IMG/VR virus record: IMGVR_UViG_3300025146_000015
Span: 1 to 60,672 of that record
Origin: a virus
Lineage: Duplodnaviria; Caudoviricetes
Strand: one strand, 5' to 3'
DNA length: 60,672 bases
Part shown: positions 1 through 60,672 of the stretch, piece after piece
Position numbering within the stretch: position 1 is the first letter of the stretch
How the letters are laid out: each line of letters begins with the position of its first letter
The notes under the pieces: generated by a model
What the model saw: the letters and a program-made list of their open reading frames with translations, nothing else
The model's database searches: none
What the model was told of the DNA's origin: nothing
Position numbers and translations under genes: made by a program

Positions 1-222
1 GAGCCACGAGGGATAGCCGACACCACAAGCGCACCCTGGCTCGTGAGCTTCGACGACGTCCAGGGCAACAGCTACCTGTTTGCGGTTTCTGAGGCCAGGC
101 CGGACCGATCGCTGGGCCTCGTCGTCTGCCTACTCGAGGCCTGTGAGGCAACCGGGGCGACACTCGTCACCTCCGGTGGGATCCCGGTGACATCCGCCGG
201 GGAGCGAGTGACCCATGGCTGA
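1..222 (+). CDS. 5'-truncated head-tail joining protein (C-terminal part)
   Basis: Frame 1 is open from base 1 (EPRGIADTTSAPWLVSF...RPDRSLGLVVCLLE) to TGA at 220-222 and overlaps the next start; position upstream of neck and sheath genes. Confidence 0.5.
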   Translation, partial: EPRGIADTTSAPWLVSFDDVQGNSYLFAVSEARPDRSLGLVVCLLEACEATGATLVTSGGIPVTSAGERVTHG

Positions 223-823
223 GCTCGACCTGCTGCACCTACCCGTCACTGTCGTTGCCAACGACACCGCGCGGCTGGCCCTCACGGGCTTCACCGCGGC
301 CGACGTCGGGCGCCTGTACCGGCAGACGGACACCAGCGAGTACTGGGTCCTGACGGCATCCACACCGACGTGGGAGCGCCTGGGGCTGGGCCGCGCGGTC
401 GTGGGCATCGGCCACCTACAGCTCTCGGTGCCAGCGTTGACGGACCTCGAGCTGGACGTCTGGACCCGCATCGCGGGCACGTTCGCCGCCGGCGGCCTCC
501 TCTGGGGCTTCAGCGCGGGCGCATCCGGGGCGGCGCTGCAATACGACGGCGCCCGGACGGCGTCGGTGCACGCCGTAGCGAGCGGAACCCTCGTCCCTGC
601 CTCGGCGGCCAACACCTTCGGCCTGCGGTTCGCGATCGACGGGGTTCCGGTCGGGCAATCCGCACGGCTGACACCGGGCTCAACCGGCGACGCGCCGCTC
701 TGGCTTTCCGAGGGCGTGACGCTCTCGACCGGCGAGGAGCTGGAGCTCCTGCTCGCCAACCACACCGATACCACGGATGCGACGGTCTCGCAGCTGTCCC
801 TGATGCTCATCGCGATCGCCTGA
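215..823 (+). CDS. hypothetical virion-associated protein
   Basis: 202 aa ORF tightly packed in the structural operon; beta-rich C-terminus. Confidence 0.55.
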   Translation: MAELDLLHLPVTVVANDTARLALTGFTAADVGRLYRQTDTSEYWVLTASTPTWERLGLGRAVVGIGHLQLSVPALTDLELDVWTRIAGTFAAGGLLWGFSAGASGAALQYDGARTASVHAVASGTLVPASAANTFGLRFAIDGVPVGQSARLTPGSTGDAPLWLSEGVTLSTGEELELLLANHTDTTDATVSQLSLMLIAIA

Positions 824-826
824 ACC

Positions 827-1504
827 ATGGCTGGCCAGATCACGACTCGGATCACCGAGCTCAATCGGGTCCTCGTGCGGGACGCGATCGGGTCAATCAT
901 CCTCGAAGAGGCGGCCCTGCAGCAGCAGTTGGCGACCTCAGCGGGGGCATCCACGGATCCATACCGTCTGCGCGTCTTCACTGGCCGGACGAACCCGATC
1001 GCCGAATGGATAGATGCTCCCGACACGGGCTCGGCTTCATCGTTTCCGATCGTCAACGTCACATTCGTCAAGCAGGATTTCGACAAAGCGAAATCGAACG
1101 CCGTCAAGGACCGCCGAGGGGCTGCGGTGTTTTACGTGGACTGCTTCGGATACGGCAAGACGCAGGCGGCCGCTGGCGGGCAGATCCCTGGAGAGCTGTC
1201 GGCCGACACCCAGGCGAACTGGGCATCGACTCTCGCCGAGCAGTCCCTGATGGCCGCCCACTACACCTACCTCGGGCTGCGCGGTGTCGTGGCTTCTCGA
1301 TTCCTCACATCGATCGAGCGGCACCAGCCAGCAGAAAACGATCGACCGATACAGAACGTCATGGCGTATCGCCTGACGCTGGAAGTCGTCTTCGGCGAAG
1401 AGTCGCCTCAGGTCGAAGGTCAGATCATCGAACGGATCGTGACCGACGTGACCAGGGCGAGTGACGGACAGTTGTACCTGTCAGTCGACACACCAATCGA
1501 ATGA
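827..1504 (+). CDS. tail completion/terminator-like (neck) protein
   Basis: 225 aa ORF immediately upstream of the tail sheath gene; function from synteny. Confidence 0.55.
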   Translation: MAGQITTRITELNRVLVRDAIGSIILEEAALQQQLATSAGASTDPYRLRVFTGRTNPIAEWIDAPDTGSASSFPIVNVTFVKQDFDKAKSNAVKDRRGAAVFYVDCFGYGKTQAAAGGQIPGELSADTQANWASTLAEQSLMAAHYTYLGLRGVVASRFLTSIERHQPAENDRPIQNVMAYRLTLEVVFGEESPQVEGQIIERIVTDVTRASDGQLYLSVDTPIE

Positions 1505-1547
1505 CGCGGGCCTGTCCCGCGGGCAACCAAACCAAGGAGAAACGACC

Positions 1548-3074
1548 ATGGGCGTCGATGCGAGTGCTATTGCCCGCGTGCTGGGCATCACCACCGAATA
1601 CCAAGACACGCGAGGCGGATCGGTCAAGTACCTTCCGCAGAGGATCGCTGTCATTGCCCAGGGCGCGACCGCGTCTGCTGGGTACAGCCTCAACAAATGG
1701 ACCGCCACCTCGGCGAACGCCGGTGGCGCGCGGTACGGGTACGGCAGCCAGATCCACCTGATGTTGCGTGAGCTGTTGCCGGCGAACGGTGACGGAGTGG
1801 GCACCATTCCGATCGACGTTATTCCAATGAACGACGCTTCAGGCGGAGCGGCAGCGGTTGGCTCGGTGACCCCGAGCGGAACGGCGGCGGCAACCCAGAC
1901 CTACTACGCCCGCATCGGGGGAGTTCTCTCCGAGCCCTTCACGGTGGCAGCTGGCGCCGTGGTACCCGGTACCGTGGTGGACGCGATGGTTGTCGCAGTC
2001 GGCGGCGTCCCGCACATGCCGGTAACGGCAGCCGATGGTACGACAGATCTCGACCTCACATCGAAGTGGGAGGGCACATCGGCGAACGGGATCACGATTC
2101 AGATCCTGAACTCGGACGGTGAAGTGCTCACGTCGGGGACTGCGGACGCAAACGGCGTGATCTTCACCATCGTGGCGATGGCGAGCGGAGCGGCGAACCC
2201 GACGGTCGATACGCCTCTGACCAAGATCGGGAACGTTTGGAACACGATGCTGGTCAACGGTCTCGACCCCGAAGACGAGACCGCTATGACGGCATACGCC
2301 ACCTGGGGCGAGGGCCGCTGGGGCACGCTCTACCACAAGCCCGCTGTGGTGTTCACCGGGTGGACCGGCTTTGGCACACCGACGGTTGCCGAGGCAATCG
2401 CGATTTCGGAGACAAGGACGACCGACCGCGTGAACGCGCAAGTCGTGGCCCCTGGCTCGCCGAATATCCCGTGCGTAGTAGCAGCCCGACACGTGGCCAG
2501 GATCGCCAAGGTCGCGAACAACAATCCTCCGACGGACTACGGTGCCGAGCAAATCACCGGCATCGTCCCAGGCGACGACATCGACCAGTGGGACTACCCG
2601 AACCGCGACCTGGCACTCAAGGGCGGAAGCTCAACGGCCGAGGTCGTCGACAACATCCTGACGATCGGCGATACGGTCACCTTCTACGCACCGACCGGCG
2701 AAGAGCCCCCGGCGTATCGATACGTGGTCGACATCGTGCGGTTGCAGAACATCATCTACAACATCTCGTTGATCTTCGCGGCGAAGGAATGGGCCGGCGC
2801 GCCCCTGATTCCTGACCTACAGCCGACCGTGCGTCCGAATGCAAAGCGTCCGAAGGATGCAAAGGCGGTCGTTGCGGCGATGCTCGATTCGCTCGGGCTC
2901 GAAGCGATCATCAGCGATCCTGCGACTTCGAAGGCGCAGATCTACTGCGGCATCAACAGCCAGAACCCGAAGCGCCTCGACGTCGTGGTGCCAGTGACGC
3001 TCAGCGGAAACACGAACGTCAAGGACGTGACGCTGAGGTTCGGATTCTACTTCCCGGTGGCGCTGGCAGCCTGA
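1548..3074 (+). CDS. tail sheath protein (Mu gpL-like)
   Basis: AAGGAG RBS before ATG 1548; YLPQRIAVIAQG, YGYGSQIH and C-terminal NPKRLDV motifs; about 508 aa. Confidence 0.9.
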   Translation: MGVDASAIARVLGITTEYQDTRGGSVKYLPQRIAVIAQGATASAGYSLNKWTATSANAGGARYGYGSQIHLMLRELLPANGDGVGTIPIDVIPMNDASGGAAAVGSVTPSGTAAATQTYYARIGGVLSEPFTVAAGAVVPGTVVDAMVVAVGGVPHMPVTAADGTTDLDLTSKWEGTSANGITIQILNSDGEVLTSGTADANGVIFTIVAMASGAANPTVDTPLTKIGNVWNTMLVNGLDPEDETAMTAYATWGEGRWGTLYHKPAVVFTGWTGFGTPTVAEAIAISETRTTDRVNAQVVAPGSPNIPCVVAARHVARIAKVANNNPPTDYGAEQITGIVPGDDIDQWDYPNRDLALKGGSSTAEVVDNILTIGDTVTFYAPTGEEPPAYRYVVDIVRLQNIIYNISLIFAAKEWAGAPLIPDLQPTVRPNAKRPKDAKAVVAAMLDSLGLEAIISDPATSKAQIYCGINSQNPKRLDVVVPVTLSGNTNVKDVTLRFGFYFPVALAA

Positions 3075-3121
3075 GCCTGACCGGTTCGGCGAACAAAACA
3101 ACGAGACGAAAACACTAGGGC

Positions 3122-3154
3122 CGAGCCTGGGCGCCGCGTGCGCGCCCGGGCTCG
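3122..3154 (+). other. GC-rich stem-loop between sheath and tube genes
   Basis: CGAGCCTGGGCGC...GCGCCCGGGCTCG inverted repeat; no U-tract, so possibly a processing or stability hairpin. Confidence 0.5.
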
Positions 3155-3194
3155 AGCCTTGTTTGCGCGCGGACTCGCGCGATGGAGCAAGCAC

Positions 3195-3578
3195 ATGACG
3201 GCAGTTGGTGGCAGCATCGAATCTCTCTCGCTCCGAGGTCGGATCTTCGCGGTACCCGCGGACACCGATGCAACTCGGAAGCTCGGCGGCTGGGTCAACG
3301 AGGTTGCGGCAAACGGGAACGGCACCGCCCGCATCATCAAGACTAGAGAACCGCTGATGATCGAAGGCCTCGAGATCGAGGTCGACGACACTCGGGCGGA
3401 CCAGGAGTTTCTGCAGGAGATCGCGGACGGCCAAGACTTCGTGGCATTCGCGGTCACCCTGGCGTCGGGTGTCACCTACCAGGGCAAATGCATCCTCACC
3501 GAGGCGCCGTCGTACAGCACACAGAAGTCGACGGCCAGCGTCAGTCTGTCTGGCCCCGGCAAGGCCGAGCAGCAGTAG
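3195..3578 (+). CDS. tail tube protein
   Basis: GGAG RBS; 127 aa ORF directly after the sheath gene. Confidence 0.8.
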   Translation: MTAVGGSIESLSLRGRIFAVPADTDATRKLGGWVNEVAANGNGTARIIKTREPLMIEGLEIEVDDTRADQEFLQEIADGQDFVAFAVTLASGVTYQGKCILTEAPSYSTQKSTASVSLSGPGKAEQQ

Positions 3579-3602
3579 GCGCACCACGCGGAGCACGCAC
3601 GC

Positions 3603-4082
3603 ATGGCCAAACAGAACACCGGCCCCACCGAGGGTCGGCATAAAGCAACTCGCATGGAGCACGCACGCATGACCGAACAGAAGATTGCCACCGAGGTGGC
3701 AGAACAGGAGTTCCAACGATTCCTGGAGTCCATGGATCTCGACGTTAGCCCCGAGGGTATGGACGACGATGATCGTAAGAGCTTCGAACAAGCGAAGCGC
3801 CGTTTCCTGGCGGCCGTCTCAAGCGGAAACCTTGTCGTCAACGAGAAGGGGGAACCGGTGTTCACGCCGAGAGCGAGCGAACCGTCTACCCCGGTGACGT
3901 TCTACGAGCCGAAGGGAGCAACGCTCTTGGCCATGGACAAGGGTCAAAAGGGCCACGACATGGACAAGATGTTCAAGGTCATGGCCGAGTTGACCCGCGA
4001 GAATGCGCCGCGGTTCGCGAAGATGGCGGGGCGCGACATCAAGGTCTGCCTAGCGATCGTGGGCCTGTACCTGGGGGGATAG
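3603..4082 (+). CDS. tail assembly chaperone (gpG-like); second in-frame start at 3669
   Basis: Between tube and tape measure genes; ends CTG GGG GGA TAG (slippery site). Confidence 0.75.
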   Translation: MAKQNTGPTEGRHKATRMEHARMTEQKIATEVAEQEFQRFLESMDLDVSPEGMDDDDRKSFEQAKRRFLAAVSSGNLVVNEKGEPVFTPRASEPSTPVTFYEPKGATLLAMDKGQKGHDMDKMFKVMAELTRENAPRFAKMAGRDIKVCLAIVGLYLGG

Positions 4083-4348
4083 CACCCGCTGGTCCGACCG
4101 GGGTCACTGTCGCGACGTCCCTTGTTCGCGACGGCGTGGACCAGCGGCTCCTCCGGGCCAGGCGCGAGGACGGTAAGACGCACGCGGCCCACACGCTCGT
4201 CAACGTCTACACCGAGATGCTGCGGCAGATCTGTAGGGACTACTCCGGGCTACCGGACTGCCGCACGCTGACGCTGGGCGAGATACGATTCTTCTACGAA
4301 GGTCTTCGACCAGAACTCAAAGCAGCCACTAAGCCAAGGAAGAAGTAG
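4073..4348 (+). CDS. -1 frameshift extension of the tail chaperone (gpGT-like)
   Basis: Heptamer G GGG GGA at 4073-4079; the -1 frame is open from there through the 4136-4348 ORF (LPDCRTLTLGEIRFFYEGLR). Confidence 0.7.
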   Translation, partial: GGIAPAGPTGVTVATSLVRDGVDQRLLRARREDGKTHAAHTLVNVYTEMLRQICRDYSGLPDCRTLTLGEIRFFYEGLRPELKAATKPRKK

Positions 4349-4350
4349 CA

Positions 4351-6780
4351 GTGGCAGGAGGACGGTTTTCAGTAGACGCGGTCTTCAGGGCGGTGGATCG
4401 CTTCACGCAGCCATTGTCGAGGATGCGCCGCGGCGTGATTGGTCTGACCAGTAGCGCCAAGTTGGGCATGCGCGACGCTGACAAGGTCGCGTCTGGGTTT
4501 CTCAGAACTCTTGGCAGCATCGGAGCGAAGGCGGCAACTGCTGGCGCCGTCTTGGGGGCGGCGGGAGGCGCTGCCGCGTTTGCGATCGGGAAGGTCGGTG
4601 CCGACTTCGAGGAAGCTATCACGGCTGTCGGAGCGGTCTCACTGATGACGCGCGACCAGATCGCTGACCTCGAGAAGAAGGCTCTGCAGCTCGGATCGAC
4701 GACGAAGTTCACCGCAACCGAGGCGGCCAACGCGATGGAGCTCATGGGGCGCGCGGGCTTCACAAACGCCGAGATCATCAAAGGGATCGACGGTGTACTG
4801 AACGCGGCAGCGGCCGAGGGGGCAGGAATCGAGGAGGTAGCCGGCCACGTCTCGAACGTGCTCAAGGGCATGGGCCTGGCCGCGGATGAGGCAAACCGAG
4901 TCGCGGATGTCCTGACTCTAGCCTCCGCTCGAACCAACAGCTCGATCAGTAGCCTCGGCGAGTCGATGGCGAACGTCGCGTCAACAGCTAGGCAGCTGAA
5001 CGTCCCCCTGGAATCCGTCGTGGCAGCCGTCGCGGCTCTGCAGGACGTTGGTCTCGATGCGTCCGTCGCGGGTTCGGCGGTCAACACGATGCTGACGAAC
5101 ATCGCGAAGCCGACCGATGAAGTCGCGGCAAAGATGAAGAAGTGGGGGATCAGCTTCAAGGATGCCAAGGGAAACATGCTCCCGTTTTCCGAGGTCATCG
5201 GACAGATGTCCCAGGCTGCAAAGAAGTCGGGGGGCAACCTGGACCAGGTCGCGTTCTTCGCTGACCTCGTTGGACTGCGCGGCCAGAAGGCGGCCGCAAA
5301 TCTGAAGGACCTCTTCAACACTGGGAAGCTGCAAGCACTCACGAAGGAGCTCGACGGTGCGGCGGGTTCAGCGAAGAAGATGGCCGACCTTCGGATGCAA
5401 AACCTGAAGGGAGATCTGACGCTGCTCAAGTCGGCGACAGAGGGGCTCGAGGTCGCGTTGTTCAACACGGAGTCGGGACCGTTGCGTGGCGTTGTGCAGG
5501 GCATGACAAAATGGGTCACCGCGAACCAGCAACTGATCGTGTCCGGATTTCAGGAGTACCTAGGGAAGATCCGGGATGCGTTGCCGGACATCGTCAAATG
5601 GGGCAAGCGTGTTGCAATCATCGTCGGAATCTTCGCGTCGGTAGCGCTGGCGGTGAAAGCGGCGATGATCGTGGTCGCTGCGTTCAATGTCCTGGCTGCA
5701 ATGAACCCGTACGTCCTGATAGGTATGGCTATCGTAGCGGCCATTGCGCTCGTCGTGGCGTTCTGGCCCGAGATATCCGCGTTCTTCCTGAACCTCTGGA
5801 ACATCGCGAAGGAGACAGCGCAGAAGGTTGCCGACTGGTTCGTTGGGATTTGGAACAGCGTCGCTACCTGGTTCGGTGGCATCTGGGACAGCATCACCGC
5901 GTTCGCCGAACGGTCCGCAACCATCATGCGTCTCGGGTGGGCGACGGTCGTGACATTCTTCCAGGGAATCTGGGATGCGGTTGCCTCGGTCGTGAAAGGT
6001 GTCATCAAATTCATCGTCGGCCTGGTCGTTATTTGGTATGAGGAGCAGTGCCGCATCTTCGCTCCGGTGGTCGCGTTCTTCCAGGCAATCTGGGGCGGCG
6101 TGAAAGCCGCGTTCCTGTGGGCCTGGGGTCTGATCAGCGAGGCGGCCAGTGCCTACTTCGGAGTGCTGAGGGCGATCTGGACTCCGGTTCTCGGGGTGTT
6201 CGTCGCCATCTGGGATGCTGTCAAAGCGGCATTCGCTTGGGCGTTCGACGGGATCTCCGCATACGCGGCTGAGAAGCTGGAGACGGTCAAGTCTATCTGG
6301 GGCTCAGTCGTGGGAGTGTTCTCGACAATCTGGGGCAGCATCAAGCTCGCGTTCAGTGCTGTCTGGGATGCGATCGCCGATGATCTGCGGTCCAAGTACG
6401 ACCTATTCGTGTCCATCTTCTCCCCGATCGTCAGCTTCTTCTCCGGCCTGTGGCAGAGCGTCGCTGACACCTTCAACTCCGTGCTCGGTGGGCTGATGTC
6501 CCGCATCGAGCAGGTGATCGGGTTCGTGCAGGGCAAGGGTGGCACTGCCCTCGGGTGGGAGGGTGCAGGAACCGGGGACAGCCCCGGGGCGCCTCCGGGC
6601 TCGGGTCCGCAAATGGTCACCCCTCAGGATAGGACCGCGCGCACCATCAGCGAGAGCAACACGACGACGACAACCAAGGCCGAGGTCACGATCAAGGACG
6701 AAACAGGCAAGGCCAAGGTCACAAGGTCTCCGAAGGGCAGCGGAGTCGGGCTGCGCTTGGCCCATTCGGGGGCGTTCTGA
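4351..6780 (+). CDS. tape measure protein (TP901-family core)
   Basis: 809 aa; TTKFTATEAANAMELMGRAG core; Trp-periodic amphipathic repeats. Confidence 0.93.
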   Translation: MAGGRFSVDAVFRAVDRFTQPLSRMRRGVIGLTSSAKLGMRDADKVASGFLRTLGSIGAKAATAGAVLGAAGGAAAFAIGKVGADFEEAITAVGAVSLMTRDQIADLEKKALQLGSTTKFTATEAANAMELMGRAGFTNAEIIKGIDGVLNAAAAEGAGIEEVAGHVSNVLKGMGLAADEANRVADVLTLASARTNSSISSLGESMANVASTARQLNVPLESVVAAVAALQDVGLDASVAGSAVNTMLTNIAKPTDEVAAKMKKWGISFKDAKGNMLPFSEVIGQMSQAAKKSGGNLDQVAFFADLVGLRGQKAAANLKDLFNTGKLQALTKELDGAAGSAKKMADLRMQNLKGDLTLLKSATEGLEVALFNTESGPLRGVVQGMTKWVTANQQLIVSGFQEYLGKIRDALPDIVKWGKRVAIIVGIFASVALAVKAAMIVVAAFNVLAAMNPYVLIGMAIVAAIALVVAFWPEISAFFLNLWNIAKETAQKVADWFVGIWNSVATWFGGIWDSITAFAERSATIMRLGWATVVTFFQGIWDAVASVVKGVIKFIVGLVVIWYEEQCRIFAPVVAFFQAIWGGVKAAFLWAWGLISEAASAYFGVLRAIWTPVLGVFVAIWDAVKAAFAWAFDGISAYAAEKLETVKSIWGSVVGVFSTIWGSIKLAFSAVWDAIADDLRSKYDLFVSIFSPIVSFFSGLWQSVADTFNSVLGGLMSRIEQVIGFVQGKGGTALGWEGAGTGDSPGAPPGSGPQMVTPQDRTARTISESNTTTTTKAEVTIKDETGKAKVTRSPKGSGVGLRLAHSGAF

Positions 6781-8195
6781 TGGCGACGTGGGAAGACAGA
6801 ATTCGTGAGGCGGCATACACCTCTCCAAAAAGCGGGACAAGGATCGTCTTTGACTACGAGGACGTAAGTCGAATTGTCGAGCTCAGAACCGCAGCGTTTG
6901 GGTTCCCGGGAGTTGACGGCGAGTACGTCCAGCAGAACGGCTATGGCTCAAGACGATACCCGATGCGCTGCATCTTCTGGGGATCGTTGCACGACATATC
7001 AGCCACTGTTTTCAATGAGTTGCTGCTGGAGCCCGGCATCGGGAAGCTGGAACACCCAATGTATGGGACGTTCAACGTTGTCCCGTTCGGAGAGATCACA
7101 CGGCGCGACGACTTGAAGACAGGCGCAAACCAAACAATCATCGAAGTTACGTTTTGGACAACGATCCGCGAGCTCTTTCCGCTGGCCTTGCAGGATCCTG
7201 GGAGCGTGATTGCCGCGGCCCTGCAAGCATTCACTCTGGCGTCAGCCCAGCAGTTCGCAGACGCTACAGACCTATCGGACGCAATATCGAAGGCGGCTGG
7301 CAAGGGTCTGATCCGCGCTCTGCTGAACATCGTCAGCGACACCCTGCAGCAGGTGTCCGACCTCGTGTCTGGGGTCAATCGCGACTTCCGTGACCTGCAG
7401 AGCACCATCAACTACGGGATGGACGTCCTCATCGGGCAGCCACTGCAGCTAGCCCAGCAGATCGCAAACCTCATCACGGCCCCTGCCCGTGCAATCGACG
7501 GACTCAAGTCGAGGCTAGATGCGTACGGGGAGCTCTTCGACAGCATCTTCGAGTCGGAGGCAGGGAGGCCCGGCGATGCGCTGGACTCGGTTCCTACGGC
7601 AACGGCTGGCCGCATCGGTGTGACGCGGCGGACTCAGCTGATCGCCAACGGGTTCCACGCGGCCGACCTGTTCGCTGCGCACGCAATGGCAGGCAGCGTC
7701 ACGAGCACGCTGGACTCAACGTTTCAGGCGCAGCAGACGATCGCGCTTGAGGATGCTCCGAGCGGGTACAGGCAGCCAGCTGGGAAGGCTGGAGTCTTTC
7801 TGGCGAAGCCGGACGCAATCGTCGCGGCCGAGACGCTTCTCGCGCAGATGGACGCATACACGGCCTGGCGGGAAGCGGGGTTCGTCGCGCTCGGGGCCGT
7901 GCCGAAGACAGGAACCTACCAGCTGGACGCCGGAGCCTCCTATGCCGAGCTGCATCGGGCGGTCTCGATAGCGGCTGGAAACCTCATTCAGATCTCATTC
8001 AACCTCGTCCCCGAGCGGCGACTGGTGCTCGATCGGGAAAGGACGATCGTCGACCTCGCATCTGAGTTCTATGGGCACGTCGATCCGGTCGATGGCTTCG
8101 ATCCGCTCGACTACCTGATCGAGACGAACAACCTCACCGGCTCTCAGATCCTCGAACTGCAGCGTGGGCAAACGGTGAAGTACTACCATGCCTGA
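6780..8195 (+). CDS. Mu gp43-like DNA circularization/tail protein
   Basis: N-terminal WEDRIREAAYTSP and GKLEHPMYG motifs; follows the tape measure gene. Confidence 0.8.
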   Translation: MATWEDRIREAAYTSPKSGTRIVFDYEDVSRIVELRTAAFGFPGVDGEYVQQNGYGSRRYPMRCIFWGSLHDISATVFNELLLEPGIGKLEHPMYGTFNVVPFGEITRRDDLKTGANQTIIEVTFWTTIRELFPLALQDPGSVIAAALQAFTLASAQQFADATDLSDAISKAAGKGLIRALLNIVSDTLQQVSDLVSGVNRDFRDLQSTINYGMDVLIGQPLQLAQQIANLITAPARAIDGLKSRLDAYGELFDSIFESEAGRPGDALDSVPTATAGRIGVTRRTQLIANGFHAADLFAAHAMAGSVTSTLDSTFQAQQTIALEDAPSGYRQPAGKAGVFLAKPDAIVAAETLLAQMDAYTAWREAGFVALGAVPKTGTYQLDAGASYAELHRAVSIAAGNLIQISFNLVPERRLVLDRERTIVDLASEFYGHVDPVDGFDPLDYLIETNNLTGSQILELQRGQTVKYYHA

Positions 8196-9276
8196 GCGGG
8201 TCGAGGTGCGTATCAGCGAGAAAGCGTTCGCACATTGGTCGAGTCTCGAGATCAACCTAGGTCTGGACACGATCGACACCATTGCGCTCTCGGCCCCGTT
8301 TGAGGCAGAGCGACGCGAGTTCCGGGAGCTTTTCCGGCCATTTGGGTTCCAGCCGATCGATGTGACGCTCGACGGTGTGGCTCTCTTCACCGGGACACTG
8401 GTCGAGGTCACTCCGAACGTCACGGAGGAGTCAAGCACGGTGGACGTTGCAGGCTACGCCATCCCTGGTGTCCTCGGGGACTGCAGCCCGCCGGCCTCTG
8501 CGCTCCCGCTCGAGTGGCACGGGGTAGGGCTTCGTGAAATCTGTGAGCTATTGTGCGCACACTTCGGAGTCGACGTCGACTTCGGACTTAGAGACAATGC
8601 TCCATTCGGTAAGGTCGCCCTCGACCCATTGAGCGAGAAGAGGGCAAACGAGTGGGACAAGAAAGCGATTCATGAGCAGACGCTGCCGTGGGCCTTTCTG
8701 ACGAAGCTGGCCCAGCAACGGAACGCACTGCTGACGAGTTCAACGCGCGGCAAGCTGAAGGTGTGGCGTGCCGAGACGTCAGGAACGCCCGTGGCTCAGC
8801 TCGAGGGAGGCCTACCACCGCTCGTCAAGGTGACACCGAGCTTCAGCCCTCAAGACTACTACTCGGAGATTACTGGGTTCGCTCCGGCCAAGCGCGGCCG
8901 CAAGGGCACCAAGTGGACCGAGAACAACCCCAGGCTCGGGTCAAGCGTGCGACCGCATTGTTTCAGTTGCGACGACTCCGAGGACGCCGACGCACCGATG
9001 GCCACGGCCGCGAAGCTGTCAAGGATGTTCGGAAATTCAATCAGCTACATGATCGAAGGTCTTCCAACTTGGCGAACACCGCAGGGTGACATCTGGAGGC
9101 CGAACACCTTCATCCGGCTGAAGGCGCCGAACGCCATGGTCTACGACTGGACAGACCTGCTGATTCGAAACGTCAGGCTGAGCCAGACAGAAGAAATGGA
9201 AACCGCAGACCTGAACGTCTGCCTGCCCGGATCGTTTGGTGGCGAAGTGCCGAAGAGGTTTCCGTGGGAGCTCTAG
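8188..9276 (+). CDS. baseplate hub (Mu gp44-like)
   Basis: 362 aa; WRTPQGDIWRPN motif; synteny. Confidence 0.8.
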   Translation: MPERVEVRISEKAFAHWSSLEINLGLDTIDTIALSAPFEAERREFRELFRPFGFQPIDVTLDGVALFTGTLVEVTPNVTEESSTVDVAGYAIPGVLGDCSPPASALPLEWHGVGLREICELLCAHFGVDVDFGLRDNAPFGKVALDPLSEKRANEWDKKAIHEQTLPWAFLTKLAQQRNALLTSSTRGKLKVWRAETSGTPVAQLEGGLPPLVKVTPSFSPQDYYSEITGFAPAKRGRKGTKWTENNPRLGSSVRPHCFSCDDSEDADAPMATAAKLSRMFGNSISYMIEGLPTWRTPQGDIWRPNTFIRLKAPNAMVYDWTDLLIRNVRLSQTEEMETADLNVCLPGSFGGEVPKRFPWEL

Positions 9277-9857
9277 GCGAGGTCAAGGCAGCGAAGTCGA
9301 CCGACAGCGGACTCGACGTCGAGTTCGATCAGAGCGGCGGGCACATCCGGACCGCTGATCACTTCGACGGAGCGGGCACCGACGCGGTCCCGCTACCGGG
9401 CGACACGGTGGCCCAGCAGCCCTGCTCGGGCACGGGTTCGGTTCTGGCCGTTGGCTACTGCGACCCGATCGCCGCCAACCGGAAGGCCACCGCGGGTGAG
9501 CGCCGCATCTACAGCCGCAACCCACTGACCGGGGTGGCGGTGGCCGAGGTCTACTGCAAGGCCGACGGAACCATCGTGATCGCGTCGCTCAACGGGTCAC
9601 CCATCGAGCTCACGTCTACGGGCCGCGTGACGGTGAACGCCCCCGACGTTCGCCTTGGAGCAGGCGGTCGGCAGGTAGCGTGTGTGGGCGATTTCGTGGG
9701 TGGTTCGATCCGAGGGGTCACGCTGGTGGCCGGAGCTCCGGTTCCGCTCCTGCCTCTACCTCCCGCCACACCTAGCCCGACCGGCGGCGTCACCTTCGTG
9801 GGGCAAATCATCAGCGGTGTCTCGGGAGTATCGGCCGGTACTGGCACGGGTACCTAG
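9264..9857 (+). CDS. baseplate spike (Mu gp45-like) with PAAR-like C-terminus
   Basis: PLPGD and GERRIYSR motifs; C-terminal QVACVGD...GQIISG. Confidence 0.75.
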   Translation: MGALGEVKAAKSTDSGLDVEFDQSGGHIRTADHFDGAGTDAVPLPGDTVAQQPCSGTGSVLAVGYCDPIAANRKATAGERRIYSRNPLTGVAVAEVYCKADGTIVIASLNGSPIELTSTGRVTVNAPDVRLGAGGRQVACVGDFVGGSIRGVTLVAGAPVPLLPLPPATPSPTGGVTFVGQIISGVSGVSAGTGTGT

Positions 9858-9860
9858 CCA

Positions 9861-10904
9861 GTGAGTATCGCGTTCCTGGGTGCGCTGCCTGTCAGCGCCG
9901 TCAACATCGGCCTGCAGGCCTCAATTGCTTGTCTGCAAGCGGAGATTACCAAGCTCGAGCTCGACATCACCGGTCTGACCCCCGCAATCGCCGCAAGCAT
10001 TGAAGTCGGCCTCGACTTCCCGCCGGTGGCTCTCTCCTACGCAGCAGAACTCGCGGCACGGCTGAATCTAGCCGAGATCACCGCGGGGCTCGACCCAACG
10101 ACGTGGGTGTCGGGGGCGATCGACGGCAATGTCGAACTGGCTCTTACGCTCGGACTCATCGACTTGAAGCTACAGGTCGTCTTGGCCATCACGGCCCCCC
10201 TTGAGCTCGGACTCGCGGTACCTGGCATCTCCGGTTGGAGCTACAGCGGGACGGCACACGGGTTTGGTGCCCTGCTCAGCACGGCAACAGCAAGCGGGTT
10301 CGGAAACACGCCGGCGCCCGCCCAGGTCCGCGCAACGATCATCGCGACCGAAAGCCCGGGGACCTGGCTCGGGTTCTCGCAGGGATTCAACACGGGAAGC
10401 TCGGCGGACGGTCTGCACTACCTCGGGCAACTCGGGGCCGCCGAATGGAGCACTGGCCTCGGGACTATCATGCTGCGGCTGCGGGCACTCCTGCTCGAAC
10501 TCGAGGGAATGAAGGCCAGCCTAGAAGCACAGCTTCAGATCTCACTGGGCCTGAACCTTCCCAACCCGCAAATCCTGCTGGACGTAGGCCTCGGTCTAGA
10601 CCTCGGCGTCATGCTCGAAAACATGGTCAACGTCCGGGCGGATATCACGGTCGCGATTGGCAACATTCAGCTTCGCATTGACGCCCTGCTCGACCTGATC
10701 ATCGCGCTTAACGCGCAGCTTTCAGGCGGAGGGCTTGCCTGCTGGACCTACGAGGGGCCGGCTTCGCTGCTCGGTGAGGAACTGCTGGGCCAGATCAAGA
10801 TGGGTGTTCCGGGCGGCAACGGGCCAACAGCTCAGATCTCTGGACTCGTGCTCGCGAGCACTCCGGCAAACATGAACACCTTCAGCAACATCTTTGCAGC
10901 ATGA
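9861..10904 (+). CDS. hypothetical Leu-rich protein with internal duplication
   Basis: 347 aa ORF coupled to both neighbours; two halves ending in GxxxW(S/T)YxG. Confidence 0.6.
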   Translation: MSIAFLGALPVSAVNIGLQASIACLQAEITKLELDITGLTPAIAASIEVGLDFPPVALSYAAELAARLNLAEITAGLDPTTWVSGAIDGNVELALTLGLIDLKLQVVLAITAPLELGLAVPGISGWSYSGTAHGFGALLSTATASGFGNTPAPAQVRATIIATESPGTWLGFSQGFNTGSSADGLHYLGQLGAAEWSTGLGTIMLRLRALLLELEGMKASLEAQLQISLGLNLPNPQILLDVGLGLDLGVMLENMVNVRADITVAIGNIQLRIDALLDLIIALNAQLSGGGLACWTYEGPASLLGEELLGQIKMGVPGGNGPTAQISGLVLASTPANMNTFSNIFAA

Positions 10905-11326
10905 CCGACGTCGTACTCGAGAACACGTCGGACGGCGGCGAGATCACCATCACGAACGGGCTGTTCACGATGGGCGACGGGCTTGGTGCAGCCGTCTACC
11001 TGTCGCTGTTTGGCGGTAACGTCGAGGACGGCGGAGCCGACGGAGACAAACCAGTCCAGTGGTGGGGCAACTGGTCCGAGACTGAAGCATCGCATCAGTA
11101 CCGGAGCGAAACTCAGCACCTGCTGAAGTCGCTCCCGCTCATCCCGGCATCGCTTCGCAGGATCGAGGACGCGGTGACGCGGGACACGGCGTGGATGGTG
11201 CCGACCCCGGCAAGCGCGATCGCCGTCGTGGTGACGATGCCAGCGCTGAACACCGTGAAGATTCAGATCGACGTGACGGTGAATGGCAAGGTGTTCCAGT
11301 TCATCTACGTCGAGACAGGAGTTTAG
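10901..11326 (+). CDS. baseplate wedge protein (Mu gp46-like)
   Basis: AVYLSLFGGN...WWGN motif. Confidence 0.8.
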   Translation: MTDVVLENTSDGGEITITNGLFTMGDGLGAAVYLSLFGGNVEDGGADGDKPVQWWGNWSETEASHQYRSETQHLLKSLPLIPASLRRIEDAVTRDTAWMVPTPASAIAVVVTMPALNTVKIQIDVTVNGKVFQFIYVETGV

Positions 11327-11328
11327 AC

Positions 11329-11622
11329 GTGGCGTACGCAGACGAGCAGTCCGTCCCATTCAAGGACCAGAACGTCATCGATTCGGCATCCCGCACGTGG
11401 GCAGCACTAACCCCGCACAACTCTACGAATTTCGCGTTCGTGCCGAGGGCCGTGCACTGCAATGCTTGCACTGACGCGGCGGGCGGCACGTTCGTAGCGG
11501 TAGGTGAGGACGATACGGTGGGGACGTTCTTTGCTCGCCCCGGGGATATCATCCCGATCCGTCCGAAGAGAATCAACACGACCGGGCTAGCTGCCGGAAT
11601 GGCGTTTACTGGGCTGAAGTAA
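11329..11622 (+). CDS. head-spike base protein (RcGTA rcc01079-like)
   Basis: AALTPHNSTNFAFVPRAVH...GDIIPIRPKRINTTG resembles the family pattern as I recall it; GTG start at 11329. Confidence 0.6.
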   Translation: MAYADEQSVPFKDQNVIDSASRTWAALTPHNSTNFAFVPRAVHCNACTDAAGGTFVAVGEDDTVGTFFARPGDIIPIRPKRINTTGLAAGMAFTGLK

Positions 11623-11624
11623 AA

Positions 11625-12815
11625 ATGGCGTTCCCCGTCCAGACAACCCAGCAGGTGAGCGACACGATCGTCGCGCAACTCGCGGCAAGTCTGTCGCAGA
11701 CGATCCCGTTGCTACCGAAGTCGTTCACGCGCGTCCTCGCGAAGTCGATGGCGGGTGTTTACGTCATGCTGTGGAGGTACGCGGGGTTCATTTTCCTGCA
11801 GATGTTCGTTCGGTACGCGACAGACGAACCAACTAAGATCGGCACGCTCATCATCAGACCACTTACCGAATGGGGACGGATCTCCGGGGTCGGAGAGCGT
11901 GGCCAGGGTGAGAGAGCGGAGTTGACGGTCGCTGTCACGGTGATGAACCAGACAGGGACGATGGCGGCTGGAAAGCAGCTGCTACGTGCCGCAACCGGAG
12001 TGATCTACCTCACACTGGAGGATGTCCTCCTGGATGCTCCGATCGTCAACGTCACGGTCCGGGCGGTTTCCGACCAGGATGGGAACTCGGGAGTCGGTGC
12101 GCTAGGGAACCTAGAGGCTGGCGATGTCGTAACGTTCCTGTCGCCAGTGCCGAACGTGGCGCGCGATGCGTCCGTCGTATCGCTAGACGTCACGGGGGCC
12201 GATGAGGAGACGGTCGACTCCTACAGACTTCGAATCATCCGCCGCTTTCAGACTCCGCCCCAGGGCGGAGCGTATGCTGACTACCAGCAATGGGGCGAGG
12301 GAGTCGCGGGGATCCTGCACGTGTACCCGTACACGGGCGATCCGGGCGAGATGGACATCTACGTCGAGGCTACAGTCGCAAGCTGCGGGGACCCGGACGG
12401 GATCCCTCTTCCGGCGCAGCTCGTCGCTGTCGAGGCAGCAATCACCTACGACGACGCGGGACTGGCCTCGAGGCGCCCCGCAGGAGTCGAGCTGATCAAC
12501 ACCTACGCGATCACCCGGACCGCGTACGACGTCGAGGTGACGGGGCTCGATCCCGACACGCCAGCGCTGCGCACCGGCATTCAGTCGGCGCTTGAAGAGT
12601 ACTTCCTGGACCGCGAACCGTTCATCCTCGGGCTCTCGCCATTGCCACGCAAAGAGCGCGTCACCGCAGGAGACATCTACGCGACCACGGCCGGCGTAGT
12701 GGCCGCACATGGGTCGTCGATAGGCGACGTCACGAGCCCGACGCTCGGCGGATTGGTCGTGGACATTCTTGGGCACGGGGAAAAGGCGAAGCTGGGAACT
12801 CTCACGTTCTCCTGA
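11625..12815 (+). CDS. baseplate J-like protein (Mu gp47-like)
   Basis: GADEETVDSYRLRI and PQGGAYADYQQW motifs. Confidence 0.9.
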   Translation: MAFPVQTTQQVSDTIVAQLAASLSQTIPLLPKSFTRVLAKSMAGVYVMLWRYAGFIFLQMFVRYATDEPTKIGTLIIRPLTEWGRISGVGERGQGERAELTVAVTVMNQTGTMAAGKQLLRAATGVIYLTLEDVLLDAPIVNVTVRAVSDQDGNSGVGALGNLEAGDVVTFLSPVPNVARDASVVSLDVTGADEETVDSYRLRIIRRFQTPPQGGAYADYQQWGEGVAGILHVYPYTGDPGEMDIYVEATVASCGDPDGIPLPAQLVAVEAAITYDDAGLASRRPAGVELINTYAITRTAYDVEVTGLDPDTPALRTGIQSALEEYFLDREPFILGLSPLPRKERVTAGDIYATTAGVVAAHGSSIGDVTSPTLGGLVVDILGHGEKAKLGTLTFS

Positions 12816-12821
12816 GGCATC

Positions 12822-13988
12822 ATGGCAATAGAGCTCTCCACTGAGTACCCGACGCAGGTGGACACGGACGCCGCGTACCCCTACGGGAAGCCGCGTAACC
12901 GCTCAACGCCGACCACCCAGGACGGAACTCCGTTCGAGGAGAAATGGGTGCAGGACCTGCACGGGTTCTTGCAGGCTATCCTGGTGACGGCAGGTACCAC
13001 ACCGAGTGGTACGCCGGACAGTGCGACAGTCAGCCAGCTGCTCGACTCAATGCGTGTAATTGCCCGCACGATTCTGTCGGGTCAGATCCTGAACATCAAT
13101 AGCGGCGGCTACCACTTCGTCTATGGAACGCTGGAGGTCAAAGGGGGTGGGGTGGCGAGGCTGCAAGCGACGTCCGAAATGGAAGTCGAGTCCGGCTCCG
13201 AGGTGAACGTGGAGTCCGGTGGAGAAATCAACGTCGAGTCCGGTGGCAACATCAATGTCAACTCCGGGGGCGACATCGAGATCGAGGACGGCGGAGAGAT
13301 CAACGTCCAGAACGGTGGAGAAATCAACCTCGCTGCTGGAGCCATCGTTGATGCAGTGAGCGGGGCGAATATCCACATTCGTACCGGTGCTCAGATCCAT
13401 GCCTACGCCGGATCGGAGGTCCAGATTGACGGGGTGCTTCAGGCCATCAGCGGGGCGGAGGTCAGGGTAGCGGACGGCGCGACCCTAACGATCGATGGTG
13501 GAGGCAACTGGCCCATCCTCTCCTCGCGTGGAGAATGGCTGCCGTGCAGGGGACACTTCTCATTCTCGACGCCAGCGCAATGGACCGATGCAGACGGAGC
13601 TGGTTTTTCATGCGCGCTCAACACTGCGTGTAAAATGTACTGTCGCGTGGGAGTGCCCGATCACTTCACGATCACCGAGGTGAATGTCAGGTGGAACGGG
13701 CCAACACATCCCACCTGGCCACCACAGAACCTCACAACATTTTCAGCCTACTGGGTGGATTCGACAGCTGGAGGCAAGACGCTACTCGTTGAGACTCCTG
13801 ACACCAGTGCGCAGGTGACGTACGAGGCTTTCCATGTGTTGAAACTCGAGGGGTTCTCGCAAGTTGGCTCGCCAGCGGGTTACCTACTCATCGAGATGCT
13901 GACCGAGAGCGGGACGAATGCGGTGCTCGGATCCATGTGGGTGTCGTGCGAGATGCTCGCGACCATGACTGAGCTTCGCAACGGGTAG
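12822..13988 (+). CDS. tail fibre protein
   Basis: N-terminal anchor (YPYGKPRN...DGTPFEEKWVQDLHGFLQA...SQLLD); central 8-residue GGEINVES repeats. Confidence 0.75.
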   Translation: MAIELSTEYPTQVDTDAAYPYGKPRNRSTPTTQDGTPFEEKWVQDLHGFLQAILVTAGTTPSGTPDSATVSQLLDSMRVIARTILSGQILNINSGGYHFVYGTLEVKGGGVARLQATSEMEVESGSEVNVESGGEINVESGGNINVNSGGDIEIEDGGEINVQNGGEINLAAGAIVDAVSGANIHIRTGAQIHAYAGSEVQIDGVLQAISGAEVRVADGATLTIDGGGNWPILSSRGEWLPCRGHFSFSTPAQWTDADGAGFSCALNTACKMYCRVGVPDHFTITEVNVRWNGPTHPTWPPQNLTTFSAYWVDSTAGGKTLLVETPDTSAQVTYEAFHVLKLEGFSQVGSPAGYLLIEMLTESGTNAVLGSMWVSCEMLATMTELRNG

Positions 13989-13994
13989 CTGCAG

Positions 13995-15896
13995 ATGGCG
14001 TGTCTAGTCGGCGAAGTCACACTCGATAGGAGCTCGGATCAATACCGAGGCTCGGGACTCGCGTGGACGATCTTCCACCAAATCAGCTACTTCTGGAACG
14101 GCGATCGCGTCGCGCTCCGCGAGAAGTCTCCGGAGTTAGCCGCTCAGGCGAAGGGGCTGGCGACCGTACTCTGCGCGATGTTCGACGATGCCGAGGCAGC
14201 GTGGCAGCTCCCGATCGGAACGATCATCATTCTGGGCGTGGCAGATGACCCGGCTACGCTCTACGGCTACGGCACATGGGAAAAGGTAGCGACAGGTCGG
14301 GTGCTGGTCGGTCAGGACATCACCGACCCAGACTGGGATGTGCTCGGAGAGACGGGCGGGTCGAAGACGCACACGCACTACGTGGAGGCCCACGATCATG
14401 GGATGGCCCACACCCACGGCATCACCGCGCACGCTCACCCGATCGGCACGCACGTGCACTCGGTGGGTGGCCACATACATTGGTTTGGGCACAGCCATGC
14501 GTGTCCAGAACATCAGCACTATGGTCCAAGTCACGATCACACGTTGAGTGCGCACACGCACCTTGGCGCAAGCCACGCTCACACCCTCAGCGCGCACACG
14601 CACCTTGGCGCAAGCCACGCTCACACCCTCAGCGCGCACACGCATACGGGCGGCTCGCACACGCATTCGCTAGGCGCGCATACGCATGATGGCAGTTCGC
14701 ACACGCACGGCCTGAACGACCATACGCACAACGGACCGAGCCACGCGCACACGATAACGCACACGCACGCGGGTCCGAGTCATGACCACACGATAACGCA
14801 CACGCATGCGGGTCCGAGTCATGACCACACGCTAGGCAGTCACACGCACACGGGACCGTTGCATGCGCACAGCATGTCCCACAACCATGGAGAATCAGAC
14901 CACACACACGCGGGGCCGAGCCACGATCATTTGATGCCCCACACGCACCTGGGAGCGAGTCACGCGCACACGTTGAGTGCGCACACGCACACTGGTGGAC
15001 TGCACTCGCATACGCTGACTACGGCAGCCGTTGCCAGCGGGTCAGGGGCGGTGGGCTTGGGTTCGTCCACCACGGGGGCTGGCGGCGCGGTAGATTCTGG
15101 CGCGCCGAGCAACGACACGACGGGTAACGGTGGATACCTGGCGACAGGCTCTCCGAGCATTGCCCAAACAAGCCTCGGTGGGGCGAGCGCTACGAGCGGG
15201 CAGCTCGAAGGAGCTACCTACACGAGCCAGCCGCTACCCACCAACGTAACAACTGGTGACTCCGGTAGCGGTAACACAGGGAGCGCATCCGGAAACACTG
15301 GCTCAGGCGGCACGGGGAACACCGGCGCGTCCAGCGCGGCAAGTACCGGTCTAGGCGGTACCGGCAGCACCGGAGCGTCCAGCGCAGCAGACACCGGGAA
15401 TGCCGGAAATGGAGCGACAAGCGGACCCAGCGTGGCGAGCACTACCGCCGGAGGGACTGGAGCGACCGGTGCACCGAGCTTTGATCTGACGGGCGGCGGC
15501 GGAACAGTTCCGTCTAGCACGCCGGACTCTGACACGACAGGCAACGGCGGTGTGCTGGCGTCACAGGGACCCAGTACGGACACGACTGGCAACGGTGGCT
15601 ACCTGGCGACCGCAGCCCCAGACGTGGACCACACCGGGCTTGGTGGAGCCGATCCAACGAGCGAGCCCACAGTGAGCCCGCTCTATACGAGCGTGCCCAT
15701 AGACACACAATACACTGGCGCGAACGATGCGTTCAACACGAGCGCGGCGGCGTCTGGAAGCACCGGCAATAGCACCGAGATCGCGAGCGGCGCGTCGTCG
15801 GAGGCATCAACCGCCGAGGGCGGCGGAGAGAACACCGACGAGGCATCGAACGTGATGCCGTTCTACACGGTCGTGTTCTGGAAGCGGGTGGCATGA
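13995..15896 (+). CDS. gp10-C-type baseplate/fibre protein with a very long HxH needle
   Basis: PIGTII...GYGTWEKVATGRVLVG...TGGSKT and C-terminal NVMPFYTVVFWKRVA enclose 32 HxH motifs and a G/S/T-rich segment. Confidence 0.8.
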   Translation: MACLVGEVTLDRSSDQYRGSGLAWTIFHQISYFWNGDRVALREKSPELAAQAKGLATVLCAMFDDAEAAWQLPIGTIIILGVADDPATLYGYGTWEKVATGRVLVGQDITDPDWDVLGETGGSKTHTHYVEAHDHGMAHTHGITAHAHPIGTHVHSVGGHIHWFGHSHACPEHQHYGPSHDHTLSAHTHLGASHAHTLSAHTHLGASHAHTLSAHTHTGGSHTHSLGAHTHDGSSHTHGLNDHTHNGPSHAHTITHTHAGPSHDHTITHTHAGPSHDHTLGSHTHTGPLHAHSMSHNHGESDHTHAGPSHDHLMPHTHLGASHAHTLSAHTHTGGLHSHTLTTAAVASGSGAVGLGSSTTGAGGAVDSGAPSNDTTGNGGYLATGSPSIAQTSLGGASATSGQLEGATYTSQPLPTNVTTGDSGSGNTGSASGNTGSGGTGNTGASSAASTGLGGTGSTGASSAADTGNAGNGATSGPSVASTTAGGTGATGAPSFDLTGGGGTVPSSTPDSDTTGNGGVLASQGPSTDTTGNGGYLATAAPDVDHTGLGGADPTSEPTVSPLYTSVPIDTQYTGANDAFNTSAAASGSTGNSTEIASGASSEASTAEGGGENTDEASNVMPFYTVVFWKRVA

Positions 15897-16522
15897 TGAG
15901 AAACGAGAAAGCGGATATCTACTTCGCGGTTTCGAGTGGTAAAGGTGGCCCAGTCTGGCCATTCGTGTTTGGGTGCCTCGATGCGACGCACCGGTTCGGC
16001 GGGCGAGGTGGGGCTCCCGGGCTGATGCCGTTCGTTCAGACCGGTCTGTACGTTCCAGAGAACCGCGACATCCTGACGGCACGCTTCGTGGCTTCTGGCT
16101 GTCGCCACATGTTGATGGTTGACACAGACATAGGATTCTCAGCAGACGCGATACAGGATCTGTTGGACAGCGAGCGGGACGTCGTGAGCGGTACCTATCA
16201 CTACCAGGACGGTTCTGGTGTCGTGGTAGGGACGAGTACGGGAGAAATGGACGGGGCGTTTGAGAAATGCACCGTAGTACCTGCGGGATTCCTGCTCGTG
16301 ACGAGGGCGGCTGTCCTAAAGCTCATGGCAGCCATGCCGGAGGACGTCTACGTGGTTCCTGGCGTCGGACTTGTCCCGGCGTTGTGGACCGCTAGGTACC
16401 AGCCTGGTGTGCCGTGCGGCCGAGACGATACCGCATTCTCAAAGCACTGCGTGGATGTGGGGATACCGCTCTGGCGTCACACGGGCTTGGTGCTGTCCCA
16501 CCACGGGAGCGCGGTCTACTAG
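15893..16522 (+). CDS. GT-A-fold glycosyltransferase-like protein
   Basis: NRDILTARF...HMLMVDTDIGF (DxD)...AGFLLVTR...DDTAFS...LSHHG. Confidence 0.65.
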   Translation: MMRNEKADIYFAVSSGKGGPVWPFVFGCLDATHRFGGRGGAPGLMPFVQTGLYVPENRDILTARFVASGCRHMLMVDTDIGFSADAIQDLLDSERDVVSGTYHYQDGSGVVVGTSTGEMDGAFEKCTVVPAGFLLVTRAAVLKLMAAMPEDVYVVPGVGLVPALWTARYQPGVPCGRDDTAFSKHCVDVGIPLWRHTGLVLSHHGSAVY

Positions 16523-16863
16523 AGCGTTCTGCCTTCGCAGGTGATCTCGACTCGGCACCCGTCGATGTACGCCATCGACCGGTAGAATCCGGGCTCGCAG
16601 GCGGCGGCGAGGGTGAATTCAGAGTCCCCTCTCCAGCATCGGATCCAGCCCATGTATTGCTCCGGATCCACCGGAACGCACTGCCAGCCGTCGGAGACTT
16701 CGGCGACCTCGCCTCGCCCGATGAGACGGGCCTCCCCGTCGCATTCCACGATGGCCGACCAGACGTTGGGACCGATGGTCTGCAGCCCTTCGGTTTCGAT
16801 CCTCTGACACGATCCGACGCTCACGGCAACCACCGAGCCAATGACGAGAACGAGAGCCCTCAT
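16519..16863 (-). CDS. Cys-rich putative lipoprotein (moron)
   Basis: Antisense to the tail operon; MRALVLVIGSVVAVSVGSC signal/lipobox-like N-terminus; TTGACC-N16-CATCAT just upstream. Confidence 0.55.
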   Translation of the reverse strand: MRALVLVIGSVVAVSVGSCQRIETEGLQTIGPNVWSAIVECDGEARLIGRGEVAEVSDGWQCVPVDPEQYMGWIRCWRGDSEFTLAAACEPGFYRSMAYIDGCRVEITCEGRTL

Positions 16864-16947
16864 GTCCCACATGATGACCGCTGCGGACGCTTGGTCAAGT
16901 AGCTGACGGGATCAACCGGGATCAACCACCTAAGCCCGCACCGTAAC

Positions 16948-17841
16948 ATGCCGTTCTTCCGTCAGATTCAGCATCTGCTCCCCCGCTCGACCGCCTGGTC
17001 GATCATCATCGACAAGGTGTTGAGGCGGTTCTTCGTCGGGCTGGCCGAGGGCGCTCCGACCAGCGCAAGGGCCGCGATAGATTCGGTCTGGACCCAACTC
17101 GATCCGACGACAACGACGGAGCTCGACGAGTGGGAGCACCAGCATGGGATCTGGTTCCCTGCTGCGACCACGGGAGACCGGCAGGACGCCATCGCTGCCG
17201 CGTGGCAGGCGCTCGGAGGGCAGTCCCCGAGGTACCTCCAGGACACGCTGCAGGCGGCAGGGTTCGACGTCTACTATCACGGGTGGCGCGACCCCGGGAC
17301 GGGCACCGTACTGGACCCGCACGACTACACGACCGAGCCACAGGTCGGTCTCTGGCAGTGCGGAAATGAGGAGGCTCTTTGCGGAGAGGCGTTGGAGCAA
17401 AACACTCCTCTGCTCGATGGGTTCCTCGCGAACGAAGTCTACTACCTCGTCAACGAGACGATGGACTTCATGCCACCCCCTATGATCCCGACGGATCCGG
17501 ACAAGTGGCGGTACTTCATTTACTTCCTCTTCGGCGACTCAGGCGGACTGGACCCGGCGCGGGAGCTGGAGCTCAAGCAACTACTCTTGAAGCTTTGTCC
17601 GGCGCACCTATGGATCGTCTACAACGACCCATGGCGCGTAACGATCGAGTCACCGCTGCTCGGAGCCGAGTTCGTTGTGGGTATAGCGACTGAGGTTTAC
17701 GGAACATCGAGCCTCGTTGGCGAGACGCTTGAGGCGTCGTTCGATGAGAACTTCGCGACGATCGTCGGAACCAGCGGGGTCATCCCTGCAGGCGGATCTT
17801 GGACAATAGACGTGACGGCTGCCCCGGGAGATGTTGACTGA
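16948..17841 (+). CDS. baseplate protein (Mu gp48/YmfQ-like) with C-terminal Ig-like repeat
   Basis: HLLPRSTAW, LDEWEHQHG, GGQSPRYLQ and LKLCPAH motifs. Confidence 0.8.
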   Translation: MPFFRQIQHLLPRSTAWSIIIDKVLRRFFVGLAEGAPTSARAAIDSVWTQLDPTTTTELDEWEHQHGIWFPAATTGDRQDAIAAAWQALGGQSPRYLQDTLQAAGFDVYYHGWRDPGTGTVLDPHDYTTEPQVGLWQCGNEEALCGEALEQNTPLLDGFLANEVYYLVNETMDFMPPPMIPTDPDKWRYFIYFLFGDSGGLDPARELELKQLLLKLCPAHLWIVYNDPWRVTIESPLLGAEFVVGIATEVYGTSSLVGETLEASFDENFATIVGTSGVIPAGGSWTIDVTAAPGDVD

Positions 17842-17899
17842 TCCAAGGGCAGACAAAACTCGAGTTTGGCACATGATTATAGAGCAAGGAAAGCTAGCC

Positions 17900-18169
17900 A
17901 TGGGACTAGGCATCGGCGTGGGATTGGGCGTCTGGAACACTCCTAGGAGAGTGGTGTCTGCGCTAGTGATCTCAGTGCCGCTTTCTGGGCACGAGTTTGT
18001 TGTTGGCGTACCCGATGAAGTGTCAGGGACGTCTACGGGACTTGTTGGCGCCACGCTACAGGCAGCGTTCACGCCGACGTTCGATGATATCGTCGGCACC
18101 AGCGGGGTCATCCCTGCAGGTGGAGCGTGGTCCATGGACGTCACGGCTGAGATAGGAGATGTGGGTTGA
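17900..18169 (+). CDS. putative head-fibre N-terminal part (MGLGIGVGLG anchor plus partial Ig-like repeat)
   Basis: AAGGA RBS before ATG 17900; Gly-hydrophobic alternating N-terminus; repeat shared with both flanking genes. Confidence 0.6.
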   Translation: MGLGIGVGLGVWNTPRRVVSALVISVPLSGHEFVVGVPDEVSGTSTGLVGATLQAAFTPTFDDIVGTSGVIPAGGAWSMDVTAEIGDVG

Positions 18170-19803
18170 TGGCAACTCTCTACATTCGCGAAGTCGGCGG
18201 CACGACGGCCCGGGCTACGCTGGCGTGCACGGTCACGTATATCGTGGTGTCATTCTCGTCTCCGTCTCCAGGGGCCGGATACATTATGGGCTTGGCGAGG
18301 ACAACCACGGGCACGTCGTCGCTAGACGTGCCGCTAGAGTTATCGTTCAGGTCTGATTTCAGTGTGATCGCCAGTCCACCCGGCGGAATCACGCCAGTAG
18401 GCGGAGCGTGGTCCGGACCAGTTACAGCGGTAGCTGGGGACGTCGGGCAGCCGAAACTCTATGTGCGCGAGGTCGGTGGGAGCACGTCACGAGATGATCT
18501 GGATGTTGTGACGACGGATTGGGAAGCCTGTTTTGCTGGGGCTACGCCCGTATTGATCTACGACATCAACCGAACTGATCTCGTGTCCGTCGTGGCGGGC
18601 GAGGTGATCTCGGTGACGCAAGTCACGGGCGGGACTGTGGCTGACGTTTTGGTGGGGCCATCCGGCAATCTAGCGTACGTGGCGAGCGATGCCGATTTTG
18701 GCGGGCTGCCTTCCGCTCGGAACGCCACCACCAAGTATCTGAAGAGCACCACGCCAGCGAGCGCTGCTTCGCAGGCACAACCTAATTACCGTGTGCTGCT
18801 AGCTACCGAGGCCGCAGCTGCCTCACAAATGTCTCTGGCCTGCGCAGACAACACGGATCGGCAAGAGCTGTGGTCCGAAGGCGCGATCACACCACCGTAT
18901 TGGGTGGGGTACGCCGGTGGACCGCTTCATCGCATCTATGCTGGAGAGACCGGGCGTACGAACATCATACCCAAGGAAATTGAGTCACTAGCGATCATCT
19001 ACTGCGACGGCGCGAACTCCTGGGTCCGCGTGAGGCGGTCTGATGGGCTGGTCGCGCAAGGCAAGGTGTGGTCAACGATAGGCACTCAGCAGATGCGAGG
19101 CGTGAGTTTGCTGGCACACAATTCCGGAGGAGTCAATGTCGTCGGCGCCGTTGCGGCCGAGGCCGATGTGACCGGGTTGACATCCGGTAACATTACGCTG
19201 CTCGATGGCTACGCCGATGCCATCTGGGGGACCACGAAGCACTATCGGACCATTGTTTCGTGTGTCGGAAACTCGCTCACGATTGGGGCGCCGCCAACGA
19301 TCGTCCCGTACCCCACGCCATTGCTGGCTCTATTGGGTGCAGATGATCAAGTCTGGAACTGGGGCCACAGTAGCTATGACACTGAGCAACTTACGGCGCT
19401 GCTGGCGACGGAGGGGGCAAAGCAATTCGACGGGATCAGCCACGCGCGCAACGTGATGATCCTGTGGGAGTCGGTCAACGATCACATCAACGATGGATGT
19501 ACCCCGGCGCAGTCGTACGCCCGGCACCAGGCATTTGTGACGGCTGCTCGTGCTGCGGGTTGGACCGGCTACATTCTGGTCACCGCGATCGGCCCGAACA
19601 ACGCCTGGTCTGAGGTGGAGCGGGCCGAATTCAATGCGTTGCTCGTGGCAGACAACGCCGGGGCTGACGGGACCGTGACCGCTATCTCTACCGACCCGGC
19701 GCTCGATCCGCCGGCGTATGACGGCCTGCACTACACGACGGCTCAGCACGTGCTCATTGCTGCCCACTTCCACGCGGCGATTGCCGCGCTGGCGTTCCCA
19801 TGA
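18169..19803 (+). CDS. fibre-like protein with C-terminal SGNH/GDSL hydrolase domain
   Basis: CVGNSLT (block I), ESVND (block III), DGLHY (block V); GGAG RBS and TGATG coupling. Confidence 0.7.
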   Translation: MATLYIREVGGTTARATLACTVTYIVVSFSSPSPGAGYIMGLARTTTGTSSLDVPLELSFRSDFSVIASPPGGITPVGGAWSGPVTAVAGDVGQPKLYVREVGGSTSRDDLDVVTTDWEACFAGATPVLIYDINRTDLVSVVAGEVISVTQVTGGTVADVLVGPSGNLAYVASDADFGGLPSARNATTKYLKSTTPASAASQAQPNYRVLLATEAAAASQMSLACADNTDRQELWSEGAITPPYWVGYAGGPLHRIYAGETGRTNIIPKEIESLAIIYCDGANSWVRVRRSDGLVAQGKVWSTIGTQQMRGVSLLAHNSGGVNVVGAVAAEADVTGLTSGNITLLDGYADAIWGTTKHYRTIVSCVGNSLTIGAPPTIVPYPTPLLALLGADDQVWNWGHSSYDTEQLTALLATEGAKQFDGISHARNVMILWESVNDHINDGCTPAQSYARHQAFVTAARAAGWTGYILVTAIGPNNAWSEVERAEFNALLVADNAGADGTVTAISTDPALDPPAYDGLHYTTAQHVLIAAHFHAAIAALAFP

Positions 19804-20054
19804 TCCGCCTATACTTTCTAGCCCTCGCCCTCCTCCTCCCCGCCTGCGCCCCAGTCGCACAGCGAGACGCCGCACTGGCCGCGGTCGTCGCAGGAGCTAC
19901 CGCTTCGGTCGCGTGTGGCATCGCCAACGGGCAGACTCGCCACCAGTTCGAGTTCGGCGCCTGCGCGATCGTGGGCGGGACCGTCGCGATCGGTGGCGGG
20001 GTCGTGCTGCACTCACAACTCGAGGCGGGGGACCGCCAGGAGACAACCAGATGA
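19800..20054 (+). CDS. small putative lipoprotein/membrane protein
   Basis: LLLPAC lipobox plus hydrophobic segments. Confidence 0.5.
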   Translation: MIRLYFLALALLLPACAPVAQRDAALAAVVAGATASVACGIANGQTRHQFEFGACAIVGGTVAIGGGVVLHSQLEAGDRQETTR

Positions 20055-20725
20055 CTCAAGTACTCGCGTTTCTCAATGCTCCAGGCGTCCAGCACTACGT
20101 TGTGCTTGCCGTAGTCGCTCTCTTGTTCGTGGCCCGCGTGCTCTCGAAGTCCGAGGCCCCGACGCTGTGGTCTCTCCTGCCGGCATGGTGCGATATCACG
20201 ACGTGGCCGCGACTCGCGCAGCCCATCGTGCCGTTCGTTCTCGCTGGAGGGCCGATCGTGGTGGCCGGGTTTGCGTCTGACGGAATCGATGCGTCGGAGC
20301 TTGCCGCGGCATTCTGGGCGGGCGTCGAAGCGACAGGTGTCTACCATCTGGCCAAGAAAGCGGTCCCGGCTCCGGCGGTGGCGGGCAAGATCGTGGCGGC
20401 GTCACTGCTGCTGATCGCGAGCGGATGCGCTGGTTCGTTCGAGGAAAGTCGTCTCGCCGGTCTCAACCCGCAGGCTCGTGCCTCCGCTCCTCCCCCGACG
20501 GAGCGATGCGTCTCCCTCGACAGCCAGCACCGAAACTGGGGCGGGGTCGCCAAGATCTCTGCAGTGCTCGCCGGCGGCAGTGGCCTCTCGACCATCCCGG
20601 CGGAGGACAAGACGCTTCGCATCGGGCTCGCCGCGGGGGCTGCAGCGACGGCGGCTCTGGCTGCGGGTGCGGGGTACCTGTCCGAGTCGGCAGCCACCAG
20701 TTGGGCGAGGGAGTGCTCGCAGTAG
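20051..20725 (+). CDS. multi-pass membrane protein (holin-like?)
   Basis: ATG 20051 overlaps the upstream stop; several hydrophobic helices; internal LIASGC lipobox-like motif. Confidence 0.5.
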   Translation: MTQVLAFLNAPGVQHYVVLAVVALLFVARVLSKSEAPTLWSLLPAWCDITTWPRLAQPIVPFVLAGGPIVVAGFASDGIDASELAAAFWAGVEATGVYHLAKKAVPAPAVAGKIVAASLLLIASGCAGSFEESRLAGLNPQARASAPPPTERCVSLDSQHRNWGGVAKISAVLAGGSGLSTIPAEDKTLRIGLAAGAAATAALAAGAGYLSESAATSWARECSQ

Positions 20726-20735
20726 GGCATGTGTC

Positions 20736-21083
20736 ACGCGACTCGGAATTGGCATCGGACTTGGTTTCGCTTGCGGGACTGCGGCACAGATATCGGTTCC
20801 AGAGCCCGAAGACTCTAGGTATGACGTGCTGATCAACGTCGCAACCGACACGACGCTCGACACGCGCAACACTTGCGTCGTGGTCACGGGAAACTCTGCC
20901 CCCGTTCTGGTGACACTTCCTGCAACTCCAGCGTTCGGGCAGCTCGTGACGGTGGTGGACGGGGACGGTCATTCGGCCGTCTACCCGATCACCGTCCTGG
21001 GAAACGGCATGCTCATCAACGTGGGTTGCGGCCGCCACAGGCCGAATGCTCGTCGGATTCGACGCGAGCCAGACCGAGTTTGA
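20736..21083 (+). pseudogene. damaged fibre gene: (M)RLGIGIGLG anchor plus T4 gp9/10-like segment
   Basis: ACG where ATG is expected; VTLPATPAFGQLVTVVDG...ITVLGNGMLIN, then homology switches frame near 21019. Confidence 0.5.
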
Positions 21084-21636
21084 TACGATCCGCGAGACCG
21101 GGGGATCGAAGACGGTCACACCATCCGGAACCGTCAGCCAGCCGACGTTCGCGGGCTCGGCGCTGGGAACGCACAGCCACGGAGTCGGGACCTACGCAGC
21201 GGTCGCCGCCAGCGCCGGGACTCCCTCGGGCACGTGCACGGCCCCAACGTTTACCGGATCAGCCCTCGGAACTCACGCCCACGAGCTTCCGATCCAGCTT
21301 GTGAGCGGGACAAGCGGTCGTCACCTGGCGTCGACGGTGTTTGGGACGGGCACTAGCCGGGCCGCCCAGGGCCAATGGACCAAGACGGCCAACACGACGT
21401 CGGCAGCCGTAGCGCTGAGCCAAGCAATCACCGCTGGCACCCCGGCAGGGACATGCACAGCCCCGACATTCACCGGAAGCTCGTTGGGGACCCACGGTCA
21501 CTCGTGCTCCGGATCGAGCGAGTCTGTCAGCGCCGGCACGCCTGCCGGTACCGTCAGCACGCCGAGCTTCACTGGCGCCGAGCAGACGAATCTTCCGCCG
21601 TACCTTGTCGTGCACATGTGGGAAAGGACCTCCTGA
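21019..21636 (+). CDS. gp10-C-type fibre domain with HxH motifs (5'-truncated; first ATG at 21046)
   Basis: TWVAAATGRMLVG...ETGGSKT...NLPPYLVVHMWERTS; three GTHxH motifs and AGTPxGT repeats; paralogous to 13995-15896. Confidence 0.65.
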   Translation, partial: TWVAAATGRMLVGFDASQTEFDTIRETGGSKTVTPSGTVSQPTFAGSALGTHSHGVGTYAAVAASAGTPSGTCTAPTFTGSALGTHAHELPIQLVSGTSGRHLASTVFGTGTSRAAQGQWTKTANTTSAAVALSQAITAGTPAGTCTAPTFTGSSLGTHGHSCSGSSESVSAGTPAGTVSTPSFTGAEQTNLPPYLVVHMWERTS

Positions 21637-22091
21637 TGCAAGATTCCATGATGGCTCACGTGACGCGCGGATTCCTCGCGGGGTTCGCTCTCTGCTGCAT
21701 GGCTGCCCTTCCGGCTTCGAGCTGTGACGTCCCAGACCCTGTCCCCCCCGAGCCGCCGCCGGCGACGGGCGGCTACTGGCCGACACCACCCGTAACCGGA
21801 GGCTCGGTCGCCACCGGGGGAAGCGCGGGAACGGGCGGGACAGTGAGCACCGGGGGTCAACCGGCGCCCGTGGACGACTGCGAGGTTGCTGAGCGGCGCC
21901 TCCGGGAGCTCCAGTGCCGCTCCCCTGCTGGCCTCCCACGGTGGGAGACTCCCGCCGGGACCCCGCTCTCGGTTGTCTGCCGAGCTCGAGCGGCCGACGG
22001 AGACCCGATCTGTCCGCGATGCATAGCGTCGGTATCAACATGCTCCGAGGTCGATCTTTGCCGTCCACGCTCACCAGGAGTTTGCCCGTGA
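21636..22091 (+). CDS. putative lipoprotein with TGG/GGSAGTGG linker and Cys-rich domain
   Basis: Signal peptide ending ASSC; Pro/Gly/Thr linker; six Cys in the C-terminal domain. Confidence 0.6.
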   Translation: MQDSMMAHVTRGFLAGFALCCMAALPASSCDVPDPVPPEPPPATGGYWPTPPVTGGSVATGGSAGTGGTVSTGGQPAPVDDCEVAERRLRELQCRSPAGLPRWETPAGTPLSVVCRARAADGDPICPRCIASVSTCSEVDLCRPRSPGVCP

Positions 22092-22888
22092 CCATCATCG
22101 TCAGAGCCACCGGTCTTCGACGCGCGACCGAGCGCCAGCAGAGGAGCGCTACGCGCTACGTGGGCGCGAGCGCTACCCGCGCCGTGTCCTACCCGGTGCA
22201 GCAGCCCATCGCGCGCATCATCGACCAAGGCAACCTAGGGGCATGCGTGGGATGCGCCATGTGCGCGGGAGCCGAGGCGGTACTCGGCATTCCTCCCCGG
22301 ATCTCCTGGGTGCGCCTGTGGACGGACGCCCGCAGACGGGACGGCAACATCACTGGCAACGAGGACGGGACGTGGTTCGCCTCGGCGATTCAATCCGCCA
22401 TGATCCGAGGGTTCGACCCCGAGGAGACCGGCGAGTGGAATGACGTCACCGAGCAAACCGAGCCCGATGACCTGGACTCAGAGCTCGCGGCGTACGACAC
22501 CCGCCAGACCGACTCCGAGCACTGGCGATGCGACGACGGGAACCTGGAGGCTGTCGACGACGCTCTGGAGCGGGGCTTCGCGGTTGGGATTGCGACCGGC
22601 GTCCGGGACCCGTACTTCGATTTCTTCTCAGCCGAGCGTTCTCCCCTACTTGCCGACCTCGTCCTGGGAACGGCCGCCATGGGCGGCAGCAGCAACGGAC
22701 ACGAGCAACGGGTCGTCGCCGTCGAGTACATCGCCGGAGTGCGTCAGTACGTGATTCAGAACTCGTGGGGGCTCAACGGCGGCTGCCACCTTCCAGATGG
22801 CAATTTCCAACTCGGCTGCGCCAAAGTCTCCGAGGCCGTCATTCGAGACGCATGGGACGTCGACTGCCTTTACATTCGGCGGAGGTAG
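22088..22888 (+). CDS. papain-like (C1) cysteine peptidase
   Basis: DQGNLGACVG (Gln/Cys), GHEQ (His), IQNSWG (Asn). Confidence 0.85.
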   Translation: MTIIVRATGLRRATERQQRSATRYVGASATRAVSYPVQQPIARIIDQGNLGACVGCAMCAGAEAVLGIPPRISWVRLWTDARRRDGNITGNEDGTWFASAIQSAMIRGFDPEETGEWNDVTEQTEPDDLDSELAAYDTRQTDSEHWRCDDGNLEAVDDALERGFAVGIATGVRDPYFDFFSAERSPLLADLVLGTAAMGGSSNGHEQRVVAVEYIAGVRQYVIQNSWGLNGGCHLPDGNFQLGCAKVSEAVIRDAWDVDCLYIRRR

Positions 22889-23529
22889 CCTCTAGGACCG
22901 GCATCAACATGTTTCCAGGTTTTCCCCTTCCAGATGAAAACGATCGCGCTCGCGGAAACGCCGAACCTCGTTCCGATGTCACGGTAGGCAACGCCGGATC
23001 TCCTGAGTGTGCAGATGGAGATTATGTCACAATTGCTCAGCTTCGACCGTGCATTGTCCTCCCCGCGCTTCAACCTTTCAGGATGGAGTCGAGACCCATT
23101 CGAGTCTCCGCGTGCTGCCCGTTCAGGATGGAGATGAAGCCCAGCACGGTCCCCTCGGCAGATGCTTTCCGGATGCATAGCCGCTCCGTGTCTTTTTTTG
23201 GTGACCATGTCTCGAGAGTTGTCCCTCGGGGTCCCCTCCCACAGGTGCCCAGGGTTGCAACACGACGGGTTGTCGCAACGATGCAGACAGAACGGGAATG
23301 CCCATCTATCGTGCGCAAGATAGAACGAGACCCAGTGGGCCAACAGGCGATAGACCTTACCAGTCCGGGAAACCGTGAAGTTCCCGTACCCAGCAGGAAG
23401 ACACCCATATCGCCACACCCAGCACGGGCCCAACTCGGGGCAATGTGGCGGGGTCGGCCCGTTCTTGTTGACCTTCGACCAGAACCGCTCGACATCCTTC
23501 GCGGTCAAGGTCAGAATCAGTTTGCTCAT
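22870..23529 (-). CDS. HNH homing endonuclease
   Basis: RFWSKV, CWVW and LHRCDNPSCCNPGHLWEGTPRDN motifs; three HPExxxRG repeats; C-terminal HTH. Confidence 0.9.
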   Translation of the reverse strand: MSKLILTLTAKDVERFWSKVNKNGPTPPHCPELGPCWVWRYGCLPAGYGNFTVSRTGKVYRLLAHWVSFYLAHDRWAFPFCLHRCDNPSCCNPGHLWEGTPRDNSRDMVTKKRHGAAMHPESICRGDRAGLHLHPERAARGDSNGSRLHPERLKRGEDNARSKLSNCDIISICTLRRSGVAYRDIGTRFGVSASAIVFIWKGKTWKHVDAGPRGYLRRM

Positions 23530-23618
23530 GGGAACCTACTTTCCTGTGGCCAAGCCCCGGGTCGCGCAAACGATGCCGGGGCAACTCGATTTGTAGCAGA
23601 AACACACGGGGGGTTCCA

Positions 23619-24380
23619 GTGGTGATCGGAGGTCACGTGGCAAGCATCCACGACGAAGCCCGAATCTTCGCATGCAACGCGGTGGGAACGCTCACTGGAC
23701 AGGACCCACACTTCAATGCTACCCGCCACCTTGCCGGTATCGGTCATCTCGAAACCAGCTACGGGCGCGGGTGGAAGGGGGCCGGCGTTGGATCGTGGAA
23801 CATCGGGGCGATTCAAGCCGGCGCATCGTGGAACGGCTACGTGTTCGTCTACACGGACACCCACCCGGAAGCAGACGGTAGCTCGACGCCATACCAGGTC
23901 GCGTTCCGCAAGTACCCGACTCCGCAGGCGGGATGGGATGACCTGGCCAGGGTGATGTTCGGAGGACGGCGACGTGATGTGCTCGTCGCGGCCTCCGCCG
24001 GTTGCACGTACACCGTGAGCCAGCGGATGCGAGAGACGGGGTACTATGAGGGTTTCGGCCCCACGCAAACCGACCGAATCAGAAACCACTTCCTGGCGCT
24101 ACGCAAGGGGATTTGGATCGCCGATGGAGCGCAGGGCATCGAGGTTCCGAATGGAGCTCCGGTGGGCATACCGAAGACCGTGCGTCGCAGAGATCACGGC
24201 GACGCGGTGAAGACGCTTCAGCGAGAATTGCAACTGGCTGCCGACGGGATTTTCGGAGTAATCACCGAGCGCTATGTCCGCGACTACCAGGGTGCCAACG
24301 GTCTACTGTCCGATGGCATCGTCGGCCCTGCAACGTGGAGCGCGCTGTTCAGCGACTCCTACACGCCGGAACCGGCATGA
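23619..24380 (+). CDS. endolysin (glucosaminidase-like domain plus peptidoglycan-binding domain)
   Basis: LETSYG, NIGAIQ, FRKYPT and GYY motifs; C-terminal ADGIFG...DGIVGPATW. Confidence 0.85.
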   Translation: MVIGGHVASIHDEARIFACNAVGTLTGQDPHFNATRHLAGIGHLETSYGRGWKGAGVGSWNIGAIQAGASWNGYVFVYTDTHPEADGSSTPYQVAFRKYPTPQAGWDDLARVMFGGRRRDVLVAASAGCTYTVSQRMRETGYYEGFGPTQTDRIRNHFLALRKGIWIADGAQGIEVPNGAPVGIPKTVRRRDHGDAVKTLQRELQLAADGIFGVITERYVRDYQGANGLLSDGIVGPATWSALFSDSYTPEPA

Positions 24381-24438
24381 CGATCAACCCCTCGCCAACT
24401 TGGGGAACCATTTCCTGCTACGTGGAGAACGACAACCC

Positions 24439-24810
24439 ATGAACGCTGAACGACCACCGCCCAACGAGAGTTCCGTGCCCGATCCAATCGGGCAGATCCC
24501 CCGGGCGCCTCCCGTCGCCCACGTTGACGACACCATTCCGGCAGGCCCTGACGCGATCCGTGACCTGGTCCAATCGGTGGCCGAACTGCGACACGACATC
24601 CGGGAATACCGAGACGAGGTCTGCCGGATGGGACGCCGACAGGAAGAGCTGCACCGGGCAGTGCTTCGCATCGGGGAATCGCAGGCTGAGATCTTGACCC
24701 TGCTTCGCTCGTACACCGACCGGCTCGACCGGATCGAAGGGCAGTGCGTGGCGACCCACGGGCGCCGGCCGGCACTTGCTGTCGTGGACGGTCGGGAGCC
24801 GGGTCCGTGA
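24439..24810 (+). CDS. hypothetical coiled-coil protein
   Basis: GGAG RBS; heptad-like region; follows the endolysin. Confidence 0.5.
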   Translation: MNAERPPPNESSVPDPIGQIPRAPPVAHVDDTIPAGPDAIRDLVQSVAELRHDIREYRDEVCRMGRRQEELHRAVLRIGESQAEILTLLRSYTDRLDRIEGQCVATHGRRPALAVVDGREPGP

Positions 24811-25487
24811 CCAAGTGGACTCCTGGTCTGCCGGGGGTTCCGCTGCCTCCGCCGAGCCCGGTCCACCCGAGACGCGCCCCGACTCCACCGCTCGGAGCTC
24901 TCACCCTCCAGGCTGTCGAACGTGTGCATCCGATTCATCCGCTCGTTCCTCCGTCGCTTCCGCAGATAGCCAACGAGCTGACTCCGGTGGACGGTGGCTA
25001 CGAGGCCCTGATCCGTCGGATCTACGAGAGCGTCCGGGCCATCCACACCTCGTCCCGAGCCCAGGCGCAGACGATCGAGTCCGTCTCGGTCCGAGTAGAC
25101 TCCCTGGACGACGCCAACCGGGAGCGTGCCGCGGCGAAGGCGCGACTGGTCCGGGTGATGGCCTGGGGAGTGATCCCAGTGCTGACGTCCATCGTGGGCT
25201 CGGCAATGTGGGTCGGAGGGGCTGTCCGGGATTCGATGGCCGCGCAGAACCGAGAGCAGGCCGCCGCAGTCGCCCGGGCCGTGGCCGGGGAGCTCGCGTC
25301 ACAGCTGTCCGAGCTCCGACGTCAGGACCTCGAGCAGAGGGCCGCCATCGCAGCGGTGGACAAGGATCTGTCGGCCAAGATTGCGGCCCGCCCCCTGCCA
25401 CGCGCCACCGATACCGTCAGGAGAGCGTCGACGCCGCCGGCGCCCGTCCACCAAGATCTCGAAAGGCCCAACGACTACGGGTTTTGA
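24807..25487 (+). CDS. membrane-anchored coiled-coil protein (possible lysis accessory)
   Basis: GTGA overlap with the upstream gene; one TM helix flanked by coiled coils. Confidence 0.5.
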   Translation: MTKWTPGLPGVPLPPPSPVHPRRAPTPPLGALTLQAVERVHPIHPLVPPSLPQIANELTPVDGGYEALIRRIYESVRAIHTSSRAQAQTIESVSVRVDSLDDANRERAAAKARLVRVMAWGVIPVLTSIVGSAMWVGGAVRDSMAAQNREQAAAVARAVAGELASQLSELRRQDLEQRAAIAAVDKDLSAKIAARPLPRATDTVRRASTPPAPVHQDLERPNDYGF

Positions 25488-25553
25488 CGTGCTACACTCG
25501 ACATCCAACCATCCACACGGGGCCCATTGGGTTTCCCGATTTGGAGGAAGCAA

Positions 25554-25937
25554 ATGTCCAATCAATTCGCGTACACGGTCAAGGCCTACACGTTCGACGA
25601 CGGCAGCCAGGGATTCTTCGCGTCGCTGTTGTCCAGGCCCGAAGATGGATCTACGGGGACAACGCAGGAGGACGCCGTAGCTGGCTTGATCCAGTTCGTG
25701 GCTCAACTGGCCTACGACAGAGAGCTGCTACCTGACTGCCCGGAAGCAGAGGTCAAGTCCGACTCGATCCAGCGCGCCATGTTCCTGCTAGCAACCGACC
25801 TTCGACGAGAAGTAAACTCCCGCGAACAGGCGATGAACTTCGGCGATCTGGACGCTTCAGCGATCCAGCGCAGGTCCGAGCGCATCGGAAACCTCGGGAC
25901 GGCCATTGCGGCACTGTCCCGCGTCAAGCCCGACTGA
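25554..25937 (+). CDS. hypothetical protein with HicB-like N-terminus
   Basis: GGAGG RBS; YTVKAYTFDDGSQGFFASL...GTTQEDAVAGL. Confidence 0.5.
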   Translation: MSNQFAYTVKAYTFDDGSQGFFASLLSRPEDGSTGTTQEDAVAGLIQFVAQLAYDRELLPDCPEAEVKSDSIQRAMFLLATDLRREVNSREQAMNFGDLDASAIQRRSERIGNLGTAIAALSRVKPD

Positions 25938-25961
25938 TCACCAGCCCGCCGGTACCACGAT

Positions 25962-25995
25962 GCCCCGCTGCCCTCACGGGTGGCGGGGCGTTTCT
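25962..25995 (+). terminator. intrinsic terminator-like hairpin
   Basis: GCCCCGCTGCCC-TCAC-GGGTGGCGGGGC followed by GTTTCT, after the stop at 25937. Confidence 0.6.
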
Positions 25996-26549
25996 GCGTC
26001 AGGCCGACTGGCATGAGCATGATTCGCACATCAGGTGGCATCCTGAGAGCGGTTGTCCATGACGGAATCAGCACCAAAAAGTTGGCCCCGGGGTTGGACG
26101 ACGCCCGGGGCCTGTGTTACCCTTGCGGGTGGACGATGATACGGAGATCTTCCCATTCAAAACCGACGACGTCAAGTACGTTTCGGTCGAAGCGCTCCCG
26201 GTGGCGCACAATTGGACCTGCGTCCAGGGTCTACGGCGGAAGCCGAAATGGCCGGACAGTAGCGCGGTTACCGAAAAAACCAGGAGGGAAACCACCCTGG
26301 CCTCGGGATTTCCGGTGTTCGCCGGGGACCGAGCGGCGCACTTTGCCAACGGAGTCTGGAAATAACGGGGGTCATCCTGCTCGGAGGGCGGTCGTGCCTA
26401 GCCGTGCTGCCTCGTTGAGTTCCAGGCTTCGTCAACCCACCACCGGTGCTGGGGCCGCGTCCTGCTGTACAGGAGACATCCAAAAGGGTCGTCGAGTGCT
26501 ATTCCCTGGGCAGGGGTCTCGACCCGAATGCCGCGCGGCGGAGATGTCT

Positions 26550-26744
26550 CTACCTTCGGACAAGAAGAGCTAAGTCACCGGAGAGATCCGGGTCGGAGCA
26601 CGGACCCTGGTGGTGGTTTGTCTCAGGTGAAATCTCGACCTGCTCTCCGTCGATCGTGGTCCGGCCGTCGTGCTCTGGGAGCTCGGACGGGTCGCGGCGG
26701 AGCATCAGGGCGAGGCGGGCGCGGTCGAGCGTGCTGAGGTCCAT
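26550..26744 (-). CDS. hypothetical protein
   Basis: 64 aa ORF at the end of the leftward arm. Confidence 0.4.
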   Translation of the reverse strand: MDLSTLDRARLALMLRRDPSELPEHDGRTTIDGEQVEISPETNHHQGPCSDPDLSGDLALLVRR

Positions 26745-26956
26745 GGTTGGTGTACGGTACGGTCGTGTGGCCGGTTAAGGGTTGGGACGGACATGATCGT
26801 AGAAACAGACCCCGGACCTACGGCCCCGCATGTTCGTCCAGCGCTGTAGGTGCCGGGCCCATTCGAGCGTGCATCGCCAGCAGACGAGGAAGGTCGGGGT
26901 GTAGACGCAGCCCGTCGCCGGGTGCGCGGCACCACCGCAGATTCGGCAGGGAGAGG

Positions 26957-27205
26957 TCACGCGACCCGCCGCTTCCACTCGGGCCAGGCCGCTACGCGTT
27001 CGGAAGCCCGCTCAGCCCCGGCCAGGACCTCGGAGAGGGAAGGCTCCCGGGGCACGTGCCGGAGGCCCACGGCGAGCTCCACGTCAGCCGCCAGGCGCTC
27101 CAGCTCCGCTGCTCCCAGGACTGCCTCGGCCACGTCCAGGGCGCCGTGGAGGCGCTGCAATGCCCTAGTTCGGGTCGTGGTGTCGGATTCGGTCGGGCGG
27201 GCCAT
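26957..27205 (-). CDS. hypothetical protein
   Basis: AGGAG RBS; 82 aa. Confidence 0.5.
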   Translation of the reverse strand: MARPTESDTTTRTRALQRLHGALDVAEAVLGAAELERLAADVELAVGLRHVPREPSLSEVLAGAERASERVAAWPEWKRRVA

Positions 27206-27619
27206 GGCTTGCTCCTAGGCCCCTTCTGTCGGGGCCGGCTAGCGGGTGTGCATGATCCGTAGTGTGCGCCCAGTTAGGTCGGCGGGTCAAGCGTCGCGCA
27301 ACGCTCCGCGATGCAATAGCTCGCACAGCACCGGGCCTTCGCCGTCGTAGTCCCTCGGCGCGGCAGTCGCCGGGTGAGACTCCTCCGTCAGTCCAATACT
27401 CGATTTCCTGGGTCTGTCGACGTGTCAGTAACCAGCCGTTGGTAGTCTCGCGGGTATTCATGACCCCGAAAGCCCGGGGCTCGTGGCCTACCGGGCTGGG
27501 GTGCCGGGCTTTCCCCGGCTGGTGCATGGCTACCTCCTAGGTCTGGGACCTGTGGTCCATCGACGTCCCTAGCCCCCGGGCTCATTCGCGAGCGCGGGGG
27601 CGGGACGGGGGAGGGTGGA

Positions 27620-28372
27620 CTAGTCGGTGAACCCGATTTCCCAGGCCTCAGAAAACTCTCGGTCTGCAAACAACTCGGCCAGCCCGGTAATCTGCTTGAG
27701 CCTCAACACCTCGTCTGCGTCCATCCCGAGCTCCTTGGAGATCTTGGCATCGCTCCAGTTGCGCTTTGCGAGGTCGGCAACGATGTCGCTCATGGCGTCG
27801 ACCTGGTGTTTGCCTCGAGCTCGATTGTGGCGAATTGTCGCCGCTACGCGGTCGTTGTGGTCCTCACGGGCAGCGTTGATCCGTGTGATCGGAAGGTACC
27901 CGTGAACCCGCTCACGGACAGCTTTGCATTCCTTGCCGACCCGGTTCCTGTGGAAACCGTCGACGACTTCGTACCCGGCGCCGATCTGGTGGGCGACGAT
28001 CGGTTGGGTATATCCGTCGCTGCAGATCGAGTGCTCAAGAAGACGCATCTCCGGGGGCGCCACGTGGTTCGGGTTGTAATCGTTGGCTGTGACGTTGTCA
28101 GCCGGCACCCATTCGACGAAGTCCACGGGTTCGTCCGAGAACGGACTGACGGCATGCAGAGCGCTCCGGGCCTGGTTGATCGCGGCCACGCGCTCGGATA
28201 GCGGCATCGAACCGATCATCGCCACGATCACGATCAGTAGATCCCCCAGAGAGCCCGCCTCTTCTTCATGATGCGCCTGTACTTCTCGTATGCTTGGCTC
28301 TTGTGCTGGGTAAAGCTCAATCCCTTCATCCACCAGTCGTTTCGCAGAAGTGCCTTTGCGATTCTTTGCCAT
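27620..28372 (-). CDS. ibrB: IbrB-like ParB/Srx-domain protein
   Basis: ANDYNPNHVAPPEMRLLEHSI, VVDGFHR, ATIRHNRARGKH and LGMDADEVLRLKQITG motifs. Confidence 0.9.
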   Translation of the reverse strand: MAKNRKGTSAKRLVDEGIELYPAQEPSIREVQAHHEEEAGSLGDLLIVIVAMIGSMPLSERVAAINQARSALHAVSPFSDEPVDFVEWVPADNVTANDYNPNHVAPPEMRLLEHSICSDGYTQPIVAHQIGAGYEVVDGFHRNRVGKECKAVRERVHGYLPITRINAAREDHNDRVAATIRHNRARGKHQVDAMSDIVADLAKRNWSDAKISKELGMDADEVLRLKQITGLAELFADREFSEAWEIGFTD

Positions 28373-29433
28373 GACGGAGTGTCCTTGCTGTTTGGGGGGC
28401 CAGCGTCTGGAATACCACTCTGGTAGCCGCGATCCGCGTACCAGTGGAGGAACACCGCAATCTTGTCCCTGTAGTGCTCGGCCGTAGACGGCGGAAGCGT
28501 CGCCAACAGCAGTTCGGAGTAGCTCTGCCAGTTGTGCCCTGGGGGCAAAGCCATCGTGATCCGACCCAGTATGTTGCCGGACTCTCGAGCGTATAGGGCT
28601 CCACCGTTTGCCCCGTTGACCCGAGCGACAACCCTGCCCCAGGTCTCCGGCTCGATCACATGGTACAGCCACAGACCCTTCCGTTGGTCATCGCCGTACG
28701 GCTGGCAGATCCTCTGCTGGTGGATCGAAAGTCCAGCCTTGTGCATGCGGTCATACAGTCGGTTGTGGGGATTTCCTGTCCGTGCATGGTACGTCCAAAT
28801 GTCCTCGGTGCGCCAGTCGTAAATCGGGTAGGCGTTGAAGACGGTCCCTCCCTTCCACGTAGTCCACCGGTGGCCGTCGTAGCGTGATTTCTCAGCCATG
28901 AGCGTCCGAAATCTATTCAGTGATTCGTCGGACCGTATTCCGACGAGGCACATGGTCGGTTCTCCCCCACTGTACCACTCGCCAAAGTGCTCGATGAACT
29001 CCTCGAACTCCTGGTCCCGATGAAAGAACGGGAACGTGCTCGGGTCCGTAATGCTCATCGGATCGGGCTGACGAACCCAAAGATCACGAGCATCGGGATC
29101 CCAACATTGCCACTTTGGCTGGTAGTTGCTGACGGCGTTGCGGAGCGCCATCGGGAGCGCCACCCAGTACGGATCGACGTGGTTCCGATAGAGGCCGAAC
29201 ATCTCGCGTACGTGTTCGATCGTGAGCCGATACTGCGCTTCCAGGTCGACGAACAGGACTCCGATCTTTCGCCCGCGAGCAATGGCCTGCTCCATGACTA
29301 GGTGGAGCATGACGGTGGAGTCCTTGCCGCCGCTGAAACTCACGTATACTCGGCTGAAGTCGTCGAGTACCCGTGCTATCCGGGAGCGCGCAGCCGAGAG
29401 GACGTTGACGCCAAGTCCTTGCTTGAGACCCAT
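28234..29433 (-). CDS. ibrA: IbrA-like PAPS-reductase-family (DUF3440) protein
   Basis: VSFSGGKDS, GIRSDESLNR, YPIYDW and QRICQPYG motifs. Confidence 0.9.
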   Translation of the reverse strand: MGLKQGLGVNVLSAARSRIARVLDDFSRVYVSFSGGKDSTVMLHLVMEQAIARGRKIGVLFVDLEAQYRLTIEHVREMFGLYRNHVDPYWVALPMALRNAVSNYQPKWQCWDPDARDLWVRQPDPMSITDPSTFPFFHRDQEFEEFIEHFGEWYSGGEPTMCLVGIRSDESLNRFRTLMAEKSRYDGHRWTTWKGGTVFNAYPIYDWRTEDIWTYHARTGNPHNRLYDRMHKAGLSIHQQRICQPYGDDQRKGLWLYHVIEPETWGRVVARVNGANGGALYARESGNILGRITMALPPGHNWQSYSELLLATLPPSTAEHYRDKIAVFLHWYADRGYQSGIPDAGPPNSKDTPSWQRIAKALLRNDWWMKGLSFTQHKSQAYEKYRRIMKKRRALWGIY

Positions 29434-29792
29434 TCCGAGACCTCCTCCTTGGAGACTCTGGTCAACGTGTTCCCGTCGATCCGAAAGAAGTACCTGTCTG
29501 AACTCCTCCAGGAGAGGCGTTGGTATGCCTCGTACAACCCTGGCTTGAGAAAGTAGACTGCGTGAACTCCACGGTTGCCTGTTCCGTTGGCATCCTCATA
29601 GTCGACCATGGGCTTGCAGAATTCTCGCGCCATCCCGTGCTTTGGATCGGCCCCCTTGATTCTCGCGACCCAACCGCAGCTCGGGATCTTCCCAATGAAG
29701 TCCGGGGCGCTGATCTCGCGACATACGGAAGACGCCAGTTGCAGGTAAGCGCGGTTGGTGTGCCCGATGAGCTCAAGTCGTAATACATACAT
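29376..29792 (-). CDS. hypothetical protein overlapping the ibrA start
   Basis: WVARIKG...AREF...DYEDANGTGNRGV; translationally linked to ibrA. Confidence 0.65.
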   Translation of the reverse strand: MYVLRLELIGHTNRAYLQLASSVCREISAPDFIGKIPSCGWVARIKGADPKHGMAREFCKPMVDYEDANGTGNRGVHAVYFLKPGLYEAYQRLSWRSSDRYFFRIDGNTLTRVSKEEVSEWVSSKDLASTSSRLRAPG

Positions 29793-30178
29793 CAGATGCC
29801 GGCCAGCTCGCGGAGCTCGGAGACGCGATGCGCGACGGCACGCTCTTGGTCGTCCGCCGCTTCGCGGGGCGTGTAGAAGCGGTCGAACTTCGCGATCTCC
29901 AGAAGCTCGGAATCATCCTTCGCCGGCCTGCGACCAGTTAGCGCGTCCCACAGTCCCGTGCTCGCCATGGTCTTGGTAGTTTGGTACCCAGGGGGAGTGG
30001 TCCAGCCGGTCGCGTCTGGCTCGACGACCACCGCGGACCCATCGGGACACTCATAGATCGCGGGATTGCTGGGCCCGCGCGTCCCACACACCGAGTGCGC
30101 ACACCAGAGGGCGCCGTCGAGGGGGCGGACGACGGTCGATGTGCCGTGGAACGTGTTGGTGAGCGTGATGTGTGCCAT
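29792..30178 (-). CDS. hypothetical protein
   Basis: AGGAG RBS; 128 aa; TGATG-coupled to the next gene. Confidence 0.6.
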   Translation of the reverse strand: MAHITLTNTFHGTSTVVRPLDGALWCAHSVCGTRGPSNPAIYECPDGSAVVVEPDATGWTTPPGYQTTKTMASTGLWDALTGRRPAKDDSELLEIAKFDRFYTPREAADDQERAVAHRVSELRELAGI

Positions 30179-30252
30179 TGTCGTTTCTCCTGCCGGCTCC
30201 TCGCCGGGTTGCCGCCCGGGTCCTCCCCGGGTGGGCTTCTGGGGTTCTAGTG

Positions 30253-30270
30253 TTGCAATCGGCGTGCCGG
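30253..30270 (-). promoter_or_regulatory. sigma54 (-24/-12) promoter
   Basis: Minus strand CCGGCACGCCGATTGCA = GG-N10-GC with near-consensus context, upstream of the 30178 gene. Confidence 0.7.
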
Positions 30271-30272
30271 TG

Positions 30273-30452
30273 TCAGTACTGCGGCCACAGAATGTCGTTG
30301 ACGACTGAGAGTGCTCGACATCCGACTATCTCGTCACAGTCGTCAATCGACGCGCAGGTGTGCTCGTGTGTTTCGATCGATACGTCGTCGAACTCGAGAG
30401 CGAGCGCGGCAAGTTTCGCCGCTGAAGTGTTTTCGGGTACGTAGATGATCAT
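30273..30452 (-). CDS. small acidic hypothetical protein (59 aa, below the ORF-track cutoff)
   Basis: AGGAG RBS; MIIYVPENTSAAKLAALALEFDDVSIE...LWPQY. Confidence 0.6.
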   Translation of the reverse strand: MIIYVPENTSAAKLAALALEFDDVSIETHEHTCASIDDCDEIVGCRALSVVNDILWPQY

Positions 30453-30566
30453 GATGTGCTCCTACGATCCCAGGCCCGCGACCCTTCGGTGGCGAGCCCT
30501 GGGGCGGCCCTGATTCCCCGGTGTGCCCCCCGGGCTCTCTTCCCCTTCCGGGGACGATGGGGGTAG

Positions 30567-30584
30567 TTGCATGGGCTGTGCCAG
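30567..30584 (-). promoter_or_regulatory. sigma54 (-24/-12) promoter
   Basis: Minus strand CTGGCACAGCCCATGCAA = GG-N10-GC. Confidence 0.65.
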
Positions 30585-30636
30585 AGTCGGGCTGCTCTAG
30601 GACGTGGGGTTTTTGCGTGTATGACATTATACTACC

Positions 30637-30683
30637 CGGACAAGTGTCCGCTAGGCGGACAGGTGTCCGCGGACATGTGTCCG
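30637..30683. promoter_or_regulatory. three palindromic binding sites CGGACA-NG-TGTCCG (putative enhancer)
   Basis: Copies at 30637-30650, 30656-30669 and 30670-30683, upstream of the sigma54 promoter. Confidence 0.7.
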
Positions 30684-30960
30684 GGGCAGGCGGCCAGTAG
30701 GAGACAGGCCCGGACCACGAGCTCGGCCGACTCGGGCGCTCCGACTGCCACGAGCTCGGCGTAGGCCGCGTCCACGGCACCTGGGAGCTCCGCCAGCGCG
30801 TCGCGGCGGACCGTGGGGTCCGTGGTACCGGAGGCTGCTGAGGCGAGATCCAGGGCTCGAGACGTGGCGGTCATGGTAGTAGCGGAAGGTATCATGGAGA
30901 TCTCATCGGAGATACGGGTGTGCAATCCGCGGGCCAAGGCTCAGGACGCGGCCGCGTGAG

Positions 30961-31452
30961 TCACCGGGGCGGCGGGGCATCAAGCGGCCCCGTCTGGCAG
31001 ATCCTTCCTGCTTCGGACCGGCATTCGGCCAACATCGCGTGTTCGCGCTGAGCCCTCCGGAGCGACTTCTGGAGTTCGTTGGCCACACCAGCCGAGAACA
31101 GGTCCCGCATCTCGGAGGTACGCGCTTGGATCGAATCGAATTCCGTGCGGTCAATCCTTCCACGGGCCCTGGCAATCCTGGCCTGCTTCGCGATGAGATG
31201 ACACTGTTGAGCCCACAGGTACTCGTCGGCTTCTGGATCGGTCAAGATCCGAATCCCGAGACCCTCGACTTTCGCCACCAGTTCCTCGCAGTTGTCCCAT
31301 ATGGCTCCACGAAGCCGCATGAGTTCGAGCTGGAAGCGTCTCGGGTTCTCCGACGCCTTGAACCCGACGATGTCCTCGGCGTCGCTCTGGTTGATGAACT
31401 GTCCCTTCTGGAGGGTCGAGTAATCGAGAGGATGTAGTTTCGAAACGTCCAT
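30961..31452 (-). CDS. hypothetical protein downstream of the pentamer arrays
   Basis: AGGAG RBS; 163 aa starting MDVSKLHPLDYS. Confidence 0.7.
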   Translation of the reverse strand: MDVSKLHPLDYSTLQKGQFINQSDAEDIVGFKASENPRRFQLELMRLRGAIWDNCEELVAKVEGLGIRILTDPEADEYLWAQQCHLIAKQARIARARGRIDRTEFDSIQARTSEMRDLFSAGVANELQKSLRRAQREHAMLAECRSEAGRICQTGPLDAPPPR

Positions 31453-31485
31453 CGTGTGTCTCCTATTGATGCCCCAAAGGGGCCC

Positions 31486-31789
31486 CTGCCTTGCCATGCC
31501 CAGCCCGGCCATCCACACCTCGACGCGCGTTGGCCCGCCTAGCCTCGGGCCCTCCCGCTGGAATCGAACCAGCGTGCAACCATTGGAGGGCTTGTCCAAA
31601 CCTTGCCTTGCCCTTCCGCGCCGGGACTTGCCATGCACTGCCGAACCGAGAATGTACCGAGCCCAGCCATGGGCACGCCGCCGGGAATCGAACCCGGCGT
31701 ACGACCATCGCGTGCTGTTCATCCAAGCCATGCCCTGCCGAGCCTCGCCTCGCCTGGCCCCGTATGGCCTCGGCTCACCATGCCATGCC
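31486..31789 (-). ncRNA. three GG(C/T)-NN pentamer tracts separated by two tRNA-like T-loop elements (putative guide-RNA array)
   Basis: Tracts at 31725-31789, 31598-31668 and 31486-31544; 43-nt elements at 31673-31715 and 31549-31591. Confidence 0.75.
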
Positions 31790-32353
31790 TCACTCGACCG
31801 TGAACCTTCCGTATCGCGGTCGAAAATCTCCAACGCCAACCCTGGACCCCGCCGCGATCATCGCCTCGCGGGCTTGCTCCGGGTTGAGAATCTCCTCATC
31901 CACCTGCAGCGTCACCTTGCATGACCACGACCGGAAGATTGGTCGAGCTCGCATGATGCGCTGCCTCTGTTGCGCGACCGTTCGGTAGTCACAGAATCGA
32001 CCGTCGGCGTACAACTTCTTGATGTCCTTAGGACCGTCGTACTCGAGAGGAAAGAACGCCTGGTCACAGTAGACGGCGGCGCTCGCTTCCTTCCCGAGCT
32101 TCGCCTTGCGAGCTCCCTGAACGATGGTGGCCAGAATGACGTCGGCCGGAAGGGAAGGGTGGCCCTGTTCGTCGACGTAGAGCCCGCCACGCCATTCTAG
32201 TTCCTTGATCGCCATCAACGTCTCTTCGGTCTTGTTCTTGCCCTTCGCGATCTTCGACTTTTCCCGAGTGATTGGATCCGTCGGGTCAGCGAGACGCGCG
32301 TTGTGCATGAGAAGAGGCGCTACGCCTGTTAGCTTCAGATTGACTGTCTTCAT
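31790..32353 (-). CDS. stand-alone Cas7/RAMP-like RNA-binding protein (Vipr-like)
   Basis: AAGGAG RBS; LKLTGVAPLLMHN, GLYVD..GHPSLP, RARPIF and Gly-rich C-terminal loop GSRVGVGDFRPRYGRF; arrays on both sides. Confidence 0.7.
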   Translation of the reverse strand: MKTVNLKLTGVAPLLMHNARLADPTDPITREKSKIAKGKNKTEETLMAIKELEWRGGLYVDEQGHPSLPADVILATIVQGARKAKLGKEASAAVYCDQAFFPLEYDGPKDIKKLYADGRFCDYRTVAQQRQRIMRARPIFRSWSCKVTLQVDEEILNPEQAREAMIAAGSRVGVGDFRPRYGRFTVE

Positions 32354-32363
32354 GATGTTCTCC

Positions 32364-32575
32364 TTCCCCCGAAGGGGAATCCTTGCCTCGCCCAATCCGG
32401 CCTCGCTCGAACCGCTCTGCCTGCCAGTTGGGGGTTTCCTAACCTCGCCATGCCATGCCATGCCTCGCCGAGCCGTGCCCTGACCAACCCGGCCGCGCCG
32501 CGCCCAGCCTTGAAGCGGGCGCCGTTGGTGCGACTGTCATGGCGTTCACAAATCAGCGACGCCCGCTTCAAGGCT
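32364..32575 (-). ncRNA. long hairpin, two GG(C/T)-NN tracts and a UUCG hairpin upstream of the RAMP-like gene
   Basis: 16-bp inverted repeat 32506-32521/32560-32575; 14 pentamers at 32440-32509; degenerate tract 32383-32425; TTCCCC-TTCG-GGGGAA. Confidence 0.7.
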
Positions 32576-32839
32576 ACGTCATTCACGGAAAGAGCACTTC
32601 CCCGCTTCCAGGCCATCGGCGCTCGGCCTCGGCGCGTAGACGCTCCTCGGAGGCGTCTCCGTAAAATCGAAGCGTCACGAACATTCGGATCAGTTGCCCC
32701 CTCGCCTCGTCGCGCTCCATCACCGCCTTGAGCGCACACGTTGGGCAGAGGATGGGGGACGAGCGCCGCCGAGTCCACGTCGCTAGGCAGAATCACATCG
32801 CATCCGCAGCCGTCGCACTCCACGTACTGGTACGTCGTC

Positions 32840-33568
32840 TCAGTCATAGTTGATCCTCCCTGGCAATTCCAGCCTCCATCGCTTCCTGTCCTCTGGGCAA
32901 ATCAACATGATGGCCCCGTCTGGACGGTCTCGCCAATTCTCTCCATCGTAGTAGCGCAGTCGATACACTGGACCGTACGCCGTGGTGTCGAGGCAGAGAT
33001 GGTTTCCGACGATGGGAGGGCCGTCCTCGGGAGCTGGCCATGCCTGTCTTACCTCGTCGCGCTCCCGTCGGGCAGCGTCACGCTCAGCCGCTACCCTTGG
33101 TAGCTCCACTCGAGCCAACTGCCAGTTTCCATCGAGCAGGTCTCTGATGGTGACGATGGCCTCGGTGCGCTTCGACTCAAGCATAGCGATTCTGTGCTCG
33201 AGTTGCTCCGCGTAGTCGCGCAGCGGGAGGTAGTCACCATCCTCTGCACCTTCGAGCCAGAGTTCTGCTGCTCGGGTCATTGTACCCTGTAGTGCCGTCT
33301 CCAGTCGAGCGTACTGCTCCTTGCGCAGTTCGCACCTTGATTCACACTCGCGACACGGCTTCTCGTCTTCCGGATCAGTTGGATCGCTGGAAGGCTCGGC
33401 TCCGATGGGTTGGTCCTTGGACTCCAGGGCAGCGACGCGCGCGCCGAGTTCATCCAGCACGCCACCGAGCGCTGTGACATTGATCGTTGCAGACCTGATC
33501 AGTTCTCCGCGTACGAACACGTTGGGCTCGATGCATCGTTCGCTCGGTTTCATCGTCCCTCCGGCCAA
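32840..33568 (-). CDS. hypothetical coiled-coil protein
   Basis: 242 aa ORF; the real start may be the ATG at 33553. Confidence 0.55.
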   Translation of the reverse strand: MAGGTMKPSERCIEPNVFVRGELIRSATINVTALGGVLDELGARVAALESKDQPIGAEPSSDPTDPEDEKPCRECESRCELRKEQYARLETALQGTMTRAAELWLEGAEDGDYLPLRDYAEQLEHRIAMLESKRTEAIVTIRDLLDGNWQLARVELPRVAAERDAARRERDEVRQAWPAPEDGPPIVGNHLCLDTTAYGPVYRLRYYDGENWRDRPDGAIMLICPEDRKRWRLELPGRINYD

Positions 33569-33735
33569 GTACGTCCTTCGGGGATTGGAAACCCTAGCTT
33601 TTCCAGCAGTGGCGCGATGACGTCCCGCTCCACTTCTGCCATCGTCCAGTACGCGAAGGTAGCCAGTAGCTGGGCCTCGTAGCGGGTCAGTGTCACGGCA
33701 GGATCAGGGTGTTGGATCTCGTTCTCTGTCTTCAT
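33550..33735 (-). CDS. hypothetical protein
   Basis: 4-nt overlaps with its neighbours. Confidence 0.5.
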   Translation of the reverse strand: MKTENEIQHPDPAVTLTRYEAQLLATFAYWTMAEVERDVIAPLLEKLGFPIPEGRTWPEGR

Positions 33736-33968
33736 CGTTCCTCGATTCCGCAGGCGCGGAGTAGGGCAATGGGCAGCATCATGTAGGCGGAGCCCAGTTG
33801 TTCGGTTTCGAAGCTGTCGCTACCCGCCCGTGCATGGACCCAAATGCTGATGAGTTTGACGATCGCCGGAGGTGTAAACCCTGCGTCCGCGTACCGCGCG
33901 AGCTGATGTCGAAGCTCCTCGACCGTGAATTGGTAGACGACGATCGGGCCCTGCTGGTCCCGGGTCAC
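33732..33968 (-). CDS. hypothetical protein
   Basis: 4-nt overlaps with its neighbours. Confidence 0.5.
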   Translation of the reverse strand: MTRDQQGPIVVYQFTVEELRHQLARYADAGFTPPAIVKLISIWVHARAGSDSFETEQLGSAYMMLPIALLRACGIEER

Positions 33969-34408
33969 AGGGTCACCGTTCCACTCTCAGGATCCACCAC
34001 ATGGTCTCCAGGCTCGAAGGGCTGTGACAATCGGTATCCGTTCGTAGTTGTGATCACGCGGTCATATCCGTTGCATCGCATATTGCTGAGCAGAATACTT
34101 TCCTTCGGGTCGTGTCTGGCCTCGACGTCAGCAATGGTTTCGACCACACCCCCGAGATAGTACATCCCGGAGCGCTCGACGGTCTTGGGCTCCACGTCTA
34201 GGGTGCCACCCTCACCATCTGGAATTGGGCCCGCCACGACCCTGGTCTCGAACCTGAAGCCGTACGGGATAGCTCCGTGTCTCTCGGTAATGGACTTGGC
34301 CACAGATGTGGCGGTTTCAGTCGACCACGATTCAATGGGTCTGACGCTCGATTCGGCTATGAACGTTCCCGGGCTGTAGAATACCACGTAGTGTTTGCGT
34401 TTCGTCAC
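33965..34408 (-). CDS. hypothetical protein
   Basis: AGGAGG RBS before GTG; KHYVVFYSPGTFIAE...PYGFRFET. Confidence 0.65.
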   Translation of the reverse strand: MTKRKHYVVFYSPGTFIAESSVRPIESWSTETATSVAKSITERHGAIPYGFRFETRVVAGPIPDGEGGTLDVEPKTVERSGMYYLGGVVETIADVEARHDPKESILLSNMRCNGYDRVITTTNGYRLSQPFEPGDHVVDPESGTVTL

Positions 34409-34543
34409 ATTGTCCTCCTGTGGTCCATGACCACGAGCAGAGCTATCAACGGGCACGGTCGCGGGGGAGGACGCCCGGTGCTCTCGCTGCTAGCTCTGCG
34501 CGCAGGTCATGGCTCCCCCGCAGAGTCAGAGCACCAAGCACAG

Positions 34544-34603
34544 CCGGAGATGCGGGCTGGAGGCTCAGGTGCCCCGGAGATGCGGGCTGGAGGCTCAGGT
34601 GCC
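34544..34603. repeat. perfect 30-bp tandem duplication
   Basis: CCGGAGATGCGGGCTGGAGGCTCAGGTGCC x2. Confidence 0.9.
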
Positions 34604-34635
34604 CTGGGTCCACGGGGGAGGGACATGGTGGTGGA

Positions 34636-35454
34636 TCAGCCTTCCTGGCCCGGCTCTCTTTCCACCACAGGTTGCGCCTGCGCCTGGGCAGTGGGATTCC
34701 CGAGCTTGATGCGGCGACCGTCCTGCTCGGGATCTGTAGGAGCCGGTGACGCTTCCGTGTTCACCGAGACCCCTTCCGCCGTGATCACCTCTCCGACTTC
34801 GCCATCCTCGATGGTCAGGACTGACCCGCTCAGCATGTCGTAGATCGACTTCAGCATCTTCCGGGTTGCCTTCCCGATCACGGCGTCAACGCCCATCCCG
34901 GAGTTGACCTTGACCGGTATCCGGCTGTCGTGCACGGTCCCGTCGGCGGTCTTGGTGACATCGCGGATCATGGTGTACGGTTTACCTGAGACCATCCACG
35001 TCGCGCGCATCGGCACGATCGCTCCGCCGTCTTTCATCACGGGGACGCCGGGTGTGATGATCAGATCGGACAACCCCTCGAACTCTCGCACCTTCCGAGC
35101 GAACCCGTTCTTGGCCCCGTACATCCTACCAGCGATGATGTTGATCTCGTTTCCGACCGGATAGAACCCGTGGATCAGCGCTTCGACGACGACGTTACGC
35201 ACGGTCGGCAGGTCATAGCCTCCGTCGCGATCCTTGTCGGTCACGAACCCGAGCGCAGACCCCTGCAACGGCATGAACACAGAGCGCATGATGTCGTCGG
35301 TCAGGCAGCGACGGATCTGCGTTACGCCGGTGGCCAGGATGACCGCTTGACGGAGCACTGGCATTTCGCGCAGCGCCGCCGCGTTGCACTGCTCGAGCAC
35401 GACCTCGATGTCTTTGGTCGCTTGGTCTACGGTCGATAGCTTTTCGGTTGCCAT
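34636..35454 (-). CDS. putative single-strand annealing protein (RecT/Beta-like)
   Basis: GFYPVGNEINIIAGRMYGAKNG; next to an exonuclease gene; acidic tail. Confidence 0.55.
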   Translation of the reverse strand: MATEKLSTVDQATKDIEVVLEQCNAAALREMPVLRQAVILATGVTQIRRCLTDDIMRSVFMPLQGSALGFVTDKDRDGGYDLPTVRNVVVEALIHGFYPVGNEINIIAGRMYGAKNGFARKVREFEGLSDLIITPGVPVMKDGGAIVPMRATWMVSGKPYTMIRDVTKTADGTVHDSRIPVKVNSGMGVDAVIGKATRKMLKSIYDMLSGSVLTIEDGEVGEVITAEGVSVNTEASPAPTDPEQDGRRIKLGNPTAQAQAQPVVEREPGQEG

Positions 35455-36555
35455 TCACTGTCCTCCTGAGACTCGCTTGCTGACGAGTCGGTAGCTGGTC
35501 TTCCTGGTCACGGCGCCCGCGGTGTCGAGCGCCGCGTCAAGCTCTCGGACGGACGCCGCTCCTTGCCCTCTGGATGCCCGCTTCCGCACGATGTCCTCGG
35601 CTTTACTGAGACTGACGTCCACGCATTGCGCGAACTCCTTGTCGCCGAACCCATGTGATTCTAGCACTGGGAACGCCTTCAGGGGATCGAGTTCTCGCGG
35701 ATGCGTACCCTCGAGGGTGAGTCGGTGGTCGGATCCCACGACGTCGCCGGTGGCAACGACAAGGTCTCGGACCACTTGCTGCGCAGCCTTCGCGTACCGC
35801 TCGACCAACTTGGCCGTGTCGAGCAGGGAGATCACCTGATCGGGTGTCATGGCGGCGAGCTGATCCGCGGCGTTGCCAGGCACGAAGGCCTCGACGGAGC
35901 GACGCACCATCGCTCGCGCGGCCGGGCACGACGCCGTGCGCTGGCACCATTGGCAGTGCGATCCGGTGGTGTAGACTCCGTTCCAGTCGACGACCACCGA
36001 CGCCAGATCGTCAAGCCATTCGTGGGCCCCGCGCTGGCCCATCGTGTAGCTCTCGATCTCCTGGTCGCGGACCCACAGGAGCGTGCTGGTGACCTGCGTC
36101 AGTTCGGGGTGCTGGTATAGGACGAGGGACGCATACGTCTTCAGTTGCGCGGAGTAGTCGGAGTCTTTGCGGCCAAACTTCCAATCGCCTACGCGGGCGA
36201 TCGACCCACCGATCGACAGGATGTCGGCGTGCCCGGTGACGACGATGCCGCCGGTCTCGTAGCGCAGAGGGACCTCGGTCATCGCGTTCGGAAAGCTCTC
36301 CTCGACCTGTCGCCAAAGCTTGGTTGCAAGCGCGCAGAGAGTCCGGAGCTCCTTGTCTTCGGGCAAGGTGTCCCACGGGATGCTGCCGGTTTGGACGAGC
36401 ACTGCCGCTGCCGCGTGCGCCGCGGTGCCCATGTCGGCCGCGTTGCTGTCCTGGTCGATCAGTAGCTCGCTGGGCTCCGGGTAGAGGCTGCCGGCGCAGC
36501 GCATGATCTGCGGAGTCGCCGAGGCGCGAATGTGGATGGTGCGTGGTGTTTCCAT
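35455..36555 (-). CDS. PD-(D/E)XK exonuclease (DUF2800/Cas4-like)
   Basis: GTAAH, GHADIL, DWKFG, QLKTYA and CQWC...CP motifs. Confidence 0.8.
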   Translation of the reverse strand: METPRTIHIRASATPQIMRCAGSLYPEPSELLIDQDSNAADMGTAAHAAAAVLVQTGSIPWDTLPEDKELRTLCALATKLWRQVEESFPNAMTEVPLRYETGGIVVTGHADILSIGGSIARVGDWKFGRKDSDYSAQLKTYASLVLYQHPELTQVTSTLLWVRDQEIESYTMGQRGAHEWLDDLASVVVDWNGVYTTGSHCQWCQRTASCPAARAMVRRSVEAFVPGNAADQLAAMTPDQVISLLDTAKLVERYAKAAQQVVRDLVVATGDVVGSDHRLTLEGTHPRELDPLKAFPVLESHGFGDKEFAQCVDVSLSKAEDIVRKRASRGQGAASVRELDAALDTAGAVTRKTSYRLVSKRVSGGQ

Positions 36556-36579
36556 GCTTTCCCTCCTGTCCCTCCGACT

Positions 36580-36879
36580 TCACACCGGCGTGGTGTTCGT
36601 CGGATACGGATTCTCGCGACGGTGTTCAAACTGAAACAGCAGCAGCTCGGCCTCGCGAGTTCGCTCGAGTAGCTCCTCGACGCCGTCTTGGATGCCGCGC
36701 CTCCTGAGTTCGACGAGAGCGCCCATCAGCCCGGACTGCACGAGCAAGACGTCCGTCTTGATGTCGTCGTCGGTCTTGCGCTCGATCAGCCGCATTGCCC
36801 ACGGGCAGCCTGGGAGCGTGACGCTGCACCGAAGCGCCCAGTTGCGCGCACGTTGGGCCCAGGTCAGTTGAGTCGTCAT
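36580..36879 (-). CDS. hypothetical protein
   Basis: ATG overlapping the upstream stop (MTTQLTWAQ...). Confidence 0.45.
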   Translation of the reverse strand: MTTQLTWAQRARNWALRCSVTLPGCPWAMRLIERKTDDDIKTDVLLVQSGLMGALVELRRRGIQDGVEELLERTREAELLLFQFEHRRENPYPTNTTPV

Positions 36880-37165
36880 TTGGCGGCCCCCCGAATCTTG
36901 CTGCGTAGCGGCATTGCTGCCAACGCTTGCTCTAACTTCTGCCTGACCACCGACAGAGCCTCCCGCTTCGCAGCGGTGACTTCTCTGGATGAGAGACGAC
37001 AATCTCCAATGCCGATGCCGTGAGCATTAAGAACCCAAACGTCCGGAGGATAATCTGGACTACGAGTGACGACGACTCTGAGCCAGGCGAACACAGCTTC
37101 CCACGACCGTGGGGTGCGCGGTTGGGGCTCTGAGCGCATATAACACGTGATGTCGGCCCAGATTT

Positions 37166-37390
37166 TCACTTGTCCGCCCCGGGTTCGACATACGAATTCC
37201 GCGGCCACTGTGTGCTCAGGATGCTCGACCGCTTGATCGACTGGAGCTTCGTGAGACCATCCTGCGCCCGCGCGACGTCCAGAGGAGCGGACCACACGAA
37301 GTGATACAAGCTCTTCCCCTGGCGCTTGGCCTCGACCTCGAGCTCAGCGTGCTGCTCGTCGGTGTAGTGGAGCGTGATGGTTGGCATCAT
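37166..37390 (-). CDS. small putative ribbon-helix-helix-like protein
   Basis: PTITLHYTDEQHAELEVEAKRQGKSLYHFV pattern. Confidence 0.45.
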   Translation of the reverse strand: MMPTITLHYTDEQHAELEVEAKRQGKSLYHFVWSAPLDVARAQDGLTKLQSIKRSSILSTQWPRNSYVEPGADK

Positions 37391-37581
37391 GCCTCACTCA
37401 CGTAGTAGTCAGCCATCGGTCAGATCCTCCTGCATGAGTTGCACAGCGAAGGCGACACACAGACCACCGAGCGTCGGGTTGCCGACCGCGTACCACCATC
37501 CGGCGGCGTGACACCGCTGTTCGATGTCCTCGCGGACTCGGTCCAAGAGTGACAGCGGTTCGGTCCAACGGAGACGGAACA

Positions 37582-37824
37582 TCAGACGTCCCCTTCCTCG
37601 AGCTGGTAGATGGCCGCCCGAAGACAGCACTCTACACAGTCGCATCCGGGTGAACAGTCGACACGAGTTCCGATGAACTGCTCCGCCATCCGCGCGACGG
37701 TCTGGAGTCGAAGCAACCGCTGGGCGTTGCGGGCAGTCTCCACGTTCTGGGCGCGCACGCGTGCGATCGCCGCGTCGCGCTCTGCCTCGAGTTGCCGGGC
37801 GGCCTCGGAGAGGTAGCGGCTCAT
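37582..37824 (-). CDS. hypothetical protein with CxxxCxCxxC
   Basis: GAGGTG RBS; 80 aa. Confidence 0.5.
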   Translation of the reverse strand: MSRYLSEAARQLEAERDAAIARVRAQNVETARNAQRLLRLQTVARMAEQFIGTRVDCSPGCDCVECCLRAAIYQLEEGDV

Positions 37825-38283
37825 AACTCACCTCGGTCCAGCAGCTCGTTGACGGTCGGGTCGATGTCGTCCGGATCATCATCGTCGTTGGGGTCGTCGG
37901 GAGGGTCGCCGGTGAGCATGTTCGCGAGCATCTTGCCGATCGCGTCGTGAAGATGCATCGCTTGCTCCATCGTCGCGAACACCCGCAGGTCGTCGTCGAG
38001 GTCTAGGATCACGCCGTCCACCGGGTCTGCCCAGGCCTGCGGCTCCTGCTCCGGCGAGATGGTGACCTGGAGGCCTCCGGGGATCAGCACGACTCCGTCT
38101 CCCACGGTGGCGGGCACCGGTCGGTGTCTCGGGTGTCGCGCTCGGATGAGAGAATCGGTTGGTGGACGCCGTCGATCGTTGTCAGGCCTTGGCTCTCCTG
38201 CGGCCACGACTCGACCGTCTCGAGCGGGACTCCGAGGCGGGCGGCGACCGTCAGGACCTGGAGGCGGGCTGCCTGGGTGGCGG

Positions 38284-38577
38284 TCACAGCACCCCCCGGA
38301 GAGCACTCAGCCCCCGTTCCGCGCCCAGCATCCGGACCACGTCCAGTCGCACTTGCAGGCACGCTACGAGCTCGCGCGGCTCATGGTGAGGGCGCTCGCC
38401 GGCAACGTACCGAGCGACCGCTAATGCGGCGCCAGGGTTCTCGGCAACCCAAGCGTTGAGCCCGGGATCTTCCTCGCAGGCGTAGGCCAGCGCGGAGGCG
38501 GCGCGGATGTCGTCGTTTCGGACAGCGCTCCGCTTCGCGGGGCGGCAGGGGACGGGCTCGGGTGCTGCGTGGCTCAT
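38284..38577 (-). CDS. hypothetical protein
   Basis: GGAGG RBS; 97 aa. Confidence 0.5.
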   Translation of the reverse strand: MSHAAPEPVPCRPAKRSAVRNDDIRAASALAYACEEDPGLNAWVAENPGAALAVARYVAGERPHHEPRELVACLQVRLDVVRMLGAERGLSALRGVL

Positions 38578-38943
38578 CGGATGTGCCTCCCTTGGCTGTC
38601 TCGCTTGGCCGTGCCTTCAACGCGTTCGCGGGCCCGGCGCTGGCGGCGCGCCCGCTTCGACTCGTGCTTGTCGGTCGGGGTGAGTCTCATCGAGAGATCT
38701 CCGACCAGTGCAGGTCGACGAAATCCTTGGCTGCGCCTACGTCCGCCAGGTAACCGGAGTGATTGTCCGGATCTTTGGCGTATTCGCGAACGGCCTTGGC
38801 TGCCTCCAGGTCCTTGCCGGACCATTTGCCGCTCGTCAGACCCGCGATCCGGAGGGCATCCGTCGGATTGGCCTCGACCCAGATCTTAGGGTCGACGCAC
38901 ACGGATTTCAGGGCTTCAGCGGCGGTGGTCGCAGTAGCGGTGG

Positions 38944-39126
38944 TCACGCTGGCACCACTTCCCACTTCTGCTTGGCGCCGAACGTCAGGTTGTCCGTCGC
39001 GTCCCGGCTGGTGCCCTGTGCCCGCGAGTTCTTGCGGTCACCGATGCGCATCTTGCGGTAGGCCTCGGCCTCTGCAAGGCTCATCAGCATCGTGTAGCGT
39101 ATGCCATTGCACGTCACGATGTACAT
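38944..39126 (-). CDS. hypothetical protein
   Basis: 60 aa ORF in the packed leftward operon. Confidence 0.4.
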   Translation of the reverse strand: MYIVTCNGIRYTMLMSLAEAEAYRKMRIGDRKNSRAQGTSRDATDNLTFGAKQKWEVVPA

Positions 39127-39612
39127 GGATCACCCTGCGAAATGCTGGACCAGTCGAATGACTGCCCAGATGACTACGCCGGTCAGGGCCAGGCCCAGAA
39201 CGGTGCTGATTAGTGCGCCGATCCACGCGAGCGTAGCGACGCGGTTGAAGTCACGATCGAACTTGTCCACTGTGCCCTCCTAGTTGTTGGCTTACGCCGC
39301 TCGCTGAACGAGCGGGAACTGGTAAATCCTCGCCCCCCGCGGGGTCGGGTCGGGTAGCTGCGGGGGCTCACTCTCTCGTCCCTGCGGTCCCTGATACTGT
39401 TCGACAGTGACGGTCTCGATCATGATGATCGCGACTCGCACCGTCGTCTTGGTGCGCGACATCTGGTCCTCCTGTTGGTGGTATGGTGTGGGCCCCTCGA
39501 CCGCTCGAGCCGCCGCGTCCTGGCGCTGGTGCCAGCCAGCCGGTATCGGCGAGTCCCCAGGCATGGCGGTGGCGCTGGGTGAGCTCTGCGGGGTGCGGGG
39601 TGCCATCGCTTA

Positions 39613-39645
39613 AGTATGCGCGGCCGCATGTTTGCGGCAACGCAA
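39613..39645 (-). promoter_or_regulatory. PL/OL-like promoter with two tandem operators
   Basis: ATGCG-N4-CGCAT (39616-39629) and TTGCG-N4-CGCAA (39632-39645); minus strand TTGCCG-N16-CATACT. Confidence 0.7.
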
Positions 39646-39716
39646 AAACGACACGGCACCAAACTTAGGCCGCCAGACCGGACCTACACCGTCTTTTCAC
39701 GTGAAAATTCGTGGGG

Positions 39717-40064
39717 CTATTCGTCGGGCGGATTGCTCGACCTGGGCCTCGTCTCGGATTGCGGCTCCTCGTCATCGACGAAGGGAACCGGATCTGAGCT
39801 CGTGAGCCACCCGGGACGAACCCTCAAGGCTCGCTCGATGCTGATCAGGGTGGTGACGCGCATCCGTTCTAGACCGATGTACGAGAGGAGCCTCGACACG
39901 GTTGATTGCGCCAGTCCTGCGCGTTTCGCGAGGATCTCTTGGGACAGCTTGCGTCTGCGGCCAGCTTCGGCGACCCGTCGCGGCAGTGCCCAGAGCTCGT
40001 CCGGGATTCCTGGGGGCCGGCGTTTTGGTTCCAGCGCTGTGAGCTCTCTCGGTCTCGCGGGCAA
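39717..40064 (-). CDS. XRE-family HTH repressor (CI-like)
   Basis: RRKLSQEILAKRAGLAQSTVSRL...ALRVRPGWL; divergent from a cro-like gene; start uncertain. Confidence 0.75.
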   Translation of the reverse strand: MPARPRELTALEPKRRPPGIPDELWALPRRVAEAGRRRKLSQEILAKRAGLAQSTVSRLLSYIGLERMRVTTLISIERALRVRPGWLTSSDPVPFVDDEEPQSETRPRSSNPPDE

Positions 40065-40102
40065 GTCGGGCTCCCTCTCGGTGGTTCTAGGCGATCCTGT
40101 TT

Positions 40103-40135
40103 TTGCTTGCGCGCATGTTTGCGGCGGCGCATAGT
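40103..40135 (+). promoter_or_regulatory. PR/OR-like promoter with two tandem operators
   Basis: TTGCT-N4-CGCAT (40103-40116) and TTGCG-N4-CGCAT (40119-40132); TTGCGC-N17-CATAGT. Confidence 0.7.
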
Positions 40136-40142
40136 CCAGGCG

Positions 40143-40373
40143 ATGGACGAAAACAGAGGATCGCGCGCCCTGCGCTTGGCCTGCGCTGGCTGGGGCGCTC
40201 AGAAGCGCGTGTCAGAGCAGACCGGTATTCCCCAGAGCACGCTGAGCAAAATCATCAGCGGCCAACAGCCAGGCAGAAGGCATGCCGTATCGCTACAAGA
40301 GGAGCTGGCGATTGACCTCGCGTGGTGGGACGAGCCCGCCGAGTCGGAGAGTCCCGCAGGGGACGCCGCGTGA
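40143..40373 (+). CDS. Cro-like HTH protein (probably leaderless)
   Basis: AQKRVSEQTGIPQSTLSKIISG; ATG begins 7 nt after the -10 box. Confidence 0.75.
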   Translation: MDENRGSRALRLACAGWGAQKRVSEQTGIPQSTLSKIISGQQPGRRHAVSLQEELAIDLAWWDEPAESESPAGDAA

Positions 40374-40981
40374 CGCACCCGGTCGTCTCCTACGCTATTT
40401 TCGACGCCGCTGTAGTTGACTGGTGTTCCGCGCGGTCGATTCTGGTCCTTCCGATCCGACGGGTGGGGACGCCAACGAATCTGTACTGCGCGACGTCGAG
40501 CGGTGGGCTCGTCAAGTTCGGCGTGTCCAGGGACCCGGCGAAGCGCATCCTGGATCTGTCGAAGTCCACGCTGGGGGTAATCACCATTGCCTTCGTGGTA
40601 AGTGACGTTTTCGACGCCATAGAGCGCGATGTGCACGCGATGCTGGCGCCATGGAGAGAGAGCGGTGAATGGTACCGAGCGGTCCCCGCCGTCCAAGAAC
40701 TCGTTGAGCTTGTCCAGGGGAGAGCGGCTGGACAGAGGGAAATCAAGGCCCCTGCCGGTAGGTCTCGTGGATCTGTGGCCCTCGAACGGTTCCTGTCCGA
40801 CCACTCCTCCCATGAGGCGTGCCTTCGTGGAGTGGTGCACCGAACCCAGCTGTGGCGATACCTGAAGGGCAAAAGTCCCACGGTAGAACTGGCGGCACGG
40901 ATTCAGGATGCCACCGGAGGTGTCCTCCAGGCCAGTTGGTGGGGCCAGCCCGCCGACCTCGCCAACGGAGGCTCTCCGTGA
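40370..40981 (+). CDS. T5orf172/GIY-YIG-family domain fused to an HTH
   Basis: LVKFGVSRDPAKRI...ERDVH...GEWY; C-terminal VHRTQLWRYLKGKSP. Confidence 0.7.
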   Translation: MTHPVVSYAIFDAAVVDWCSARSILVLPIRRVGTPTNLYCATSSGGLVKFGVSRDPAKRILDLSKSTLGVITIAFVVSDVFDAIERDVHAMLAPWRESGEWYRAVPAVQELVELVQGRAAGQREIKAPAGRSRGSVALERFLSDHSSHEACLRGVVHRTQLWRYLKGKSPTVELAARIQDATGGVLQASWWGQPADLANGGSP

Positions 40982-41350
40982 CCCCGCTATCCGTCCCATC
41001 CGTCCTCGTCCTGACCTCGACGCACGACGCTTTGCTGACCGAGTTCGCCGAGGCCCGCGCGGCCCGGACCGGCGAGGATGTCGAGCGTGCACGCCGGGGC
41101 GTGGAACTCGACGCGCTGCGGGCTGGAATCGAGGAGCTGCAGGAGCTCGAAAGGCGAGAGTCATGAAACGAACCATCCCACAGGCGTTCGACGAATGGAT
41201 GCGCAGATACATCGAGGAACCCGAGCGATTTGCGCGAGAGTTCCAGGCTGTGCAGGAGTTCGTCGCGCAAGGCGGGATCGACGGAAGGGAGACGACCTAC
41301 GGCGCCGAGTGCGCCGCGTTACTCGATCAGTTGGTGAAGGGCGGTTGAGC

Positions 41351-41581
41351 ATGCTCGGCAAGCTGCGTCTCCTCCCGCCCCCGTCCACTGTCGATCGTCG
41401 GAGTCTCGAGGCTCAGGCCCGGGTGTCGTTCCGCCGCTGGCGCTGCACGGCCGGGCTCTCTCAGGAGCAAGCGGCGGCGTGGCTCGGGGTGTCGTCGGAC
41501 TCCGTCTCGGCATGGGAGCGGGGAGTCAAACGGCTGCCAGCGTGGGTGCTGGTGGCGATTCGATTGGAGGTGGCGGCGTGA
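41351..41581 (+). CDS. XRE-family HTH protein
   Basis: GLSQEQAAAWLGVSSDSVSAWERG. Confidence 0.75.
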   Translation: MLGKLRLLPPPSTVDRRSLEAQARVSFRRWRCTAGLSQEQAAAWLGVSSDSVSAWERGVKRLPAWVLVAIRLEVAA

Positions 41582-42270
41582 GCGACATCGTACGGTACCA
41601 AGAGCACGGCCTCGACCTGGCGTGCCGACTCGAGGACGGGCAAGCGTGGGTCACGATCGCCCAGCTGGCCGAGCTGTTCGGCGTCCACACAAGGACGGTC
41701 CGAGAGCACGTGGAGAACATCCTCAAGGACATGGAGCTGCCCGAGGCAGTTGTGAAGGATTTCCTCACCACTGCTTCTGACGGGAAAAACTACCAGATGC
41801 GCCACGTGACCCAGGACATGGCCTTGCACGTCGGCTACCGAGTCAGGTCAGAGCGCGGGGCCGACTTCCGGCGGTGGGCCACCGCGATCGTGAAGGGCGA
41901 GGCCCCGTCGCTGGCAATGCAGCCGGCCTCAGCAGCCCAGCAGGCCCTCGCCATGGCGCAAGCGCTGGTGGACATCGAGCAGCGCCAGCTGGCCCAGGAC
42001 AGTCGCCTCGTGCTGGTCGAACGGGCCCTGGAACAGCGGGGCATCCAGGACGCCGGGTTCGGCTACTACAGCGTGCTCGGCTGGTCGAAGCGCCGAGGGC
42101 TGAAGCTCGATGCGGTGAAGGCGACGAAGGTCGGAAAGCGCGCAACCGCGGTCTGCAAGGCGAACGGGTGGCACATCGGGAGCGTGGCGGATGCTCGATT
42201 CGGAAGCGTCCACACCTACCCTGAGGAGGCTTTGGACCTAGCCTGGTCGGAAATCGGGCGGTCAGCATGA
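41578..42270 (+). CDS. antirepressor-like protein with RhuM-type N-terminal domain
   Basis: WVTIAQLAELFG...TASDGKNY...VGYRVRSERGADFRRWAT. Confidence 0.75.
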   Translation: MSDIVRYQEHGLDLACRLEDGQAWVTIAQLAELFGVHTRTVREHVENILKDMELPEAVVKDFLTTASDGKNYQMRHVTQDMALHVGYRVRSERGADFRRWATAIVKGEAPSLAMQPASAAQQALAMAQALVDIEQRQLAQDSRLVLVERALEQRGIQDAGFGYYSVLGWSKRRGLKLDAVKATKVGKRATAVCKANGWHIGSVADARFGSVHTYPEEALDLAWSEIGRSA

Positions 42271-42627
42271 CTCAGGCGTGGGTGCTGGTGGCGACGAGGG
42301 AGGCGGCATGAACCGTTCGGAACGTAGATCAGCGATGGAACGCCGAGTTGGACTCGCTCCCCCAGAGGAATGCGAGGAGAGGGCATTCCTCCGGACGTTA
42401 CTCGAAGCAAGCGCATGCGGGCTACTGAAGGGCGGCGCCGAGCGTGAGTATCTCGAAGACATCCGCGACATGATCAACCTGCGGCTCGCGTTCATCGGTG
42501 AGAAATCATGAACATGAGGCCGGACGTGTCGATGTGCCCGCTGTTCGCGACGCTGCAGGTCGTGGCCGGGCTGAAGCAACCAGAAAAAAGCCGCCGGGAG
42601 TCAGCCGGCGGCAGGAAGGTAACCGAG

Positions 42628-43368
42628 ATGAGCAAGAGCATAGCACAGGACCGAGAGAACATCGTCGAGATTCAGGTCGATCGGCTGAAGGCGTGCAGAA
42701 TTCAGCCGAAGTCGCGCATGGACGAGCGGAGAATCATCGCGCTCCGGAAGAACATCGAGGGGGCAGGAAAGATCTACCAGACGCTCGTCGTCGTACCGTC
42801 AGGAACGAACACGTGGACCATCGCCGACGGCCACCGGCGCTGGGTGATAGCGAAGGCGCTTGGTTGGACCGCGGTGCCCTGTCGAGTGATCGACAATGGC
42901 ATTGCTGTTGAGACGCTCTTCATTCTGCTCAACGCCGACACGGCGCGTGTGACCGGAGCAGATTGGCTGACGGGATGGGCTCTAGCGAACAAGGCTGTTC
43001 GAGAGGAGCTTTTTGAGAAATATCCGAGGCGGGCGTCGACTATCAATCGGGCGATCGACGTCTATGGTGAACAGCGGCTGGTCGAACTTGGGAAGGGAAA
43101 CTGCAAGCTGGTCGACGGAGCCAGCATCCTGAAGAGCTATGATCCAGCGAGGGCATCGTGGGCGCTGAAGTTGCACTCGCGACTGAAGGAGTGGGCGACG
43201 GTGAAGGTCCCAACTCCTCGAGGTATCGGCGAAGTGTTGTTGCTGCCAAAGATGACAGGACTTGCGCAGGATTGGCTCAAGAATGTCACGCCGACGCAGA
43301 AGCGGGCCGACAAGATCGCCAACGCTTTGCGACGCAACTCCTTCCCAGTAGCGGACAAGTGGAGCTGA
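42628..43368 (+). CDS. ParB N-terminal-domain protein
   Basis: IADGHRRW motif; alternative start at 42508. Confidence 0.75.
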   Translation: MSKSIAQDRENIVEIQVDRLKACRIQPKSRMDERRIIALRKNIEGAGKIYQTLVVVPSGTNTWTIADGHRRWVIAKALGWTAVPCRVIDNGIAVETLFILLNADTARVTGADWLTGWALANKAVREELFEKYPRRASTINRAIDVYGEQRLVELGKGNCKLVDGASILKSYDPARASWALKLHSRLKEWATVKVPTPRGIGEVLLLPKMTGLAQDWLKNVTPTQKRADKIANALRRNSFPVADKWS

Positions 43369-43372
43369 CCCC

Positions 43373-44191
43373 GTGACGAGCTTCGAGATCACGAAAATCA
43401 GGGTCGATGAATCGCATCGACCTCTCGACGAGGCCACTCTTGAGGCGCTCGTGGACAGCATTCGTGAACTCGGCTTGCTCCACCCCATCGTCGTCGAGGC
43501 GGATGGCGGGAACGTGGTGCTCGTTGCCGGCAGGCACAGGCTCGAAGCCTGCCGGCGCCTGGGCCACAGGGCGATCGACGCGGTCAACATCTACGCCATG
43601 ATCTTGGATGACGACCCGTCAGAGGCCGAATGCCTCCGGCCGATCGTTGAAATTGAAGAGAACCTATGTCGGCTGAACGTCAAGGACCGCAAGGCAGCCA
43701 CGAAGCGTCTGCTTCAGGCGAAGCGGGCCCTGAAGTCCTACCGGGAGAAGAGGGCCGCCGCGAAGGCTTCCGAGCAAGCACAGGCCGAACCGCAGGTGGA
43801 GATTATCGAGACACCATGTCCGGAAACTCGCGGCCGCCCAACCAAGAAGTCCAGGAAGACACGGGAGTTTCCTGCCGCTTCAAAGGGCCGCCCCCGCAAC
43901 GCGGCCAAGGACGAGGTCGCCAAGACCATTGGCGTCACCCGGCGCACCGTCGACAGGGCGCTGCAGGAGGAGCCGGAGGCTCCGGAAGAACCGTCACTCC
44001 CGAAACGGTCGGCTCCAAAGCCTCCGAAGGCCAACCCAACCACGTCGCCTCCGAAGTCTCGTCTCATCGTCGAGACCTGCCAGCAGTCATGGCTACTGCT
44101 TCACCCGAAGGAACGTGAGAACTTCCGGATGGCCTACAAGATGATGACACGCGAAGAGCGCGCCGCGTTCTGGGCATGGGTGGCAGCGTGA
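43373..44191 (+). CDS. ParB/Spo0J-like protein
   Basis: SIRELGLLHPIVV, LVAGRHRLEA and EENLCR motifs; HTH VAKTIGVTRRTV. Confidence 0.8.
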   Translation: MTSFEITKIRVDESHRPLDEATLEALVDSIRELGLLHPIVVEADGGNVVLVAGRHRLEACRRLGHRAIDAVNIYAMILDDDPSEAECLRPIVEIEENLCRLNVKDRKAATKRLLQAKRALKSYREKRAAAKASEQAQAEPQVEIIETPCPETRGRPTKKSRKTREFPAASKGRPRNAAKDEVAKTIGVTRRTVDRALQEEPEAPEEPSLPKRSAPKPPKANPTTSPPKSRLIVETCQQSWLLLHPKERENFRMAYKMMTREERAAFWAWVAA

Positions 44192-44446
44192 CCCCCTTCC
44201 GCCGCCGCCCCGAGTCCGAGCAGGCCTGCTCCCACGAGCACTACCGCATCGTGGCGGTCCATACGGGTCAGGTCCCGCTCGAGGTCCACCGGTGCACCCA
44301 CCGACCCGGCTGCAAACACACCTGGCTGGTCGTCGGTGAGCAGCCGCCACGGTACCAGATCGCGATGATGGTGCGGCACGTTCTCAGGGCGAGGTGCGCA
44401 TGACGTTTTTTCTGTGGTGCACCGAGGCTCTGGCGAAGAGGCGCTC

Positions 44447-44956
44447 ATGACGGACCCCGAGGTCTACGACGTCGACGACGTGGCGCGCGCTCCGGACATG
44501 CTTGACGCGATTGTGAACATGACGCCTGACGATGCCGCCCAATACCTGAGATGCTCAAAGGGAGACGCCAAAGCTGGCATTCGCGAAGCTCGCAAGGCGG
44601 TTGGGCTGCCGATTGGTTTCCAGGGAATGACGCCTCCGCGCATCTGCATGGAGATCCTGGAGAGGGCGAAGCGTGGCCACATGAACAGGAGATCGGATCG
44701 GGTCTACGTTGTCCAGTGCGCCGCCAATGACCTGGGTCCAGTGAAGATAGGGTACTCAATGTACCAGATGGGGGAGCGCCTCAGATCAATGCAGACCGGG
44801 TGCCCCTACCCACTGGTAGCAATTCGCGAGCTTCCGGCAGACCGCGAGACAGAAGCGGATCTCCACGAACGGTTCGCCGAGTATCGCATGCATGGAGAAT
44901 GGTTCAGATGCGAGGAAGACGTGGCCTGGTTCGTATCGATCCTGAGGGACATGTGA
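44447..44956 (+). CDS. T5orf172/MUG113 GIY-YIG-family protein
   Basis: VYVVQ...VKIGYS...RLRSMQTGCPYPL...EADLHERF...GEWF. Confidence 0.8.
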   Translation: MTDPEVYDVDDVARAPDMLDAIVNMTPDDAAQYLRCSKGDAKAGIREARKAVGLPIGFQGMTPPRICMEILERAKRGHMNRRSDRVYVVQCAANDLGPVKIGYSMYQMGERLRSMQTGCPYPLVAIRELPADRETEADLHERFAEYRMHGEWFRCEEDVAWFVSILRDM

Positions 44957-45342
44957 TGCCCGAGTCCCTCTCCCCTCTCCGCACCCGTGGTGAAGCGGCA
45001 GCTTTTCTGCACGTCCACCCGTCGACCTTCGACCGGCGCATCCGTTCAGCTATCCAGCCTGTGCGGATCGGTGGCAGGGTCTTCTTTCACCAGGAAGACC
45101 TACAGGCATGGCTCGACCGACAGAGGGCTGGAAGCTCAGATGGAAAGGCGACCGCCCTGCGACTGTGCGGTTCACGGTCGACGGTCGAGAGCGCGAAGTC
45201 TCTACCGGTGAGCGGGAGCCTGCGCGAGCTGCGGAGGAAGCTGAGCGCATCTACGCCGCTGCGGTCTCCGGGAGGCTCCAGCGACGCCGGCGGGCGGCAC
45301 ATGGCGGGGTCAGCCTCGAGGGGGTCTTCACGTCATGGCTGA
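44956..45342 (+). CDS. excisionase-like winged HTH protein
   Basis: LRTRGEAAAFLHVHPSTF...VRIGGRVFFHQEDLQAWL; overlaps int. Confidence 0.7.
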   Translation: MPESLSPLRTRGEAAAFLHVHPSTFDRRIRSAIQPVRIGGRVFFHQEDLQAWLDRQRAGSSDGKATALRLCGSRSTVESAKSLPVSGSLRELRRKLSASTPLRSPGGSSDAGGRHMAGSASRGSSRHG

Positions 45343-46163
45343 CCGAGGCTCCGATCGACCCGAGAACGGCGTCCATCTACGCGCTCTATGGAGAAGCCCA
45401 CCTGATTCCAGCGTTCGATACGCTTGGGGAAGTTACGCCGGAGTCGGTCGCACGCTACATCCGGGCCAGGTTGCGGGTGGTCCAGGCCGGAACCGTGCGG
45501 AAGGAGCTCTCCGCCCTCAGGGGCGCCGTCGCCTGGGCTGTGGAGCAGGGGTTCCTGTCGGAGGCCCCGCTGCTACCAGGTGTTCCGAAACGTGCCCCAG
45601 GTACTCGCTACCAGCGGCCCAGCAGGCAGCGCGCGGATCAGCTCAGCCCGGCGGAGGTACAGGCAATCATAGGGGCCCTGCCCGAGCGTGCGCCGCGGGG
45701 AGGCTACCCAGTACGCGCTCGGTTTATCGTGGCCTACGAGGCGGGTCTGAGGCCATCGGTGCTCGACGTCCTGTCTGTTCCCGAGCACTACGAGCGGGAG
45801 CGGCCCCTGCTGGTCATCCCGTTCGAGCACGACAAGGACTCTCGGGAGCGCCGGCTGCCACTGACACCACGAGCCGCCGGGGCACTCGACTCGGTTGCCC
45901 CGGAAACCGGGCTGATATTCGGAGCGCACCGGTACACGACACACGTGAAGTCGGCAGCCCGAGAGGTGCTCGGACAGCAGAGGGGCGACCGGTTCTCTGG
46001 GGCACACCTGAGGTCTGCCCGGATCACGCACTGGCTCGAGGAGCCATCTTCGACCCTGGCGGGGGCTCAGTGGCTGGCCTGCCACTCCCGCGCCTCGACG
46101 ACGGACGGATACGTGCGGGCGAGCGAGCGGGCCGCGCGGAGAATGTTGGGGCTGGACGAGTAG
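45108..46163 (+). CDS. int: tyrosine recombinase (integrase)
   Basis: AGLRPS (R), HLRSARIT (HxxR), CHSRASTTDGY (H, Y); adjacent att site. Confidence 0.9.
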   Translation: MARPTEGWKLRWKGDRPATVRFTVDGREREVSTGEREPARAAEEAERIYAAAVSGRLQRRRRAAHGGVSLEGVFTSWLTEAPIDPRTASIYALYGEAHLIPAFDTLGEVTPESVARYIRARLRVVQAGTVRKELSALRGAVAWAVEQGFLSEAPLLPGVPKRAPGTRYQRPSRQRADQLSPAEVQAIIGALPERAPRGGYPVRARFIVAYEAGLRPSVLDVLSVPEHYERERPLLVIPFEHDKDSRERRLPLTPRAAGALDSVAPETGLIFGAHRYTTHVKSAAREVLGQQRGDRFSGAHLRSARITHWLEEPSSTLAGAQWLACHSRASTTDGYVRASERAARRMLGLDE

Positions 46164-46165
46164 AT

Positions 46166-46360
46166 TTCCGGGGCAATCCCGGGGCAACGATCTCTGGCGT
46201 GGTGCGAAGGGCGGGACTTGAACCCGCACGGACTATCCGTCCACTAGAACCTGAAAGTAGCGAAACACGGGTAATCTGGCCAACGGCTGAGGCTGGGGGT
46301 TCGCAGTTCTCAGCTGGATTCTGCAGTGGGCAGCAGGGTTTCCGGGGCAGCCCCAGAAAC
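46166..46360. repeat. integrase arm-type sites flanking the core
   Basis: CCGGGGCAA x2 at 46168-46187 and TTCCGGGGCAG near 46340-46350. Confidence 0.6.
46200..46255 (-). other. attP core: 3' half of tRNA-Leu(CAG) including CCA
   Basis: Minus strand TTCAGGT-TCTAGTGGACGGATAGTCCGT-GCGGGTTCAAGTCCCGC-CCTTCGCACCA (anticodon loop, long variable arm, T-arm); no 5' half. Confidence 0.9.
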
Positions 46361-46407
46361 TCCGAGTGGGCCCTCTCCTCAGCGGCCCACCGGATGGCGG
46401 TGCTCCC

Positions 46408-46770
46408 ATGAGCGAGGTCCGAGAAGCGCTGAAGGTCTTGCTCGGTCTGACCGACGAGGCAATCGACGAGATAGGGCACAACGCGGAAGCCACTTGCGGA
46501 GGAATCAACGAGCCCGGACTGTCGATCGACTTCTATGGGCCATGCCCGGTGCAGGGGACCGGGGAGGCCGATGGCCACCCGATCTACTACCGAGCTAGGG
46601 ACGGTGGATCGCTGGAGGTCTACGCTCCGGGCACTGATGTCTCGTCGAGCGAACCCATATGGTCCACGGAGTTCGACGCCGACGGGTGGGACGAGGCGGA
46701 GGTCACCAAGGAGAACATTCGAGGTGCCGTAGCTCTCTGGCGCAACCACCGGATGGCGGTGCTGGCGTGA
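46408..46770 (+). CDS. acidic hypothetical protein flanked by 18-bp direct repeats
   Basis: GPCPVQGTGEADGHPIYYRAR; CCACCGGATGGCGGTGCT at 46387-46404 and 46746-46763. Confidence 0.65.
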   Translation: MSEVREALKVLLGLTDEAIDEIGHNAEATCGGINEPGLSIDFYGPCPVQGTGEADGHPIYYRARDGGSLEVYAPGTDVSSSEPIWSTEFDADGWDEAEVTKENIRGAVALWRNHRMAVLA

Positions 46771-46870
46771 CCGACCCCACCTACCTCGCCACGTACCTGC
46801 TCGGGTGCGCCTCCGGCGTGTCGCTCACTGTCATCATGCTGTCCTTGTGGCGAGTAGTGCAAGGGACGCG

Positions 46871-47368
46871 ATGACGCACGAACAGCTCGTCCGCCACGCC
46901 TGCGCCTGGCTCCGCCGCACGGAACGGTGTTGCATCGTCCTGAAGGAAGCCTCCCACCTCGGTCTCTCGGAGATCCCGGACGCGATCGGGTGGCGCTCCA
47001 TCTGGAGAGGCGCTCACGTAGACACGGGTTGCACCGTGGTCGAGGTCAAGGTCTCTCGGTCAGACGTCGTCGCCAACCACCGCAAACCTCCGCAGACCCT
47101 CGGTCGCCACCGGTACTTGCTGACGCTCGATGGTCTAGCAACTGCGGCGGACCTGCCTGACGGCTGGGGCCTGCTCATCTGGTCAGGCAGCCGAGCCAAG
47201 CGCGTCGTCAAAGCTGGGTGGAATTGGTCTCGTGATGAGCGACACGAGCAGGTGCTGCTGGTCGCGGAGATGAGGAGGATTGGCGGAGTGCTCACGATAT
47301 CTCGCCGGCTTGCTGAGCGCAAAAACGGGCTGGTTGAAGCCGACTATGCAGAGGAGGAGACGCAGTGA
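46871..47368 (+). CDS. PD-(D/E)XK-fold protein (MmcB-like)
   Basis: EIPDAIGW...VVEVKVSRSD...LPDGWGL. Confidence 0.65.
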   Translation: MTHEQLVRHACAWLRRTERCCIVLKEASHLGLSEIPDAIGWRSIWRGAHVDTGCTVVEVKVSRSDVVANHRKPPQTLGRHRYLLTLDGLATAADLPDGWGLLIWSGSRAKRVVKAGWNWSRDERHEQVLLVAEMRRIGGVLTISRRLAERKNGLVEADYAEEETQ

Positions 47369-47395
47369 CCGAAAGACCCTTGATGGAGGCGGAGC

Positions 47396-47812
47396 ATGGC
47401 TGACTTGGCGGTGACCGTGCCGAAAAATCTGTGGCTATCATGGGTGCTTGAAGGTGATGCGGCCGGAGAAGTCGAGTCGGGCGAGGAATGGGGGTTCTAC
47501 CTCGGAGGGGGCAGACCACCAATCGCGCCCGGCGAGCGACTCTACGTCGTGGCTTACGGCTTGCTCCGCGGGTACGCGCCAGTTACGCGATTCGAGCGGA
47601 CCGCTCGGGGATGGTGCATCGTCAGACGCGGAGCAGCGGTTGCTTGCACCATCGACGAGCCGATTCCGGGATTCCGTGGCTGGCGGCTGGTGTGGTGGGA
47701 ACGAGCCGCTGAGCACCCGTTCCCTGACTGGATGACGGCTGGGCTACCCGAGAAACTCACCCGAGATCAGCAGGCAGATCTGGGGGTGATCGAGAGGGTT
47801 TACCATGCCTGA
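47396..47812 (+). CDS. hypothetical protein (ASCH/PUA-like?)
   Basis: PGERLYVV...GFRGWR; GGAGG RBS. Confidence 0.55.
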   Translation: MADLAVTVPKNLWLSWVLEGDAAGEVESGEEWGFYLGGGRPPIAPGERLYVVAYGLLRGYAPVTRFERTARGWCIVRRGAAVACTIDEPIPGFRGWRLVWWERAAEHPFPDWMTAGLPEKLTRDQQADLGVIERVYHA

Positions 47813-48179
47813 TCTGGACCTCGACACCCTGTCGATCGCGTGCGCCGTCGCGCTCTACATCGTGCTGATCGGCTGGCTGTTGCCGGCGCGAAGGCCTGAC
47901 CCGCGGACACCTTGGTGCGAGCGGGGGAAGTACTGGAGGAAACGTGGACACTAGGACTGGACACATTCGGGAACTCGAAAGTGGACAATTCGTGGCCGAG
48001 GCGAAGGTCGTGCTGACGAGAGAACAGGCCGAGAGGCTTCGGCCGCTGCTTCCCAAGAACCGATTAGACCTGTTCTGCGACATGATTCACGTGTCGGCGC
48101 GGCCGCACGGTTTGACCGACTGCGAGTGGAAAGCTCAGAAGAACGCGGCGAAGAGGATTCGAAGCGCGAGGAGAGTCCG

Positions 48180-48515
48180 ATGAACCGAGAGACAGCAACC
48201 CATTACCTGACCCGCAAGGTGGCGCAGATCATCCACGACACGGTCGAGTGGTGCACCGAAGAGCCGCGCGCAGAAACCGACTGGCTCACGGCTGAGCGCA
48301 TCGTGCGCGAGCGGTTCGCGTGGATGATCGGGCGGATGATTGGTGAGCCTGTCGACGCCGATGTGTTGAGCAAGCTCTATCCAGACTGGAGGATGGCGGA
48401 TTCTGCCACATTCGAGGACTTTGACCGTCAACTCGGGCACTCCATCTGGAGCAATACCCAAGGCGAGCGCCGCCACCTACCACGTCCCCCCTACGGGCAG
48501 ATCACTTTCTCATGA
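48180..48515 (+). CDS. hypothetical protein
   Basis: GAGGAG RBS; 4-nt overlaps with its neighbours. Confidence 0.5.
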   Translation: MNRETATHYLTRKVAQIIHDTVEWCTEEPRAETDWLTAERIVRERFAWMIGRMIGEPVDADVLSKLYPDWRMADSATFEDFDRQLGHSIWSNTQGERRHLPRPPYGQITFS

Positions 48516-49000
48516 TCTGCCCCTCGATCATCCTCTCCGCCTGGGCCCTCCTGCCGACGTGGTATCAGGACCGAGACGAGACCCCGGAGGCCCGCGACGC
48601 GCTCCGCCTGCCGGTGGCCGAGGCCATCTGCAGGGCGACGAAGGACCCGCGCGAGCGCCGGTTCCTGGCCGCGCAGGCGTACGCGGAGACGAAGCTCGCC
48701 CGGGCAGTCATCGAGGAAAGATGCCAGGACATGCCTGAGGGCGTTCGGTGCGATGAGGGGCGCGCCCGGGGGCCCTGGCAGGTGCACGGGCACTGCCGCG
48801 CCGCATGGGATGCCACGACGCTAGGTGCTCGTCTCGCGGCCGGGGCACTCTGTGCGCTCCGCAACTGGCGCTACGGAGTTGCCAGGTGCAAGACCGACGC
48901 TGGGGGCTTCGCCAGTCAGGCGGGGGGAATTCCAAGGTGCAACGCCGCGTGGGCCCGGCGACGTGTCGCGCTCATGCAGAGGATTGGAGGACGGTTATGA
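48512..49000 (+). CDS. lysozyme/transglycosylase-fold-like protein
   Basis: AQAYAET (putative catalytic Glu) and ARGPWQVH (GxxQ). Confidence 0.5.
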   Translation: MICPSIILSAWALLPTWYQDRDETPEARDALRLPVAEAICRATKDPRERRFLAAQAYAETKLARAVIEERCQDMPEGVRCDEGRARGPWQVHGHCRAAWDATTLGARLAAGALCALRNWRYGVARCKTDAGGFASQAGGIPRCNAAWARRRVALMQRIGGRL

Positions 49001-49647
49001 GTTCGGAAGACGGGGAGTTGCACGATGCTGTCACCCGCGATGAATCGAAGTTCACGGTGGGCATTCCACAGGCCGTTGTTGTCTCGCTCCCCGTGTGCTG
49101 GGGATGCGAGTGCGGAGTGCCGATTGTTGACGGACGGCACGTGGAAGAGTGCGACGACCAAAGTCTCGAGTACGCGTACCAGTGCACGAGGATCTCCAAT
49201 GCCGACAACCTTTACCATCTCCACTCTACCATCGATGCTGACGCCAGAAATTCTACGAGCCTGCGGAATCGAACAGGATCCGAATCGATGAACAACTACT
49301 CCGGCAACCCCACCGCGGCAGCAAACCGCCAAGCGCGCCAAACCTGCGGACGCTACATCCGCAAGGCGCAAGCCGACATCGCGATCCTGTCCCAAGTCGT
49401 GACCGAGCACCCGGGCCTCGCGCTGAAGGAGCTCGCCCCGCTGCTCGCTGGCCGATGCTCCTGGACCAACCCGGTGGCGACGATCCAGAACCAGATCCGA
49501 AGCGGGCTGAACCGGCTCGGGAAGGCCGGAATTCGGGTCGAGCAAGGGCGCGACGGGAAGCCTACGCGGCTTTGGCCGGATTCGGGCGCTGACGGGGACG
49601 GATGGATGACCTCGATCGCCGACGTCCTCGAGGTCAGGTCGACATGA
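48997..49647 (+). CDS. hypothetical protein (possibly two genes; second start at 49288)
   Basis: GGAGG RBS; C-terminal winged-helix-like segment. Confidence 0.45.
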   Translation: MSSEDGELHDAVTRDESKFTVGIPQAVVVSLPVCWGCECGVPIVDGRHVEECDDQSLEYAYQCTRISNADNLYHLHSTIDADARNSTSLRNRTGSESMNNYSGNPTAAANRQARQTCGRYIRKAQADIAILSQVVTEHPGLALKELAPLLAGRCSWTNPVATIQNQIRSGLNRLGKAGIRVEQGRDGKPTRLWPDSGADGDGWMTSIADVLEVRST

Positions 49648-50129
49648 GCCCCCGGCAGAAGCCCCACCGAAGCAACCAGGCGTACTGCACGCCAGAGGAC
49701 TTCCTGCACGCCATCCGGGCAACCTTCGGCATCATCGCGATCGACCTAGCAGCGTCGGGCCCGAACGTCTGCGATCGCTGGCTAGGCCCTGGCTCTGCGC
49801 TGGCCGAGGACGCATTGTCCGTCGACTGGTTCCCTCACGTGCCGATGGGAGGAAAACACCTGGGTTGGGTGAACCCTCCCTTTGGTGACATCGCGCCATG
49901 GGCTAGGAAGTGCGTGGCAGAGGGTGAGCGTTGCAAGATCGTGATGCTCACGCCGTCGAGCCTTGGCGCAAACTGGTACTGCGACATCGTGCAGGGGCAC
50001 GCCCTAACGCTGATCGTGAGGCCGCGGCTGACGTTCGTTGGGGAGTCGGCTCCGTACCCGAAGGACCTTGCGATCCACGTGTTCGGCGCCGGAATGGTCG
50101 GGCTCGGGACGTGGAGGTGGAGACAGTGA
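49644..50129 (+). CDS. phage DNA N6-adenine methyltransferase
   Basis: YCTPEDF, IDLAAS, WVNPPF and RLTF motifs. Confidence 0.85.
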   Translation: MSPRQKPHRSNQAYCTPEDFLHAIRATFGIIAIDLAASGPNVCDRWLGPGSALAEDALSVDWFPHVPMGGKHLGWVNPPFGDIAPWARKCVAEGERCKIVMLTPSSLGANWYCDIVQGHALTLIVRPRLTFVGESAPYPKDLAIHVFGAGMVGLGTWRWRQ

Positions 50130-51058
50130 GCGCCTCCAGTTCCGTGATCCAATTGGTACGCGCCCACTACGGCGGCGACGAGCGGCAGTTCGCGAGCTCG
50201 GCCCTCTCTCTCGCCGCGGGCTCGAAGGTCTGGAGCGTGCGGCGCAACATCGAGGATGCGGTGCGTGCCGGGGTCCAGCGGTCAGTCAACAAGCCTCGTC
50301 AGCTCCAGGAGCTGCGCCCGGTGAAGCTGCTCGCTGGGGGCATGCTCGAGGAGCTCGAGCCTGTGACGCTGGCGGAGCTGCAGCTACCGGAGTCCTTGGC
50401 TACCAGCATCGAAGCCATCACGACCGAGCTCGAGTACCGCGAGGAGCTCGGGGAACGGGGACTCAGGCCTCGGAATCGCATTCTGCTTTGGGGGCCCCCC
50501 GGATGCGGCAAGACCTCAGTCGCCCGTGCCATCGGCTCCGCTCTGGACGTCCCGGCTTACGGCGTGAGCTTGCCGAGGGTCATCGACAAGTACATCGGCG
50601 CGACTGGGCAGAACCTCGGCGAGCTCTTCGCCCACATTCAGGACAACACGCTGGTAGTGCTCGACGAGATCGACGCGCTCGGGGCCACTCGTGGGGGCGT
50701 CGAGCAGTCGGCGGGCAAGGAATTCAACGGAATCGTCAACACGATGCTGACCCTGCTCGACCGGTGCCACCGAGGCATCATCGTCGCGACGACGAATCGA
50801 CCCGATATTGTCGACCCGGCGTTGCTTCGTCGCTTCGACGAACAGTTTGAAGTGCCAGAGCCAACCACCGAGCAGATGACGGCGCTAGCCGCGCGACTCT
50901 GCGACGGATTCAAGATTCCAGCGGTTCCCGTTGATGGGTGCCGCAACTACGACGAAGTCACCAAGCAAGTGCAGCGCGAGGCCCGCCGGATCGTCATGGC
51001 GGAGATCTTGGCTGCCGAGGAGCTGAGCGAAGATGGCGAAGAAAAAGCCGCAGAATGA
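50126..51058 (+). CDS. AAA+ ATPase
   Basis: GPPGCGKT (Walker A), VLDEID (Walker B), TTNRPDIVDPALLRRFD. Confidence 0.9.
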   Translation: MSASSSVIQLVRAHYGGDERQFASSALSLAAGSKVWSVRRNIEDAVRAGVQRSVNKPRQLQELRPVKLLAGGMLEELEPVTLAELQLPESLATSIEAITTELEYREELGERGLRPRNRILLWGPPGCGKTSVARAIGSALDVPAYGVSLPRVIDKYIGATGQNLGELFAHIQDNTLVVLDEIDALGATRGGVEQSAGKEFNGIVNTMLTLLDRCHRGIIVATTNRPDIVDPALLRRFDEQFEVPEPTTEQMTALAARLCDGFKIPAVPVDGCRNYDEVTKQVQREARRIVMAEILAAEELSEDGEEKAAE

Positions 51059-51452
51059 GGAATCCAAGGGTCAAGAGCATGTGCGCAAGGAACCATTCTC
51101 ACGGCAGCTCAGCTGCCAGCTGACGCGCGAAGAGGTCGAGGAGCGGGCGCGCGAGTCCGCGCAGCTGCTCGAGCGACGCGACCAGTTCGACGACGAATTG
51201 AAGTCCGCGCAGAAGTCCGGCAAGGCCCGCCTGACAGAGATGGAGGCCGAGCTCCGCCGGCTCGCCACCGAGGTGCGTGACCGAGCGGTGCTCCGCCTCA
51301 CGCAGTGCGAGAGGCGACTCGACTACGACGCGGGGACTGTATCGGAGGTGAGAGGAGACACGGGCGAGTTCATCCAGACGCGCAAGATGACCGAGGAGGA
51401 GAAGCAGCGGGAGCTCGACCTCGGGGGCGATGTCGACAAGGAGTTTGGCTAA
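51033..51452 (+). CDS. hypothetical coiled-coil protein
   Basis: 139 aa, highly charged. Confidence 0.6.
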   Translation: MAKKKPQNEESKGQEHVRKEPFSRQLSCQLTREEVEERARESAQLLERRDQFDDELKSAQKSGKARLTEMEAELRRLATEVRDRAVLRLTQCERRLDYDAGTVSEVRGDTGEFIQTRKMTEEEKQRELDLGGDVDKEFG

Positions 51453-51465
51453 GGGGTCGATCACC

Positions 51466-51789
51466 ATGCACGAGTCGGTTCTCCAGCGCGGGATCCTCGA
51501 TGCCATCACAGCATCAGGTTACTGGGCCATGCGGCTCAACAGCGGGACCACGGTGCTCGGTGAGGGCCCATCGAAGCGAGTCATCAAGATGGCCCCCGCC
51601 GGGACCCCTGACATCCTGGTGCTCGTCCCATACGGCTTTCTTGAGGTGAAAACCGATCGTGGGAAGCTGAGCCCAGCGCAGTGGGTCTGGCACTGCAAGG
51701 CCTCAGAGAAAGGGATTCGCGTGCGCACAGTGAGGTCGATTCGAGAGGCTCTGGATGCGGTGAAGGCTTGGTGTTCTGATGGTCGCTAG
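51466..51789 (+). CDS. VRR-NUC nuclease
   Basis: GTPDIL...FLEVKTDRGKLSPAQ. Confidence 0.85.
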   Translation: MHESVLQRGILDAITASGYWAMRLNSGTTVLGEGPSKRVIKMAPAGTPDILVLVPYGFLEVKTDRGKLSPAQWVWHCKASEKGIRVRTVRSIREALDAVKAWCSDGR

Positions 51790-51978
51790 AGCCGACAACG
51801 CTTGGCAGGGTCTCCCGCGGGTGAACATGGATCCACCCGGACGCCTCAGGGCCAGAAACACACGAAGCCAGAGCGTCACACCGGTTCAGTCGTGCCGGGC
51901 CGACTTGGAGCTGGGTCGCGCCGAGTTGGGTGTCGGCGGTGCCCACTGGTCGGATCCGGACGAAGACGGTGGTGGAGG

Positions 51979-52914
51979 ATGATCACGATCAAAGAGGAGT
52001 TCATCCGCTGCGACAAGCTTCGTCGAGCGGTCAAGCTTGGTGGTCCAGCCGTGGGGTTGGTCTGGTTGGCCCTGAAGACCTACGTGTCCGAACACCTGAC
52101 CGACGGATTCGTTCCTGTAGACGATGTAGACGGTCTTGTAGACGGTCTTGTAGACGCAAGGTGTAGACGCCGATGCATCGACGCTCTGGTCTCATGTGGT
52201 CGTCTGCTTGCCGACGGTGGGCGCGGATCTGGTCTCGTGGACCGCGTCGAGCATGGCCTACGGCTCCATGATTACCTCGAACATGCAGACGATGCTGAGT
52301 ACGAGCTGAACAGAAGAAGACTCCGATCAGAGCGCCAGAAGAAGTGGCGCAGGGCCAAACAGCAAAGAGAGATTGATGCGTCAAACAAGCTTGGCCAACA
52401 ACCAAATGTAGACGATGTAGACGCGTCTACAGTAGACGATGTAGACGCGTCTCCCTCGTGCGCGCGTACGGGGGCGCCCGCGTCCCCAGCCCAGCCCAGC
52501 CCAGCCCAGCCCAGCCAAACCGAGTTAGATCTAGATCAGGATCCCCCCTATGGTCCCCCAGTGGGGGACGCTCCAGCCAAGGTCCGGCCACGGAAGAGCC
52601 CGAGGTCCAAACTCCCCGAGGGGTGGCAACCGAACGAGGGACACCGATCGCTAGCCACCGAAGTTGGTGTCGAGCTAGCGGCCGAGGTTCCCAAGTTCGT
52701 GGATCATGCGGCAGCCACCGACCGACGGATGGCTGATTGGGATGCTGCGTTTCGGACATGGCTCCGCAACGCGAAGGATTTTCACCGAGGTGGGTTGCTA
52801 CCCTCTGGGGCGAGGGATTCGAGGGCGGACGCGCAGATGCGACGACAGCTCGCGCACATCGAAGACTTGAGACGACAGGAGGCAAGAGAACGTGACCAAG
52901 CTGCAAGCAAGTGA
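51979..52914 (+). CDS. replication initiator protein
   Basis: TDGFVP, LHDYLE and C-terminal LPEGWQPN...FVDH...DWDAAFRTW; internal iterons. Confidence 0.75.
   Translation: MITIKEEFIRCDKLRRAVKLGGPAVGLVWLALKTYVSEHLTDGFVPVDDVDGLVDGLVDARCRRRCIDALVSCGRLLADGGRGSGLVDRVEHGLRLHDYLEHADDAEYELNRRRLRSERQKKWRRAKQQREIDASNKLGQQPNVDDVDASTVDDVDASPSCARTGAPASPAQPSPAQPSQTELDLDQDPPYGPPVGDAPAKVRPRKSPRSKLPEGWQPNEGHRSLATEVGVELAAEVPKFVDHAAATDRRMADWDAAFRTWLRNAKDFHRGGLLPSGARDSRADAQMRRQLAHIEDLRRQEARERDQAASK
52116..52452. repeat. (T)GTAGACG iterons, putative replication origin
   Basis: Five copies at 52116-52169; four direct and one inverted copy at 52407-52447. Confidence 0.75.
52485..52516 (+). repeat. (CCCAG)6 microsatellite encoding a PAQPS linker
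   Basis: Directly visible in the sequence. Confidence 0.85.
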
Positions 52915-53494
52915 GTTGGTGGCAACGCTGATGGCAGCATTCCCGCAGTCGCAGGTCAGCGAGGCGACTACGGGGGTGTACGAGGAGGACTTGGCTGAAC
53001 TCGACTTTGCCATCGGCATCAAGGCGTGCACGAGACTTCGGCGCACATGCAAGTTCCTCCCGAGCGTCGCCGAGATTCTCTCGGCCGTGGCCGACATCGA
53101 GTATGGCCCGCAACGTCCCGGCGGCGAGGCGTGGTGTGACGTGCTCGAGCAGAGCCGCCGCGTCGGTTACTGCGGCACCCCGCGGTTCGAGGACCCGATC
53201 GTCACGGAGATCGTGCGCCGAACCGGGTGGCGAGAGATGTGCCTGAGCCAGGACGGAGCCCCGGACCGGGCCCGGTTCATCGAGCTGTACGACCAACTGG
53301 CGCGGCAGGCGCGCCTGGACCTGGTGTCTGGCGTCCCGCTCACCAGGCGGCTCCCTGGAGCCTCGTCGACGCCGAAGTCCCTCACCCACGCAGTGGGTCC
53401 CAAAGACGCAGCCACGGGGCAGCCAGATGGCAGCAATGGCCCATCCAGCATGGCTCGGCTACTCGAGAGGGTCCCGGGTGGCCGCCGTGCGTGA
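52892..53494 (+). CDS. helicase loader/inhibitor-like protein (G39P-like)
   Basis: LMAAFP...KFLPSVAEI...GWREMC...DRARFIELY; follows the initiator gene. Confidence 0.65.
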   Translation: MTKLQASELVATLMAAFPQSQVSEATTGVYEEDLAELDFAIGIKACTRLRRTCKFLPSVAEILSAVADIEYGPQRPGGEAWCDVLEQSRRVGYCGTPRFEDPIVTEIVRRTGWREMCLSQDGAPDRARFIELYDQLARQARLDLVSGVPLTRRLPGASSTPKSLTHAVGPKDAATGQPDGSNGPSSMARLLERVPGGRRA

Positions 53495-53799
53495 CGACGA
53501 GGTCCCGGACGACATTCAGGGACCGGACCGCTTGGCGATTCTGAGGCTCGATCCGATCTTGAGGCCGGCCGCTGTCAAGATCACGCGAAACGTGCGGGAG
53601 CGGGAGAGACTCCGGAGGCCGACGGGAGAGCCGCCCGACCCAGATGGCATCGACGGGAGGTACCCATGACCATGAACGACCAAGCGGAAGGCCATGGCAC
53701 AGTACGCCCCGCTCATGGTCGCTCCCGGGGACGGCGACACGACCTCGACGCACCGCCACCGAACTACGTGGATCACGACGCCATTGATGGGAGGTATCC

Positions 53800-53997
53800 A
53801 TGAGCCGCAGCGCTGAAGCGAAGAGACGTCGACGCGAGAAGCGGGACGCGGAGCGTGTTCGTGTCTGGCGATCCGATCCGGATGACGTCAGAACGCGCAA
53901 GCATCTCAACGCGCTCCCACCATGCTCCGCGACCATCGGTGAGCACACGGGAATGGGAGAAGAAGACTTGGACAACACGAAGGAAGGTGAGGCATGA
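53800..53997 (+). CDS. small protein with Arg-rich N-terminus
   Basis: GGAGGT RBS; MSRSAEAKRRRREKRDAE. Confidence 0.5.
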   Translation: MSRSAEAKRRRREKRDAERVRVWRSDPDDVRTRKHLNALPPCSATIGEHTGMGEEDLDNTKEGEA

Positions 53998-54551
53998 AGC
54001 GCTACGAACCGACACTCCAGTGGAGGCAAGGCCATGGCCAGATGACAGACTTCTGCAAACCCACCGTGATGCTGGTCGAGAGTGAGACCGGCAGCGTCGT
54101 GAGGTGGGAGGAGGCTGCAGAGCACGCGAAGGACATCCCAATTCTCCAGCGGACAGTTCGCCGTCTCGATGACGAGATCGATAGGCTCCGTGGTGAGCTT
54201 CTGAGCGCTGAGTCCGAGCTCTGCATGCGGGTGGCCCGACCCCGAGCCATCGAAGGCGATGACGTGGGGGGCGGCGCTCGATGCAATGCGCGCAGGCAAG
54301 AGCGTGGCCTGGTACCACTGGCACGGTACCAGCGTCAGCCTGTGCCATGACGGCGTCATCCGCTTCGATGGTCCAGTGGATCAGCGTCGTCCATTCGAGT
54401 TCCGTCTCGAATACGCCGAGAAGGCACATTGGCGCGTGGTCGAACCGGCATGCGCGGAGGTAGTTCCGGACCGTCACGAGACGGCCAATTACGCAGCGTT
54501 GATGGCGTCACTTGGAGACGAGGAATACTGAAGCGAAAGGAAACGAACCAC

Positions 54552-55058
54552 ATGGCGGCTGAACAACGAGCAGGAATCAACCTGCAGGAACTCGCGACTC
54601 GCCTCAAGAACGCTGTCACGACAGGAGCAACGGCTCCGCTCGTCGTTGCGGGAGACGTCGCTCGGCTTGCCGAGAACTGGGCGGCGTATCGAGAGGAGGC
54701 CGGAGGGGTAGCTTGCACGACGTGGATCCAGGGCGTGTGTGGAGGGGGCCGAAACCTCGCCTGGTGGATGAGCCGACACGAGGCCGTTGAGAAGTTAGGG
54801 GAGTCAACGCGCCGCACTACCGATCACCATGTCGCCGTCTGGTTGGCGAACAAGATCCCCGAGACGGAGCACGACCGCGTTGCCCTCATCATGAGGCGCG
54901 AACAGAAGCAAAACCACGGCGTGCCGATCAGCATGCCGATGGCGAAACGTGTGCTGCGTGCCGAGGGCCTGATCGACGGCTCACAGAGCAAAAAGTGTCG
55001 GCGTTGCGAGCAACTTGAGCAACTGCTCGAGGATCATGACATCGCAGTGCCGGAGTGA
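54552..55058 (+). CDS. hypothetical protein upstream of the TIGR-like array
   Basis: AAGGA RBS; 168 aa; C-terminal CRRC; stop codon lies within the first array repeat. Confidence 0.7.
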   Translation: MAAEQRAGINLQELATRLKNAVTTGATAPLVVAGDVARLAENWAAYREEAGGVACTTWIQGVCGGGRNLAWWMSRHEAVEKLGESTRRTTDHHVAVWLANKIPETEHDRVALIMRREQKQNHGVPISMPMAKRVLRAEGLIDGSQSKKCRRCEQLEQLLEDHDIAVPE

Positions 55059-55350
55059 GAGCTGGGCAACGAAAAGCGAGAAGAACAACGAGCGGGCTAG
55101 GGTCAACGAAGTGATGACGCGTCAGCGAGCGAGCGCAATCCAACGAAAGCGGGCACGACGAAACGAGGGGCCGCCAGCGAGCGACAAGCGTCCAGCGAAG
55201 CGAGCGAATGCCACTGAGCGACCGAGGCTCAACGAAGCGAACCACCGGCAACGAGCGAGGGTCCAACAACGAAGTGACAGCTGTCGAGCGAGCGCAACGA
55301 AAAGCGGAAAGAAGAATAGACAACGAAGCGATCCGGAGCGACTGAAAGGA
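55053..55350 (+). ncRNA. TIGR-like dual-repeat array
   Basis: Alternating AACGAA(A)nGYGA and ANYGAGCGA repeats separated by mostly 9-nt variable spacers; unit about 37 nt. Confidence 0.8.
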
Positions 55351-55359
55351 ACCTCATCA

Positions 55360-56406
55360 ATGAAACGACAGACGAGCACTGAAAGCACCACGACACTGAA
55401 AAAGGTCGAACGCAAACTGAAGGGCAAGCGGGTCGCCGTGCCCGTGTACGACGACCCAAGGACAGAGCTCCGGCGCCTCGTCAAGGTTCACAAGTCTTTG
55501 ACGAAGGCGTCGGTCGCGCTGCACCACATGGCCAGTGACCGACAGCGCCCACCGAACCTACCGAACGACATGGACACGGTCCGCTCTGAGGCTGCGTCGA
55601 GAGGGTCGATGGCAGACACGAAGTCGATTGACGCCGTGCTTGCGGGGACCGCCACAGCGGCGCAGAAGGTGCGCGCCGAATACCTGCAGAAGAACGTCGT
55701 CTGTCTGCTCCCGAAGGATGACCAAGAGGATCTGCTATCAGCGTCAAAGAGGCGCAGCGCCTCAGCTGCAAAGCTCGAGTCAGCGATGGTGAAGGAGCTC
55801 CGGAAGCTGGACGTCTACAAGCTCTTCATGGTCAACGTCTTCGGGCTCGGCCCCGTGGTATCCGGATACCTGGGTGCCATGGTCGACATTCAGAAGGCGG
55901 AGAAGCCGAGCCAGCTGATCCGGTATTGCGGGTATGCCTGCATCGACGGCAAGGCCGAGCGGCGCCGGGAAGGGTTCGCGCCACGCACAGGGATCACTGG
56001 CAACGCCGAGGCGAAGGGCACGTTCAACCTCGAACTGAAGACCCGCATTTGGCAGGCCATGGCAGCAATGTGGAAGAACGGGGCGAAGTCGAACTGCACG
56101 ACCAAGTACCTCACGCGGTGGCGGCAGGAGAAAGATCGGCGGCTCCTCCAGGGACAGACGAAGGGCAAGGCACACGATGCGGGCCGACGTGCAGCGACGG
56201 ACCTCCTGCTGTACGACCTGTACCTGGTCTGGCGCGCCATCGAGGGCCTGCCGTCATGGGTGACGTGGTACGACTGGACGAGGGGCTACGAGCACGGACG
56301 CGGCCCCCTGCCCCGAGAGAACGCGCCAAGAATGCTGACGGTCGACGAGGCACTGGCCATCGTCGGCAACGTCGGGAAGGACATCGTCGCAATTGCGGCG
56401 GAGTGA
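55360..56406 (+). CDS. tasA: IS110-related Nop-domain RNA-binding protein lacking a nuclease domain (TasA-like)
   Basis: GLGPVVSGYL...KPSQLIRYCGY...FNLELKT...AHDAGRR...LYLVWRAIEGLP; no N-terminal DEDD/RuvC; arrays on both sides. Confidence 0.75.
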   Translation: MKRQTSTESTTTLKKVERKLKGKRVAVPVYDDPRTELRRLVKVHKSLTKASVALHHMASDRQRPPNLPNDMDTVRSEAASRGSMADTKSIDAVLAGTATAAQKVRAEYLQKNVVCLLPKDDQEDLLSASKRRSASAAKLESAMVKELRKLDVYKLFMVNVFGLGPVVSGYLGAMVDIQKAEKPSQLIRYCGYACIDGKAERRREGFAPRTGITGNAEAKGTFNLELKTRIWQAMAAMWKNGAKSNCTTKYLTRWRQEKDRRLLQGQTKGKAHDAGRRAATDLLLYDLYLVWRAIEGLPSWVTWYDWTRGYEHGRGPLPRENAPRMLTVDEALAIVGNVGKDIVAIAAE

Positions 56407-56530
56407 GTGAGGTTCAACGAAGCGAACCATGCTATTGAGCGAACGATGAATCAACGAAGCGAAGGCCCGACATCGAGCGAAACACGGCCAACGAAGCAAA
56501 TGACATCCAACGAAAAGCGAGACCAAATGA
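56401..56530 (+). ncRNA. second TIGR-like array
   Basis: Same repeats with seven 8-10 nt spacers (gtgaggttc, accatgct, acgatgaatc, aggcccgac, aacacggcc, atgacatcc, gaccaaatg). Confidence 0.75.
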
Positions 56531-56683
56531 AACACCTATGCATACTGATCACGGCAACCCTCCTGGCCTGCAACACCGTCTGAAGTTCGGACTGACGACG
56601 AGCCACGTCCGGGTTCTCGAAGGAGCGTACCAGGGGCGCGCCGGATGGCTTGTCAACGAATGGACAATGGGAAGGTGAAAACC

Positions 56684-56950
56684 ATGGCTAAGAAGATAGG
56701 ATTAGGCGACAAGGTCAAGGATCGAATCACGGGCTTCGACGGCATCGTGGTGTGCCGAGCCGAGTGGCTGAACGGCTGCGTGCGATTCACGGTGCAGCCG
56801 ACCAAGCTCAAGGACGGCAGGGCGATCGACACGGATTGCTTCGATGAGAATCAACTCGTGTTGCTGAAAGCAGGGGCCTACCAAGACTCCGCCGCGCCTA
56901 GCGGAGGGCCACGGCCTAAACAGCGCATGCCACCGAATCCGAGCAGGTGA
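56684..56950 (+). CDS. conserved small SH3-like phage protein
   Basis: LGDKVKDRITGFDGIVVCRAEWLNGC. Confidence 0.7.
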   Translation: MAKKIGLGDKVKDRITGFDGIVVCRAEWLNGCVRFTVQPTKLKDGRAIDTDCFDENQLVLLKAGAYQDSAAPSGGPRPKQRMPPNPSR

Positions 56951-57041
56951 GCCCCAAAGAAAAACCCCGGCGAGTCTTTTGGGTGAGAGTCGCCGGGGGG
57001 CTTAGAGAGATCGAGCGGCTAGCCTGGAGAAAGGCTACCGC

Positions 57042-58163
57042 ATGCATACCGTCCAGGCAACCGAACGACACATCCGAATCGACCCTCACCGCAGGCGCGC
57101 CCAACAGCTGCCGTTCTCGGCAGAGCTCGAGTGGCTGCTGAACGTTGCTGAGACTGTGCTCGGGGAACGGAGCAGCGCGGGGGCTCAGCTGGCGACTATC
57201 GAGTTCGGGCCAGGTCCCCATGGAGACCCCGCCCAGTGCGAGCCAGGGGGCAGGGCCTACGCGCTGGGCGTCGGCACGCGCCAAGTCGCCTACCTGCGGC
57301 GCTGGTGGACGCTAGAGTCGCGGCACCGCCCACCGCTCCTCGCCTACTACGGCCGGTTCCGCGCGGCGGCCGTGCTGGTGAGGTCACCTGGTAGTCACCG
57401 GCGTCGACCCGTCCTCGACTCCCTCGCTCCCATCGTGCGCAGAATCTCCCAGGACGCAGGCCAGACCGAGATCGAAGATCTATCGGGCGCGAAGGGTCGC
57501 GAAGAGGCTGCATGGATCGCCCGGGACCCAGAGGAGGCCACGAGGCTACGCCGGGAGACGCGGCGCTCACAGGACGACCAGGAGCGGGCCCGAGACGCCG
57601 ATACGCGAGCCAACGCCTCCTCCAGGCGCCTGGCGGGGGCCATGGCGTGGTGGTCCTCCACCGAGGAGGCCGAAGCCAGACTGGCAAGGGTCACCGACCA
57701 GCTCATCATCGCGGACCAGGAGGTCGGTGCGGCCAGGGAGTCGGCAGCGCAGTTGATACCCGATGCCATTGCCCGCCTCCTTGACACCCGCAGGAGGCTG
57801 GTAGCCGGGCTCCACGGGGAGGCGCCGCTCTGCCTCCAGGCTGCCCGCCTCGCTGCGCTAGAGGCTCGTCTGTGTGTATTCGGGTCACCCGGGACGAAAC
57901 GAGCTCTGAGGGCCCTTTCTGTGGCACTGGCGAGGGTCGCAGATCTGGAGGCGCTCTGCCACGAGTGGCTAGTCGACGACGATTGGCGGCCACTGGTCCG
58001 GCTGGTGGAGGCCCATGGCGGAGGTCCGGGGACGAGCGGTCCAGCCTACCGCGAGCTCGGGCAGCTCAAGCGGCGCGCCGAGGGCATTGTCCGGGAGGCT
58101 CACCGAGCCTGGGCGGACACGGCGCCGCAGGAATCCGAGTCCACGGTGGAGGTGATCCAGTGA
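57042..58163 (+). CDS. hypothetical helical protein
   Basis: 373 aa ORF; start uncertain. Confidence 0.5.
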   Translation: MHTVQATERHIRIDPHRRRAQQLPFSAELEWLLNVAETVLGERSSAGAQLATIEFGPGPHGDPAQCEPGGRAYALGVGTRQVAYLRRWWTLESRHRPPLLAYYGRFRAAAVLVRSPGSHRRRPVLDSLAPIVRRISQDAGQTEIEDLSGAKGREEAAWIARDPEEATRLRRETRRSQDDQERARDADTRANASSRRLAGAMAWWSSTEEAEARLARVTDQLIIADQEVGAARESAAQLIPDAIARLLDTRRRLVAGLHGEAPLCLQAARLAALEARLCVFGSPGTKRALRALSVALARVADLEALCHEWLVDDDWRPLVRLVEAHGGGPGTSGPAYRELGQLKRRAEGIVREAHRAWADTAPQESESTVEVIQ

Positions 58164-58624
58164 CCAGGGTAGCGAGGTGTACACCTCCAAACCCTGAGGC
58201 CGCGGCCCTCACAGACCTCATGAGCATTCGCCAGGCCGTGGAGGCCGTGGGGGAGTCACCGACCCCGGAGGCTTGCCAGCGGATGAGGCGACGCATGGAG
58301 CTTATCGACGCCCGCGCTGGTGGGAAGATCCTGCGAACCCTCGAGGGGAGGCGGCAGAGCGGCTGCAAGCTCTGGATCTCCAAGGCAGCCCTGATGTGTG
58401 AACTTCGCACCGACTACGCTCGGCACGACACCGAGCTGTCGGGACTACGATGCCAGCTCGAAGGGGTCGAGCGGAGGCTCTCAGGACTGGGCCGAGCACA
58501 CCGCAAGCTCGGGCGGCGCGTGACAGATTTTCAGGATCGCCAGGAAAAGATCAACCACCTCAGTACCGCAGCAATACAGGCAGTTGAGACACTCGCCCAC
58601 ACTGTCGCGGAACGTCAAACCTAG
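58160..58624 (+). CDS. hypothetical protein (HTH-like N-terminus plus coiled coil)
   Basis: GGAGGTG RBS; GTGA overlap. Confidence 0.5.
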   Translation: MTRVARCTPPNPEAAALTDLMSIRQAVEAVGESPTPEACQRMRRRMELIDARAGGKILRTLEGRRQSGCKLWISKAALMCELRTDYARHDTELSGLRCQLEGVERRLSGLGRAHRKLGRRVTDFQDRQEKINHLSTAAIQAVETLAHTVAERQT

Positions 58625-58863
58625 TCAAACCTGGCTTTGCCTCGCGCGGTACAGGGTAGCAGCATGCGAGAGCGGCCAATCGCGGGCATGACCCGCAGGC
58701 CCCGAGTCATCGACGCCACCCAATAGGCCTCGCTGAGCAACCGTGAGAGGGCGAAACGGGCCATCAGGGTCGAGCCCCGACCGATGTTGACCGCCACCCT
58801 GGCGGAAGCCTGCATCGCACGGCAGATCGCACGACTCACCCAGGCCCCCGAGGACACGACCTG

Positions 58864-59556
58864 ATGTTCGTCATCGACGACCGCCAGATTCGCCACCTGG
58901 CAGCCCGCCTGAAGGACTCACCCAAGGCCGTCGGCTACGCGGCTCGCAACACACTCAACCGCCAGGCTTTCGACGCTCGGAAGGCGTGGCAGGGCGAGAT
59001 GCGGTCGACGTTCACGCTGCGCAACACTTGGACGATGGGCAGCATCCGGGTCGAAAAGGCGAGCGGCTACTCGCTCCAGACCATGCAGTCCCGGGTGGGC
59101 AGCGGCCTCAACTACCTCGAGACTCAGGAGGAGGGCGGGGCGAAGCCGGGCGGCGGCGCCTACGGGCAGCCCATCCCGACCAGCGTCGCATCCGGTGAGG
59201 GCCGAGGCGCGAGGCCCCGCAAGCGGACGGTACGGGCTAGGTATAAGCTCGGTGCCATCACGCTGCAGCAACGCCCGGGCGGGAGCCGCAAGCAGCGCAA
59301 CGCGGCAGCCATCCAGCAGGCGCGGCGCAAGGGCACCAAGTACGCGTTCCTCGAGCTCGGAAAGGGCACTGGAATCGCGCAGATCCCGAAGGGTAAGCGG
59401 GGTAAGATCCAGCTGATCTGGAGCCTGGCGCATTCCGGCGTGAAGGTGCCCCCGCACCCGACTCTCGGACCGGCAGTTGCGAAGGTCCAGAGGCGCTTCC
59501 CACGATACGCGGCGGCCGAGCTCCTCCGACAACTCAAGCGGGCAAAGCTCGCGTAG
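58864..59556 (+). CDS. basic minor tail/neck-like protein
   Basis: AARNTLNRQAFDARK...FTLRNTWT; 230 aa, very basic. Confidence 0.6.
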   Translation: MFVIDDRQIRHLAARLKDSPKAVGYAARNTLNRQAFDARKAWQGEMRSTFTLRNTWTMGSIRVEKASGYSLQTMQSRVGSGLNYLETQEEGGAKPGGGAYGQPIPTSVASGEGRGARPRKRTVRARYKLGAITLQQRPGGSRKQRNAAAIQQARRKGTKYAFLELGKGTGIAQIPKGKRGKIQLIWSLAHSGVKVPPHPTLGPAVAKVQRRFPRYAAAELLRQLKRAKLA

Positions 59557-60016
59557 GACGACAACCACCATGGCAAACGAAGGCCTCCTTGGGGTCCAGC
59601 ACTGTCTTTCACCGGACCCGGCCGGGAACGCAGATCTGGCGAAGATCGTCCGAATCCTATCGGGTCGGTACGCGGGATACTTCGCGACCACCACGCTTCT
59701 GGCGGCACTCCTCGCCGACCTTCCGATCTGCCTTCGACGGCTTCCCGGCGCCGGTTGAGCCATGGAAGAATCGTTCACCATGGCCGATTCGTCTGAAACG
59801 GGGCAATCGCTCCCCGAGTAGATCTTCTACGTGAACCCCGTGATCGCGCTGCTCGGCTATCGCTTTTACCTGGGAAAGGCCAGTGACGAATCGAGAATCT
59901 TGGTCCTGTCGAAGGAGCCGCTGGGCTCGGGCACCGCTACGATCGTCGAGCTTTCGTCCTCTGTGTGGATTCACGTGTCTTCTTCGAACTGACCTCGTAC
60001 ACGGACACTCGAGGCG

Positions 60017-60439
60017 GTGCTCGGAGAGCTCGGCCCCTACCGCGTCAAGGTCGCGAGCCTGGCATTCGGCTTCGCCCAGGTGGCTGCCATCGGGGCTGTG
60101 ACCGACGGGGCCATCGACTTCGCGGCCGCTCTACCCGTAGGTGCAGTGCGGCTCGGCGGGTACGCGGACGTCACGGCCGTGTTCGACAACGCGGGAAACA
60201 CGGCGTCCCTGTCGTTTGACCTCGGGGTAGCTTCCCCGGGGGACACGGACGGTTGGCTCGACGGCGGCGCACTCGATGCGGTGGCCAAGGTGTCCAGCCC
60301 CCTCGGCGTCGTCGTCCCCAACTTCGCAGGCGGATCGCTGCCGAGCGTCATGATTCACTCGGATGTCAACTGCGACACCATCACCAAGGGTGCGGCGGTT
60401 GCGTACATCCCGTACTTCGAGCAGTTTAAGCCAGCGTGA
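60017..60439 (+). CDS. hypothetical beta-rich protein (possible capsid decoration)
   Basis: GAGG RBS before GTG; LPVGAV...DVTAVFD...DLG...DTDGWL. Confidence 0.5.
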   Translation: MLGELGPYRVKVASLAFGFAQVAAIGAVTDGAIDFAAALPVGAVRLGGYADVTAVFDNAGNTASLSFDLGVASPGDTDGWLDGGALDAVAKVSSPLGVVVPNFAGGSLPSVMIHSDVNCDTITKGAAVAYIPYFEQFKPA

Positions 60440-60627
60440 CCGATGCTGGCCGGCCAGAGGCTCAGTTACGCCACAGACAAGTCAGCATCACAAAACAGCA
60501 TGTTTCTTGCTGATTTGTCATCCGGCCATCATGAACACACGTAAAAGTAGCCGTGTTTCTGTTCGGTTGCTAAAACAGCACAAAACAAGGCAGTTTATGC
60601 AACGCGAAAACAGCATAAAACATGCTG

Positions 60628-60662
60628 GGTCCTGTGGCCGGGGCCCCACGCCACGCGGGTTT
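60628..60662 (+). other. possible cos region (lambda cosQ/cosN-like)
   Basis: GGGTCCT...CGCGGGTTT resembles the lambda cos flanks; preceded by an AT-rich tract with AAAACAGCA repeats. Confidence 0.45.
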
Positions 60663-60672
60663 GAGTCAGGCC

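Follow-up and report, generated by a model that had tools for sequence, protein, structure and literature searches.

A probable dual-repeat TIGR-TasA system in a metagenomic contractile-tailed soil phage

Introduction

TIGR-Tas systems were first described in 2025 (Faure et al., 2025; PMC12045711). Their commonest form, TasA, is free of a nuclease. A dual-repeat system is defined in that account by two distinct repeats of 8-12 nt that alternate beside a tas gene, with spacers of about 9 nt in between. Among the examples given is FpTasA from Flavonifractor plautii, which binds 36-nt RNAs. Homologous Tas proteins bind the transcripts of such arrays, and another TasA, MbTasA, is reported in a 2026 preprint to repress reporter and chromosomal genes and to bind target DNA in EMSA. 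The related proteins TaTasR and SpTasH possess a RuvC or HNH nuclease at the N-terminus and cleave DNA. In SpTasH, the processing dyad is formed by Y289 and H296, which are located on an extended C-terminal loop of the Nop domain (PMC13421893). Cited alongside PMC12045711 and PMC13421893 are the bioRxiv preprints 10.64898/2026.09.09.750476, 10.64898/2026.08.11.744272 and 10.64898/2026.07.30.739390.

The locus examined here fits the definition of a dual-repeat TIGR-TasA system given by Faure et al. (2025). As far as that description extends, the locus shares with the FpTasA-type systems a solo Nop-domain Tas protein that lacks a nuclease, short repeats of two kinds that alternate, with 9-nt spacers, to either side of the gene, end motifs common to the edge and loop repeats, and carriage by a phage. 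It also resembles the tasParB-tasA operons of the same study (fig. S14) in having a small conserved gene just 5′ of tasA in an operon-like arrangement, dual-repeat arrays both between the two genes and downstream, and repeats of about 10 nt. We assign a probability of roughly 0.85 to the conclusion that the locus is a dual-repeat TIGR-TasA system of a metagenomic contractile-tailed soil phage.

Array anatomy

The window, which is the whole 60,672-nt stretch of DNA that was analysed, derives from a phage genome that is 84% complete, and the locus (Table 1) is situated between the replication module and the tail genes. Identical fragments are present in one DNA run, a soil metagenome, which probably represents the sample from which the genome came; no RNA run is listed as containing the locus. 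On either side of a 348-aa gene lies an array with a period of 37 nt. In each unit, the 10-nt edge repeat AACGAAGCGA and the 9-nt loop repeat A(A/G)CGAGCGA, in that order, are each followed by a spacer of 9 nt. The edge repeat differs from the loop repeat by one inserted A. Both repeat types start with A(A/G)CGA and end with GCGA, and these shared box C-like and box D-like end motifs are candidate protein contacts. Our parse yields about 14 spacers upstream and six to seven downstream, none of them alike, which agrees with the initial count of about 15 and 7, all different; the repeat strings quoted with that count were also found where they had been placed.

Table 1. Coordinates of the features that make up the locus, numbered along the window
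Feature	Position	Strand	Basis or remark
Isolated edge-like repeat ACTGAAGCGA	54527..54536	+	Sequence; loose repeat pattern match at 54527
Partner gene, 168 aa, all-helical, CxxC near C-terminus	54552..55058	+	Conserved; AF2 model; weak ParB-family structural matches
Upstream (intergenic) TIGR dual-repeat array	55050..55369	+	Parse, motif matches, lag-37 self-similarity; a loop-like lead-in repeat and a single spacer precede units U1-U7
Units U1-U7, starts	55068, 55105, 55157, 55194, 55231, 55268, 55322	+	U6 (55268) truncated
Break in upstream array, 15 nt	55142-55156
Irregular stretch in upstream array, 26 nt	55296-55321
12-nt variant AACGAAAAGCGG	55296		Upstream array
A-rich filler	55308-55321		Upstream array
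U7 loop position ACTGAAAGG	55341-55349		Contains tasA ribosome-binding site
Closing edge-like repeat AATGAAACGA of upstream array	55359-55368		Contains tasA ATG
tasA, 348 aa, nuclease-less Tas, coiled-coil dimerisation region and Nop domain	55360..56406	+	Homology, AF2 model, alignments
Downstream TIGR array	56398..56520	+	Parse, lag-37 self-similarity
Lead-in loop-like repeat GCGGAGTGA of downstream array			Overlaps tasA stop codon
Units D1, D2 and part unit D3, starts	56416, 56453, 56490
12-nt variant AACGAAAAGCGA, end of downstream array	56509-56520
88-aa gene after downstream array	56684..56950	+	PHROG 16275 (unknown function), 1.7e-15

The strict edge motif A[AG]CGAAG[CT]GA occurs seven times on the + strand of the window and never on the - strand, and all seven occurrences are within the arrays. 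A looser repeat pattern has 18 of its 33 + strand matches within about 490 nt of array. Successive edge motifs are 37 nt apart in six of eight distances; the others measure 52 and 54 nt, where the upstream array is irregular, and 1094 nt, where the gene intervenes. Self-similarity at a lag of 37 nt is 0.456 for the upstream array and 0.419 for the downstream array, values that were reached by 0 and 7 of 2000 shuffles respectively, and 0.264 for the coding sequence between them (1401 of 2000). Parse, motif concentration and shuffles thus agree on dual-repeat arrays with 9-nt spacers flanking the gene, as originally predicted. Tandem Repeats Finder reported no repeats, which is expected because half of each array unit is variable. 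Several repeats of the upstream array are degenerate, in addition to its break and its truncated unit, and therefore some units may be non-functional. Searches near the arrays detected neither a sigma-70-like promoter nor a + strand terminator; Rfam gave no relevant match and no tRNA was found.

Compared with the published descriptions, the locus has several peculiarities. The unit measures 37 nt, whereas 36 nt is described as fixed for dual-repeat systems, and the repeats are GA-rich (AACGA...GCGA), in contrast to the UG...CCA described for TasR arrays. The difference of only one inserted A between edge and loop repeat also departs from the FpTasA-type systems as described, and so does the placement of gene stops and the tasA start within repeat-like units. 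Specifically, the stop codons of three consecutive genes fall in repeat-like elements, and both the ribosome-binding site and the start codon of tasA reside in the last unit of the upstream array. The isolated edge-like repeat, 15 nt ahead of the partner gene, includes the TGA stop (54529-54531) of an ORF at 54259..54531, and the stop codon of the partner gene falls in the loop-like CCGGAGTGA.

The TasA protein

The 348-aa protein carries GLGP at residues 162-165 and LIRYCGY at residues 186-192, and an insertion of about 50 aa, atypical of its clade, at roughly residues 61-111. When this single protein was compared with the PDB by phmmer, TaTasR (9mty) was matched at 1.6e-8, and a profile of 60 family members matched TaTasR at 2e-39, SpTasH at 1.1e-29 and IS621 at 2e-3. 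NCBIfam model NF052498, 'TIGR-Tas system RNA-guided endonuclease' (TIGR_Tas_endo, an equivalog model), is matched over profile positions 41-215 of 215 at 2.9e-15, with a score of 56.8 bits that does not reach its cut-off of 100 bits. The protein is therefore a homologue rather than an equivalog of these endonucleases, which is consistent with TasA. The family is large, comprising 470 clusters at E<=1e-3, and the phage protein also matches PHROG 4285, 'transposase', at 2.5e-9; 29 of the 60 family members match Pfam Transposase_20. A tblastn search of GenBank phages with TasA at 1e-5 returned no match.

An AF2 model of TasA (pLDDT 89.2) places the protein among the Tas structures. All of the top 10 Foldseek matches are TasR or TasH structures. 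VIA-align superimposes the model on TasH with Z 19.4 (rmsd 2.5 A, 220 residues) and on TasR with Z 17.6 (2.7 A, 197 residues). Z values span 17.3-19.4 for the Tas structures, which include TaTasR (9mty) and SpTasH (9w03, 9vzx and others) and share the coiled-coil plus Nop fold and the GxGP motif, and 13.0-13.4 for IS110-family recombinases; the best other helical proteins score about 8. The structure comparison that had been proposed with the original prediction thus places the protein nearest to TasH and TasR, with the IS110 family lower.

The structural alignments begin at model residues 29-33, which correspond to TasH residues 63-66 and TasR residue 112, past the nuclease domains of those proteins (residue 31 pairs with TasH 65, and residue 33 with TasR 112). 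Only about 30 residues, a short and partly disordered stretch (1-30), precede the coiled coil; TasA therefore has no RuvC or HNH nuclease domain, and as there is no space for either, the protein is TasA rather than TasR or TasH. A Pfam search of TasA (P0001) gave no match, and hence none to PF01548; together with the lack of space before the coiled coil, this indicates that the DEDD/RuvC-like catalytic domain of IS110 proteins is absent. The Nop-like core without RuvC or HNH that had been proposed from the sequence is supported by the homology and fold match to TasR and TasH, the empty Pfam result and the short N-terminus. An intact transposase catalytic domain, the finding named beforehand as counting against the proposal, is not present.

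Like TaTasR and SpTasH, the protein has conserved aromatic and histidine residues in a C-terminal loop. This loop, WYDWTRGYEHG (303-313), aligns with the Y/H processing loop of SpTasH at an offset of one to two residues: Y289 and H296 of SpTasH lie opposite W303-Y304 and Y310, and H312 is two residues further on. H312 is invariant in an alignment of 12 members and at least 90% conserved in one of 60 members.

The partner gene and the downstream neighbour

Homologues of the 168-aa partner are encoded directly 5′ of tasA in all six related loci with 3 kb of flanking sequence on that side, and the partner probably works with the TIGR-TasA system. Its sequence gave no match in Pfam, PHROG, NCBIfam or the PDB. 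With the AF2 model (pLDDT 87.4) as query, Foldseek ranks the ParB DNA-binding domain 6s6h_B first, with a weak E of 1.1. VIA-align gives Z 6.4 over 107 residues for Spo0J, 5.8 for ParB, 5.2 for SopB and 5.0 for KorB, all of which are in the noise range of helical proteins. In the Atlas structural neighbour cluster, 66% of members carry HTH_ParB, with a TM of 0.50. These model comparisons weakly suggest a possible ParB-type HTH DNA-binding fold. Unlike TasParB as described by Faure et al. (2025), the partner has no ParB domain detectable by sequence, and its HTH likeness is weak; it is all-helical and therefore lacks the N-terminal ParB/Srx CTPase fold. The 88-aa gene that follows the downstream array may belong to the same transcription unit and is included in Table 1 for context only.

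Related loci

Dual-repeat arrays accompany the tasA gene on the same strand in all 12 related loci that were fetched, 10 of them viral and 2 on MAG contigs. Phages in which the module is kept have TasA proteins 31-65% identical to the one described here, and their spacers are quite different. The ends of the repeats vary from locus to locus and match within each, for example ...ACA/...CCA in G003, G006 and G008, and such end motifs shared by the two repeat types of one locus are what binding to a symmetric dimer would require. One close relative, L002, has the same repeats as the phage and different spacers. The suggestion that the purine-rich repeats mark a distinct subtype stands in part: GA-rich repeats are common to an entire clade of relatives, and the rank of a subtype is only partly supported.

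Spacer targets

For target searches we assumed that spacer A is followed, on one strand, by the reverse complement of spacer B. This geometry is our own deduction from the reported '3′ overhangs' and is not stated in the paper itself. Each complete spacer pair was compared with the array-masked window in both possible arrangements. The best self-target, for U4 at 14045 inside a tail-fibre gene, has 16 of 18 matches (9 of 9 for spacer B, 7 of 9 for spacer A). We rejected it as a chance match, since shuffled spacers reached two or fewer mismatches in 37 of 300 trials and one of its two mismatches is at the central position of the target, which would lie in the seed.

Nine of the 13 records were parsed, and G008 was dropped as a duplicate of G006; the 82 spacer pairs of the remaining eight were scanned against all 13 records with gaps of 0-2. 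No perfect match in the deduced arrangement resulted. The scan yielded a single 18-nt match with one mismatch (U5 in G009), and a control arrangement yielded a perfect 16-mer. These cross-targets were also rejected as being at chance level. An exact-pattern scan of IMG/VR was run with four of the seven complete pairs that have two 9-nt spacers (U5, U2, U4 and D2). It returned 14 contigs for U5, which represent two sequence families, 3 for U2, 5 for U4 and 2 for D2; the control arrangement of U5 returned 8. By tblastx, none of the matching contigs is related to the phage. Thus no natural target was found for any scanned spacer pair in the window, the 13 records or IMG/VR, and the matches are at chance level. 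The same holds for the search of related phages for spacer A beside reverse-complemented spacer B that had accompanied the original prediction, and its proposal that the system is aimed at competing elements finds no support in these scans.

Discussion

What the analysis establishes directly is how the arrays are built, to which family and fold the protein belongs, that it has no nuclease domain, and that gene and arrays are conserved as a module. On every element that sequence tools can address, namely protein homology, fold, lack of a nuclease and arrays, the TIGR-TasA reading proposed at the outset has held.

The transposase matches of the protein and its family, together with the break and degenerate units of the upstream array, could also be read as signs that the locus no longer functions and is the decayed remnant of an IS110-family element or of an inactive TIGR locus. 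An RNA-binding Nop-like domain is indeed common to the phage protein and bridge-RNA recombinases such as IS621 and ISCro4. However, those recombinases have a DEDD/RuvC catalytic domain and a single bridge RNA, and the phage locus has neither, carrying arrays instead. TasA has an uninterrupted reading frame and a fold predicted with confidence, and its family is large. Furthermore, the module architecture is kept across phages despite divergent proteins and spacers, which argues for selection, and we regard decay as the least probable of the alternatives considered here. Slightly less improbable, at a level that is still very low, is translation of the upstream array as an N-terminal extension of TasA. 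The ORF 55015..56406 is free of stops in the tasA frame, which is open from a TTG at 55015 and would encode 463 aa, making the array partly intragenic; Xu et al. describe such placement of arrays within tas coding sequences, more rarely for dual-repeat arrays. Yet the N-termini of homologues align at ATG 55360, GAAAGGAA is located just upstream of this codon, and 37 nt, the length of the period, is not divisible by 3. With T making up only 6.6% of the array, open frames are expected from composition alone.

The repeats might instead act as DNA, serving as iteron- or centromere-like sites at which a ParB-like partner brings about partition or silencing of the phage genome, with the Tas-like protein accessory or unrelated. 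ParB systems often have centromeres built of tandem repeats, and the partner model is weakly ParB-like by its Spo0J, SopB and KorB alignments and its HTH_ParB neighbours. However, all of its structural matches are in a range common for helical proteins. The repeats are direct and non-palindromic, and they follow the exact edge/loop alternation of TIGR arrays, with unique 9-nt spacers and always on the tasA strand. As proteins homologous to TasA bind the transcripts of such arrays, we consider a role as DNA sites very unlikely, if marginally less so than a translated array.

For a TIGR-TasA system, the characterised relatives suggest how the locus would function. Both arrays would be transcribed on the tasA strand, probably jointly with the partner gene and tasA, and a TasA dimer would recognise the 5′ (A(A/G)CGA) and 3′ (GCGA) ends common to edge and loop repeats. 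Cleavage of the precursor within edge repeats would give tigRNAs of about 37 nt with two 9-nt spacers each. A tigRNA would direct TasA to an 18-bp DNA site, at which spacers A and B would pair with opposite strands. The outcome would be binding, with a block of transcription or replication, rather than cleavage, because TasA has no nuclease domain. A repressor function may be proposed by analogy with MbTasA. The helical partner, possibly a ParB-type DNA binder, would probably cooperate. In a combined, two-protein model, tigRNA-guided TasA would nucleate the ParB-like partner at chosen DNA sites for programmable silencing, partition or exclusion. The system would also regulate itself: with the tasA ribosome-binding site and start and the gene stops inside repeats, TasA-dependent cleavage of edge repeats would sever the tasA mRNA at its start codon and split the messages of the operon. 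This combined model is a speculative proposal that we judge unlikely.

Nuclease-free TIGR-TasA, which binds DNA under the guidance of RNA, is a known kind of system, although of recent description. The phage locus adds one example to it and leaves knowledge of the TIGR-Tas mechanism unchanged. Nevertheless, with a genome that is 84% complete, known neighbours, a close relative (L002) with different spacers and a partner kept across TasA proteins that are 31-65% identical, this clade is a practical setting for studying the role of TasA in a phage, its cooperation with the partner, and the feedback of array processing on tasA translation.

Array anatomy

The repeat strings quoted in the original prediction were found in the sequence, and parsing of both intergenic regions beside the gene for P0001, a 348-aa protein, yielded 37-nt units that each comprise a 10-nt edge repeat, spacer A (9 nt), a 9-nt loop repeat and spacer B (9 nt). 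In canonical form the edge reads AACGAAGCGA and the loop A(A/G)CGAGCGA; the sole difference between them is one extra A between a common 5′ part (AACGA) and a common 3′ part (GCGA). The upstream array is interrupted by a 15-nt break and carries one truncated unit; the 12-nt variant AACGAAAAGCGG serves as its opening repeat, occurs again in front of 14 A-rich bases, and also ends the downstream array. There are about 14 spacers upstream and 6-7 downstream, no two of which are alike.

The strict edge motif occurs seven times in the window, every copy lying within the arrays and none on the opposite strand. Self-similarity at a lag of 37 nt exceeded all 2000 shuffles for the upstream array and all but 7 of 2000 for the downstream array, and was unremarkable in the same test for the coding sequence between them. 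The array pattern is thus far from chance.

Features of the TIGR locus and its surroundings (window coordinates)
Feature	Position	Strand	Remark
Tail sheath	1461..3074		PHROG match
Tape measure	4351..6780		PHROG match
Baseplate proteins	6780..9276 and 11625..12815		PHROG match
Tail fibres	12822..15896		PHROG match
Recurring 7-mers	14601-14800		within tail-fibre ORF 13995..15896
Reductase-like gene	28234-29433	-	PHROG 2302, 7.5e-83
AAA ATPase	49931..51058		near TIGR locus
Replication-initiation protein	51802..52914		near TIGR locus
90-aa ORF	54259-54531		begins MTWGAALDAMRAGKSVAW
Repeat-like elements with TGA stop	54527; 55050; 56398	+	ACTGAAGCGA; CCGGAGTGA; GCGGAGTGA
Partner gene	54552..55058	+	168 aa
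Upstream unit starts	55068, 55105, 55157, 55194, 55231, 55268, 55322		55268 truncated
Break in upstream array	55142-55156		15 nt
12-nt variant	55068; 55296; 56509		
tasA (P0001)	55360..56406	+	348 aa
Insertion in P0001	55540-55690		residues about 61-111
Downstream unit starts	56416, 56453; part unit 56490		
Inverted repeat	56961-57001		CCCCGGCGA...TCGCCGGGG
Minor tail protein	58864..59556		downstream of TIGR locus

The protein between the arrays is a TasA

A single-sequence Pfam search assigned P0001 to no family. Other searches matched PHROG 4285 'transposase' (2.5e-9), the TaTasR structure 9mty in the PDB (1.6e-8, residues 137-209, single-sequence search) and NCBIfam NF052498 'TIGR-Tas system RNA-guided endonuclease' (2.9e-15; 56.8 bits, below the cut-off of 100). 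In an exhaustive HMMER search, the number of representative clusters recovered was 470 with a threshold of E<=1e-3 and 76 with E<=1e-30, and the best relative among them is 49% identical. A family profile built from 60 of these clusters matched TaTasR at 2e-39, SpTasH at 1.1e-29 and IS621 at 2e-3. Pfam recognized Transposase_20 in 29 of the 60 members and the DEDD domain in one, and neither of them in P0001.

The structural comparison suggested with the original prediction placed TasH and TasR closest, above the IS110 family and Nop5. With a confident AF2 model (pLDDT 89.2, pTM 0.85), the top 10 Foldseek matches in the PDB were exclusively TasR or TasH structures (6.8e-7 to 9.6e-6), followed by IS110-family recombinases at ~1e-2 and then by Prp31 and Nop5 at 0.2-1. 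Likewise, VIA-align gave Z 19.4 for TasH (rmsd 2.5 Å, 220 residues), 17.6 for TasR (2.7 Å, 197 residues) and 13.0-13.4 for ISCro4 and IS621, the best helical proteins outside the Tas and IS110 families scoring about 8. The alignments start at residue 29-33 of the model, which corresponds to residue 63-66 of TasH and 112 of TasR; because these positions follow the HNH domain of TasH and the RuvC domain of TasR, P0001 has neither a nuclease domain nor space for one. The original prediction was thus right that HNH and RuvC domains are absent. P0001 is therefore a TasA.

P0001 has an insertion of ~50 aa in the coiled-coil region that none of the 11 aligned relatives shares, nor does the closest locus, L002; the AF2 model shows it as three short helices (pLDDT 75-86).

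According to one report (PMC13421893), Y289 and H296 of SpTasH are the catalytic residues of pre-tigRNA maturation. In a profile alignment, the TasH segment 'YVQEKLGH' lies opposite the family segment 'yyaaklGy', then 'eH', which in P0001 reads W303-Y304...G309-Y310-E311-H312. H312 is invariant among 12 aligned members and at least 90% conserved among 60. This alignment suggests that P0001 has a processing loop with candidate residues, the residue-for-residue match to the SpTasH dyad being inexact.

Related loci and possible targets

Relatives were found at ten viral loci and on two metagenome-assembled-genome contigs labelled Polyangiaceae and Thermoleophilia, and in all 12 cases dual-repeat arrays adjoin the gene on the tasA strand. 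L002 (65% identity in the best segment) has both repeats as in the window and wholly different spacers. Further repeat pairs are ATGACAACGA/AGCGAGCGA, GAACGAATGACA/GAGCGAGCCA, CAGTGAAAACGA/CAGCGAGCGA and GAACGAAGTGA/GAGTGGACGA, with periods of 37-38 nt. As related loci carry such repeats, GA-rich repeats are a trait of the clade rather than special to this phage. Within each locus both repeats have common 5′ and 3′ ends, a covariation also described by Faure et al. (PMC12045711) and explained there by symmetric-dimer binding. Within the arrays of G006/L007 and G003/L004, some spacers are reused with different partners, for example one spacer A twice in adjacent units, and the downstream array is identical in two fetched records, G006 and G008; both observations may be informative on array growth.

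Published work reports 3′ overhangs, which would place the complementary segment of each strand in its 3′ half; the target deduced from this consists, on one strand, of spacer A and then spacer B in reverse complement. Nothing above controls emerged from a self-target scan within the window, from 82 spacer pairs scanned against 13 related records, or from an exact-match scan of IMG/VR with four spacer pairs and one control arrangement. The same difficulty in finding targets is reported by authors in the field.

Gene boundaries within repeats

Three consecutive plus-strand ORFs have their TGA stop inside a repeat-like element. In the last upstream unit, the loop position is occupied by ACTGAAAGG, which contains the ribosome-binding site, and the unit is closed by the edge-like repeat AATGAAACGA, which contains the tasA ATG; the start in another locus, L012, is also an edge-like repeat (ATGAAACGA). 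The C-terminus AAE is found in 9 of the 12 aligned TasA proteins (set A2; L002, L004 and L007-L013). As its last codon and stop are GAG TGA in some loci and GAA TAG or GAA TGA in others, the tail seems to be kept as protein, besides its overlap with the first repeat. The homologue of the partner gene in L008 ends in AAE as well.

In published work, processing takes place in the middle of edge repeats. If the last unit were cleaved in this way, the tasA message would be severed at the ATG that begins its coding sequence. Array processing might thereby exert negative feedback on tasA, a testable idea rather than a finding.

A conserved partner gene

Homologues of the 168-aa partner gene lie directly upstream of tasA in all six related loci having 3 kb of upstream flank (identities 24-63%). 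Sequence searches of Pfam, PHROG, NCBIfam and the PDB gave no match, and a word-based search recovered only six further proteins, all unnamed. The AF2 model is all-helical (pLDDT 87.4). Its top Foldseek match is a ParB DNA-binding domain (6s6h_B, E 1.1), its long VIA-align alignments include those to Spo0J (Z 6.4, 107 residues), ParB (5.8), SopB (5.2) and KorB (5.0), and its nearest Atlas structural cluster (TM 0.50) has HTH_ParB on 66% of members, all values in a range common for helical proteins. The three structural searches point weakly in one direction: a ParB-type helix-turn-helix domain that lacks the CTPase domain is likely, though unproven. The tasParB-tasA operons described by Faure et al. 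(PMC12045711) have the same gene arrangement, and it is in this arrangement that we liken the present pair to them.

Genomic setting

The window spans an entire IMG/VR virus record (linear, 60,672 nt, CheckV completeness 84%, GC content 63.3%), which belongs to a contractile-tailed phage by PHROG matches, and a tRNA search of the window found none. Fragments identical to parts of the locus occur in a single public DNA run, which carries the label soil metagenome and is probably the source sample. Directly upstream of the module, the 90-aa ORF may be an anti-defence gene of the phage; its Pfam match to a Tad2-like domain (Thoeris anti-defence 2) is sub-threshold, with E 0.095 and 13.7 bits where the cut-off is 25. 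Heptamers recurring 35-40 nt apart within a tail-fibre ORF are probably a coding repeat with no relation to the TIGR arrays. A GC-rich inverted repeat, seen by eye 3′ of an 88-aa gene, could be the end of a transcription unit; having no T run, it is absent from the terminator-scan list. The phage also carries a phosphoadenosine phosphosulfate reductase-like gene.

The original identification as TIGR-Tas was correct: array anatomy, homology, fold and conserved context establish the locus as a TIGR-TasA system of the dual-repeat kind. Characterized relatives are the guide to its probable mechanism, and in particular to a repressor outcome. Its local features are the 37-nt unit, the one-base difference between edge and loop, the conserved, possibly ParB-like partner, translation signals within repeat units and the ~50-aa insertion. 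The locus adds a further example to the already known TIGR-TasA systems.
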